Shown: piece by piece, positions 1-27,752 of the stretch
Position numbering within the stretch: position 1 is the stretch's first letter
How the letters are laid out: every line of letters begins with the position of its first letter
Source: Thermacetogeniaceae bacterium
GTDB lineage: Bacteria; Bacillota; DSM-12270; Thermacetogeniales; Thermacetogeniaceae
Assembly: GCA_049701555.1 (NCBI GenBank)
Contig: JBNATO010000001.1
Location: 12,380 to 40,131, forward strand
Length of the DNA: 27,752 nucleotides
Reading direction: 5' to 3'
Translations under genes and position numbers: made by a program
The notes under the pieces: model-generated
Databases searched by the model: none
What the model was told of the DNA's origin: nothing
Seen by the model: the letters and a program-made list of their open reading frames with translations, nothing else

Positions 1-292
1 CGTCGGAACACAAATTACGATCACATCAGCTTCCGAGAGCCACTCAAAGCCAGTGCTCGCCTTGATCTTCCCCTCCTGAACTAGTCTGAAGAATTCGGCA
101 TCGTTGACATCGCCAATATAGTTTTCTCCCCGGTTGATTTTTTCGGCCCGTACAGGGTTCTGCTCGATCCCTAAGACCTTGAAGCCAACCTTTGCCTTTT
201 CCACAGCAAGGGGAAGACCCACATAACCCAACCCAATCACAGAAACCAAAGCCGTCTTGTTAACGATTTTCTCCTTTAACCGAAGAGCGTGT

Positions 293-2299
<2,007 letters not shown>

Positions 2300-2404
2300 T
2301 AGGTAGGGGTCCTAGAACATAGTCTCTTTTATAGACGACCGAACAGAAATAATTCGACAGAAAGTCAAACGGTTCCTCCATTGCCAACGAATATCTGGGC
2401 TGCC

Positions 2405-3313
2405 TCAATTCTCATCCAAATTCAGGGGATTGCGGCGGAAATAATCAAGCGCAAAGGCAGCGAATGTCCCTACCATCAGGCCGAGCACCCCAGATACGGC
2501 AATGTTCAGCTTTTTGCGCGGACGAACCGGTGCCGCAGAAACCGAGGGTTCCTCAACTACCTCTATACCTTTGCTAGTATTCAGCACCTGCTCCAGCGAG
2601 AACTTTTTGTCCAGCAACTTATTCCGCTGCTCCTGAAAGCGTGACAGGGAATCCAAGAGTCTGGCTCGCTCCCATTCCATAGCCAAACCATCAGCAGTCT
2701 TCTCCATCTCCTCCAGGGCTTTTTTCGTGCTTTCGATATTTTTATCAAGTTCCTTAAGTTCTGCATCAATGCGCTTTAATTCGCCCTTTGTCAATTCCAT
2801 CTGCCTATCGAAGCCGCTTGCAGCCCTATGCTTAAAAACATCAACCAATTCATTCAAGATCTTCATCCCCACAACAGGATCGCCCGTTTCTATGGTTATC
2901 CGGACAAAATTAGTGTCCTTTACAGCCTCCGCTTTCAAGCCCTTTCTGCAATAACCGACCGTAGGGTTCGCCAAATCTAACCCCGCTTTTTCAACAGCTT
3001 CCCTGAATAGGTCGTCGCTCATCAACATCTCTTTTGCTGCAGCAGGTGATATAACATTCACTGTTTGGCCGTTGCTTGCAGTTACGCTGCCCAAAGAAAC
3101 CAATGACTTCACCTCGTACACAGGAGGCAACAAAAAAGAAACAACCGAGCTCACCACAACGGCTAATAAAAAGATGACAACGATTAGCTTCCTGTAACGC
3201 CATAGGGTAAGCAACAAGTCACGCAGGTCAATCTCCTCTTCATAACAAACGCTCTGCCCCGGAAGTGCGAACTGGTTCTCCCTCATCTGCTCCACAAAAA
3301 TCACCCCGTCCAA
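2405..3313 (-). CDS. Wzz/CapA-type polysaccharide chain-length determinant (co-polymerase)
   Basis: EEIDLRDLL followed by a TM helix, a central coiled coil, and C-terminal PVRPRKKLNIAVSGVLGLMVG TM helix. Start codon uncertain. Confidence 0.88.
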   Translation of the reverse strand: MDGVIFVEQMRENQFALPGQSVCYEEEIDLRDLLLTLWRYRKLIVVIFLLAVVVSSVVSFLLPPVYEVKSLVSLGSVTASNGQTVNVISPAAAKEMLMSDDLFREAVEKAGLDLANPTVGYCRKGLKAEAVKDTNFVRITIETGDPVVGMKILNELVDVFKHRAASGFDRQMELTKGELKRIDAELKELDKNIESTKKALEEMEKTADGLAMEWERARLLDSLSRFQEQRNKLLDKKFSLEQVLNTSKGIEVVEEPSVSAAPVRPRKKLNIAVSGVLGLMVGTFAAFALDYFRRNPLNLDEN

Positions 3314-3518
3314 AATCCAGCCTCAAGCAAATCCTTAATCCAAAAAATAGGACATTATGGTGCCACTGCCTGATATTTCTGCACAGTCTTTCAGAATTCT
3401 ACAGAATCCCAACTATTCCTTCTTTATCATCAAATAATTTATTCACGCAAGCGACTACAGACCTAGTCGGATTCGGGGGGTAGTCTTTTTTGACAAAAGC
3501 CGGCATGAAGCAGGGCGT

Positions 3519-4307
3519 TCACCTTCTCTTGCCGAAAAGCCTGCCGAGGAAGCCAGTCCTCGCCTCCCGGCAGGATGCGGAGATGTCCGGCGCAGCAGCG
3601 GGTATTTTGTCGCATCCCTGGAGAGCGGCCTCAGGGGCATCGCGCAAGAGTATCCCGGAGCCAGCCCCCAGCAGCTCCGCTGCCTTTCGAACGGCCTCCA
3701 GGCGCTTGCCGTTGCTGTGGGCGTCGCTCGCCACGAAGTGGACGAGCCCCTCTCTCAGCCAGCGGCATACAGCCCTTTGCTCCGCAGGGCCGAACAGGCC
3801 TGTGAGCGCGCCTGCGGTCACCTGCACGAGAGCGCCCCTCTCGACGATATCAGCAAGCAACCGCGGGCTCTCTCTAAAAAAGCTGTGGCGCTCCGGGTGA
3901 GCGATGACCGGCCTCACACCGCCCAGCTGCAGGCGGAAGAGGGTGTCAAGGGCGTAGGGCGGGAGCTCGTGCATCGGGAACTCCACGAGGAGGTACTTCC
4001 CGCTGTCTCCGAGGGTAACGAGTTCTCCGCGCTCGAGGCTCTCCGGGAGTTCGAGAGCGATCCGGCACTCGGAGCCGGGGTAGACTTCGAGGGGTATCTT
4101 CTCAGAGGCGAGCATCCTCCTGAGGCTGGCCACCGCATCGAGGATCGCCTCCCTGGTGTTCTCGTAGAGGCCGGGGAGCACGTGGGGCGTGGCGACAACC
4201 GCCGTGAAGCCTGCCCTGACGAGGGCCTCTGCCATCTCCAGGCTCTCCTCGACCGTCTCCGGCCCGTCGTCGAGCCCAGGGAGGATGTGGTTGTGGATGT
4301 CGATCAC
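3519..4307 (-). CDS. CpsB/CapC-family PHP-domain tyrosine-protein phosphatase
   Basis: MIDIHNHILPGLDDG, ATPH, IAHPERH and ASDAHS motifs. Confidence 0.92.
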   Translation of the reverse strand: MIDIHNHILPGLDDGPETVEESLEMAEALVRAGFTAVVATPHVLPGLYENTREAILDAVASLRRMLASEKIPLEVYPGSECRIALELPESLERGELVTLGDSGKYLLVEFPMHELPPYALDTLFRLQLGGVRPVIAHPERHSFFRESPRLLADIVERGALVQVTAGALTGLFGPAEQRAVCRWLREGLVHFVASDAHSNGKRLEAVRKAAELLGAGSGILLRDAPEAALQGCDKIPAAAPDISASCREARTGFLGRLFGKRR

Positions 4308-4441
4308 AGCTCATCTCCCCTGTCATTTTGTTCTTCAGAGGAGCTCAAAGCCCTGCTCAGCAAAGTGTTTATATTTATAGGTGGTTTTCATCATCGGCAT
4401 CGAGAACTGCTTAACTTGCTTCACTTAAACGGGGCCATTTC

Positions 4442-5515
4442 TTATTCTCTTTCCCAATCTCGCAAGACGTCACGAGCACACTGGTACGTCTCTCTGTCTA
4501 TTTTCCGCTTAGCAGCCACCAGCTCCCGCAAAACGGCCAGGGCTTCTTTCTTCCTCCCGATTTCTTTTAAAAAAAGGGCATACCGGTAGCGCCCGAAATG
4601 CCAGTCGGGGAGCGCCTGGAAAAGATTCTGAAACTCTTGTTCGGCCTCCTTTACTCTCCCCATCAGGGCCAGCAGGTCCGCCTTATCGGCCCAGAAATTT
4701 CCTTTCTCCTCATCGCTTTCAGACAGAGCGATCAGCCTTTCGGTTACCGAAATCCCGTCTCTCCATAAGGGCTTGTTGTTCAAACAAAAAAGCTGCAGAT
4801 CCTCGAGGGCGTTCTTTAACCACTTGCCGCCCTGGTAACTCTCAGCCAGCGCCACATTTTCTTCTAAACACCGCCTGGCGCCCTGAATGTCCCCATTCTC
4901 CTCCAAATAGCGGGCGATGTGCACGCGGTTTTCCAGCTGCATGATGGGGTCCAAGGGGTCTCTGACGATCAACTCAGGTGGGCCGAAGATATAAGCTCCT
5001 GTTCCTAGAGAAAGAAGCCCTGCCATTTTGCTGATTTGGAAATTTTCCGGCGCTTTGCCACAGCATTTCTTGAACTTAAGCCCGCTGCCACAGGGGCAGG
5101 GATCATTTCTTCCCACACCGCTCACGTCGGCCCCGAGAAAGTTAAGCTGGCACCTATATCTTTCTTTGTCAAATGCTTTTTTCTGAGAGAAGGCTTCGTA
5201 AAAAAATTCAATAAATAACCTGGTAACGCAACCACGGGCCGCATGTCTGCTCAGGCCTTTGCCCTCCAGCCTTTCAACCGCTCTTTTCACCTCCGGAATT
5301 TCCGGGTCATGGAGCTGATTTTCCACAGCTCCTTCCAAAAGAACGTGAAGGATGGGATTCACTCCGTTGATCTCTATTGAGGACGGAAGCTTGTGGCGTC
5401 TCTCAAAAAGTATTTTGACTTCGGGGTGCTCATTTAAAACGGTCTCCACCCCAGCGTCCATCTCATCTGTACCGAACCCATCCAAACCAAACGGATTGTT
5501 CTTACCCTTAGCCAT
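4442..5515 (-). CDS. SEC-C motif protein with a DUF1841-like N-terminal domain and a C-terminal TPR-like helical region
   Basis: GRNDPCPCGSGLKFKKCCG is a clear SEC-C motif. NPILHVLLEGAVENQL...LSRHAA recalls DUF1841. The helical C-terminus is A/L-patterned. RBS GAGGAG upstream. Confidence 0.7.
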   Translation of the reverse strand: MAKGKNNPFGLDGFGTDEMDAGVETVLNEHPEVKILFERRHKLPSSIEINGVNPILHVLLEGAVENQLHDPEIPEVKRAVERLEGKGLSRHAARGCVTRLFIEFFYEAFSQKKAFDKERYRCQLNFLGADVSGVGRNDPCPCGSGLKFKKCCGKAPENFQISKMAGLLSLGTGAYIFGPPELIVRDPLDPIMQLENRVHIARYLEENGDIQGARRCLEENVALAESYQGGKWLKNALEDLQLFCLNNKPLWRDGISVTERLIALSESDEEKGNFWADKADLLALMGRVKEAEQEFQNLFQALPDWHFGRYRYALFLKEIGRKKEALAVLRELVAAKRKIDRETYQCARDVLRDWERE

Positions 5516-5833
5516 GGCAATCGCTCCTCACAGAAAAATAATGTAATGTTATGTTCTCCCCTCAATTCCGGGATGTTGTTCCGCATCCAAATGAAGGCTT
5601 ATCGCCTGATGCTGACCCTGTCTGACAGCTTCTACCGGTTTCCGTTGAGGGATAAACCGTTTCCCTAGACATCCTGAGCCGATCCTCTATGAAGGCCTTC
5701 TCAGCCTGCTGCAAACCTCCTAGGCTTTAAGGTTGCGCCCCTTTAACTACATTTTACATTATAGCCTGCAGATGAACAGATAGGCATCAAAGAAATTTTA
5801 GGGATTCTAGGATGCCCCTTTGGAACGGAGAAC

Positions 5834-5842
5834 TGGTATACT
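5834..5842 (+). promoter_or_regulatory. Possible extended -10 element (TGgTATACT) for the gerMN-fnr transcript
   Basis: TG-N-TATACT about 50 bp upstream of ATG 5894; no good -35. Confidence 0.3.
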
Positions 5843-5893
5843 GGTATCAGAAACAGCGGGTGCCGCAGGCACCTGCCGAAGGGGGAGTTTGTA

Positions 5894-6466
5894 ATGTCTT
5901 CAAGGAAAATGCATACCGGGCTAGAAACCGCGGCGCTGCGGGCGGCGGCGCTCCTGGCAGCCCTAATGCTTCTGCTCACAGCCGCAGGATGCGGCTTCGG
6001 GGGGAAGAAGGAGCCAGCCCCAAGCTCGCAGAAGAAGGCTGAAGCCCGCCAGACGGTGACCCTCTACTTCTCCGATAACGAGGCGATGTACCTCATCCCC
6101 GAGGAGCGGGAGGTCACCCCGGGGGACAGGCAGCTCGCAGAGGTGGTCGTGGAGGAGCTGATCAAGGGGCCGAAGAGCCCCGGGCTGAGCAGGACGATAC
6201 CCCCTGAGGCCAGGCTGCTGGGGGTGAAGGTGGAGAACGGCGTGGCCTACGTGGACTTCTCCAAGGAGATCCAGACAAAGCACTGGGGAGGCTCTGCGGG
6301 TGAGGCGATGACGATCTTCTCAGTCGTCAACTCCCTGGCACGCCTGCCCGGGATCGAAAGGGTGCAGTTCCTGGTCGAGGGGAAGGTCCCGGAGAGCCTC
6401 GTCGGCCATGCCGACACAATGCAGCCGATCGCCCCGAACTGGAGTCTCGTAAAACAGAGAGGGTGA
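5894..6466 (+). CDS. GerMN-domain lipoprotein (sporulation/germination domain)
   Basis: Signal peptide with lipobox LTAAGC; TLYF, ELIKGP, VAYVDFS, SVVNSL, VQFLVEG motifs. Confidence 0.88.
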   Translation: MSSRKMHTGLETAALRAAALLAALMLLLTAAGCGFGGKKEPAPSSQKKAEARQTVTLYFSDNEAMYLIPEEREVTPGDRQLAEVVVEELIKGPKSPGLSRTIPPEARLLGVKVENGVAYVDFSKEIQTKHWGGSAGEAMTIFSVVNSLARLPGIERVQFLVEGKVPESLVGHADTMQPIAPNWSLVKQRG

Positions 6467-6470
6467 TGCC

Positions 6471-7175
6471 ATGGCCGCCTGCCTCTGTGCGGGGTGTGCC
6501 CTCTGGAGGCCCGATGCCCCTCCCAGAGAGGAACGCCTCTTAAAGGAGCTCGACCTGATCTCCAGCCGCCGCCATTTTCTCAAAGGGGATACCATCTTTT
6601 CCTCAGAAGACGTCTGCGACAGGGCTATCATCCTGCGCTCCGGAGCAGCGAAGCTTTTTCACCAAAGCGCTCAAGGGAAGGAGCTGGTCGTCACCATCGC
6701 CACTCCGGGCGACGTGATCTGCCTCCCCAAGAGGAGAGGGGAGAAGTTCGGGATCAACGCCGCGGCCCTCACGGAAGGGGAGTATTGCGCCCTCACCCGG
6801 GAGAGGCTCTCGTTTCTCTTCACCCGCTTCCCAAGCATCGGGGTCTTTCTCCTGGAGCAGGCCCAGCGCCTGCTCTCCCGGGCCTATGCCGCAATGGAGA
6901 GGCTCGCCTTCCTGAGGGCCGAAGAGCGCCTGGCAGCGGCGATCCTGGATCTCGCCCGGAACGCCGGGGAGGTTGCCCAAGAGGGGATCGCTGTAACCAT
7001 CCCCCTGAACCTGAGCGTACTCGCCGGGCTGAGCGGGGTCGTCCCGGAGACAGCGGCGCGCCTCCTGGCCAGCTGGAAAAGAGAAGGGGCGATCGCCTTC
7101 AAGAGGAAAAGGCTCGTCCTCAGAGAGCCTTCCATCATATCGGGGATCCTAGAAGGCAAACACCTCAAAAATTGA
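6471..7175 (+). CDS. Crp/Fnr-family transcriptional regulator with N-terminal Cys cluster
   Basis: cNMP-type domain (KGDTIF, GKELVV, PGDVI), RLAAAILDL helix, HTH GVVPETAARLL; N-terminal CLCAGC. Confidence 0.88.
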   Translation: MAACLCAGCALWRPDAPPREERLLKELDLISSRRHFLKGDTIFSSEDVCDRAIILRSGAAKLFHQSAQGKELVVTIATPGDVICLPKRRGEKFGINAAALTEGEYCALTRERLSFLFTRFPSIGVFLLEQAQRLLSRAYAAMERLAFLRAEERLAAAILDLARNAGEVAQEGIAVTIPLNLSVLAGLSGVVPETAARLLASWKREGAIAFKRKRLVLREPSIISGILEGKHLKN

Positions 7176-7185
7176 TCGCGATCAT
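7172..7185 (+). promoter_or_regulatory. FNR-type binding box TTGAT-CGCG-ATCAT
   Basis: 9/10 match to TTGAT-N4-ATCAA. Centred 41.5 bp upstream of the start site implied by TATAAT at 7208-7213. Confidence 0.72.
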
Positions 7186-7207
7186 GTTTTTGCCCCTCCC
7201 CAGCGCC

Positions 7208-7213
7208 TATAAT
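7208..7213 (+). promoter_or_regulatory. -10 element (TATAAT) of the reductase-domain gene
   Basis: Perfect TATAAT 27 bp before ATG 7240. No consensus -35, as expected for an activator-dependent class II promoter. Confidence 0.65.
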
Positions 7214-7239
7214 CGAAGAAAAAACGGGGAGGGGAAATC

Positions 7240-7896
7240 ATGTCGGAAGCGCCGAGGGGCGCGGTTCTACAGAGGGACAAGGCCACTTACGCCATCATCC
7301 CGAAGCTGCCGGGGGGTCTCATCACGCCTGAGGTCCTGAGGAAGATCGCCGACGTGGCAGAGAAGTACAAGATACCTGTGCTCAAGATCACCGGAGCCCA
7401 GAGGATCGCCCTGGTCGGCCTCAAGCCCGAGGATGTGGAGGCCGTCTGGCAGGAGCTGGGGATGGAGCCTGCCCCCGCCGTGGGGAAGGTCGTGCGCAGC
7501 GTCAAGGTCTGCCCGGGGACTGCCGCCTGCAAGCTCGCCCAGCAGGACTCCCTCGGGCTCGGGCTCAAGCTCGACGAAAAGTTCCTGGGGATGGAGCTCC
7601 CCTCTAAGTTCAAGTTCGGGATCTCGGGCTGCCCCAACAACTGCGCCGAGGGCTGGGTGAAGGACTTCGGAGCCTTCGGGCGTGCCAATGGCTTCACTGT
7701 CGTGGTGGGGGGCAACGTAGGGGCGAAGCCGCGGCTCGCCCAGGTGCTCGCCGAGGACTTAAGCGCTGACGAGGTGATCGCACTCGCCGAGAAGGTGCTC
7801 AGCGTCTACAAGGAAAAGGCGAGCTCAGGCGAGAGATTCGGGAAGTTCCTGGAACGCATCGGCTTCGAGGAGTTCAAAAGGCTCGTTACGGGCTGA
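7240..7896 (+). CDS. Stand-alone nitrite/sulfite reductase domain protein (NIR_SIR ferredoxin-like half plus siroheme-[4Fe-4S] domain)
   Basis: IIPKLPGGLIT, LKITGAQRI, CPGTAAC and GISGCPNNCAE (four siroheme/cluster Cys), ERFGKFLERIG. RBS GGGAGG. Confidence 0.88.
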   Translation: MSEAPRGAVLQRDKATYAIIPKLPGGLITPEVLRKIADVAEKYKIPVLKITGAQRIALVGLKPEDVEAVWQELGMEPAPAVGKVVRSVKVCPGTAACKLAQQDSLGLGLKLDEKFLGMELPSKFKFGISGCPNNCAEGWVKDFGAFGRANGFTVVVGGNVGAKPRLAQVLAEDLSADEVIALAEKVLSVYKEKASSGERFGKFLERIGFEEFKRLVTG

Positions 7897-7912
7897 GGCT
7901 AAACCTCAGCCC
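7890..7912. terminator. Hairpin between convergent genes, probable terminator
   Basis: GGGCTGAGG-ctaaa-CCTCAGCCC, 9-bp stem, followed by TTCT on plus; lies between the stops at 7896 and 7922. Confidence 0.65.
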
Positions 7913-7921
7913 TTCTGTATA

Positions 7922-10084
7922 TCAGCAGGCATCTGAGGGCTTTTCCGCCGGGAGCAGGAGGTAGAAGGTGCTCCCCTTGCCGAGCTCGCTCTCCACTTCG
8001 AGCCTCCCCCCGTGCCTCTCCGCGATCATTCTGGAGATGCAGAGGCCGAGGCCGGTCCCCTTTCGCTTGGTGGTGTAGAAGGGCATGAAGATCTTCTCCC
8101 TGTCCTCATCTTTTATGCCGCAGCCGCTATCCCTGACGGCGATGAACACATAGCGATCGCGTCGGCCGGTGTAGATCCTGATGACGCGCTCATTTTTCCC
8201 CTCAACGGCATCCCGGGCATTGAGGAGCAGATTGATCAAAACCTGCTCCAGCTGCTGCTTGCTCCCCAAAGCCCTCAGCCCCGGTTCACACGACTCCTTG
8301 ATGATGCGCACGCGCGAGCTCTCGATCTGATGGGCGACCAGATCCAAGGCTGCGTCGATGACGTCCTGGATCTCGATGCTCTCGAAGTTGTACTCTTCCT
8401 GCCGTGCAAAGGTGCAGAGGTTCTGGATGATACTCTTGCAGCGCTCGCCGCACGACCTGATCCCCTCCATCAGCTGCCTCGCTCTCTCCGGCGTGAGATC
8501 AGGCCAGCTTTGCAGCAAAATCAAGGCATTCCCGATGATGGCCGTGAGGGGGCTGTTGAGCTCGTGGGCGACGCCAGCGGCCAGCTCTCCGATGGCGGCG
8601 AGCTTGGCAGACTGTACGATCTGCGCCTCCAACGCCACCCTCTCTGTGACATCGTGGACAACGCAGACGACCTCACGCACCTTTCTCCTCTCATCGAAAA
8701 TGGGGTGAGCGGCGAACTCGAACACCAGACCGTCCGAAGTATGGAGGCGCCACTCGTTAGACCTCCCCTTCAAGAACACATCTCTTATCTGACAAACCTT
8801 GCAGCTCTCCTGCTCTCGGAAACAGAACCTCTCCCCGACCTCCAGCCGCCGCTTCCAAGGGGTATCGAAGGGCTTGTTAAACCTGACGAGGCGGCAACGG
8901 CGGTCGACCACCAACAGGATATCTGTGGTGGCGTTGAACGTGGCCAGCCACTCAGCCTTTGCCTTTTCCTCCTCTCTGTAGAGCCTGACGTTCTCCAAGC
9001 ACAGGGCCAGCTGGTCTCCCACCTTTTGCAAAAAAGAGATATCCTCCTGGGTAAACCTCTGGGGATGGGATCTTGCCAAACACATCAGAGCGACCACTTC
9101 CCCCTTGATGCTCAAGGGTACCGCCAAAACCTGGTAACTGCGGCCCTGCTTATCCCCCGTCTGGATGCAGCAGACCTTTTTCCCTTTTACCGCATCCCTG
9201 TAGATCCTGCTCCATAGCCTTCCCAGCTGGAGTTCTGAGGCTCTCAGCCGACCGGGAGAACATGCCCTTTCAACAGTTCTCCCTTTCTCGATGAGATTGA
9301 TGCTCAGGTAATCAAAAGAGAGCATTTTTCTCAGAATCCTTTTGGTCTTTTCCAGAATCTCCCTCAGAGGCATCCCCACACTGATCTCTTTGGATATCTG
9401 GTTGATCGCTTCCAGCTGGCTGTTGGCGTACTCCATCTCCTCGAGGAGCGCTGTCACGACCTTATAGCTGTTCTCCCACTTCTCGCGCAGCATCGCTTCT
9501 TCTTGATAGAGCTTGGCGTTTTCGATGATCAGGCCGAGGTGATCCGCCACCTGCTGCAGATATTGGCCGTCCTTGGCGGAATAGGCGTTCTTCAGCCTGC
9601 TGCCGAGGTTCAGCGTCCCCAGCACGCTCTTCCTCGATCTCAACGGAACGATGATAAACGACCTGATGCCGTACTCCAGAAGCCCTGCCGCATAAACCCC
9701 TCCATCGGCCTGGATATCAGACTTGATTGAAAGCTGCCCCCTCCTCACCACCTGCCACGACCAGGAGCGGCTGCGGTCGAGGACAGTCCCCTTTCCGAGC
9801 ACCGGCGCGTCCTCCGGCAGAGCGGTTTTCACGATCAGGTCGCCGTCCTCCAGGAGGCAGAGGTTGAGAAGGTCATAGTCGATCAGGCGCCTGAGCTTTC
9901 TTCCCACGTCGCACATGATCTCATCGAAGCTCATATTCACCCTGATCGACCCGGCTATCTGATTGAGGATCTCCAGCTGCAGAATCTTCTCGCTGAGCTC
10001 AGCGAGCTCCACGTATTTATCAGGGAGCAAAGCCTCCCCCGCCTTGAGATCGGCTGAGGCACCAGTGCCTTCCTTATGCAGCAT
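7922..10084 (-). CDS. Cytoplasmic sensor histidine kinase (GAF-GAF-PAS-HisKA-HATPase, NtrB-like)
   Basis: H-box GVAHELNSPL, N-box QVLINLLLNARDA, DSGCGI, FMPFYTTK, GTGLGL. Two homologous GAF blocks, no TM segment. Start at ATG 10084 or GTG 10117. Confidence 0.9.
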   Translation of the reverse strand: MLHKEGTGASADLKAGEALLPDKYVELAELSEKILQLEILNQIAGSIRVNMSFDEIMCDVGRKLRRLIDYDLLNLCLLEDGDLIVKTALPEDAPVLGKGTVLDRSRSWSWQVVRRGQLSIKSDIQADGGVYAAGLLEYGIRSFIIVPLRSRKSVLGTLNLGSRLKNAYSAKDGQYLQQVADHLGLIIENAKLYQEEAMLREKWENSYKVVTALLEEMEYANSQLEAINQISKEISVGMPLREILEKTKRILRKMLSFDYLSINLIEKGRTVERACSPGRLRASELQLGRLWSRIYRDAVKGKKVCCIQTGDKQGRSYQVLAVPLSIKGEVVALMCLARSHPQRFTQEDISFLQKVGDQLALCLENVRLYREEEKAKAEWLATFNATTDILLVVDRRCRLVRFNKPFDTPWKRRLEVGERFCFREQESCKVCQIRDVFLKGRSNEWRLHTSDGLVFEFAAHPIFDERRKVREVVCVVHDVTERVALEAQIVQSAKLAAIGELAAGVAHELNSPLTAIIGNALILLQSWPDLTPERARQLMEGIRSCGERCKSIIQNLCTFARQEEYNFESIEIQDVIDAALDLVAHQIESSRVRIIKESCEPGLRALGSKQQLEQVLINLLLNARDAVEGKNERVIRIYTGRRDRYVFIAVRDSGCGIKDEDREKIFMPFYTTKRKGTGLGLCISRMIAERHGGRLEVESELGKGSTFYLLLPAEKPSDAC

Positions 10085-10226
10085 TACCAGACCCCCCAAA
10101 CCCCGAAGTGCCCTCACCTCTAGCTTAACTCCTCCGACCCGCTAAAACAAGCGGGCCAGCCATGGAGATTTTCTCCGGAGCTTAAAGGCACATCTGCACT
10201 CTACTCCCGCGCCCGGACAAAAAAGT

Positions 10227-10276
10227 AGGGAGAGCCTGTCCTTGAGGCCTCGGCCTAACGCGGACAGGCTCTCCCT
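10227..10276 (-). terminator. Rho-independent terminator of the GRE operon
   Basis: 15-bp perfect arms AGGGAGAGCCTGTCC (10227-10241) and GGACAGGCTCTCCCT (10262-10276), followed on minus by ACTTTTTT; about 30 bp after the stop at 10306. Confidence 0.8.
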
Positions 10277-10305
10277 GCAGAAAACCGCCGAAATCTTATG
10301 CTGCG

Positions 10306-11583
10306 CTATGACTCCTCCACCCAGCGCTTGATCTCGCCGTATCCATCCCAGACGACCTCGCCGGTATCCCGCTTGACCATCTTCACAGCGGCCTGCGGGC
10401 AGTTGCCCAGGCACCAGCCGCAGCCCATGCAGTATTCGTCGTTGATCTGAGGGCCTTTTTCCTTATCCAGCGTCAGAGCGCCATACGGGCACAGCCTCTC
10501 GCAGGTGCCGCAGCGGTTGCACTTCTCCAGGTCGTACTGCGGGATGATCGGCGACGGGTGCTGCATCGGGTTCTCACGCGGGAAGTCGCGCAGGTAGGAG
10601 AACCTCGGGACACAGATCCCCAGCATGTCCTTGATGGTCTTGTAGCCCTTGCGGTCCATGAACTCGTTGAGGCCCTCGATGATCTCGCCGATGACCTGGA
10701 CTCCTCTCGTGTAGATCGTGGAGCAGAGCTGCACCGTCGGGCACCCTGCCATGATGTATCTCACCACGTCATCCCAGGTGAAGATCCCGCCGATGCCGGA
10801 GCAGGGGATCTTGACAGTTGCCGTGATCTCCAGCACCTTGGCGAGAGAGAGCGGCTGCCAGGTGCGGCCGGGGAGGAAACCGCAGGAGAAGGGCCCTCCG
10901 TAGAAGGTGCCTGTCTCATGGTCTATCCACGTCCCGTAGAAGGCGTTGTTCGCCGAGATGGCATGTCCTCCCGCCTTCTCCACAGCGAGCGCCACCTCCG
11001 CCATGCGCACGCACTGCGGCGTCATCTTGAACATGATCGGGGTCTTGACAGCCTCAACGCAGGCCTTGGTGACCTCATAGGCCTTCTCGGGGTCCAACGC
11101 CAGCGGAGCCCCTACCTCCTTGTGTTTGGCCTCGGCGCCGAACGTGGCGTGCGGACCGCCTGTGTCCAGCTCGATCATGTCCACACCCAGCTTCTCCATG
11201 TCCACGCAGAGCTCAGCCCAGGTCTCAGCGTTCGTCCCTATCCCGGAGATGCTGGCTATAAACACCACATCGTTCTCCTTGCACAGGTCCCTGATCCTGG
11301 GAGCGATCTCATCGCGCCACTTTTCGTAAGGGATGTGGCTGAACATCTCGGAGCAGATCCAGGTGTCGCGCAGCTCCTTGCCGAAGCGCCTGAGGGAATA
11401 GAAATAGGGCCTAGGCCAGCGGTGGACGCCATCGATCTTGTGGACTGTCTTCGACACCAGCCCACCTATCCCCTGGGCGATGACCCTTTTGGCCATGTGC
11501 AAGGTCTCACCGAAGTCGTTCGAAGAGACGAGCACCGGGTTTTTGAATTTGATGCCGCACATCTCTGTCCTCAAATCAGCCAT
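10306..11583 (-). CDS. Dihydropyrimidine dehydrogenase PreA / DHODH-like FMN enzyme with a C-terminal 2x[4Fe-4S] domain; non-canonical active site
   Basis: GIKFKNP, VSKT, FKMTP, GIGGI, VQLCS; CNRCGTCERLCP and CMGCGWCLGNCP. ELDTGGPH stands in place of ELNxSCP(H/N). RBS GAGGAGG. Confidence 0.85.
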   Translation of the reverse strand: MADLRTEMCGIKFKNPVLVSSNDFGETLHMAKRVIAQGIGGLVSKTVHKIDGVHRWPRPYFYSLRRFGKELRDTWICSEMFSHIPYEKWRDEIAPRIRDLCKENDVVFIASISGIGTNAETWAELCVDMEKLGVDMIELDTGGPHATFGAEAKHKEVGAPLALDPEKAYEVTKACVEAVKTPIMFKMTPQCVRMAEVALAVEKAGGHAISANNAFYGTWIDHETGTFYGGPFSCGFLPGRTWQPLSLAKVLEITATVKIPCSGIGGIFTWDDVVRYIMAGCPTVQLCSTIYTRGVQVIGEIIEGLNEFMDRKGYKTIKDMLGICVPRFSYLRDFPRENPMQHPSPIIPQYDLEKCNRCGTCERLCPYGALTLDKEKGPQINDEYCMGCGWCLGNCPQAAVKMVKRDTGEVVWDGYGEIKRWVEES

Positions 11584-11635
11584 ATCTATACCTCCTCGGG
11601 ATTTTTATGACTTATGATAAAGCCACTTCCTGCCC

Positions 11636-12556
11636 TTACATCATCCTGCCGACGGAAACCTTTAAGCCGCATTCCTCAAGGATCGCCTTCGCCCTGGCGA
11701 CATCTTCTTTGGTCAGATCCCGGAAGCTCCCGTACGGAGACTTCATGCCGAGGTAGCCGTACTTGCCTGTTCCCAGCTTGTGCAAGGGATTGAGGTCGAT
11801 CCAGGAGATCCCCAGCTCCCTCGCAAACTCAGCCGTCCTCCTCAGGTTTTCCTCAGAATCGTTGAAGTCCGGGATCAAGGGGAGGGAGATCCTCACCTTT
11901 CCGCTTTTGGCAAGAAGCCTAGCGTTCTCCAGGATCAGCTCGTTGCTGACCCCAGTCCCTTCCTTGTGCCTCTGGGGGTCCATGTGCTTGATATCGAGCA
12001 GGAAGAGGTCTGTCCACTGCAGAGCCTTCTCTATGTTCTCGGGCGAGGTGTAAGCCGTCGTGTCCAACACCGTGGTGATCCCTCTCTCCTTGCATGCCTG
12101 GAGTATGGCAAGAGCAAACCTCGCCTGGTAGAAGGGTTCGCCGCCGCTCAAGGTGACGCCTCCGTCATCGCCGTAAAACGGCAGGTCCTTTTCTACCTCA
12201 GCAACGACCTCAGCGACCGAATACTCCCTTCCAACCTCGATAAAGGCCTGGTTGGGGCAAGCCGCCACGCACTTCATGCAGAGCGTGCACTTCTCCCTGT
12301 CGACCTTGTTCTTTTTGTCCATGCTCAGAGCGCCCGCCGGGCACTCTCTCACACAAGCCCCGTACCCCTGGCACCTCTTGCTGATGAAGTAAAGCTGGCG
12401 CTCCAGCGTCCAGGTCTCGGGGTTGCAGCACCACCTGCAGCGCAGCGGGCACCCCTTGATGAAGACGGTCGTCCTGATCCCTGGGCCATCGTGGGTGGCA
12501 AACCTCTTGATCTCGGTGATGACGCCTCTGATATCTTCCCCAAAGCTCTGAGGCAT
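11636..12556 (-). CDS. Glycyl-radical enzyme activating enzyme (radical SAM, with ferredoxin-like insert)
   Basis: HDGPGIRTTVFIKGCPLRCRWCCNPE, GVTLSGGEP, LDIKHMD. Insert CQGYGACVRECP / CTLCMKCVAACP. Likely start ATG 12556; the ORF track extends it into the upstream gene. Confidence 0.94.
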   Translation of the reverse strand: MPQSFGEDIRGVITEIKRFATHDGPGIRTTVFIKGCPLRCRWCCNPETWTLERQLYFISKRCQGYGACVRECPAGALSMDKKNKVDREKCTLCMKCVAACPNQAFIEVGREYSVAEVVAEVEKDLPFYGDDGGVTLSGGEPFYQARFALAILQACKERGITTVLDTTAYTSPENIEKALQWTDLFLLDIKHMDPQRHKEGTGVSNELILENARLLAKSGKVRISLPLIPDFNDSEENLRRTAEFARELGISWIDLNPLHKLGTGKYGYLGMKSPYGSFRDLTKEDVARAKAILEECGLKVSVGRMM

Positions 12557-12563
12557 CTCAGGA

Positions 12564-13154
12564 TCACTCTTTGATCTTGATCCACGGCGGCCCAAGGGAG
12601 ATGACTTGCCGCTTGAAGGTGCCGTTGAGGATGATGGCAGCGCTCTGCCAGATGATCGTCAGGATCATCAAGGGGAGGTCCCACGTGGCGATGACCCAGA
12701 ACGGTTTGAAAGAGGTCAGGAAGTAGAGCGCAGCAAACAGGAAGAAGACATCAGTCCAGATCATGAAGAGCGTGGGGCCTGTTCCTTTGATCATGTACGC
12801 CGGGGTGAAGCTGATCATCAACAGAGCCATTATCAGAAACACCCAGCCGTCGACCGCAGCGGTGTTGTGCGGCAGCAGCTTCAGGCACTGGAGCAGCTTC
12901 TCGAACATGCCATACCACATGAAGGAGCTGAAAGCCAGCATGATGTTTCCAGGGCCGACCTCTCCTATTCTGAGCTCGATAATCCCTGAGATCACCTGCA
13001 CCAAGCCGCCGCAGAAGCCCAGCGCCACCAGTATGTAAATCAGCTCGTGAGGCGCCATTCCGGCAGCCACAGGCCAGAGACACCCCAGGTAAAATGCGAG
13101 CACCATCATCCCCGCAGGCGCGGGAGTCGCCCAACCCTTATTGTCAGACATCAC
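12564..13154 (-). CDS. GPR1/FUN34/YaaH (AceTr/SatP) family small carboxylate channel
   Basis: About six TM helices; WATPAPAG resembles the NPAPLGL signature; GGLVQVISGIIELRIG and AFSSFMW. RBS AGGAGG. Confidence 0.75.
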   Translation of the reverse strand: MMSDNKGWATPAPAGMMVLAFYLGCLWPVAAGMAPHELIYILVALGFCGGLVQVISGIIELRIGEVGPGNIMLAFSSFMWYGMFEKLLQCLKLLPHNTAAVDGWVFLIMALLMISFTPAYMIKGTGPTLFMIWTDVFFLFAALYFLTSFKPFWVIATWDLPLMILTIIWQSAAIILNGTFKRQVISLGPPWIKIKE

Positions 13155-13188
13155 ATTCGCCCTCCTATCCGCTTAGTCTGGAATCCTC

Positions 13189-14454
13189 TCATTTCACGCT
13201 CAAGTAGCGGACGAGCACCCTGTAGTTCCAGGGGTAGGGAGAGTTGATCAGGGTCACCTTTTCGATCTCGGAGCGCAGTTCGGCCATGTTCACCCTTCTC
13301 CTCATTGCTCCCAAGAGAATCCCCATCTTATCGGCGTATCTCCCTATCGCCTGAGCCCCTACGAGCACGCCCTCCTTCAAGATCAGCCTGTAGTAGTCGC
13401 CGTCTCTCCGCTTCTCCACAAGCTCCACGCCGGAGGTATCCCCCATCATCGTCAAAGTCCTGCCGATGGATATGGCATGTGTGTGGAAGAAGTGAGCCCT
13501 TGCGAAGTTCCACGCCCCGGCATATCTCTTCCGCAACCCCAGGCAGTTGGCAGCAGCCACCTCGGCCTGCTCCACAGCGTTGTGCTTCAGGAGATAGAGG
13601 GCGCTCTCTCCGGTGATGGCATCCCAGGACTCGACGCAGTCGCCGCAGGCGTAGACGTCTTTCCCGCTGGTCGCCATGTGCTCATCGACCTTGATCCCCC
13701 GCGATCTCGCGACATCGATCCCTGCGTCAGCGGCGATCTTGCTCGAGGGGACGACGCCTGCTGCCACGACCACCGTGTCGCATTTGATCTGGCGCTTGTC
13801 CGTGGTCACTCCCTGCACGCAGCGATCTCCGTCGATGCTCTGCACCTTCTCCTTTACCAGCACATTGATGCCGTTCCTCTCGAGGTCCTCCTTGAGCAGC
13901 TCGGCTGCTTCCCTGTCGAAGACGCGGGGCAGGATCCAATCCATCAGCTCGATCAGGTAGACCTCATAACCCCGCTTTTTCAGCGCCTCGGCAGCCTCGA
14001 TCCCGATCAGACCAGAGCCGATCACAACAGCCGCAGAGCCGCGATGCGCTGCCAAAGCATCGGCGTCGGCGAGGACCTTGCAGCAGAAGACTCCCTTCTT
14101 ATCTACCCCCTTTATCGGTGGAATTACCTGATCGCCCCCTGTGGCGATGATCAGCCTATCGTAATCCAGGGCTTCCCGGTTTTCCAGAACGACCTTCTTC
14201 GCCTGCCTGTCTATTCCCACGGCTCTCGTTCCAAACCTCGTAACGATGCCATCCTGCTCGTAGTCGCTTAACTCTCTGAAAAAGAGCACCTGCCGCGGGA
14301 CATCTCCGCTGACGTAGTATGGAAGGGCACCGGGCTCATATGCCGGGCAGTCTTCGGCTGAGACCATCACTATCTCACAGCTGTGGTCATACCTTCTGAT
14401 GCATCTCGCTGCAGCATTGCCAGCGATGCCGTTCCCGACGATCACGACCCTCAC
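13189..14454 (-). CDS. FAD/NAD(P)-dependent oxidoreductase (AorC / NirB N-terminal / rubredoxin reductase type)
   Basis: IVGNGIAG, ATGG, VIGSGLIGIE, VDEHMATS...YACGDC. Likely start GTG 14454 after RBS GAAGGAG. Confidence 0.88.
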   Translation of the reverse strand: MRVVIVGNGIAGNAAARCIRRYDHSCEIVMVSAEDCPAYEPGALPYYVSGDVPRQVLFFRELSDYEQDGIVTRFGTRAVGIDRQAKKVVLENREALDYDRLIIATGGDQVIPPIKGVDKKGVFCCKVLADADALAAHRGSAAVVIGSGLIGIEAAEALKKRGYEVYLIELMDWILPRVFDREAAELLKEDLERNGINVLVKEKVQSIDGDRCVQGVTTDKRQIKCDTVVVAAGVVPSSKIAADAGIDVARSRGIKVDEHMATSGKDVYACGDCVESWDAITGESALYLLKHNAVEQAEVAAANCLGLRKRYAGAWNFARAHFFHTHAISIGRTLTMMGDTSGVELVEKRRDGDYYRLILKEGVLVGAQAIGRYADKMGILLGAMRRRVNMAELRSEIEKVTLINSPYPWNYRVLVRYLSVK

Positions 14455-14483
14455 AGCATTCACTCCTTCGATGAATGATTCTG

Positions 14484-14514
14484 GAGCCCGGGCCCAGGAG
14501 TCAGGCCCGGGCTC
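14484..14514. repeat. Intergenic GC-rich inverted repeat (11-bp stem, no U-tract)
   Basis: GAGCCCGGGCC-caggagtca-GGCCCGGGCTC between the AOR and FAD genes. Confidence 0.8.
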
Positions 14515-14527
14515 TCTTACCTTCCGC

Positions 14528-16522
14528 TCACGCCTTCCCCTTGGATGCCAGGTATTGGCGGTAGAGCTCCTTCCCTTTTTCAATATCTTCGATTATCTCC
14601 TCGATGCCGAGCTCCTTCGCCTTCTCCGGAGTGATGAATCCGTCATCATCCCAGCCGTGCAGGCGGTAATACTCCGACTGCGCCCATTCCCATTCCTTGC
14701 GGTCGATCTTGATCCCCTTGTAGGGCCCATCGACGACCGGATCCTCGAAGTACCTGTCGATATGGGTGTCGTCCTGGCGGGCGCTCCCCTCTCGGTTCCA
14801 GTGGGCACGCTCGATGTTGATGACGCGCTCCGCAGCCTTGAAGATCTCCTCGTCTGGGAGGTCTACGCCGGTTGCGAGGCGCAAGAGCGGCGTGTACGAC
14901 CTCCAGTCACCCGCACCGCCCCAGGAGCCGATGGCCTGGCAACACATGCCCACAAGGTCAGCGACGCACTTGTTCTTCTCCGACCAGGTGCAGAGCTTGG
15001 GCTTGGTCTTCAGGGTGTAGAGCTCCTTCGGGAAGTCCTTCCAGAACTCCTCGGTCAGCTCAGGCCCAAGGACCTCGGCGACGAGCTCCTTCCGGCTCAT
15101 GGCGCAGCCCTGGAACTCCAGGCAGGAGTAGTTCTTCAGGTGGTCGGAGCCGCGGGTGGACATGGCGTAGCCGAGGCTGAAGCCCATGGCGATCCGCGGG
15201 TCGACGCTGATGTGCTCAAGCCCACGGCAGTGCGGCACGAGCTTTTCGGTGCCGCGCCCGATCTTCTCCGCAGCCCGGATCGCTCCCTCTGCGAGGACGT
15301 CGCCGAAGCCCTTGCGGAAGGCGATCATCTCGAGGACCTTCATGGCGGTGTCGAGGTCGCCCCACTCGAAGGTAAGGCCGCCGGTGTCCTCCTTGGTGAG
15401 CAGCCCCTTCTCCCAGCACTCCATCGCCCAGGAGATGGCCCCACCGGCGGAGATGCTGTCCATCCCTAGATCGTTCACCATACCACAGAGGACGTTGACA
15501 GTTTCCACGTCGTAGGTGTCGAGGCGCGGCCCGAGGTTGCAGACGCTCTCCATCTCCGGCCCGCCGGCATGGAAGCCCGCAAAGCGGCCTTCCTTGATCA
15601 GCGTGTAGCGGCCGCAGCAAACGGGGCAAGACCAGCACCCTTTGCGGCGGAAGAGGAATTTCTCCGCCCACTGGAGGCCGCCGTAGGTCTCCTCAAGGCC
15701 CGGCATGTAGCCTGTGCTCACGTTCCTGTGGGCGTTGATCCCGATGATGTTTCCGGCGTCGAAGAGGTCCATCGTCCCCTCGATGCGGCGCCTGATCGCA
15801 GAGGGAGAGTTGTGGATCTTCTCCCGCAGCGCCCAGCAGGCCTCCGCGAACTCCTTGGGCTTGGCGAAGGTGATCGGGCGGTTCCCCCTGACGGCGATCG
15901 CCTTCAGGTTCTTGGAGCCCATCACAGCGCCCATGCCCGTCCTGCCGCCTGCGGCGCTGAAGGAGTTGACGATGCAGGCGAACCTCACCAGGTTCTCACC
16001 GGCAGGCCCAATGCAGGCGACCCTCACATCGGGGTCATCGAGCTCGTTCAAGATCCTCTTGGTCGTCTCCTTGACGCCCAATCCCCAGAGGTGTGAGGCA
16101 TCGCGGATCTCGATACGGTCGCCGTCGACCAAGATCCAAACAGGCTTGTCCGCCTTCCCTTTGACGACTATCTGGTCGTAGCCGGCGTACTTCATGTAGG
16201 CAGCGAACTGGCCGCCCATGTTGGTGTCGCCATGCCCGTGGACATTGGTGCCTCTGTACGAACAGGTCATCGGGGAGCGCGCCGAGACCGTAGTCCTGCC
16301 GGACAGGGGAGCAAACGTTCCAGCGAGGGGGCCTGTGCCGAAACACAAGGGGTTGGCCGGGTCGAAGGGGTCCATCCCCTGCCATGTCTCGTGGTAGACC
16401 ACCTCTGAGTTGAATCCTCTGCCGCCGATCCACTTTTTGAGGTAATCCAGGCTCAGCTCTTCTATCTCATACTTGCGCTCTGTAAGGTCAATCCTCAACC
16501 TGCGTCCTGCCCAACCATGCAT
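14528..16522 (-). CDS. aor: Aldehyde:ferredoxin oxidoreductase family tungsto/molybdoenzyme, catalytic subunit
   Basis: GWAGRRLRIDLT, IGGRG, AGYDQIVVKG, IGPAGENLV, GMGAVMGSKNLKAI, CWSCPVCC, DPR...STRGSDH, YYRLHGWD. Start ATG 16522 (RBS GGGAGG) or 16531. Confidence 0.93.
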   Translation of the reverse strand: MHGWAGRRLRIDLTERKYEIEELSLDYLKKWIGGRGFNSEVVYHETWQGMDPFDPANPLCFGTGPLAGTFAPLSGRTTVSARSPMTCSYRGTNVHGHGDTNMGGQFAAYMKYAGYDQIVVKGKADKPVWILVDGDRIEIRDASHLWGLGVKETTKRILNELDDPDVRVACIGPAGENLVRFACIVNSFSAAGGRTGMGAVMGSKNLKAIAVRGNRPITFAKPKEFAEACWALREKIHNSPSAIRRRIEGTMDLFDAGNIIGINAHRNVSTGYMPGLEETYGGLQWAEKFLFRRKGCWSCPVCCGRYTLIKEGRFAGFHAGGPEMESVCNLGPRLDTYDVETVNVLCGMVNDLGMDSISAGGAISWAMECWEKGLLTKEDTGGLTFEWGDLDTAMKVLEMIAFRKGFGDVLAEGAIRAAEKIGRGTEKLVPHCRGLEHISVDPRIAMGFSLGYAMSTRGSDHLKNYSCLEFQGCAMSRKELVAEVLGPELTEEFWKDFPKELYTLKTKPKLCTWSEKNKCVADLVGMCCQAIGSWGGAGDWRSYTPLLRLATGVDLPDEEIFKAAERVINIERAHWNREGSARQDDTHIDRYFEDPVVDGPYKGIKIDRKEWEWAQSEYYRLHGWDDDGFITPEKAKELGIEEIIEDIEKGKELYRQYLASKGKA

Positions 16523-16585
16523 AGAGCTCATTCCTCCCTTATGCTGAAATTTCCCTGTTGGTCAGCCTCCCACAAACCCGGGGCA

Positions 16586-17146
16586 TCAACCGAAGCTGAA
16601 GCCGAACTGTATCCCTTCTTCCTTGACGCCCTTGGGCTTAAACTCTTCTTTGAGCTGCCAGGCCAGACCGCGGCCCTTGACCTGCGACACCTTATACTTG
16701 GGAACATACATCAAGGCCTTTTGCATAGTGCACGCCCGGACGCACCAGGGGGTCTCCTCGCCGCCGCAGAGGTCGCAGGTCATCGTCTTCCCGTTCTCGG
16801 GGTTGATCACGGGCGCCCCGTACGGGCAGACGTAGATGCACGCCCTGCAGCCTATGCAGGCATCCTCATTGGTCACCACAGCGCCGCTGGCCAGCCTGAC
16901 CCTGGCACCCATCGGGCAGACCTTGATGCAGGCGGCGTCCGCACATGCCTGGCAAGTTATGGGGATAAAGGTGTTGACCTCGCGGAACTCCTGGATCCTG
17001 ATCCTCGAATAGTTGGGATGGTTCTTCTGGAAGTGCTTCATCGAGCAGGCCATCTCGCACGAATGGCAGCCAGCGCACTTCTCGGGGTCGATGACGATCA
17101 CCATCTGATTCATCTCTGCTACCTTCACTCGATCTCTCTCATCCAT
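16586..17146 (-). CDS. 4x[4Fe-4S] electron-transfer subunit (DmsB/NrfC/AorA type)
   Basis: CAGCHSCEMAC, CQACADAACIKVCP, CIGCRACIYVCP, CDLC...CVRAC. Start ATG 17146 after RBS GAGGAGG. Confidence 0.92.
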   Translation of the reverse strand: MDERDRVKVAEMNQMVIVIDPEKCAGCHSCEMACSMKHFQKNHPNYSRIRIQEFREVNTFIPITCQACADAACIKVCPMGARVRLASGAVVTNEDACIGCRACIYVCPYGAPVINPENGKTMTCDLCGGEETPWCVRACTMQKALMYVPKYKVSQVKGRGLAWQLKEEFKPKGVKEEGIQFGFSFG

Positions 17147-17207
17147 CAGCCACACACTCCTCCTCGTTTTTCTTTTATCCGACACCGGCAAACCGCTGAG
17201 GGCAGTC

Positions 17208-17251
17208 CCCTGCTGCGGCAGGGGGCCAGAAGGGGCTCTGCCGCAGCAGGG
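17208..17251. repeat. Intergenic GC-rich inverted repeat (14-bp stem, no U-tract)
   Basis: CCCTGCTGCGGCAG (17208-17221) and CTGCCGCAGCAGGG (17238-17251), between the hydrolase and Fe-S genes. Confidence 0.8.
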
Positions 17252-17258
17252 CAAACCT

Positions 17259-18317
17259 TTAGGCAAGCCCGATCAGCTTCGCCGGGACTTCCTTGGCCAT
17301 GACGTTGATGTCAGCCTCATCTACTCCCTGAGACATGAGGATCCTCAGGAAGTGCCACCAGCCGGTAACAGGCTCATTCCCGGGCTGGCCGGCATCGCTC
17401 GCCAGCACCAGATGGTCGGGGCCCTTTTCCTTGATCAGCTCTTTGATCAGGTTCATCGAGTAGTCGAACGCCACAACCCAGTCCTGCATTCCTGGCCAGG
17501 GGATGCAAGAGCACTCACAGAACTGCATGTAAGCGCCGAGGTCGATCATCTCCTTCGCTTCCTCAGGGGTGACGATCGTCAGCTCTTGCGTGCAGTGGTC
17601 GACGACGCAGTCGACATCGATGCCTCTCCTCTTGATGTACTTGAGGATCGCCACCTTCTCCTCATTGGAGACATGGCAGAGGGCAAGCACGCAGCGTTCA
17701 CCTTTCCTGTTCTTGTTGAAGTCTGCGATGATGTCGATGATCTCCTTCATCTTGTCGACAGGCTCGTCGCCCTCAGCCACCACGATCCCGCCTTCCAGCC
17801 CCATAGCTGCCCTCTGGTGCCAGGCGTCAAGGGACGGCAGCCAGATCGTCCTGCACCGCCCGTAGCCGAGGGCTGTCTGCACCATCTTGGGGTTCAGGCC
17901 GCCCACCGACTCGTTCAGCGTCACCCCGCCGTAGACCTCGACAGGCGTGAACTCCTTGCCCTGCGCCTCCAGTTCCTTCTTCAGCGCATCCATCATCTCG
18001 GTGATAACCGTGGCCGCATGGTGTGTCCAGCAGTTGTGGTCCTTGAAGACTAGAGCCCTCATCCCCGCCTTGCTAGCCTCGAGGCAGGTCTCGGTCATCG
18101 GCGGGCGCCCTGCCAGCCAGGCTCCCATCGGCGCCCCGTGGATGTGGATATCGATCACACCCTTCAGGACCTCGTTGACCTTCTCCCGCTCCACCGGCCT
18201 GCCGGGGTTGAAGTACTTGTACGGCCATACCTCGCTGGTGCGTCGCTGCAGCTCCTCCTCGGTGATCACGCGGCCAAACTTCTTCGCCTTCCACTCTTCA
18301 TGCGCCTTTACCTTCAC
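17259..18317 (-). CDS. Amidohydrolase-superfamily metal-dependent hydrolase, DUF6282-like
   Basis: IDIHIHGAP (HxH), FKDH, GGVTLN...GGLNP, LCHVS, VVDH, LASDAGQ metal-ligand pattern. The DUF6282 call is from memory. Confidence 0.72.
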   Translation of the reverse strand: MKVKAHEEWKAKKFGRVITEEELQRRTSEVWPYKYFNPGRPVEREKVNEVLKGVIDIHIHGAPMGAWLAGRPPMTETCLEASKAGMRALVFKDHNCWTHHAATVITEMMDALKKELEAQGKEFTPVEVYGGVTLNESVGGLNPKMVQTALGYGRCRTIWLPSLDAWHQRAAMGLEGGIVVAEGDEPVDKMKEIIDIIADFNKNRKGERCVLALCHVSNEEKVAILKYIKRRGIDVDCVVDHCTQELTIVTPEEAKEMIDLGAYMQFCECSCIPWPGMQDWVVAFDYSMNLIKELIKEKGPDHLVLASDAGQPGNEPVTGWWHFLRILMSQGVDEADINVMAKEVPAKLIGLA

Positions 18318-18379
18318 ACCGCTTCCCCCTTTTTTCGAGATTTTTTATAAAAGCAAAGCCCATGGTCGGCGACACGCGG

Positions 18380-20851
18380 TTACAGTTCCTCGAACTCCGT
18401 TCTCTCGATGATCTGCCGCTGTACATCTGGGCCGAGGTCGATGAACCTGGCGGTGAACCCGGCGACCCTGACCATCAGGTCGGGGTACTTCTCGGGGTGC
18501 TTCTGGGCGTCCAGCAGCATCCTCCTGTCGACGATGTTGAACTGGATCTGGTAGCCACCGAGGCGGAAATAGGTGTCACAGAGCCTGATGAACTTCTCGG
18601 TGCCGATGTCACCGGAGACGGCAGCTGGGTTGAACTTCATGTTGAAGAGCGTCGCCTGCAGGTTGTCAGCATGGACCTTGGCCGCAGACTTGATCATGCT
18701 CGTGGGGCCATTCACGTCAGTGCCGGGGAATGCCGAGATAGCGCCGTCTGCCAGGTAATCGCCCGCCTTTCGGCCATCAGGGCTGGCGCCGCAGGCCTTT
18801 CCGTGCAGGACCTGTGTCGTCACAGAGAGGGTGCTCGGGCGCCAGGGCTCGCCCAGCCAGTTCAATCTCTTCTGAGCGCTCTCAGACCAGGCGTCGTAGA
18901 GGTCCACCAGGATCTGGTCGACATAGTCGTCGTCGTTGCCGTACTTCGGGGCTTCCTTCAGCTTGCGGCGCAGGAGCTCATGGCCCTCGAAGTTGTCGGC
19001 AAGCGCCTTCTTGATCTCCTGGATGGTGTAAACCTTGTCCTCGTAGACGAGCTTCTTGAGCGCAGCCAGGCTGTTGGCGACGTTGACCATGCCGCAGGTG
19101 ATCACGTAAGCGGGGTCGTTGTAGCGGCAACCTCCCTCATAGGCGTGCATCCCCTTTTCCAAACAGTCGTCGAGGAGGGCAGACATGAAGGGGTGAACGA
19201 GGCCGAGCTCGTTGTGCACCAGCATGATGGTGTTCCAGTACTCTTCCTGGCGGTCTACGATCAGGTCCATGATCCTCTTGTACTCAGCGACGATCTCCTC
19301 GTATGTGGCCTTTTCGGCATCGATCTGGGTATCCACGAGCTTATCGCCGGTCACAGGGTTTACCCCGTTGTTGAGGACGAGCTCCAGGATCTTTAGGTTG
19401 TTGGTATGTGGTATGGCGTACATCGGCATCCTCTTGCCGCAGATCTGTATGTCCACGCAGCCGCAGGGAGCCCAGTCCCTGGCGTCCTCTAGGTTGGCGC
19501 CGGTCACTCTCATAAACCTCTGTGTGGCCAACTCATCGTTGAACAGCGCCGGGTAACCGTTTCCAGCCTTGATCGCCTCTATAACCTTCCTCTTGAACTC
19601 CTTGCTCATATCCTCGCGCCAGCGCACAGAGATCGTCGGCTGCCATGTCTTCACGTTGATCCCTGCCTGCAGGATAAGGCGCGACAGCTCGTTGTCCGCA
19701 GGGCGCCCGTAACGGTCTACACCGCCGATGGTCAAGTTCTGGTATACGCTGCCGCCGAGGTAAGACTCCGTAAACGTGGCGTGCGCTCTGGTGATCTCCG
19801 AGCATTTGATCCGCATCAGCTCCAGCAGCTCCAAGGCCTGCGCCTCTGTGATCCTGCCGGAGTCGATGTCGTTCTTAAACGGCCTGTACATGTACTGGTC
19901 GAATCTCCCCGGCGAAATCCCTCTCCCGTTGAGCTCGATGAAGAGGCAGACATGGGTGAACCAGAACGACTGCATCGCCTCGTGGAAGGTATCGGCGGGC
20001 TTCCTCGGGACCTTGCGGCAGATCCTGGCGATCTCTAGAAGCTCCTGCTTTCTCCTGTCATCCTTACACTCCGCCGCCAGCCTCTCGGCCTCTCTGGCAT
20101 AGTTTTCGGCAAAGGCGATGACACCCTCGAGAGCCAGTATGGTCCCTTTGTAGAAGTTGTACTTGTCGAGCTTCTCCTTTGTGTTCAGCTGTCCAAGCCT
20201 GGCGATCTTCTCCTCGATGAGGGCGATCAAGGCCTCAAGGCCGAGGTCGATCACCTTCTGGTAGTCGACGATGACCCTCCCCTCAGGAACATCGAACATG
20301 AACCTCAAGAAAACCAGCTGCTGCTGCCACTTCTCCACCTGGTCGAAGTCGGGCATCGTCGCCTTGAGATACCTCTCGGCCACGCTCCTCCAGTCGCGGC
20401 CCTCCCAGAACTTGCAGACCTCAAGGATCTTCTCCTGGTCCTCCTCGTAGATCCTGTAGATCCCCAGCCTGTTTCCGCCGCGCTCCTGCAAGGTTCCCTT
20501 GATGTAGCGCTCCTCGACCCTCTTGATGTTCTTGAACCCCTCGAGCATCCACGTCTCGTACTCAGGGTAGACCTGCGTCCCGCGGAAGTACCTGGAGATG
20601 TTCCCGACTATCAGCTCCTCGTCCCAGATCCTCGGGGTGAGGTTTTCCAGGACGTACTTCAGAGCACCGCCTGCCCTCAGGTAGACCGGCTCGTTCCAGT
20701 GCTCCTTCATGTACTCGGTGAACAGCACCGCACGCTCAGAGTCGATAAAGGGCTCCTCAGAGACCAAAGCTTCAAACCTCTTCTTCACGCGCTCTGTCGA
20801 AGGAGCCCCCTTTACCTCCCTGTCGACGTACGCCACCTCTCCCTTCGACAT
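18380..20851 (-). CDS. Glycyl radical enzyme (PFL-like superfamily) of unknown specificity, resembling the arylacetate-decarboxylase group
   Basis: Gly loop VRVAGF (18455-18469), Cys loop APCGCVD (CGCVD at 19451-19465), ELIVG, SPGRFDQY, GNGYPALFND, PKYGNDDDYVD, QFNIVD. Start ATG 20851 after GGGGGAG; 823 aa. Confidence 0.95.
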   Translation of the reverse strand: MSKGEVAYVDREVKGAPSTERVKKRFEALVSEEPFIDSERAVLFTEYMKEHWNEPVYLRAGGALKYVLENLTPRIWDEELIVGNISRYFRGTQVYPEYETWMLEGFKNIKRVEERYIKGTLQERGGNRLGIYRIYEEDQEKILEVCKFWEGRDWRSVAERYLKATMPDFDQVEKWQQQLVFLRFMFDVPEGRVIVDYQKVIDLGLEALIALIEEKIARLGQLNTKEKLDKYNFYKGTILALEGVIAFAENYAREAERLAAECKDDRRKQELLEIARICRKVPRKPADTFHEAMQSFWFTHVCLFIELNGRGISPGRFDQYMYRPFKNDIDSGRITEAQALELLELMRIKCSEITRAHATFTESYLGGSVYQNLTIGGVDRYGRPADNELSRLILQAGINVKTWQPTISVRWREDMSKEFKRKVIEAIKAGNGYPALFNDELATQRFMRVTGANLEDARDWAPCGCVDIQICGKRMPMYAIPHTNNLKILELVLNNGVNPVTGDKLVDTQIDAEKATYEEIVAEYKRIMDLIVDRQEEYWNTIMLVHNELGLVHPFMSALLDDCLEKGMHAYEGGCRYNDPAYVITCGMVNVANSLAALKKLVYEDKVYTIQEIKKALADNFEGHELLRRKLKEAPKYGNDDDYVDQILVDLYDAWSESAQKRLNWLGEPWRPSTLSVTTQVLHGKACGASPDGRKAGDYLADGAISAFPGTDVNGPTSMIKSAAKVHADNLQATLFNMKFNPAAVSGDIGTEKFIRLCDTYFRLGGYQIQFNIVDRRMLLDAQKHPEKYPDLMVRVAGFTARFIDLGPDVQRQIIERTEFEEL

Positions 20852-20915
20852 ACTTTCGTCTCCCCCTCTCACGCACAATTTAAACTTTTTCCTGCTGAAC
20901 CGCAGAAGAGTTGCA

Positions 20916-20924
20916 TGCTATAAT
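20916..20924 (+). promoter_or_regulatory. Putative sigmaA extended -10 (TGcTATAAT) pointing toward the NtrC-like regulator
   Basis: Perfect TG-N-TATAAT on plus, about 250 bp upstream of ATG 21171; weak -35. Confidence 0.45.
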
Positions 20925-20950
20925 TGAGTTAGGATGCACTGTATACAAGA

Positions 20951-20968
20951 TTGCAATTTATGTGCCAT
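20951..20968 (-). promoter_or_regulatory. Sigma54 (-24/-12) promoter of the GRE operon
   Basis: Minus strand reads ATGGCAC-ATAAA-TTGCAA, an exact TGGCAC-N5-TTGCA with GG-N10-GC spacing, about 100 bp before the GRE start. Confidence 0.9.
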
Positions 20969-21170
20969 TCCCACAAGACACAAGACAACCCACAGGGATA
21001 CGCCCACGGTGATCGCTTAAGAAAGGATGATCCTGCCGCTTAGAGACAAAGAACCGTTCGGTCAGGCCGAATTATCGGCTAGAGCGACCGACTTTCTGTC
21101 CAGCTGCAAACTTCGCTCGCCTCGAAAAAATGGCCCAGGGAAGAATACCATCCATTAGGGGGATTATCGG

Positions 21171-22640
21171 ATGGGGCGAATTCTCATCGTCGACGATGAC
21201 CGCGATGTGTGTAATTTTTTCTTTTATCTCCTCGAGCCGAAGGGACACGAGGTTTTATTGGCAGAATCGGGAGAGAAGGCCAGAAGGGCATTCCGCCAGC
21301 CGCTGCACTTAGCCATCCTTGACCTCAAGCTTCCCGATGCCGATGGCCTGGAACTCCTCAAAGAGGTCAAATCTCACCAGCCGAGCTGCGAAGTGATCAT
21401 GATGACAGGCTACTCCACCGTAAGATCTGCTGTCAAGGCCATCCAGCTAGGGGCCTTCGATTACCTGGAAAAACCTTTCAGCAACCTGGACGCCTTGCAT
21501 GAGGTCATCAACAAAGCCTTGAACAAGGCGACAACCCTGATGTCCCAAGAAGCGCCCGCCCTGGAAGAAGGGATAGGGAGCATCTTGAAAGAGCTCGAGT
21601 TCATCGCCGGAAAAAGCGAGAGCATGCGCAAGCTCCTCATGATCGCCAAAAAGCTCGCCAACAAGAACATCCCCATACTGATCCAGGGGGAGACAGGAAG
21701 CGGAAAGGAGATGGTGGCGCGCTTCATCCACGCCGCCAGCAGCAGGGCCAGCAGGCCGTTTATGGCGGTCAACTGCGGAGCTTTGCCGGAGAGCCTCCTC
21801 GAGAGCACGCTCTTTGGGCATGAGCGGGGAGCATTCACAGGAGCCACAAACCAAGTAAAGGGAATATTTGAGCTGGCGCACAAGGGCACCCTCTTCCTGG
21901 ACGAGATCGGCGACGCCAGCCAGGAGATCCAGGTAAAGCTGCTGAGGGTGCTGGAAACCGGCGAGGTGTTCCGGATCGGAGCGGAAAAGCCCATCCATGT
22001 CGATGTGCGGCTGATGGCGGCGACCAACAAGAACCTGGAAGAGCTCGTGGAGCAGAGGGTATTTCGTGAAGACCTCTTCTACAGGTTGAACGTCGTCACC
22101 CTGGAGGTGCCCCCGCTGCGCCAGAGAAAAGAGGAGATCCCTGACCTCATCGAGCACTTCCTCGCCAAATACTACTTCCCAGCGAAACCGCCCCTGCTCA
22201 CGCCACAGGCGAGGAAGGCCCTGCTCGACTACCATTGGCCCGGCAACATCAGGGAGCTTCGCAACGTCATAGCGCAGATCGCCGCACTATGCGACCAGCC
22301 GGAGATCCGGCTGGAACACCTGCCGAAGAAGGTGCTGAACAGGACAGAGCATGGCAAAAGGCTTGCTGCAGCCCCCTCAGAGGACAGGCCCGCATCGCCG
22401 GTTCAGCTCTTCTTCGATGATCTCGAGGCAAGCTTTGACAGGCTTCTGAGAAGCATCGACATCACCTCTGGCGTCGACCTCCCAGAATTCCTCGACAAAT
22501 TCCGAGAACACAAGCTGCGATTCGCAAGGGCTTTGATCGACAAGGCATTAAAGGAGACCAAGGGGCGTTGCCGGGAAGCCGCGGCGCTGCTCCACACCAC
22601 ACCGCGCCATATAAAATACCTGAAAAACGAAAAACAATAA
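21171..22640 (+). CDS. NtrC-family sigma54-dependent response regulator (REC-AAA+-HTH)
   Basis: ILIVDDD, AILDLKLPD, GETGSGKE, ESTLFGHERGAFTGA, LFLDEIG, DLFYRLNV, WPGNIREL. Confidence 0.95.
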   Translation: MGRILIVDDDRDVCNFFFYLLEPKGHEVLLAESGEKARRAFRQPLHLAILDLKLPDADGLELLKEVKSHQPSCEVIMMTGYSTVRSAVKAIQLGAFDYLEKPFSNLDALHEVINKALNKATTLMSQEAPALEEGIGSILKELEFIAGKSESMRKLLMIAKKLANKNIPILIQGETGSGKEMVARFIHAASSRASRPFMAVNCGALPESLLESTLFGHERGAFTGATNQVKGIFELAHKGTLFLDEIGDASQEIQVKLLRVLETGEVFRIGAEKPIHVDVRLMAATNKNLEELVEQRVFREDLFYRLNVVTLEVPPLRQRKEEIPDLIEHFLAKYYFPAKPPLLTPQARKALLDYHWPGNIRELRNVIAQIAALCDQPEIRLEHLPKKVLNRTEHGKRLAAAPSEDRPASPVQLFFDDLEASFDRLLRSIDITSGVDLPEFLDKFREHKLRFARALIDKALKETKGRCREAAALLHTTPRHIKYLKNEKQ

Positions 22641-22659
22641 AATCCTTTTTGAAATCGTT

Positions 22660-22677
22660 CTGGTACAGAATTTGCAT
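22660..22677 (+). promoter_or_regulatory. Sigma54 (-24/-12) promoter of the MoxR-VWA-MoaD-MoeB operon
   Basis: CTGGTAC-AGAAT-TTGCAT with GG-N10-GC spacing, about 80 bp before the MoxR start. Confidence 0.8.
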
Positions 22678-22756
22678 TTTGATGACTAACAAGAGAAAAA
22701 TTTAGCGACCTTTTTATCAGCAGCTTGGTTAGAAATACTCTGGAGGAGTGATCTCA

Positions 22757-23629
22757 GTGTTTTCCTCAATTGACGAGCTTCAGCAGAAGTTCTCAGAGTG
22801 CCAGTATATCGTCGATCGCCCCGTAGCCACAGTGGTTTACCTTGCTCTCAAGCTCCAAAAACCCATTTTGGTAGAGGGGCCCGCCGGAGTGGGGAAAACG
22901 GAACTCGCCCGAGTTTTGGCTGAGTCTACCAACAGCCCTCTGATCCGACTTCAGTGCTATGAAGGTCTCGATGAGGCGAAGGCGCTTTATGAGTGGAATT
23001 ATCAGAAACAGCTGCTGCGCCTTTACCTCGATCAGGCGCAGCAAAAAACCTGGGACGAAACCAAACATAACATCTTCACTGAGGAATTTCTGCTCGCCAG
23101 GCCTTTGCTGAAGTCCCTCCTTTCTGAGAGGCCTGCGGTGTTGTTGATCGACGAGGTCGACAAGAGCGATGAAGAGTTTGAAAGCTTCCTCTTAGAGATC
23201 TTATCCGACTACCAGGTGAGCATTCCGGAGTTCGGAACAGTGAAAGCAAAGCACATCCCTGTTGTTGTGCTCACCAGCAACAACTCCCGCGACTTCGGTG
23301 ATGCCCTCAAGAGGAGGTGTGTCCATCTTTACCTCGATTATCCTTCATATGAAAGGGAACTGGAGATCGTTCGTCTCAAAGTTCCTGGGATTAAAGAGGC
23401 TTTAGCCCGCCAGCTCGTTCGTTTTGTCCAAAATTTACGGGGGCAAAAGTTGAAAAAGGCACCCAGCATTGCCGAAACCATCGAGTGGGCGCAGGCCTTG
23501 CTCGCCCTTGGGGTTGACTCTCTTGATGCGGAAACCGTTGAAAGCACCTTGGGGATCTTGCTGAAGTATCAGAGTGACATCGAAAAGGTGACCGCGAAAA
23601 AGGTGGCATCTCTTTTGCCAGGCCAGTAA
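22757..23629 (+). CDS. MoxR-family AAA+ ATPase (CoxD-like)
   Basis: Walker A GPAGVGKT, RLQCYEGLD...ALYEWNY, Walker B LLIDEVDK, LTSN, DALKRRC. Start GTG 22757 fits RBS GGAGG (ORF track gives 22748). Confidence 0.92.
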   Translation: MFSSIDELQQKFSECQYIVDRPVATVVYLALKLQKPILVEGPAGVGKTELARVLAESTNSPLIRLQCYEGLDEAKALYEWNYQKQLLRLYLDQAQQKTWDETKHNIFTEEFLLARPLLKSLLSERPAVLLIDEVDKSDEEFESFLLEILSDYQVSIPEFGTVKAKHIPVVVLTSNNSRDFGDALKRRCVHLYLDYPSYERELEIVRLKVPGIKEALARQLVRFVQNLRGQKLKKAPSIAETIEWAQALLALGVDSLDAETVESTLGILLKYQSDIEKVTAKKVASLLPGQ

Positions 23630-23650
23630 GCGGAAGGACGGCTGTCGTTC

Positions 23651-24202
23651 ATGGAAGAGAAGGTGTTGGAGTTCTGTCGCCTCCTGCGAAAGTATGGACT
23701 CGTTGTTTCCTTTTCTCAGATCATTGACGTCCTCAAAGCGGTCGCTGAGGTTGGCTTCGACCGCGAGGACTTCTATCACGCTCTGAGAGCGATTCTCATT
23801 GTCGAGCAGGAAGATCTCCCACTTTTCGACAATCTCTTCAGGCTTTACTTCCAGCAGCCGCTGTCCAAGTATAAAAAGCCGAAGGATAGCAAGGCTTCTG
23901 ATTTTGATGATGCCGGAAACCCCGAAGGCAAAGATATCGAAATGACCGAAAGCGCTGAGGGAGCAGGGATGGGCGTCGAGGGGGAGCAGCTCCCTCCCGG
24001 TTCTCCCGCCCATCTCCTCGCCAAGGCTGTGCTCGAAGGCAACTATCCCCTCCTGCGAGCGCTCGCTGACATGGGCGTGCGCAGCCTAGGCAGGCTCAAG
24101 CCGGAAGACTTCAAAAGGATGGATGACTTGATCGAGCAGGCCAAGAAAAACATCGGTTGGGACGAGGCCCTGGAGATCCTCTTCCCCTCTCGCGGTTTTT
24201 AA
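23651..24202 (+). CDS. N-terminal part of a CoxE-like VWA protein (split gene, part 1)
   Basis: EFCRLLRKYGL...DREDFYHALRAIL...LPLFDNLFRLYF is a typical CoxE N-terminus; ends at TAA 24200-24202 with no VWA domain. Confidence 0.7.
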   Translation: MEEKVLEFCRLLRKYGLVVSFSQIIDVLKAVAEVGFDREDFYHALRAILIVEQEDLPLFDNLFRLYFQQPLSKYKKPKDSKASDFDDAGNPEGKDIEMTESAEGAGMGVEGEQLPPGSPAHLLAKAVLEGNYPLLRALADMGVRSLGRLKPEDFKRMDDLIEQAKKNIGWDEALEILFPSRGF

Positions 24203-24261
24203 TCCAGGGTTTTTGAACCTCCGCCCGTGTGTTGGCTTGGATTGAGAAAGGAGAGAGACTA

Positions 24262-25164
24262 TTGAAGGGAACAGCCTTTTTTCGACCTGCTGCAGATGAC
24301 CCTGCAGTGCTGTTCGAACGCCTCCACTATGTTGAAGAAACGATGAAAAAGATCCTTTTGGAGATCTTCGAGAAACGGGTCGGAGTGGATGTTGTGGAAC
24401 AGACCCTGGGCTCTTTTAACCCGGAGCAGATGGAGTTCTACCAACTCGACAAACCAGAAATTTACCAGCTTGAGATCGAAGAGATCAAGCGGCGGATCGC
24501 CAAGCTTTCCAGAAAATTGGCCTGCAGGTATGCCCGGCGCTACCGGAAGGCAAAGCACGGGAGGATCGATCTCAGGAGAACGATCGCCAATGCCATGAAG
24601 ACCGGCGGAATCCCCATCACCCTCAAACACAGGAAAAGGATTATCAGCAAGCCGGAGATCGTCCTTCTCTGCGATGTCTCGGGGTCTGTGGCTGTTTTCA
24701 GTGAGTTTATGCTTCAGCTGGTCTATACCATCCAGAATAAATTCCGGGCAGTGCGTTCTTTCCTTTTTATAGATGCCATCGATGAGGTTACTGACTGCTT
24801 TCTCAGGAACCCCATCGAAGAAGCGATCGGCGAGGCCTTCGCCAACGCCAAGTTCGCTTTCTCCGGTTTTTCCGATTACGGCAGGGTGTTTGCCATGTTT
24901 GTAAACAAGTACCTTCCCACTGTCTCCCCGAAGAGCACGGTGATCATCCTGGGTGATGCCAGAAACAACGGCTATCCCGATGACCGCAAATTTTTGGAGA
25001 AGATCAGAAACCGCGTCAAGAGGGTTCTTTGGTTTAACCCTCAACCTCAGGAACAGTGGGACAAAGAGGACAGCATCATGAGCGTCTACGCTCAGTACTG
25101 CGACCAGGTCTTCGAATGCCGCAACCTCAAGCAGCTGGAGAAGGCAGTCGAGGCGATCGTCTGA
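24262..25164 (+). CDS. C-terminal VWA domain of a CoxE-like protein (split gene, part 2)
   Basis: GRIDLRRTI, MIDAS LLCDVSGSV, SDYG, IILGDARNN, WFNPQP. Likely start TTG 24262, 8 nt after AAAGGAG; the open frame begins at GTG 24229. Confidence 0.75.
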   Translation: MKGTAFFRPAADDPAVLFERLHYVEETMKKILLEIFEKRVGVDVVEQTLGSFNPEQMEFYQLDKPEIYQLEIEEIKRRIAKLSRKLACRYARRYRKAKHGRIDLRRTIANAMKTGGIPITLKHRKRIISKPEIVLLCDVSGSVAVFSEFMLQLVYTIQNKFRAVRSFLFIDAIDEVTDCFLRNPIEEAIGEAFANAKFAFSGFSDYGRVFAMFVNKYLPTVSPKSTVIILGDARNNGYPDDRKFLEKIRNRVKRVLWFNPQPQEQWDKEDSIMSVYAQYCDQVFECRNLKQLEKAVEAIV

Positions 25165-25190
25165 AGAAAACAAAGAAAGGGGTAAAGGGG

Positions 25191-25430
25191 ATGAAGGTCA
25201 ACGTCTATTTCTATGCCGAGGGGATCGACATGTTTGTCCCTAACGCCAGGTTTGGAGAAAAAACAGAGGTGGAAGCGCCAGAAGGGGCTATAGTCGGCGA
25301 TGTGCTCAAGAAATTGGGGATACCTTTGAACGTCTTCGGAGTCCTTCTCAACGGCAAAAGCGTCCCCTACGATAAGAAGTGCAGCGAAAACGACTCCATC
25401 TACATCGTCGAAGCGATAAACGGGGCATGA
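25191..25430 (+). CDS. MoaD/ThiS-like ubiquitin-fold protein ending in Gly-Ala
   Basis: 79 aa from ATG 25191 (RBS AAAGGGG); beta-grasp pattern VGDVLKKLGIP...VLLNGK...ENDSIYI; C-terminus AINGA. Confidence 0.8.
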   Translation: MKVNVYFYAEGIDMFVPNARFGEKTEVEAPEGAIVGDVLKKLGIPLNVFGVLLNGKSVPYDKKCSENDSIYIVEAINGA

Positions 25431-26206
25431 GAGAGAGGTTGGGCAAAGTGAGCGGATTAAGAGAGGATCAGCTGAACCGGTATGAGCGCAACATCCTCCT
25501 CAAAGGCATCGGCGCCGAAGGGCAGAAGAGGCTCCTCGACTCCAGCGTTCTGGTGATCGGAGCGGGAGGGCTGGGGTCACCTGTCGCCTATTATTTGGCA
25601 GCAGCGGGGGTCGGGAGGATCGGCCTGATCGACCATGATCAAGTAAACCTATCCAACCTCCAGAGGCAGATCCTCCACTTCACCGAAGACCTCAACAGAA
25701 AAAAGGCCGAATCCGGAGGGGAGAAGATAAAAAAGCTCAACCCGGACATCAGGGTCGACATCTGCTGCGAAAAGTTCGACAAGCGCAACTCTCGCCAGCT
25801 CGTCAGGGATTACGATGTCGTGGTGGACTGCGTCGACGGTCTGGAAGGCAAGTACCTGATCAACGACACCTGCCTCGAGGAGAGAAAGCCCTTTGTCTAT
25901 GGAGCTGTCCGCAGCTTCACCGGGCAGGTCGCGACCTTCATTCCAGGAAAGGGGCCCTGCCTGAGGTGCCTCTTCCCCAAAGACGCCGTGAGCGTCTTCG
26001 TAGACGCGGCGGCATCCGGCGTCTTGGGGACCGTTCCGGGAGTGATCGGCTGCCTACAGGCGACTGAGGTGATCAAAATCCTGTTGAACCTCGGGGATCC
26101 CTTGGTAGGGAACCTGCTCATATACAACGCCCTGTCGATGAGCTTCAGCAAAATGCCTTTCGGGAAAAACCCCGAATGTATCCCAGCCTGCCGCGCCGCA
26201 GACTAG
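25427..26206 (+). CDS. moeB: MoeB/ThiF-family adenylyltransferase (E1-like)
   Basis: RYERNI, VIGAGGLGSP, DHDQVNLSNLQRQ, VVDCVD, PCLRC, GVIGCLQATEVIK. ATGA overlap with the upstream stop. Confidence 0.88.
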   Translation: MRERLGKVSGLREDQLNRYERNILLKGIGAEGQKRLLDSSVLVIGAGGLGSPVAYYLAAAGVGRIGLIDHDQVNLSNLQRQILHFTEDLNRKKAESGGEKIKKLNPDIRVDICCEKFDKRNSRQLVRDYDVVVDCVDGLEGKYLINDTCLEERKPFVYGAVRSFTGQVATFIPGKGPCLRCLFPKDAVSVFVDAAASGVLGTVPGVIGCLQATEVIKILLNLGDPLVGNLLIYNALSMSFSKMPFGKNPECIPACRAAD

Positions 26207-26392
26207 CCCGCCCCGCCGTTTTCAGGGCCTTAGCAGATCGCCGACAAACCGCACCGCTTCATCTGTAAGGCCCACAGCGTCCTGGGCCAACCACCTCAGC
26301 CCCCCAACAGGCCTTTTCCAGCCTCTACCGATAGTTTACCACAGTTCGCCCCAGGTGAAACCAGGCGCCAAAAAGATGCATTTCGTAGATTC

Positions 26393-26425
26393 CGCCGGGA
26401 TCGGCCGATCCCGGCGTTCTCTTTT
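26393..26425 (+). terminator. Probable terminator of the MoxR-MoeB operon
   Basis: Perfect 24-bp palindrome CGCCGGGATCGGCCGATCCCGGCG (26393-26416) followed by TTCTCTTTT. Confidence 0.55.
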
Positions 26426-26577
26426 CCGGGATTCGCCCAGCCTCGCAACCCCAGCCTCATAACCCCTCTCCAGCGGAGCCCTCCCCCGAAATCCCATGTC
26501 CAGCCGAGCCTCCGGAGAACGGCCGCATCCCCGGAATGCATGCCGGGGGCACCCCCGGCATTTCAGCGATGCGTCCT

Positions 26578-26607
26578 TTGCCGCAGGGGAATCCCCGGGC
26601 TTACAAT
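26578..26607 (+). promoter_or_regulatory. Putative sigmaA promoter of the DUF1659 operon
   Basis: TTGCCG-N18-TACAAT, 45 bp before ATG 26653. Confidence 0.4.
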
Positions 26608-26652
26608 GGTGGCAACAAGGGGATATCCCCGGGAAGGAGAGGAGGTGAAAAA

Positions 26653-26877
26653 ATGGCAGTAAACGCCGTGCCCGTGAGCTCGACCCTGCAGATCGTCGTC
26701 CAGACCGGAACAGACGCCAACGGCAACCCGGTCCTGCGCACCCGCTCCTACCGCAACGTCAAGGTAGAGGCCACAGACGAGGATGTGCACGCCGTCGGAG
26801 AGGCCCTGGCAGCTCTGCAGTCAAACCCTGTCAACGCCATCCAGAGGGTGAACGAGCTGGAGCTTGTGGCGGTCTAA
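26653..26877 (+). CDS. DUF1659-family protein
   Basis: 74 aa from ATG 26653 (RBS GGAGGTG); [30 protein letters not shown] pattern, recognised from memory. Confidence 0.8.
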
Positions 26878-26916
26878 GCGGGAAAGCGCACTAAAGGCGA
26901 AAGGAGGTGAAGAAGG

Positions 26917-27138
26917 ATGCTCACCAGGACGCTCGTGCTGATCTTCCAGACAGCAGGAGGGGGGAGGCTGCGGATCTCCATACCAGACCCCAAGCCTGAC
27001 CTCACCGCACAGGAGGTAAACGCTGCGATGAACGCCGTATTAGCGAAGAACATCTTCGCTACGAGCACAGGCAACGCGACGGCGATCCTCGGAGCTCAGA
27101 TCGTCAGCCGCGAGACAACCGACGTGATCTCCGTCTAA
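26917..27138 (+). CDS. DUF2922-family protein
   Basis: 73 aa; TLVLIFQT.GG..LRISI.DPKPDLT..EV..AM..V.AKNIF; RBS AAGGAGGTG. Confidence 0.8.
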   Translation: MLTRTLVLIFQTAGGGRLRISIPDPKPDLTAQEVNAAMNAVLAKNIFATSTGNATAILGAQIVSRETTDVISV

Positions 27139-27260
27139 GCGAGAGGCCCGCCGGTCGAGCTGCTCATCCACCAGGGAGGCCGGCGGGCTCCCCCTTTTGA
27201 GAGCCTAGCGAGCCGCCTCAGGCTCGGTGACCATCATAACAGCTGAAAGGAGGGAGCTAA

Positions 27261-27434
27261 ATGCAGGACATCCTGGTGCAGATAGGCAACTACGGCTTCC
27301 CGATGGTCGTGGCTGTCTACCTGCTGGTGCGTGTGGAAAAGAAGCTCGACGCCCTGACCGCCGCCATCAGCCGCCTGGAGCAGGTGCTGGCGAGCTTTCT
27401 GAGATCGCCGCTGCAAGGCGAACCACCTGCCTGA
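27261..27434 (+). CDS. yvrJ: YvrJ-family small membrane protein
   Basis: Not in the ORF track. Manual translation: MQDILVQIGNYGFPMVVAVYLLVRVEKKLDALTAAISRLEQVLASFLRSPLQGEPPA; RBS AAAGGAGG. Confidence 0.85.
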   Translation: MQDILVQIGNYGFPMVVAVYLLVRVEKKLDALTAAISRLEQVLASFLRSPLQGEPPA

Positions 27435-27511
27435 AGCGAAGCCGTTGCCGCAGGCTGCGGAGATGCCCGCAGAGGAGCGGCCCTTGAACAAATTGTCAGG
27501 AGGCGAAGGAT

Positions 27512-27752
27512 ATGGCCCAAACCAGATGGACGCACATCATCGTCCACCACACCGGGGCTGAGGAAAAGGACGCCGAGCAGGTGCGGCGCTACCACCTCTC
27601 CCTGGGATGGCGGGACATCGGCTATCACTACGTTATCGAGCGCGACGGGAGAGTCGTCCCCGGGAGGAGCCTCGACCAGCCGGGGGCGCACTGCAGGGCT
27701 GCAGGGATGAACACCAGGGGGATCGGGGTGGCGGTCCTGGGGAACCTCAACC
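27512..27752 (+). CDS. N-acetylmuramoyl-L-alanine amidase (Amidase_2 / PGRP / T7-lysozyme type); 5' part, runs off the window edge
   Basis: Manual translation: [16 protein letters not shown]...[20 protein letters not shown]...GAHC...[12 protein letters not shown]; RBS AGGAGG. Confidence 0.9.

What the first reader, a model, noticed from the sequence alone, without database searches (positions are those of the whole stretch)
10306..11583. PreA/DHODH-like flavoenzyme with a rebuilt active site and no catalytic Cys
Seen: ELDTGGPH (11149-11172), WICSEMFS and ANNAF. Established: dihydropyrimidine dehydrogenase uses ELNLSCPH (Asn668, catalytic Cys671 in the pig enzyme), FLNIELIS (Asn609) and ATNTV (Asn736/Thr737). 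By-eye alignment gives N609C, N668D, C671G and T737A. The FMN-binding lysines (SKT, FKMTP) and both ferredoxin motifs are intact. Inference: an active ferredoxin-linked reductase or dehydrogenase for a non-pyrimidine substrate with a relocated acid/base. No PreT or PyrK partner is in the window; the AOR Fe-S/FAD subunits could supply electrons.
Basis: partly seen in the sequence, partly recalled or inferred. Interest (0 to 1): 0.75.

Follow-up and report, generated by a model that had tools for sequence, protein, structure and literature searches.

The report
Cysteine-less PreA-like reductase beside radical enzyme
This gene encodes an intact iron-sulfur flavoenzyme related to the enzymes that reduce uracil and orotate, but its substrate pocket is rebuilt and lacks the catalytic cysteine; more than a hundred relatives keep that pocket and usually sit next to the activator of an unstudied radical enzyme, so it probably reduces an unknown ring compound in an undescribed anaerobic breakdown pathway.

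Summary
ORF 10306-11583 (-) encodes a 425-aa DHOD/DPD-type FMN barrel with a C-terminal 2x[4Fe-4S] domain. All quoted motifs lie at the stated coordinates. A HMMER alignment to pig DPD reproduces N609C, N668D, C671G and T737A.

This is not decay. The loop ELDTGGPH is nearly invariant in over 100 sequence clusters (46-92% identity). These form one long-stemmed clade that scores below the NCBIfam cut-offs for PreA and PyrD. The genome has a separate, canonical PyrD.

- In most related loci the gene lies directly downstream of a glycyl-radical-enzyme activase.
- A highly conserved orphan radical enzyme and a DUF6282 amidohydrolase are usually nearby.
- AorABC is present in only about half of the loci.
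- None of 78 loci of other radical-enzyme families carries it.
- About 11 copies stand alone.

Best reading (0.55): a ferredoxin-driven ring or ene reductase, paired with the hydrolase as PydAc/PydB and UacX/SsnA are. The substrate is unknown. The proposed relocated acid/base is not shown, because C77 and D140 both vary.

An earlier scan note flagged a distant PreA-like protein without PreT in another genome.

The parts
10306..11583 (-). PreA-like Fe-S flavoprotein gene (425 aa), the last gene of the operon
   Evidence: ORF. Pfam DHO_dh 80 bits plus Fer4. AF2 model pLDDT 96.2. Foldseek top hits are pig DPD domains IV-V.
10594..11583 (-). FMN-binding TIM barrel (about aa 1-330)
   Evidence: PF01180 matches aa 4-309. 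The alignment to DPD covers residues 531-845. K45, K186, G265, G266 and G294 are conserved.
11149..11172 (-). Active-site loop ELDTGGPH. D140 replaces Asn668, G142 replaces Ser670 and G143 replaces the catalytic Cys671.
   Evidence: G142, G143, P144 and H145 are 100% conserved in 103 family members. Cys occupies the G143 position in 89 of 129 outgroup sequences.
11338..11361 (-). WICSEMFS segment. C77 replaces Asn609. M80 and F81 are family-specific invariants.
   Evidence: C77 varies to S, G, A or T in some members.
10939..10953 (-). ANNAF segment. N213 corresponds to Asn736 and is retained. A214 replaces Thr737. N212 is family-specific.
10369..10551 (-). C-terminal ferredoxin domain with two [4Fe-4S] motifs (C355/358/361/365 and C385/388/391/395)
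   Evidence: Pfam Fer4, Fer4_7 and related models on aa 347-405. All eight Cys are invariant.
10309..10368 (-). Family-specific C-terminal tail (aa 406-425) with conserved W412, G414, G416 and W421
   Evidence: at least 96% conserved in the family, mostly gaps in the outgroup.
10219..10275 (-). Intrinsic terminator after the stop codon: a 15-bp outer stem (with an inner 4-bp stem in the loop) followed by a U-run
   Evidence: Sequence. Fold energy -38.9 kcal/mol, z = -5.9, 0 of 200 shuffles fold as well.
11636..12595 (-). Glycyl-radical-enzyme activase, directly upstream (52-nt gap)
   Evidence: TIGR02494 336.7 bits against a cut-off of 174. It is directly upstream on the same strand in 31 of 41 callable loci.
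17259..18317 (-). DUF6282 amidohydrolase-fold protein, the proposed ring-opening partner
   Evidence: PF19799 134 bits; weak PTE and dihydroorotase matches. It co-occurs in 24 or more loci.
18380..20878 (-). Orphan glycyl radical enzyme with a CGCVD Cys loop at aa 472
   Evidence: PFL-like plus Gly_radical. It scores below every NCBIfam equivalog cut-off. It is 68-87% identical across phyla, and its Cys loop is invariant.
13189..17266 (-). AorABC-type tungsten aldehyde oxidoreductase (Fe-S, AOR and FAD subunits), an optional module of the cassette
   Evidence: Pfam and NCBIfam. Present in 14-16 loci.

Best explanation
The gene encodes a stand-alone FMN and 2x[4Fe-4S] oxidoreductase of the DHOD/DPD superfamily. 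It most likely acts as a low-potential (ferredoxin-type) two-electron reductase of a C=C or C=N bond in a small cyclic amide, ureide or lactone that is not uracil, thymine or orotate.

Proposed mechanism:
- Electrons enter through the exposed C-terminal ferredoxin domain and pass through the two clusters to FMN.
- FMNH2 delivers a hydride to the substrate stacked on the flavin. K45, N212 and N213 hold the substrate in a pocket that is enlarged by N609C, S670G, C671G and T737A.
- A donor other than the classical Cys supplies the proton. Candidates are water or the family-invariant H48, H145 or Y216.

Proposed role: in the operon the reduction is coupled to ring hydrolysis by the DUF6282 amidohydrolase. 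The orphan glycyl radical enzyme acts before or after this pair. The aldehyde oxidoreductase, where present, balances the redox budget.

Shown: fold, cofactor sites, active-site remodelling, family conservation and gene linkage. Inferred: direction, electron donor, substrate class and proton donor.
For: - Fold and cofactor sites are intact: AF2 pLDDT 96, Foldseek top hits are DPD domains IV-V, and K45, K186, the GG phosphate motif and all eight cluster Cys are conserved.
- The remodelled pocket is under selection in more than 100 clusters. These form one clade with 100/100 support on a long stem.
- There is no PreT/PyrK in the window, and one is rare elsewhere. Characterised FAD-less PydA homologues use reduced ferredoxin or methyl viologen: PydAc (PMC7332683) and UacX (PMC12507026).
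- In those systems, and in PydA/PydB, the reductase works with an amidohydrolase that opens the reduced ring. YgfK and UacX activity was detected only when coupled to SsnA (PMC12507026). Here DUF6282 is a conserved neighbour.
- Other neighbour families are typical of N-heterocycle catabolism: PucR regulators in 9 loci, XDH-type Mo enzymes (L009, L027, L045) and HyuA/HyuB in L027. The sister family P0111 sits beside XdhC and an XDH-type enzyme.
- Eleven copies stand alone. Five of those genomes lack the orthologous radical enzyme and DUF6282, including a genome held as one 8.2-Mb chromosome record. The enzyme therefore has a function of its own.
- The operon contains one oxidation (AOR) and one reduction, which fits a redox-balanced fermentation.
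Against: - No substrate is identified and no proton donor is located.
- DUF6282 is itself uncharacterised and is not a PF01979-type dihydropyrimidinase.
- The pathway model does not explain why the gene is tied to the activase gene more tightly than to DUF6282 or the radical enzyme.
- Sequence does not establish the direction of catalysis.
- The heterocycle-type neighbours occur in a minority of loci.
- This protein has one ferredoxin domain, whereas PydAc has two (PMC7332683).
Confidence: 0.55

Rival explanations
1. It is the same enzyme working in the oxidative direction. Like DHOD, it dehydrogenates a saturated ring or acid at the FMN site and passes electrons out through the Fe-S clusters to ferredoxin, AorA/AorC or another acceptor.
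For: The superfamily includes dehydrogenases such as PyrD. The clusters can carry electrons either way. AorABC with an NAD-linked FAD subunit is nearby in about half of the loci.
Against: From general knowledge, saturated/unsaturated C-C couples lie near 0 mV, so reducing ferredoxin-type clusters would be unfavourable. The characterised FAD-less homologues PydAc and UacX are reductases (PMC7332683, PMC12507026). The catalytic base (Cys or Ser) that DHODs need to abstract a proton is missing.
Confidence: 0.15
2. It is a dedicated redox partner of the glycyl-radical-enzyme activase. The FMN and Fe-S chain supplies the single electron needed for reductive cleavage of S-adenosylmethionine, and the 'substrate' pocket binds only an electron-donating metabolite or nothing.
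For: The activase gene lies directly upstream on the same strand in 31 of 41 callable loci, and in about 39 by tblastn. The median gap is about 45 nt. This pair stays together while the radical enzyme, DUF6282 and AOR genes change position. Loss of the catalytic Cys would not matter for a pure electron-transfer role.
Against: None of 78 metagenomic loci of other radical-enzyme families has a PreA-like neighbour, although 59 of them carry an activase, so activases do not generally need such a partner. Eleven family members stand alone with no activase within 10 kb, and five of those genomes lack the orthologous radical enzyme. The pocket residues (N212, N213, the ATFGA loop, Y216) are conserved as strictly as a real substrate site would be. 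No precedent is known.
Confidence: 0.1
3. It is an electron-transfer or extra catalytic subunit of the AorABC aldehyde oxidoreductase, as the first reader suggested for electron supply.
For: It is co-transcribed with AorABC here and in 14-16 related loci. Both carry ferredoxin-type clusters.
Against: AorABC is absent from the Bacillota- and Actinomycetota-type cassettes (DUF6282, activase, PreA-like, radical enzyme). It is replaced by an XDH-type enzyme in L009. AorABC of Aromatoleum is complete with three subunits (general knowledge).
Confidence: 0.05
4. It is an ordinary PreA (dihydropyrimidine dehydrogenase subunit) or a class 1B PyrD, as automatic annotation says.
For: Public annotations call relatives 'PreA' or 'dihydroorotate dehydrogenase family protein'. 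The best NCBIfam hit is the PreA model.
Against: The PreA model scores 214 bits against a cut-off of 335, and the PyrD 1B model 151 against 269. The catalytic Cys and two of the three pyrimidine-binding Asn, plus Thr737, are replaced in the whole family. There is no PreT or PyrK. The genome has a separate canonical PyrD with the N/N/S/C signature.
Confidence: 0.02
5. It is a decaying or inactive paralogue.
For: It has lost the residue that is essential in its characterised relatives.
Against: The substitutions are shared by more than 100 clusters across at least six phyla at 46-92% identity. Dozens of family-specific residues are invariant and the cofactor sites are intact. Contigs about 90% identical cover the gene in a hot-spring RNA library, which is weak evidence.
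Confidence: 0.01

Closest known systems
PreA / mammalian dihydropyrimidine dehydrogenase domains IV-V (pig DPD, PDB 1H7W/1GTH; E. coli PreA)
   Same: The FMN TIM barrel plus C-terminal 2x[4Fe-4S] domain is the same and gives the top sequence and structure matches. The FMN lysines, N736 and the 'PH' after the loop are retained.
   Different: The catalytic Cys671 is Gly. Asn609, Asn668, Ser670 and Thr737 are replaced. There is no PreT or FAD/NAD(P)H module. The protein scores below the NCBIfam PreA cut-off. It has a family-specific C-terminal tail. It lies in a radical-enzyme operon rather than a pyrimidine one.
PydAc, ferredoxin-dependent dihydropyrimidine dehydrogenase of Clostridium chromiireducens (PMC7332683)
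   Same: It is a PydA homologue without the FAD/NADPH domains. It is driven by reduced ferredoxin or methyl viologen and is encoded next to a ring-opening amidohydrolase.
   Different: PydAc keeps two ferredoxin domains (four clusters) and reduces uracil. This protein has one ferredoxin domain and a non-pyrimidine pocket. Its hydrolase neighbour is DUF6282, not PydB.
UacX (with SsnA), the 2,8-dioxopurine ('yanthine') reductase of the reductive uric acid pathway in C. difficile (PMC12507026)
   Same: It is a FAD-less PydA homologue that dearomatises a non-pyrimidine N-heterocycle with a low-potential donor. Its activity is obligatorily coupled to an amidohydrolase. This shows that the architecture has been recruited to new ring substrates.
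   Different: UacX clusters contain XdhD, SsnA, HyuA, YgeX and YgeY and no glycyl radical enzyme. The loci here contain none of that set apart from occasional XDH-type genes. No sequence comparison with UacX could be made with these tools.
Class 1B dihydroorotate dehydrogenase PyrD (L. lactis DHODB, PDB 1EP3/5UE9)
   Same: It shares the barrel and the FMN site, with Foldseek target-normalised TM-scores of 0.83-0.89 (query-normalised 0.62-0.65).
   Different: PyrD has no fused ferredoxin domain, uses PyrK, and has the catalytic Cys and the Asn set. The genome carries its own PyrD elsewhere.

Membership tests
PreA, NAD-dependent dihydropyrimidine dehydrogenase subunit (NCBIfam NF006183) | Whole-protein score at or above the curated equivalog cut-off (335 bits) | tested here: not met
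   214.1 bits
PreA / DPD | Catalytic Cys in the active-site loop (Cys671 of pig DPD; N-x-S-C-P motif) | tested here: not met
   Gly143 aligns with Cys671. Gly is 100% conserved in 103 family members.
PreA / DPD | Pyrimidine-binding Asn609, Asn668, Asn736 and Thr737 | tested here: not met
   Only Asn736 (N213) is retained. The other three positions are C77, D140 and A214.
PreA / DPD | PreT-type partner (Fer4_20 plus FAD/NAD(P)H) encoded beside it or fused to it | tested here: not met
   None in the window. tblastn with E. coli PreT finds a full-length hit in 1 of 62 loci and partial hits in 2.
PreA / DPD | FMN TIM barrel plus C-terminal 2x[4Fe-4S] ferredoxin domain | tested here: met
PreA / DPD | Uracil/thymine reductase activity | not testable with these tools
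   Needs an enzyme assay.
Class 1B dihydroorotate dehydrogenase PyrD (NF005574 / TIGR01037) | Score above the cut-off (269 / 270 bits) and the catalytic Cys | tested here: not met
   150.9 and 155.2 bits. No Cys. A separate PyrD in the genome scores 277 bits on PF01180 and has the N/N/S/C signature.
DHO_dh superfamily (Pfam PF01180) | Domain score above the gathering threshold (27 bits) | tested here: met
   80 bits, aa 4-309
FAD-less ferredoxin-dependent PydA-type reductases (PydAc, UacX) | No FAD/NAD(P)H domain or subunit; Fe-S entry domain only | tested here: met
   The difference is one ferredoxin domain here against two in PydAc (PMC7332683).
FAD-less ferredoxin-dependent PydA-type reductases (PydAc, UacX) | Encoded with a ring-opening amidohydrolase | tested here: inconclusive
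   A DUF6282 amidohydrolase-fold gene is a conserved neighbour. Its activity is unknown and it belongs to a different family from PydB and SsnA.
FAD-less ferredoxin-dependent PydA-type reductases (PydAc, UacX) | Reduced ferredoxin or viologen-dependent reduction of a heterocycle | not testable with these tools
   Needs an anaerobic assay.

The most novel reading that the evidence does not exclude
The PreA-like protein is a dedicated reductase of the neighbouring glycyl-radical-enzyme activase. It would be a built-in FMN and Fe-S electron source that primes radical formation. This would explain why its gene is welded to the activase gene across phyla, and it would name a physiological reductant that is unknown for most activases.
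Probability: 0.1. Interest if true: 0.85.

Novelty: new variant of a known kind. Interest (0 to 1): 0.6.

Why it matters
- The DHOD/DPD fold is a textbook case of Cys- or Ser-assisted flavin catalysis. A large, conserved subfamily that dispenses with that residue must protonate its substrate differently or perform different chemistry.
- The family is one of three conserved enzymes of an orphan glycyl-radical pathway. That pathway is found in syntrophs, subsurface thermophiles, peat Bacteroidota and gut Eggerthellaceae, so the enzyme is a practical entry point for finding the pathway's substrate.
- The flavoenzyme is far easier to assay, by viologen oxidation, than the radical enzyme.
- The family is currently mis-annotated as PreA or dihydroorotate dehydrogenase in public databases.
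- A cultured carrier, Pelotomaculum schinkii, makes experiments feasible.

Tried and rejected
- **Complex prediction.** Complex prediction of the PreA-like protein with the activase returned 'no answer' (score 0.00). This is neither evidence for nor against binding.
- **Literature.** No paper mentions DUF6282. None links a glycyl radical enzyme with a DHOD/DPD-like gene. The Pelotomaculum and indoleacetate searches gave nothing relevant.
- **Eubacterium barkeri nicotinate paper.** It describes 6-hydroxynicotinate reductase plus enamidase, a further analogy recalled from memory. It is not held, so that analogy is not used as evidence.
- **Relocated acid/base.** I considered C77 or D140 as the relocated residue and downgraded both, because both vary within the family.
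- **Stand-alone copies.** I looked for a common partner gene and found none. Neighbours are sensors, MFS transporters and mobile-element genes. Only L027 is informative.
- **Metagenome scan with the radical-enzyme alignment.** It used patterns too general to enrich orthologues, and only 2 of 80 loci were orthologous. It did serve as a negative control for other radical-enzyme families.
- **Model coordinates.** The AF2 coordinates are not exposed to scripts, so distances from candidate proton donors to FMN could not be measured.
- **Atlas and earlier-findings look-ups.** These added only automatic names.
Full report
**1.
The minus-strand ORF 10306-11583 encodes 425 aa. It has an ATG start preceded by GAGGAGG. 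A strong intrinsic terminator follows it (a 15-bp outer stem with an inner 4-bp stem in the loop, then a U-run; -38.9 kcal/mol, z = -5.9), so it is the last gene of its operon. Every quoted motif is at the stated place: ELDTGGPH at aa 138-145 = 11149-11172, WICSEMFS at aa 75-82, ANNAF at aa 211-215, SKT at aa 44-46 and FKMTP at aa 185-189.

Pfam finds a DHO_dh barrel (80 bits) and a C-terminal 2x[4Fe-4S] domain. The HMMER alignment to pig dihydropyrimidine dehydrogenase pairs C77 with N609, D140 with N668, G142 with S670, G143 with C671, N213 with N736 and A214 with T737. A MAFFT alignment that includes E. coli PreA and the genome's own PyrD gives the same columns. PreA reads K-N-E..E-N-F-S-C-P and this protein reads K-C-E..E-D-T-G-G-P.

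An AlphaFold2 model built on 146 sequences has pLDDT 96.2. Its best PDB matches are pig DPD domains IV-V (E 4e-29, TM 0.80 on the query), followed by class 1B DHOD.

**2. It is a discrete, conserved family and not a decayed copy.**
- A search of 5.8 billion proteins returns more than 100 clusters at 46-92% identity, then a sharp drop to 38%.
- In a library clustered at 50% identity, only two full-length representatives exceed 50%. The next is at 36%.
- A maximum-likelihood tree puts all members in one clade with 100/100 support on a stem of 1.64 substitutions per site.
- The loop is ELDTGGPH, or differs from it by one residue, in essentially all members.
- G142, G143, P144 and H145 are 100% conserved in 103 members. 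Cys fills the G143 position in 89 of 129 outgroup sequences.
- Further family-specific invariants are H48, W56, M80, F81, Y86, C101, the ATFGA stretch after H145, N212, Y216, R240, K249, R275, Y291, R332, E337 and a C-terminal tail with W412 and W421.
- The two residues that could be taken for a relocated acid/base are not invariant. Position 77 is C, S, G, A or T, and position 140 is D or, in about 8% of members, N.
- The cofactor sites are intact: K45, K186, G265-G266 and all eight cluster cysteines.

**3. It is not PreA or PyrD.**
The NCBIfam PreA equivalog scores 214 bits against a cut-off of 335. The PyrD 1B models score 151-155 against 269-270. The genome has a separate PyrD (277 bits on PF01180) with the canonical Asn/Asn/Ser/Cys signature. 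No PreT-like gene is in the window. Among 62 related loci, E. coli PreT finds one full-length relative (L020, Fer4_20 plus Pyr_redox_2) and two partial hits that belong to OYE-type enzymes.

**4. Context.**
The family occurs in 62 loci of species-representative genomes from Bacillota, Bacteroidota, Thermodesulfobacteriota and other former 'Deltaproteobacteria', Actinomycetota (Eggerthellaceae and Thermoleophilia), Synergistota and Coatesbacteria. Most are metagenome-assembled genomes.

- In 31 of 41 loci with enough upstream sequence, a glycyl-radical-enzyme activase lies directly upstream on the same strand, with a median gap of about 45 nt. tblastn finds about 39 such loci.
- A radical enzyme that is 68-87% identical across phyla (mean column identity 77%, invariant CGCVD loop) and a DUF6282 amidohydrolase-fold protein are in the same cassette.
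- The gene order varies by lineage:
  - Bacillota and Actinomycetota: DUF6282, activase, PreA-like, radical enzyme.
  - Most others: radical enzyme, AorABC, (AceTr), DUF6282, activase, PreA-like.
  - This window's clade: radical enzyme, DUF6282, AorABC, AceTr, activase, PreA-like.
  Only the activase/PreA-like pair never separates.
- AorABC is present in 14-16 loci. In L009 a three-subunit XDH-type Mo enzyme and an ADP-forming acyl-CoA synthetase occupy its place.
- Regulators are sigma-54 plus a GAF-PAS kinase here and in P. schinkii, and PucR-family proteins in nine Bacillota and Actinomycetota loci. Transporters are AceTr-like or MFS.
- As a control, 78 metagenomic loci of other radical-enzyme families (33-44% identity; 59 of the 80 scanned loci carry an activase) contain no PreA-like or DUF6282 gene. 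Both orthologous loci in that scan contain DUF6282, and the longer one contains the PreA-like gene. The link is therefore specific to this one radical-enzyme family.

**5. Stand-alone copies.**
Eleven loci have the gene with no activase, radical enzyme or DUF6282 within up to 10 kb. These copies are scattered through the tree (six changes of state), so they are not a separate subfamily. In five such genomes, including one held as a single 8.2-Mb Desulfatiglandales chromosome record, the best radical-enzyme match is only 33-36% identical and PF19799 is not found. That search rang nowhere, including the controls, and no positive control on the own genome was run.

Their neighbours are sensors, MFS transporters or unrelated genes. 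The exception is L027, where the gene sits among HyuA/HyuB (ATP-dependent lactamase type), a PaaK-like CoA ligase, a three-subunit XDH-type enzyme and a CoA transferase. The enzyme can therefore work without the radical system.

**6. Best explanation.**
Two characterised relatives show what a FAD-less PydA-type protein does.
- PydAc reduces uracil with reduced ferredoxin or methyl viologen next to PydB (PMC7332683).
- UacX reduces 2,8-dioxopurine, and its activity is detectable only when coupled to the amidohydrolase SsnA (PMC12507026).

The same pairing of an Fe-S flavoprotein with a metal amidohydrolase is conserved here. The occasional neighbours (PucR, XDH-type enzymes, hydantoinase A/B), and the XdhC/XDH context of the sister family P0111, are typical of heterocycle catabolism.

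I therefore read the protein as a low-potential ring or ene reductase for an unknown cyclic amide, ureide or lactone. Four positions are changed to smaller residues (N609C, S670G, C671G, T737A), which should enlarge the pocket. Protonation would be Cys-independent. The glycyl radical enzyme would act on the ring-opened product or generate the unsaturated substrate. From general knowledge, this resembles HypD followed by pyrroline-5-carboxylate reductase. The aldehyde oxidoreductase would balance the two electrons.

Confidence is 0.55. Fold, cofactors, remodelling and linkage are shown. Direction, donor, substrate class and proton donor are inferred.

**7. Rivals.**
- The oxidative direction (0.15) is disfavoured by thermodynamics and by the missing base.
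- A dedicated activase reductase (0.10) is the only reading that explains the unbreakable activase/PreA-like gene pair. It conflicts with the stand-alone copies, with the substrate-like conservation of the pocket, and with the absence of such a partner from 78 other radical-enzyme loci. A complex prediction gave no answer.
- An AorABC accessory subunit (0.05) fails because AorABC is optional.
- Canonical PreA/PyrD (0.02) and decay (0.01) are rejected by sections 2 and 3.

**8. Environment and tractability.**
Near-identical DNA occurs in crude-oil, subsurface and hot-spring metagenomes. Contigs about 90% identical cover the whole operon, including this gene, in a hot-spring RNA library. This is weak evidence of expression because DNA carry-over is not excluded. 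The cultured syntroph Pelotomaculum schinkii carries the complete operon, with the PreA-like protein 64% identical.

**9. Novelty.**
The fold and the general logic are known. The Cys-less pocket, the single-ferredoxin architecture and the obligate association with one orphan radical-enzyme family are not described in the searched literature. I rate this a new variant of a known kind, with interest 0.6.

Noticed in passing
L027:946-13032 (Pseudomonadota MAG): A family member sits in a cluster of HyuA/HyuB (ATP-dependent hydantoinase/oxoprolinase type), a PaaK-like CoA ligase, a three-subunit XDH-type Mo enzyme and an acetyl-CoA hydrolase/transferase. No radical enzyme is present. This looks like an independent heteroaromatic degradation cluster that uses the same reductase.
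   Followed up: partly
L009:161-11278 (Bacteroidales MAG): The position held elsewhere by AorABC is occupied by an ADP-forming acyl-CoA synthetase and a three-subunit XDH-type Mo enzyme. This suggests that an aldehyde oxidation step is conserved but the enzyme is interchangeable, and that an acyl-CoA may be formed.
   Followed up: partly
L015, L018, L019, L020, L029, L032, L037, L043, L055: In Bacillota and Actinomycetota the cassette is flanked by a PucR-family regulator instead of the sigma-54 activator and GAF-PAS kinase pair seen in this window and in P. schinkii.
   Followed up: partly
L070:3720-8444 and L071: A sister family (about 36% identity, loop ELDLGCPH, Cys retained) lies between XdhC, DUF1989 and an XDH-type Mo enzyme. 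The neighbouring genes look archaeal.
   Followed up: no
proteins P0109-P0140: The DHO_dh-plus-ferredoxin architecture comprises many uncharacterised families with non-canonical active-site loops, for example ELNTSGPY, EVATAYT and ELNLHAIP. Loss or replacement of the catalytic Cys has happened repeatedly.
   Followed up: no
L007, L018, L020 (one Clostridium MAG); L038 and L042 (Rubneribacter); L031 and L040, L026 and L039 (Deltaproteobacteria MAGs): Several genomes carry two or three copies of the cassette or of the PreA-like gene. The pocket and the radical-enzyme Cys loop are essentially unchanged between copies.
   Followed up: partly
L075:9694-9930 (P. schinkii): A 78-aa ThiS/MoaD-like ubiquitin-fold gene is inserted between the activase and the PreA-like gene. 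In this window a MoaD-like gene lies instead in the divergent MoxR-VWA-MoaD-MoeB arm.
   Followed up: no
window 22748-25164: A MoxR-type AAA protein and a VWA (CoxE-like) protein recur near the cassette in L022, L024 and L045. From memory, benzylsuccinate synthase operons also carry a MoxR-type chaperone (BssE), so these may serve the radical enzyme rather than the tungsten enzyme.
   Followed up: no
window 12564-13154: The 196-aa membrane protein matches acetate-uptake (AceTr/SatP) models only weakly (23.6 bits against a cut-off of 50). It is nevertheless conserved in 10 loci between AorC and DUF6282 or the activase.
   Followed up: no
L078-L080 (metagenome contigs): A sister radical-enzyme family (42-44% identity to this one) lies near an AOR-family gene (32% identity) but has no PreA-like or DUF6282 neighbour.
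   Followed up: no

Follow-up and report, generated by a model that had tools for sequence, protein, structure and literature searches.

The window analysed here, a single stretch of 27,752 nucleotides, carries a widely conserved operon under sigma54 control, built around a glycyl radical enzyme (GRE) that by its sequence belongs to a new subfamily with a C-x-D loop. Because the conserved GRE is nearly always accompanied by two unstudied helpers, a PreA-like reductase and a DUF6282 protein, the operon probably encodes an anaerobic pathway, so far undescribed, that degrades an organic acid with a ring. Tentatively, we propose that in this route the GRE decarboxylates a planar (hetero)arylacetate-like acid, after which the ring is reduced and then opened by hydrolysis. 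The literature search turned up no description of a GRE locus with these partners, and no such class appears in a GRE review of June 2026, in line with the earlier view that no characterised GRE locus has this gene set.

All eight genes of the operon lie on the minus strand in one orientation, with gaps of 7-112 nt (62, 112, 54, 73, 37, 7 and 52 nt in gene order from the GRE, after start-codon refinement), and the block is bounded by a sigma54 promoter and a hairpin terminator (Table 1). The coordinates, the Pfam and NCBIfam domains and the gaps bear out the preliminary description of eight co-oriented, closely spaced genes, and the one promoter and one terminator assigned to them were both located in the sequence. 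The promoter is the sole exact match within the window (chance expectation, 0.02). A matching promoter is present 72-134 nt upstream of the GRE in L003, L006, L008, and L009, and among the related loci only those four, with the sigma54 activator, have such an equivalent. The divergent response regulator, whose orthologues (55-62% identity) adjoin the GRE in L003-L009, is likely the activator of the operon. The GAF-GAF-PAS histidine kinase, with orthologues (47-53% identity) next to the regulator and GRE in L003-L008, is likely its sensor partner.

Table 1. Features of the GRE operon and its surroundings (positions are those of the window)
Feature	Position	Strand	Basis or remark
GAF-GAF-PAS histidine kinase	7922..10117	-	Pfam domains
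Intrinsic terminator, 14-bp G+C-rich stem, then T-run, TACTTTTTT	10219..10275	-	Read from sequence
PreA/PydA-like FMN barrel with C-terminal 2x[4Fe-4S] domain, 425 aa, core partner	10306..11583	-	DHO_dh and Fer4 domains
GRE-activating radical SAM enzyme, 306 aa	11636..12556	-	TIGR02494, 337 bits (cut-off 174); probable start ATG 12556
AceTr/SatP-like small carboxylate channel (probable), 195 aa	12564..13151	-	NCBIfam AceTr_1, sub-cut-off
AorC-like FAD/NAD oxidoreductase subunit	about 13189..14454	-	Pyr_redox_2; probable start GTG 14454 or 14463
AorB-like W/Mo-pterin aldehyde oxidoreductase (AOR), 667 aa	14528..16531	-	AFOR_N and AFOR_C domains
AorA-like polyferredoxin subunit, 186 aa	16586..17146	-	Fer4 domains; PDB matches 9mqx_E, 8c0z_C; probable start ATG 17146, picked by ribosome-binding site and homologue length
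DUF6282 protein, 352 aa, amidohydrolase-superfamily TIM barrel, core partner	17259..18317	-	PF19799, 134 bits
GRE, 823 aa (P0001)	18380..20851	-	Pfam PFL-like and Gly_radical domains
sigma54 (-24/-12) promoter TGGCAC-N5-TTGCA, TGGCACATAAATTGCA	20952..20967	-	116 nt upstream of GRE start
sigma54-dependent response regulator, divergent	21171..22640	+	Response_reg and Sigma54_activat domains
Second sigma54 promoter	22661..22676	+	Precedes MoxR-like gene in block 22661..26206
MoxR-like AAA+ (22748-23629), 183-aa ORF, VWA/CoxE-like (24229-25164) and MoaD/MoeB-like genes	22661..26206	+	Pfam domains

We compared the neighbourhoods of about 40 related loci. The GRE, its activase, the PreA-like protein and DUF6282 occur together in about 20 of them, in several gene orders, with hosts in Bacillota, Desulfobacterota, Synergistota, Bacteroidota, Actinomycetota, and Coatesbacteria, including the cultured Enterocloster aldenensis. 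The partner families have a distribution as narrow as that of the GRE. Close relatives of the PreA-like protein form only two 50%-identity clusters in 1.84 billion representatives, and its gene is the most tightly linked partner of the GRE, often lying directly upstream. AorABC and the AceTr-like channel, the latter always found with the AOR trio, are confined to one part of the GRE family tree. Other parts of the tree have in their place an XDH-family Mo enzyme together with an ADP-forming acyl-CoA synthetase, or else OFOR and PTA, or nothing, and IorAB with PaaK-like ligases constitutes a further accessory module; AOR is missing from about half of the loci, including the minimal gut-type loci. 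The accessory modules mostly point to carboxylic acid formation, with the role of the XDH-family enzyme ambiguous between aldehyde oxidation and ring hydroxylation. The candidate catabolic cassette of the preliminary description is thus real and its core is co-conserved with the GRE across phyla, but AorABC and the AceTr-like channel are lineage-specific. An indivisible unit of eight genes is ruled out, since only the four-gene core is co-conserved across phyla. Neither partner was found with the basal archaeal members or in the L010 genome, which counts against the proposed route, and DUF6282 was not found in one Syntrophomonas genome; all of these are incomplete MAGs.

The GRE family is tight, with 60-87% identity among members from more than 100 metagenomic lineages and a sharp drop to at most 39% outside. 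The GRE clusters with none of the characterised enzymes: it shares 37% identity with indoleacetate decarboxylase (IAD) and 35% with 4-hydroxyphenylacetate decarboxylase (HPAD), the GRE arylacetate decarboxylases, and scores under the equivalog cut-off of every NCBIfam model (the best, IAD, gives 708 bits against a cut-off of 1100). In a PFL-rooted maximum-likelihood tree, built with PhdB, AAD, BSS, glycerol dehydratase, and propanediol dehydratase left out, the family is monophyletic (100/100) and sister to IAD plus HPAD (99/99), while HypD, CutC, and HpsG branch apart; an unrooted tree agrees. The family shares with IAD (Olsenella) and HPAD the glycyl and thiyl loops, a ring-stacking Arg, hydrophobic residues at IAD positions 616 and 730 and an adjoining MFS transporter gene, and like IAD it has no small subunit. 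The transporters next to the family GREs, IAD and HPAD are of one common OFA/SfMCT class, and for those of IAD/HPAD clusters a role in arylacetate import has been proposed (PMC6181972). The window's genome also encodes a genuine HpdBC with an MFS transporter.

The key residues of the GRE are the thiyl Cys465, Asp467, Gly798, Arg192, and two extra cysteines, Cys463 and Cys471. All 30 aligned family members have Cys-x-Asp where characterised GREs have Cys-x-Glu; Cys463 (-2) and Cys471 (+6) are equally invariant (30/30) but missing from IAD and HPAD. When the pocket is mapped onto that of OuIAD, Arg226 corresponds to Arg192, Leu616 to Ile584 and Leu730 to Leu675, each invariant in 30 of 30, and Phe401 to Tyr370. 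IAD cannot do without Arg226, Leu616 or Phe401, and the first of these stacks on the ring (PMC13450708; PMC13232127). The pocket differs further in having His482, Ala479, and Thr361 for IAD Phe517, His514, and Trp392. Two features count against decarboxylation: the Cys loop has Asp in place of the Glu that IAD requires, and the extra cysteines are unexplained.

The loop bears on another reading, in which the C-G-C-V-D sequence serves non-decarboxylating chemistry, either a net reduction with the PreA-like protein re-reducing the cysteine pair (cf. class III ribonucleotide reductases) or a PFL-like acyl-enzyme C-C cleavage. We consider this improbable. The invariant cysteines and the Asp would suit it, as would a tightest partner, often encoded directly upstream, without the residues that DPD needs for substrate protonation. 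However, the PreA-like protein showed no motif of the thioredoxin-like or disulfide-reductase kind, the archaeal members manage without that partner, and the family is sister to decarboxylases and distant from PFL.

More improbable still is a form of the lyase scheme from the preliminary description, with the GRE as a 1,2-eliminase (a lyase or a dehydratase) and AOR oxidising the aldehyde that it releases. The presence of an aldehyde oxidoreductase in the operon is in keeping with it, and short segments of the GRE, such as VYQNL, resemble glycerol dehydratase and CutC. In phmmer comparisons with PDB sequences glycerol dehydratase also gives the top score (486 bits; HPAD, 340), which counts against the decarboxylation route. 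On the other hand, the GRE lacks the C-x-E Glu kept by every eliminase and isomerase, has Arg, Gly, and Ala for the diol-binding His164, Ser282, and Asp447 of glycerol dehydratase, and groups with decarboxylases rather than with HypD, CutC, and HpsG; moreover, the aldehyde oxidoreductase is dispensable.

We infer the type of reaction, the order of steps and the class of substrate of the decarboxylation route as follows. A planar, hydrogen-bonding carboxylate of the (hetero)aryl- or heterocyclyl-acetate type would be imported or made in the cell, in this lineage by an AorABC-type oxidoreductase acting on the matching aldehyde, with a yield of low-potential electrons and NADH. The GRE would strip CO2 by Kolbe-type radical decarboxylation, as IAD and HPAD do, with Arg192 stacking on the ring and Asp467 filling the proton-relay role of the usual Glu. 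The PreA-like enzyme would then reduce the ring of the product, DUF6282 would open the reduced ring hydrolytically, as in the pairing of reductase and amidohydrolase in the Pyd pathway and in UacX/SsnA, and a small acid would cross the membrane through the AceTr-like channel. Of the three schemes put forward earlier, the one that runs from acid formation through GRE decarboxylation to ring reduction and hydrolysis fits best, with the substrate class that we infer. The reductase and hydrolase look like obligatory partners of the GRE, and no decarboxylase locus has them.

The PreA-like protein stands alone, with no PreT partner, and is probably ferredoxin-dependent. It resembles PydA of Clostridium chromiireducens, which is ferredoxin-dependent, and UacX, which acts with SsnA in the reductive uric acid pathway: these too are stand-alone FMN barrels with Fe-S and no FAD/NAD subunit, with an adjoining amidohydrolase. 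There is precedent in such a pair, which dearomatises an N-heterocycle reductively and opens it hydrolytically, the reduction being detectable only when coupled to hydrolysis (PMC12507026). As points of difference, the PreA-like protein reaches 214 bits with the NCBIfam PreA model, under the cut-off of 335, and alignment with pig DPD (N609C, N668D, C671G, T737A) shows replacement of the catalytic Cys and of three among the four residues that bind uracil. These losses count against the ring-reduction step and make C=C reduction itself uncertain. The system differs from the PydA and UacX types also in that the hydrolase is DUF6282, not Amidohydro_1, and that a GRE is part of the unit.

The mirroring of PydA and PydB by the PreA-like protein and an amidohydrolase could also mean that the GRE acts on a small dicarboxylate (malonate or methylmalonate, for example), which AOR forms from the semialdehyde, and decarboxylates it at the end of a reductive pyrimidine-like pathway, with acetate or propionate leaving by the AceTr-like channel. 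That channel and the SfMCT-like MFS transporter suggest small monocarboxylates, and a second carboxylate could bind Arg192. Such a pathway is nevertheless an improbable one here: the uracil-binding residues are mostly lost, neither beta-ureidopropionase nor a transaminase is conserved in the related loci, the minimal loci have no aldehyde-oxidising enzyme, and the pocket, no bulkier than that of IAD (Ala479, Thr361), is ill-suited to a C3 substrate.

DUF6282, of which no mention was found in the literature, has an AlphaFold model (pLDDT, 82.6) whose best Foldseek matches are PTE-like lactonases and renal-dipeptidase-like enzymes (TM about 0.5). Enamidase and its relatives were not found among the 50 best structural matches. 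H58, H60, K92, D93, H94, H215, H241, and D308 are invariant, and in the model the invariant Lys follows strand 2, not strand 4. As modelled, the protein thus appears to resemble lactonases and dipeptidases rather than enamidase, dihydropyrimidinase or cyclic amidases, which counts against hydrolytic opening as proposed and weakens the enamidase analogy drawn in the preliminary description. That analogy came from nicotinate fermentation by Eubacterium barkeri, where the ring is first reduced at the ferredoxin level and then opened to an aldehyde by a reaction of the amidohydrolase type. The Eubacterium pathway (6-hydroxynicotinate reductase, enamidase) has no GRE, unlike the operon here, and the related loci have no conserved genes for nicotinate dehydrogenase or the mutase, nor other nic genes.

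In a variant of that earlier scheme the order of steps is reversed: an unsaturated lactam, lactone or N-heterocycle taken up by the cell would at the outset be reduced by the PreA-like protein and opened by DUF6282, AOR in this lineage would oxidise the aldehyde, and the GRE would decarboxylate the resulting acid. In its favour, the precedent for a reductase with an amidohydrolase normally begins a pathway, DUF6282 is like lactonases, the divergent locus L071 has genes for RidA and for an NCS1 nucleobase/hydantoin-type permease, and ring hydroxylation could be the task of the XDH-family enzyme that adjoins the GRE in L010 and L023. We regard this order as unlikely, though less so than the other alternatives. 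The substrate should still be planar when the GRE acts, because the pocket keeps the IAD-like ring-stacking Arg and hydrophobic ring contacts; archaeal members with the same pocket lie beside a transporter and have neither partner; and the minimal gut-type loci have no AOR, which this order requires between hydrolase and GRE.

The AOR of the operon has the three-subunit architecture of AorABC, the NAD+/ferredoxin-linked tungsten AOR of Aromatoleum aromaticum (PDB 8C0Z). Its Fe-S subunit matches 8c0z_C, and the best PDB match of its FAD subunit is 8c0z_E, the corresponding Aromatoleum subunit. The catalytic subunit, unlike AorB, is nearer to Pyrococcus AOR (1aor, 381 bits; 8c0z_A, 280 bits), has an insertion of ~40 residues and is encoded inside a GRE operon. 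Of the active-site deviations reported earlier, the C-x-D loop and the PreA-like substitutions hold, but the AOR shows none at its catalytic residues, because Glu313, His448, and the four cluster cysteines are retained. The AceTr-like protein has no Pfam match and falls under the NCBIfam AceTr_1 cut-off of 50 (23.6 bits, E 4.7e-5); an N-terminal ANPxPAG-type motif is kept in 11 homologues, and a small carboxylate channel is its probable identity on these sequence features. The MoxR/VWA/MoaD/MoeB-like block likely supplies cofactor maturation for AOR, as the AorDE maturation factors are found with the Aromatoleum enzyme (PMC9295118). Downstream of the PreA-like gene, L003 and L006 have a MoeB/ThiF homologue (67-68% identity) and L029 has a MoxR homologue. 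Also in favour of the proposed route, PucR-family regulators occur in three loci, and one locus has an AroM-family gene with a sub-threshold match to the Asp/Glu/hydantoin racemase family.

The eight genes of the operon (see table) very probably encode a conserved, undescribed pathway centred on the glycyl radical enzyme (GRE). As the preliminary description had it, they are co-oriented and served by one sigma54 promoter and one terminator, which gene calls, promoter match and hairpin all bear out. Gaps between genes are 7-112 nt (after adjusting start codons to ribosome-binding sites and to the lengths of homologues), a perfect sigma54 promoter (0.02 expected by chance) lies 116 nt 5' of the GRE gene, and a strong hairpin with a T-run lies 3' of the last gene, that of the PreA-like protein. 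No sigma70-like promoter was found within the operon region. Transcribed divergently from the operon is a sigma54-dependent response regulator, and immediately beyond the operon's downstream end comes a GAF histidine kinase. At related loci a sigma54 promoter occupies the equivalent position in only four cases, those with a sigma54 activator; in other lineages the regulators are PAS kinases, PucR or GntR. No RNA runs containing the operon's sequence were found, the DNA datasets that have it being crude-oil, hot-spring and subsurface metagenomes. Upstream of the kinase (window 6471-7896, plus strand) are genes for a Crp/Fnr-type regulator and, after it, a small nitrite/sulfite-reductase-like protein, with no apparent relation to the operon.

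Coordinates of the operon genes, and of a second GRE locus (L051, HPAD) on contig C33 of the same MAG
Feature	Position	Strand	Basis
GRE	18380-20851	minus	Pfam + NCBIfam
DUF6282 protein	17259-18317	minus	Pfam
Polyferredoxin	16586-17146	minus	Pfam/NCBIfam
AOR-family pterin enzyme	14528-16531	minus	Pfam/NCBIfam
FAD/NAD oxidoreductase	13189-about 14454	minus	Pfam/NCBIfam
AceTr-like membrane protein, weak match	12564-13151	minus	NCBIfam
GRE activase	11636-12556	minus	NCBIfam
PreA-like FMN/Fe-S protein	10306-11583	minus	Pfam/NCBIfam
L051 large subunit	1495-4206		
L051 small subunit, 89 aa	4236-4505		
L051 MFS-like	4614-5699		

By its sequence the GRE qualifies as a member of the PFL-like superfamily: the barrel and glycyl domains are predicted (PF02901, 610 bits; PF01228, 105 bits), the RVxG motif is present as RVAGF with an invariant Gly798, Cys465 aligns with the catalytic Cys500 of indoleacetate decarboxylase (IAD) and Cys503 of 4-hydroxyphenylacetate decarboxylase (HPAD), and a radical SAM activase is encoded in the operon (TIGR02494, 337 bits, above cut-off). 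It reaches no NCBIfam equivalog cut-off, the best model being that of IAD (708 bits vs 1100); the HPAD model gives 505 bits against 1150. In a PDB sequence search PFL2-type structures are all roughly equidistant (277-486 bits), so that no assignment follows. The GRE is 37% identical to a genuine IAD (locus L056, 1760 bits on the IAD model) and 35% to a genuine HPAD on another contig of the same genome. The large subunit of the HPAD at L051 scores 1653 bits against the cut-off of 1150, from which the host organism is predicted already to make p-cresol, the window GRE being a second, different enzyme.

Placement was by maximum-likelihood tree, comprising a PFL outgroup, two CutC, two HpsG, three HypD, one IAD, five HPAD-like and 12 unassigned GREs besides the family, by which we mean the window GRE and its C-x-D relatives; PhdB, AAD, BSS, glycerol dehydratase and propanediol dehydratase are absent from it. 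No CutC above cut-off was found in the class of genome G002, and the CutC sequences were taken from another phylum. The tree recovers the family as a monophyletic group (100/100) whose sister is IAD plus HPAD (99/99); the family sits outside their clade on a separate long branch (0.52), and apart from HypD, CutC and HpsG. An unrooted tree, built before the rooted one, gives the same placement.

A loop Glu is near-universal among characterised PFL2-type GREs. All 30 aligned members of the family share the Cys loop DWAPCGCVD-Q-CG, in which Asp467 replaces the C-x-E Glu (C-V-D, 30/30). That Glu is kept by every GRE eliminase or isomerase, a class that includes GDH, PD, CutC, HypD, IslA, HpsG, HplG and YbiW, where it hydrogen-bonds the substrate hydroxyl, and is named catalytic in HPAD and IAD (June 2026 review); in IAD it is essential (PMC13450708, PMC13232127). 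The preliminary description had considered that the GRE might be a lyase making the aldehyde. An eliminase of this kind is highly improbable, since the Glu is missing, the diol-binding His164, Ser282 and Asp447 of glycerol dehydratase are Arg, Gly and Ala in the window GRE, and in the tree the family does not group with the eliminases HypD, CutC and HpsG. The thiyl Cys is flanked by Cys463 (-2) and Cys471 (+6), giving C-G-C-V-D-x-Q-x-C; both are invariant in the family and absent in IAD and HPAD. An improbable alternative is new chemistry in which these extra cysteines take part and the PreA-like protein serves as reductant. When mapped on the 2026 structure of the Olsenella enzyme (OuIAD), Arg226, Leu616 and Leu730 correspond to Arg192, Ile584 and Leu675, all invariant in the family; Arg226 stacks on the ring and is essential in OuIAD (PMC13450708, PMC13232127). 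IAD Phe401, Phe517, His514 and Trp392 are Tyr370, His482, Ala479 and Thr361 in the window GRE. The residues kept and replaced point to a pocket arranged as in IAD, at least as large and more polar, which would fit a planar, hydrogen-bonding ring bearing a carboxylate. That the GRE is instead a small-dicarboxylate decarboxylase we consider to have little probability.

We tentatively favour a Kolbe-type decarboxylation of a (hetero)arylacetate-type acid, followed by ring reduction and hydrolysis. The acid would be imported or made, in the window's lineage by the AorABC-type enzyme, which would also supply low-potential electrons; the GRE would remove CO2 from it by Kolbe-type radical chemistry; reduction of the product's ring would come next, and its hydrolysis last. 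The evidence on reaction type is phylogenetic and residue-level, and we infer the order of the steps and the substrate. Several candidate substrates were considered, namely imidazole-4-acetate, oxindole-3-acetate, pyridone, uracil and thiazole acetates, dipicolinate, orotate, malonate and coumarins, and the evidence supports none of them.

The candidate for ring reduction is the PreA-like protein, whose DHO_dh and Fer4 domains align to residues 531-1009 of pig DPD (FMN and C-terminal Fe-S domains), indicating the PreA/PydA architecture of an FMN TIM barrel and a C-terminal 2x[4Fe-4S] domain. It scores 214 bits on the PreA equivalog model, short of the cut-off of 335. The active-site deviations noticed earlier (N609C, N668D, C671G, T737A) are confirmed by alignment to pig DPD, where of the catalytic and pyrimidine-binding positions only Asn736 is kept, and 16 homologues show the same pattern. 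There is no PreT-like gene in the operon; ferredoxin-dependent clostridial PydA and UacX are likewise without a PreT partner. In the reductive uric acid pathway, the stand-alone DHO_dh-family reductase UacX and the neighbouring amidohydrolase SsnA dearomatise and open an N-heterocycle, the reduction being detectable only when coupled to hydrolysis (PMC12507026). By analogy, this pair provides a precedent for the PreA-like and DUF6282 proteins.

The DUF6282 protein (Pfam match 134 bits vs a cut-off of 26.8) is modelled as an amidohydrolase (beta/alpha)8 barrel (pLDDT 82.6). By Foldseek its closest structures are PTE-like lactonases (probability 1.0, TM about 0.5), phosphotriesterases, renal-dipeptidase-like enzymes and LigI. 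None of enamidase, dihydropyrimidinase or dihydroorotase appears in its best 50 structural matches, which weakens the enamidase-type analogy drawn earlier. That analogy had accompanied the reverse order of events, with ring reduction and opening before the GRE acts, which we regard as unlikely. Binuclear amidohydrolases have a ligand set of HxH, a bridging Lys after strand 4, His, His and Asp; in DUF6282, H58, H60, H215, H241 and D308 are invariant, and Lys92, also invariant, comes after strand 2 in the model. A PDB sequence search with the protein gave nothing significant, and no paper mentioning DUF6282 was found.

More than 100 cluster representatives, all of them metagenomic and drawn from many phyla, are 60-87% identical to the GRE, and a scan of one genome per species gives 37 loci at 68% identity or more, followed by a sharp fall to 39% or less. 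Gene content was compared by tblastn of all window proteins on the GRE loci, with gene tables and all-vs-all ORF clustering. The proposed co-conservation of the whole cassette stands in part. GRE, activase, PreA-like and DUF6282 genes occur together in about 20 loci, in varying order, whereas the Fe-S/AOR/FAD trio and the AceTr-like gene are limited to part of the family: Thermoanaerobacterales-like bacteria (the window's lineage), Pelotomaculum, Desulfobacterota, Synergistota and Coatesbacteria. The minimal set DUF6282-activase-PreA-GRE-MFS is that of a gut-type subclade, found in chicken-caecum Eggerthellaceae, a Hadza-gut Firmicute, Syntrophomonas, Eubacteriales and the cultured Enterocloster aldenensis. 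The partner families are as narrowly distributed as the GRE family. Among the matches listed, all DUF6282 relatives are at least 51% identical, and for the PreA-like protein 1.84 billion representatives contain only two clusters above 50% identity; the next tier, at 34-36%, lies on contigs too short to be informative as context. Long proteins with PreA-like domains were rejected as relatives of interest, being ordinary permuted DPD fusions.

Some of the hardest chemistry done without oxygen falls to GREs, and each new one to be characterised has opened a pathway of environmental or medical importance; choline to TMA, hydroxyproline, cresol, skatole and sulfonates are examples. The present family has many members spread across phyla, a cultured human-gut bacterium among them, and is coupled to two protein families of no known function. 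Identifying the substrate would give a function to DUF6282 and to a new DPD/DHODH branch, and could reveal how strict anaerobes degrade a ring compound currently without a known anaerobic route. The C-G-C-V-D GREs may represent a new reaction type or substrate class and, with the PreA-like and DUF6282 proteins, a new radical route for anaerobic heterocycle breakdown from oil reservoirs to the human gut, which we put forward as a possibility rather than an expectation. A conserved core of few genes and a culturable host make the question directly testable. The earlier statement that no characterised GRE locus has this gene set agrees with the equivalog scores and with our literature search, which found no paper on the GRE family or its partners, none combining GRE, AOR and amidohydrolase, no link between E. 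aldenensis and a window-type GRE, and nothing usable on the protein family of 6-hydroxynicotinate reductase; searches for a GRE with DPD or amidohydrolase returned incidental citations, though they were the source of the UacX/SsnA precedent.

The accessory genes vary depending upon the lineage. In the window, each member of the AOR trio matches a subunit of Aromatoleum AorABC (8c0z_C for the polyferredoxin, and 8c0z_E, which is the best PDB match of the FAD subunit); the polyferredoxin also matches 9mqx_E. The AOR subunit retains the catalytic residues Glu313 and His448 together with four cluster cysteines (alignment to 1aor; Pfam AFOR_N/AFOR_C) and is accompanied by polyferredoxin and FAD/NAD subunits, as predicted for an AorABC-type enzyme. 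Within window 22661-26206 (plus strand), a second sigma54 promoter, TGGTACAGAATTTGCA, lies directly past the activator's stop codon, ahead of MoxR-like, VWA/CoxE-like and MoaD/MoeB-like genes. MoeB-like and MoxR-like homologues also follow the operon in related AOR-type loci, which suggests AOR cofactor maturation by analogy with AorDE, the maturation factors of Aromatoleum AOR (PMC9295118). The AceTr-like protein does not reach the cut-off of the AceTr_1 model (AceTr/SatP, GPR1/FUN34/YaaH; 23.6 bits vs 50, E 4.7e-5), has no Pfam match and on rescanning from a later start gave nothing at E 1e-5; its size and NPxP-type N-terminal motif fit AceTr/SatP channels.

The classical arylacetate routes of anaerobes start from 2-oxoacids, acyl-CoAs or aldehydes of aromatic amino acids, and the accessory modules are largely of these types. 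In a Bacteroidales MAG (L023; 3922-15561), and in part at L010, an ADP-forming acyl-CoA synthetase and a three-subunit XDH-family Mo enzyme replace the AorABC and AceTr genes. The best model for the latter is 4-hydroxybenzoyl-CoA reductase alpha or XdhA, below cut-off; the enzyme is ambiguous and could hydroxylate a ring instead. At L022 a 2-oxoacid:ferredoxin oxidoreductase and a phosphotransacylase stand in place of AorABC, and E. aldenensis, where AorABC is missing, has an indolepyruvate:ferredoxin oxidoreductase and two PaaK-like ligases. In gut-type loci the GRE has right next to it an MFS gene of the OFA/SfMCT monocarboxylate class. The MFS genes adjoining IAD and HPAD, which have been proposed to import arylacetates (PMC6181972), belong to this class too; one locus has an MFS of the aromatic-acid:H+ symporter type.

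Adjacent partners are lacking in the archaeal members and in one divergent member. Hecatellales L070 and Nezhaarchaeota L005 have GRE and activase only, flanked at L070 by a Liv-type ABC transporter and adjoined at L005 by Amidohydro_1, RibD_C and CofG/CofH genes. RibD_C and Amidohydro_1 as substitutes for the PreA-like and DUF6282 proteins were dropped because the CofG/CofH neighbours suggest riboflavin or F420 biosynthesis. Among PFL-like GREs of archaea none has a known function (June 2026 GRE review). Whole-genome searches of the archaeal MAG and the L010 MAG, both incomplete, found neither DUF6282 nor PreA-like genes; in one incomplete Syntrophomonas MAG the PreA-like gene was found and DUF6282 was not. 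The divergent member, L071 (ENA contig, GRE 10001-12454; 60% identity), has the loop CGCVDINSTKRPPQW. Its neighbours, a CoA ligase, a split Amidohydro_2, RidA, two B12-dependent mutases, MeaB, a thiolase with an OB-fold partner, an epimerase and an NCS1 nucleobase/hydantoin-type permease, may belong to a CoA-dependent variant pathway. Some Desulfobacterota genomes have the PreA-like gene in two copies (L001 22444 onward; genome G633, contigs C19 and C36), G633 also having two copies of DUF6282, which hints at paralogous pathways.

Follow-up and report, generated by a model that had tools for sequence, protein, structure and literature searches.

Glycyl radical enzymes (GREs) have about two dozen known functions, and only four GRE decarboxylases are known. 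A 2026 review stresses that entire clades of GREs are without any assignment. In GRE 1,2-eliminases and isomerases (GD, PD, CutC, HypD, IslA, HpsG, HplG, and YbiW), the Glu of the CxE motif hydrogen-bonds the substrate hydroxyl (PMC13450708). PAD carries Gln484 at the second position after the catalytic Cys (Cys+2), and its Tyr691 and Trp495 are essential (PMC13450708). In the structure of IAD, Arg226 stacks on the indole ring and does not bind the carboxylate (PMC13232127). The operon logic of HPAD has been described for the hpd cluster of C. scatologenes (PMC13285125). The list of enzymes in a June 2026 GRE review does not include a Cys-x-Asp enzyme.

The present study analyzed the gene of an oxygen-sensitive GRE in a window (the whole stretch of DNA under study) of 27,752 nucleotides from a Thermacetogeniaceae bacterium. 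The nearest characterized relatives of this GRE make skatole and p-cresol. Its active-site loop is unlike that of every characterized GRE.

An intact GRE with an invariant P-C-G-C-V-D loop

The features of the locus are summarized in Table 1. The open reading frame of the GRE spans 18380-20878 on the minus strand if counted from a TTG codon. However, the start is likely the ATG at 20851, which is preceded by a ribosome-binding site (GGGGGAG) and a -24/-12 box of the sigma54 type. The translation contains DWAPCGCVDIQICGKRMPMYAIPH. The superfamily features are all present, namely, the PFL-like barrel (PF02901, E 5e-183), the C-terminal glycine radical domain (PF01228, E 3e-30), the RVxG[FWY] loop, the catalytic Cys, and a nearby activase. 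The loop APCGCVDIQIC and the motifs RVAGF and PEGR, which the initial annotation had read from the sequence, were all located in the translated minus-strand gene, the latter two within MVRVAGFTARF and FDVPEGRVIV, respectively. By alignment, Cys465 is the thiyl Cys, Asp467 occupies the position of the usual Glu, and Cys463 is an extra residue. Gly798 and Cys465 are invariant in the family, and Cys465 lines up with the catalytic Cys in each of 135 other GREs. The AF2 model was confident (pLDDT 94.3). Its TM-score was about 0.9 against every solved GRE, with the highest value by query for HPAD (0.93); therefore, the fold search cannot discriminate the type of GRE. The possibility of a pseudogene or artefact was excluded by the intact frame, the conservation of all catalytic motifs, and the confident model. 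We concluded that the gene encodes an intact, activatable GRE.

Table 1. Coordinates of the GRE, its motifs, and neighboring features in the window
Feature	Position	Strand	Basis or remark
Small sulfite-reductase-like gene	7240-7896		Not conserved across related loci
GAF-GAF-PAS histidine kinase	7922..10117	-	Pfam
PreA/DHODH-family FMN protein, C-terminal 2x[4Fe-4S] domain	10306..11583	-	Pfam DHO_dh + Fer4
GRE-activating radical SAM enzyme	11636..12595	-	TIGR02494, 336.7 bits (cut-off 174)
AceTr (GPR1/FUN34/YaaH) small-carboxylate channel	12564..13154	-	Weak NCBIfam match; Atlas structure match to the family, TM 0.90
FAD/NAD pyridine-nucleotide-disulfide oxidoreductase, AorC/PadH-like	13189..14583	-	Pfam Pyr_redox_2; NCBIfam PadH-like, 236 bits
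Tungsten aldehyde:ferredoxin oxidoreductase catalytic subunit, AorB-like	14528..16531	-	AFOR_N + AFOR_C; 12 loci
Poly-[4Fe-4S] subunit, AorA-like	16586..17266	-	Pfam Fer4 families; conserved in 14 loci
DUF6282 amidohydrolase-fold metallohydrolase	17259..18317	-	Pfam PF19799; linked to GRE in 21 loci
GRE, 823 aa	18380..20851	-	Pfam PFL-like + Gly_radical; AF2 model; motif coordinates confirmed
RVAGF (R795-V-A-G798-F)	18455-18469	-	Glycine loop
P-C-G-C-V-D codons (P462-C-G-C465-V-D467)	19451..19468	-	Family signature, invariant
PEGR	20276-20287	-	
sigma54-type -24/-12 promoter box TGGCACataaaTTGC, upstream of GRE	20953..20967	-	Exact match
sigma54-dependent response regulator, NtrC family, divergent from GRE	21171..22640	+	Pfam and NCBIfam

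The P-C-G-C-V-D loop was unchanged in 120/120 homologue clusters (60-100% identity). The family forms one cluster at 50% identity, and its next relative is 43% identical. It comprises more than 120 clusters at 90% identity from Bacillota, Thermodesulfobacteriota, Bacteroidota, Synergistota, Actinomycetota, and archaea, and its members occur in guts, digesters, peat, hot springs, and crude oil. Sequencing-run metadata gave crude oil, hot spring, and subsurface habitats and yielded no RNA evidence. Asp at the Glu position together with Cys at -2 had been proposed to match no known GRE. This held for characterized enzymes, and Cys at -2 was found in this family only (0/135 other representative GREs); however, Asp at Cys+2 is not unique because it also occurs in 9/126 other representatives, all uncharacterized. 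Our literature search, which covered GREs with AOR, DUF6282, DPD/amidohydrolase, and ring-compound contexts, did not find a characterization of a CxCxD GRE family. These results show that the CxCxD GREs are a tightly conserved, uncharacterized family defined by the invariant loop.

Placement of the family in the IAD/HPAD superclade

FastTree and IQ-TREE (LG+C20) placed the family, IAD, and HPAD in one split with support of 99 and 100%, with IAD represented by P0128 (1188 bits) and HPAD by P0221 (1725 bits). The stem of the family is long (0.6). Its best NCBIfam model was that of IAD (NF033718, 706.9 bits), below the equivalog cut-off of 1100 bits; the IAD representative scored 1187.7. Two derived characters, the second only partly developed in the GRE, are shared with the superclade and back this placement. 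Arg at the position of IAD Arg226 (R192 in the GRE, invariant in the family) occurs in the family and in 8/9 clade members vs 5/126 others. The second character, the extension-1 insert, measures 38-64 aa in family and clade members vs mostly 14-31 aa elsewhere; that of the GRE itself is 38 aa vs 43-57 aa in IAD/HPAD and about 24 aa in eliminases. Extension 2 (6 aa vs 26-28 aa) and the N-terminal extension are absent from the GRE.

None of the characterized types fits the GRE closely. The HPAD model (NF033715) scored 504 bits vs a cut-off of 1150, and the small subunit, Ser344, and Glu637 are all missing (R310 and I584 are present instead). Curated eliminase models scored 478-503 bits vs cut-offs of 1000-1100, and the loop is C465-V-D467, not CxE. 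The PFL model (TIGR01255) scored 158.5 bits vs a cut-off of 994, with C-G-C rather than CC in the loop. AAD (PDB 7E7L) scored 380 bits and ranked 19 among PDB sequences, which does not indicate a close relationship. PAD/PhdB has Gln at Cys+2, whereas the GRE has Asp. The best PDB sequence match was glycerol dehydratase. Identity to the GRE was 39% for a true IAD and 36% for a true HPAD; the former value is no higher than that of some eliminase-type families (40-41%), which argues against a decarboxylase.

The family thus branches within the IAD/HPAD superclade, yet belongs to neither. Proximity to the decarboxylase group, as initially annotated, was borne out by the model ranking and the tree, and the similarity and phylogeny checks revealed neither high identity to a characterized GRE nor a position far from the decarboxylases. 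The segments that the initial annotation had named as IAD-like showed a better alignment with IAD/HPAD than with GREs of the eliminase type; VDREV..P.TER matched HPAD at 10/13 positions, IAD at 6/13, and others at 4 or fewer, while KAGNGYPALFN matched IAD at 8/11 vs 5-6 elsewhere. The Arg of PEGR aligned with IAD Arg226 and HPAD Arg223; however, the carboxylate-binding role suggested for it was not upheld, since this Arg stacks on the indole in IAD (PMC13232127).

Operon partners and their conservation in related loci

The gaps between the operon genes (62, 54, 34, 52, and 188 bp) are too short for a small-subunit gene, in agreement with the initial view that an HpdC-like subunit is missing. 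A genuine HPAD is encoded on contig C33 of the same genome, followed by an 89-aa Cys-rich HpdC-like ORF. In the DUF6282 protein, HxH, K92, H215, H241, and D308 are invariant (alignment A1). Its AF2 model (pLDDT 83) found only generic amidohydrolases in the PDB (dipeptidases, PLL lactonases, and LigI, each with a TM-score of about 0.5), and no specific chemistry may be deduced for this reason. The active site of the PreA-like protein is remodelled relative to pig DPD in the alignment (N609->C, N668->D, C671->G, and T737->A). Orotate/dihydroorotate or uracil was considered as its ring substrate, and this idea was weakened by the replacement of two of the three pyrimidine-binding Asn and the catalytic Cys. 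The top PDB match of the AorB-like subunit was P. furiosus AOR (381 bits). The GAF-GAF-PAS histidine kinase is the probable sensor of the GRE operon, and both it and the sigma54 regulator are conserved in the loci closest to the present one (L001-L003). A sulfonate lyase was rejected because the sulfite-reductase-like gene is not conserved and the family has neither CxE nor the Arg/Gln/Arg set.

The conserved core of related loci consists of the GRE, the activase (26 loci), the PreA-like FMN/Fe-S protein (always adjoining the activase, in 23 loci), the DUF6282 metallohydrolase, and a carboxylate transporter. Every bacterial locus that is complete retains both the PreA-like and the DUF6282 partner, with identities of 55-91%. 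In the archaeal locus, no PreA-like gene lies close to those of the GRE and activase. Aldehyde-oxidizing enzymes are optional. In 12 loci, the GRE is followed by a W-AOR of three subunits, whose place is taken in Bacteroidales by an XDH-family Mo enzyme, likewise with three subunits; about half of the loci, including all gut loci, have no aldehyde oxidoreductase. The pocket residues of the GRE are identical in loci with and without AOR, and, thus, one substrate is likely in all loci. In gut loci, AceTr is replaced by an MFS protein whose closest resemblance is to SfMCT, a transporter of L-lactate, and to the oxalate/formate antiporter family.

Modules of 2-oxoacid:ferredoxin oxidoreductase adjoin the GRE cassette in three lineages. 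An aminotransferase, a fused IOR-like enzyme, and ADP-forming acyl-CoA synthetases surround the GRE in Bacteroidales; a VorB-type oxidoreductase, phosphotransacylase, and kinase adjoin it in a Eubacteriales locus; and IorAB and PaaK ligases are located just upstream of the cassette in Enterocloster aldenensis. In the latter species, the cassette is PucR-controlled, with the GRE at L057:13424-15889 and the activase at L057:11101-12003. The context of the family matches the HPAD logic (PMC13285125). The contexts of the nearest outgroups were discarded as a clue, since the P0122 and P0127 families sit in unrelated systems (UbiD, amine oxidases, and DUF1329).

Possible reactions and comparison with known systems

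The leading reading from sequence and gene-context comparisons, with the chances evenly balanced, is that the family comprises radical decarboxylases or C-C lyases for a polar acid other than 4-hydroxyphenylacetate, indoleacetate, or phenylacetate. The activase would generate the Gly798 radical and this, in turn, the Cys465 thiyl radical. R310, which takes the place of HPAD Ser344, and R192 may keep the substrate carboxylate close to Cys465. The thiyl radical would oxidize the substrate in a Kolbe-type step or by hydrogen-atom transfer, with the loss of CO2. Asp467, probably via water, would reprotonate Cys465, which would then quench the product radical. The acid may be supplied by AceTr/MFS import or by an adjoining 2-oxoacid:ferredoxin oxidoreductase module. 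We propose that the GRE works within a fixed route of three enzymes, with the PreA-like protein as a ferredoxin-linked C=C oxidoreductase and DUF6282 as a binuclear metallohydrolase, and that the W-AOR or XDH-family Mo enzyme feeds or drains this route in many environmental lineages. However, the Kolbe-assisting residues of HPAD and IAD (E637 and H514) are replaced by Ile and Ala, and simple decarboxylation leaves the obligatory PreA-like and DUF6282 partners unexplained. A tentative, less probable version of this proposal is an undescribed GRE reaction, in which a non-aromatic polar small acid would be decarboxylated or cleaved at a C-C bond in a new anaerobic route with these partners, possibly with participation of the second cysteine or of a CO2 radical anion. 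Dicarboxylates and alpha-amino acids of the N-acyl or heterocyclic kind are candidate substrates.

The frequent aldehyde oxidoreductase fits an aldehyde-forming lyase equally well. As a 1,2-eliminase or lyase, the GRE would take the carbinol H of a hydroxylated anion with Cys465 while Asp467 deprotonates the hydroxyl, a task of the CxE Glu in other GREs; a neighboring leaving group would depart, and the aldehyde would be converted to an acid by AOR or the XDH-type Mo enzyme. The non-orthologous swap of these two enzymes at the same place suggests an aldehyde intermediate, Asp467 could serve as the general base, and glycerol and propanediol dehydratases rank first by E-value among the PDB matches in sequence and fold. 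We nevertheless regard this reaction as unlikely. The phylogeny and the two shared characters group the family with decarboxylases, the dehydratase triad is lost, CxD occurs in no characterized eliminase (PMC13450708), and about half of the loci have no aldehyde oxidoreductase despite identical pockets. The clade and the shared Arg (ring-stacking in IAD, PMC13232127) agree with a terminal decarboxylase of (hetero)arylacetates, with imidazole-, pyridyl-, and catechol-type acetates as examples, which would resemble IAD and HPAD in releasing a methyl-(hetero)arene as a dead-end product. IOR-type (arylpyruvate) oxidoreductases adjoin the cassette in Bacteroidales and Enterocloster, and Y370, Y478, and H482 of the polar pocket could hydrogen-bond a heteroaromatic ring. 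However, a dead-end step needs neither of the two partners, yet both are kept; the transporters belong to small-carboxylate families; many hosts are syntrophs with nothing to gain; and the genome already has a genuine HPAD. We consider this terminal step distinctly unlikely. The initial proposal of a decarboxylase-like GRE for a new (hetero)aryl acid is, therefore, plausible in its decarboxylase part, while the (hetero)aryl acid appears to be somewhat disfavored because of the polar pocket, the small-carboxylate transporters, and the PreA-like and DUF6282 partners.

Cys at -2 raises the question of joint action by the Cys463-Gly-Cys465 pair, as in PFL or ribonucleotide reductase. The pair could serve a 2-oxoacid/dicarboxylate C-C lyase that would form or consume formate via a CO2 radical anion. 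Alternatively, a net reduction would leave a Cys463-Cys465 disulfide to be re-reduced by the PreA-like Fe-S flavoprotein. The invariance of Cys463, the PreA-like gene that always directly adjoins the activase, the loss of DPD pyrimidine-binding and catalytic residues from the PreA-like protein, and the resemblance of the gut MFS to lactate and oxalate/formate transporters are consistent with such chemistry. The low score of the PFL model and the archaeal locus without a nearby PreA-like gene argue against it, and we consider it improbable.

The GRE family is locked to two further unstudied enzyme families. Solving its reaction would, thus, probably allow all three families to be annotated together and uncover a common anaerobic pathway that handles a common metabolite. 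If the non-aromatic reading is true, this would be an undescribed route of anaerobic catabolism with a wide distribution, including animal guts, oil reservoirs, and archaea. Enterocloster aldenensis is a cultured host in which the question can be tested directly.

6-Hydroxynicotinate reductase with enamidase, and DPD with dihydropyrimidinase, reduce a ring that is then opened by the amidohydrolase of the pair. The conserved partners of the GRE, a ferredoxin-type flavoprotein of the DHODH/DPD family and a binuclear amidohydrolase-fold enzyme, may follow the architecture logic of these reductase and amidohydrolase pathways; no GRE is known to be involved in them. Unlike DPD, the PreA-like protein does not retain two of the three pyrimidine-binding Asn or the catalytic Cys. 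DUF6282 has no close solved relative (TM about 0.5).

Glycerol and propanediol dehydratases and other CxE 1,2-eliminases (PDB 1R8W, 5I2A, and CutC 5FAU) include the top pairwise PDB sequence match (486 bits, 34% identity). They share the fold, a similar length, and the absence of extension 2 with the GRE, and an aldehyde-oxidizing enzyme is present in the operon as expected downstream. In contrast, their Glu is replaced by Asp, GDH His164/Ser282/Asp447 correspond to R192/G311/A479, and they are on the other side of the 99-100% split.

HPAD (HpdBC; PDB 2Y8N/2YAJ) is in the same superclade as the GRE, which retains the Arg223 equivalent, and the nearby 2-oxoacid:ferredoxin oxidoreductase modules recall the C. 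scatologenes hpd cluster (PMC13285125). The GRE differs in Ser344->Arg310, Glu637->Ile584, GCLE->GCVD, and the absence of a gamma subunit. IAD of Olsenella (cryo-EM, PMC13232127) provides the top curated model, the common split, the R192 equivalent, and a partial extension 1 cap; it is similarly without a small subunit, and several N-terminal and core segments of the GRE are more IAD-like than eliminase-like. However, Glu502 is replaced by Asp467, a Gly by Cys463, the Trp392 gate by Thr361, and the indole pocket F401/H514/F517/L616 by Y370/A479/H482/I584, and the GRE has neither extension 2 nor the N-terminal "seatbelt". IAD is a stand-alone GRE/activase pair, whereas the present GRE is part of a multi-enzyme operon.

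The window enzyme and its family

The glycyl radical enzyme (GRE) encoded in the window is a real, intact member of an uncharacterised GRE family nearest to the decarboxylases. A TTG at 20878 is a possible alternative start; the ATG at 20851 has an upstream GGGGGAG ribosome-binding site. The protein contains PFL-like and Gly_radical domains, and its AlphaFold model (40 input sequences) was confident (pLDDT 94.3) and matched every solved GRE with a TM of ~0.9. None of the intergenic gaps of the operon has space for a small-subunit gene. The translation, domains, model, and gaps bore out the initial annotation of a GRE with a CGCVD loop, RVAGF, and PEGR, and without a small-subunit gene.

Positions of the features discussed (window coordinates unless a locus is named)
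Feature	Position	Strand	Remark
GRE ORF, 823 aa	ATG 20851 to stop 18380	minus	translation
Sigma54 -24/-12 box TGGCACataaaTTGC	20953-20967		exact match, ~100 nt upstream of GRE ATG
Cys loop DWAPCGCVDIQICGKRMPMYAIPH	PCGCVD, 19451-19468	minus	window GRE
Glycine loop MVRVAGFTARF	18455-18469	minus	window GRE
Motif FDVPEGR	20276-20287	minus	window GRE
PreA-like protein	10306-11583
Second sigma54-like box TGGTACagaatTTGC	22661-22675
MoxR-type AAA ATPase, VWA protein, MoaD/MoeB-like genes	22748-26206		downstream of sigma54 regulator
Crp/FNR-family regulator, then 218-aa small nitrite/sulfite-reductase-like protein (NIR_SIR)	6471-7896		adjoins the histidine kinase of the operon
HPAD large subunit, genuine	L047 (own genome, contig C33):1387-4098		NF033715, 1654 bits
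HpdC-like small subunit, 89 aa, Cys-rich	L047:4128-4397		follows HPAD on C33

More than 120 homologue clusters with 60-100% identity to the window GRE, carrying automatic names or none, were retrieved from 5.8 billion proteins. The hosts, all MAGs, were Thermoanaerobacterales, Pelotomaculum, Syntrophomonas, Syntrophobacter, Syntrophaceae, Desulfomonilia, Synergistota, Bacteroidales, Coatesbacteria, Eggerthellaceae, and archaea. Among 1.84 billion representatives at 50% identity, the whole family collapsed into one representative and the next relative was 43% identical; therefore, the family is compact and isolated. P-C-G-C-V-D was invariant and RVAGF[TS]A[RK] near-invariant across the clusters. 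The combination of Asp with Cys at -2 had been regarded as matching no known GRE. This held for the Cys, which was found in 0 of 135 other representative GREs, but not for Asp as a unique residue, since GCxD, with Asp at Cys+2, also occurs in 9 of 126 other uncharacterised representatives. The June 2026 review of the superfamily, which covers four decarboxylases, eliminases, three isomerases, and XSS enzymes, ascribes the CxE motif to eliminases, isomerases, HPAD, and IAD and does not report a CxD enzyme (PMC13450708).

Relationship to the decarboxylases and the predicted pocket

The top curated NCBIfam model for the window GRE was indoleacetate decarboxylase (IAD; 707 bits, cut-off 1100), followed by generic PFL2 (600), 4-hydroxyphenylacetate decarboxylase (HPAD; 504), HpsG (503), and HypD (500 bits). 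Genuine IAD and HPAD representatives scored 1188 and 1725 bits, and were 39 and 36% identical to the window GRE, respectively. Both trees united the family with IAD, HPAD, and a few uncharacterised lineages in one split (99%, FastTree, 146 GREs; 100%, IQ-TREE LG+C20 PMSF, 48 GREs). Two discrete characters were in line with this grouping: Arg where IAD has Arg226 (the family and 8/9 clade members vs 5/126 others) and the length of "extension 1", the active-site cap segment of IAD (38-64 aa in the clade vs mostly 14-31 aa elsewhere). The segments previously singled out as IAD-like were also closer by alignment to IAD/HPAD than to eliminase-type GREs. Caution is needed because the family stem is long (0.6), some eliminase-type families are 40-41% identical, level with IAD, and glycerol dehydratase is the best PDB sequence match.

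Residues were mapped by alignment to the substrate-bound cryo-EM structure of IAD (PMC13232127). IAD R226, W392 (gate), F401, C500, E502, H514, F517, and L616 (HPAD E637) correspond to R192, T361, Y370, C465, D467, A479, H482, and I584, respectively. HPAD S344, which contacts the substrate carboxylate, is replaced by R310 within an invariant NGRG motif, and His164, Ser282, and Asp447 of glycerol dehydratase by Arg, Gly, and Ala. The predicted pocket thus differs both from the IAD pocket, which is hydrophobic and suited to aryl groups, and from the diol pocket of the dehydratases; two Arg, two Tyr, and one His make it polar and cationic. Pocket residues were identical in 33/35 related loci regardless of the neighbouring genes, which argues for a single substrate in guts, digesters, and the subsurface.

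Operon variants and other GREs

The minus-strand operon runs in the order GRE, DUF6282, an AorA-like Fe-S protein, a tungsten aldehyde oxidoreductase (AOR), an FAD subunit, an AceTr small-carboxylate channel (structure match, TM 0.90), an activase, a PreA-like protein, and a GAF-PAS histidine kinase. Beyond the GRE, on the opposite side, come a divergent sigma54 response regulator and genes of the MoxR/VWA/MoaD/MoeB type. The latter genes are probably for tungsten-cofactor maturation of the AOR; MoxR and MoeB homologues reappear in some related loci. The Crp/FNR regulator and NIR_SIR pair was not conserved in related loci.

Across 37 loci, the core of GRE, activase, PreA-like, and DUF6282 was kept. 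About a dozen environmental loci have AOR-ABC and AceTr. In Bacteroidales, a three-subunit XDH-family Mo enzyme replaces AOR at the position that AOR has in other loci. The genes flanking the GRE there encode an aminotransferase, a fused IOR-like oxidoreductase, and ADP-forming acyl-CoA synthetases, and PTA and ACK lie close by. In gut Firmicutes and Eggerthellaceae, DUF6282, activase, PreA-like, GRE, and MFS form a self-contained cassette with a PucR regulator; this MFS is nearest to SfMCT, which transports L-lactate, and to the oxalate/formate antiporter family. In a Eubacteriales locus, DUF6282 is adjoined by a VorB-type 2-oxoacid:ferredoxin oxidoreductase, D-2-hydroxyacid dehydrogenase, phosphotransacylase, and kinase, a gene set that mirrors the oxidative branch feeding HPAD in C. 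scatologenes (PMC13285125). In an archaeal locus, only GRE and activase are present, and the genes ahead of them encode an Amidohydro_1 protein and a RibD_C reductase.

Enterocloster aldenensis (GCA_052361165.1, JBIGIO010000009.1, 10001-18351) has the full gut cassette with PucR, directly downstream of a PaaK-IorA-IorB-PaaK-ACT operon. This cultured human-gut species is a usable experimental host for the family.

The source MAG (2.26 Mb, ~90% complete) also encodes a genuine HPAD with an HpdC-like gene, which rules out the CGCVD enzyme as the 4-hydroxyphenylacetate decarboxylase of the host. This thermophilic subsurface Bacillota may produce p-cresol through its HPAD. In a divergent subclade (locus L049, 1-22454), the GRE is 60% identical, the post-loop sequence is changed to GCVDINSTKRPPQW, and the neighbours are RidA, split Amidohydro_2, CoA ligase, two methylmalonyl-CoA-mutase-like genes, thiolase, MeaB, and an NCS1 permease of the cytosine/purine/hydantoin type; its substrate probably differs. 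Another locus (L054, 2488-8142) carries a tandem GRE pair of a neighbouring uncharacterised family with Gly at Cys+2 (GCVG), a PNPOx-like gene between them, and one activase after them.

Proposed function

We give an even chance to the CGCVD GRE using radical chemistry to decarboxylate a polar carboxylate or to cleave a C-C bond in it. This carboxylate would be imported by a small-carboxylate transporter or come from a neighbouring module for 2-oxoacid oxidation. In the active site, R310 and R192 would bind it, and Asp467 would relay the proton, the role of Glu in IAD and HPAD. An aldehyde-forming eliminase, with which the glycerol dehydratase match is consistent, is unlikely beside the IAD/HPAD split and the replaced diol-pocket residues. 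A strict dead-end heteroarylacetate decarboxylase would fit that split and is less probable still; the predicted pocket differs from the aryl pocket of IAD, and the constant presence of PreA-like and DUF6282 partners points to a route of several steps. Two-cysteine chemistry via the invariant Cys463 is the least probable of these readings. Among the candidate substrates dihydroorotate, 5-oxoproline, imidazole- or oxindole-acetate, malonate, oxalate, and succinate, sequence comparisons support none over the others.

The PreA-like protein, a member of the DHODH/DPD family, carries two [4Fe-4S] motifs and an invariant TPQC motif; its gene always adjoins the activase gene. N609, N668, C671, and T737 of pig DPD are replaced by C77, D140, G143, and A214, and ordinary pyrimidines are therefore unlikely substrates. 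It may catalyse a step of the pathway or act as a dedicated electron donor. DUF6282 retains by alignment the HxH/Lys/His/His/Asp set of binuclear amidohydrolases, and structure comparison found no close solved relative. The optional AOR may supply the acid or remove an aldehyde formed later. The constant pairing of the PreA-like protein with DUF6282 implies that the putative radical decarboxylase or lyase works within a route in which a C=C next to a carbonyl is reduced or oxidised and an amide, lactone, or ester is hydrolysed. The PreA-like and DUF6282 pair resembles the reductase/enamidase and DPD/dihydropyrimidinase pairs.
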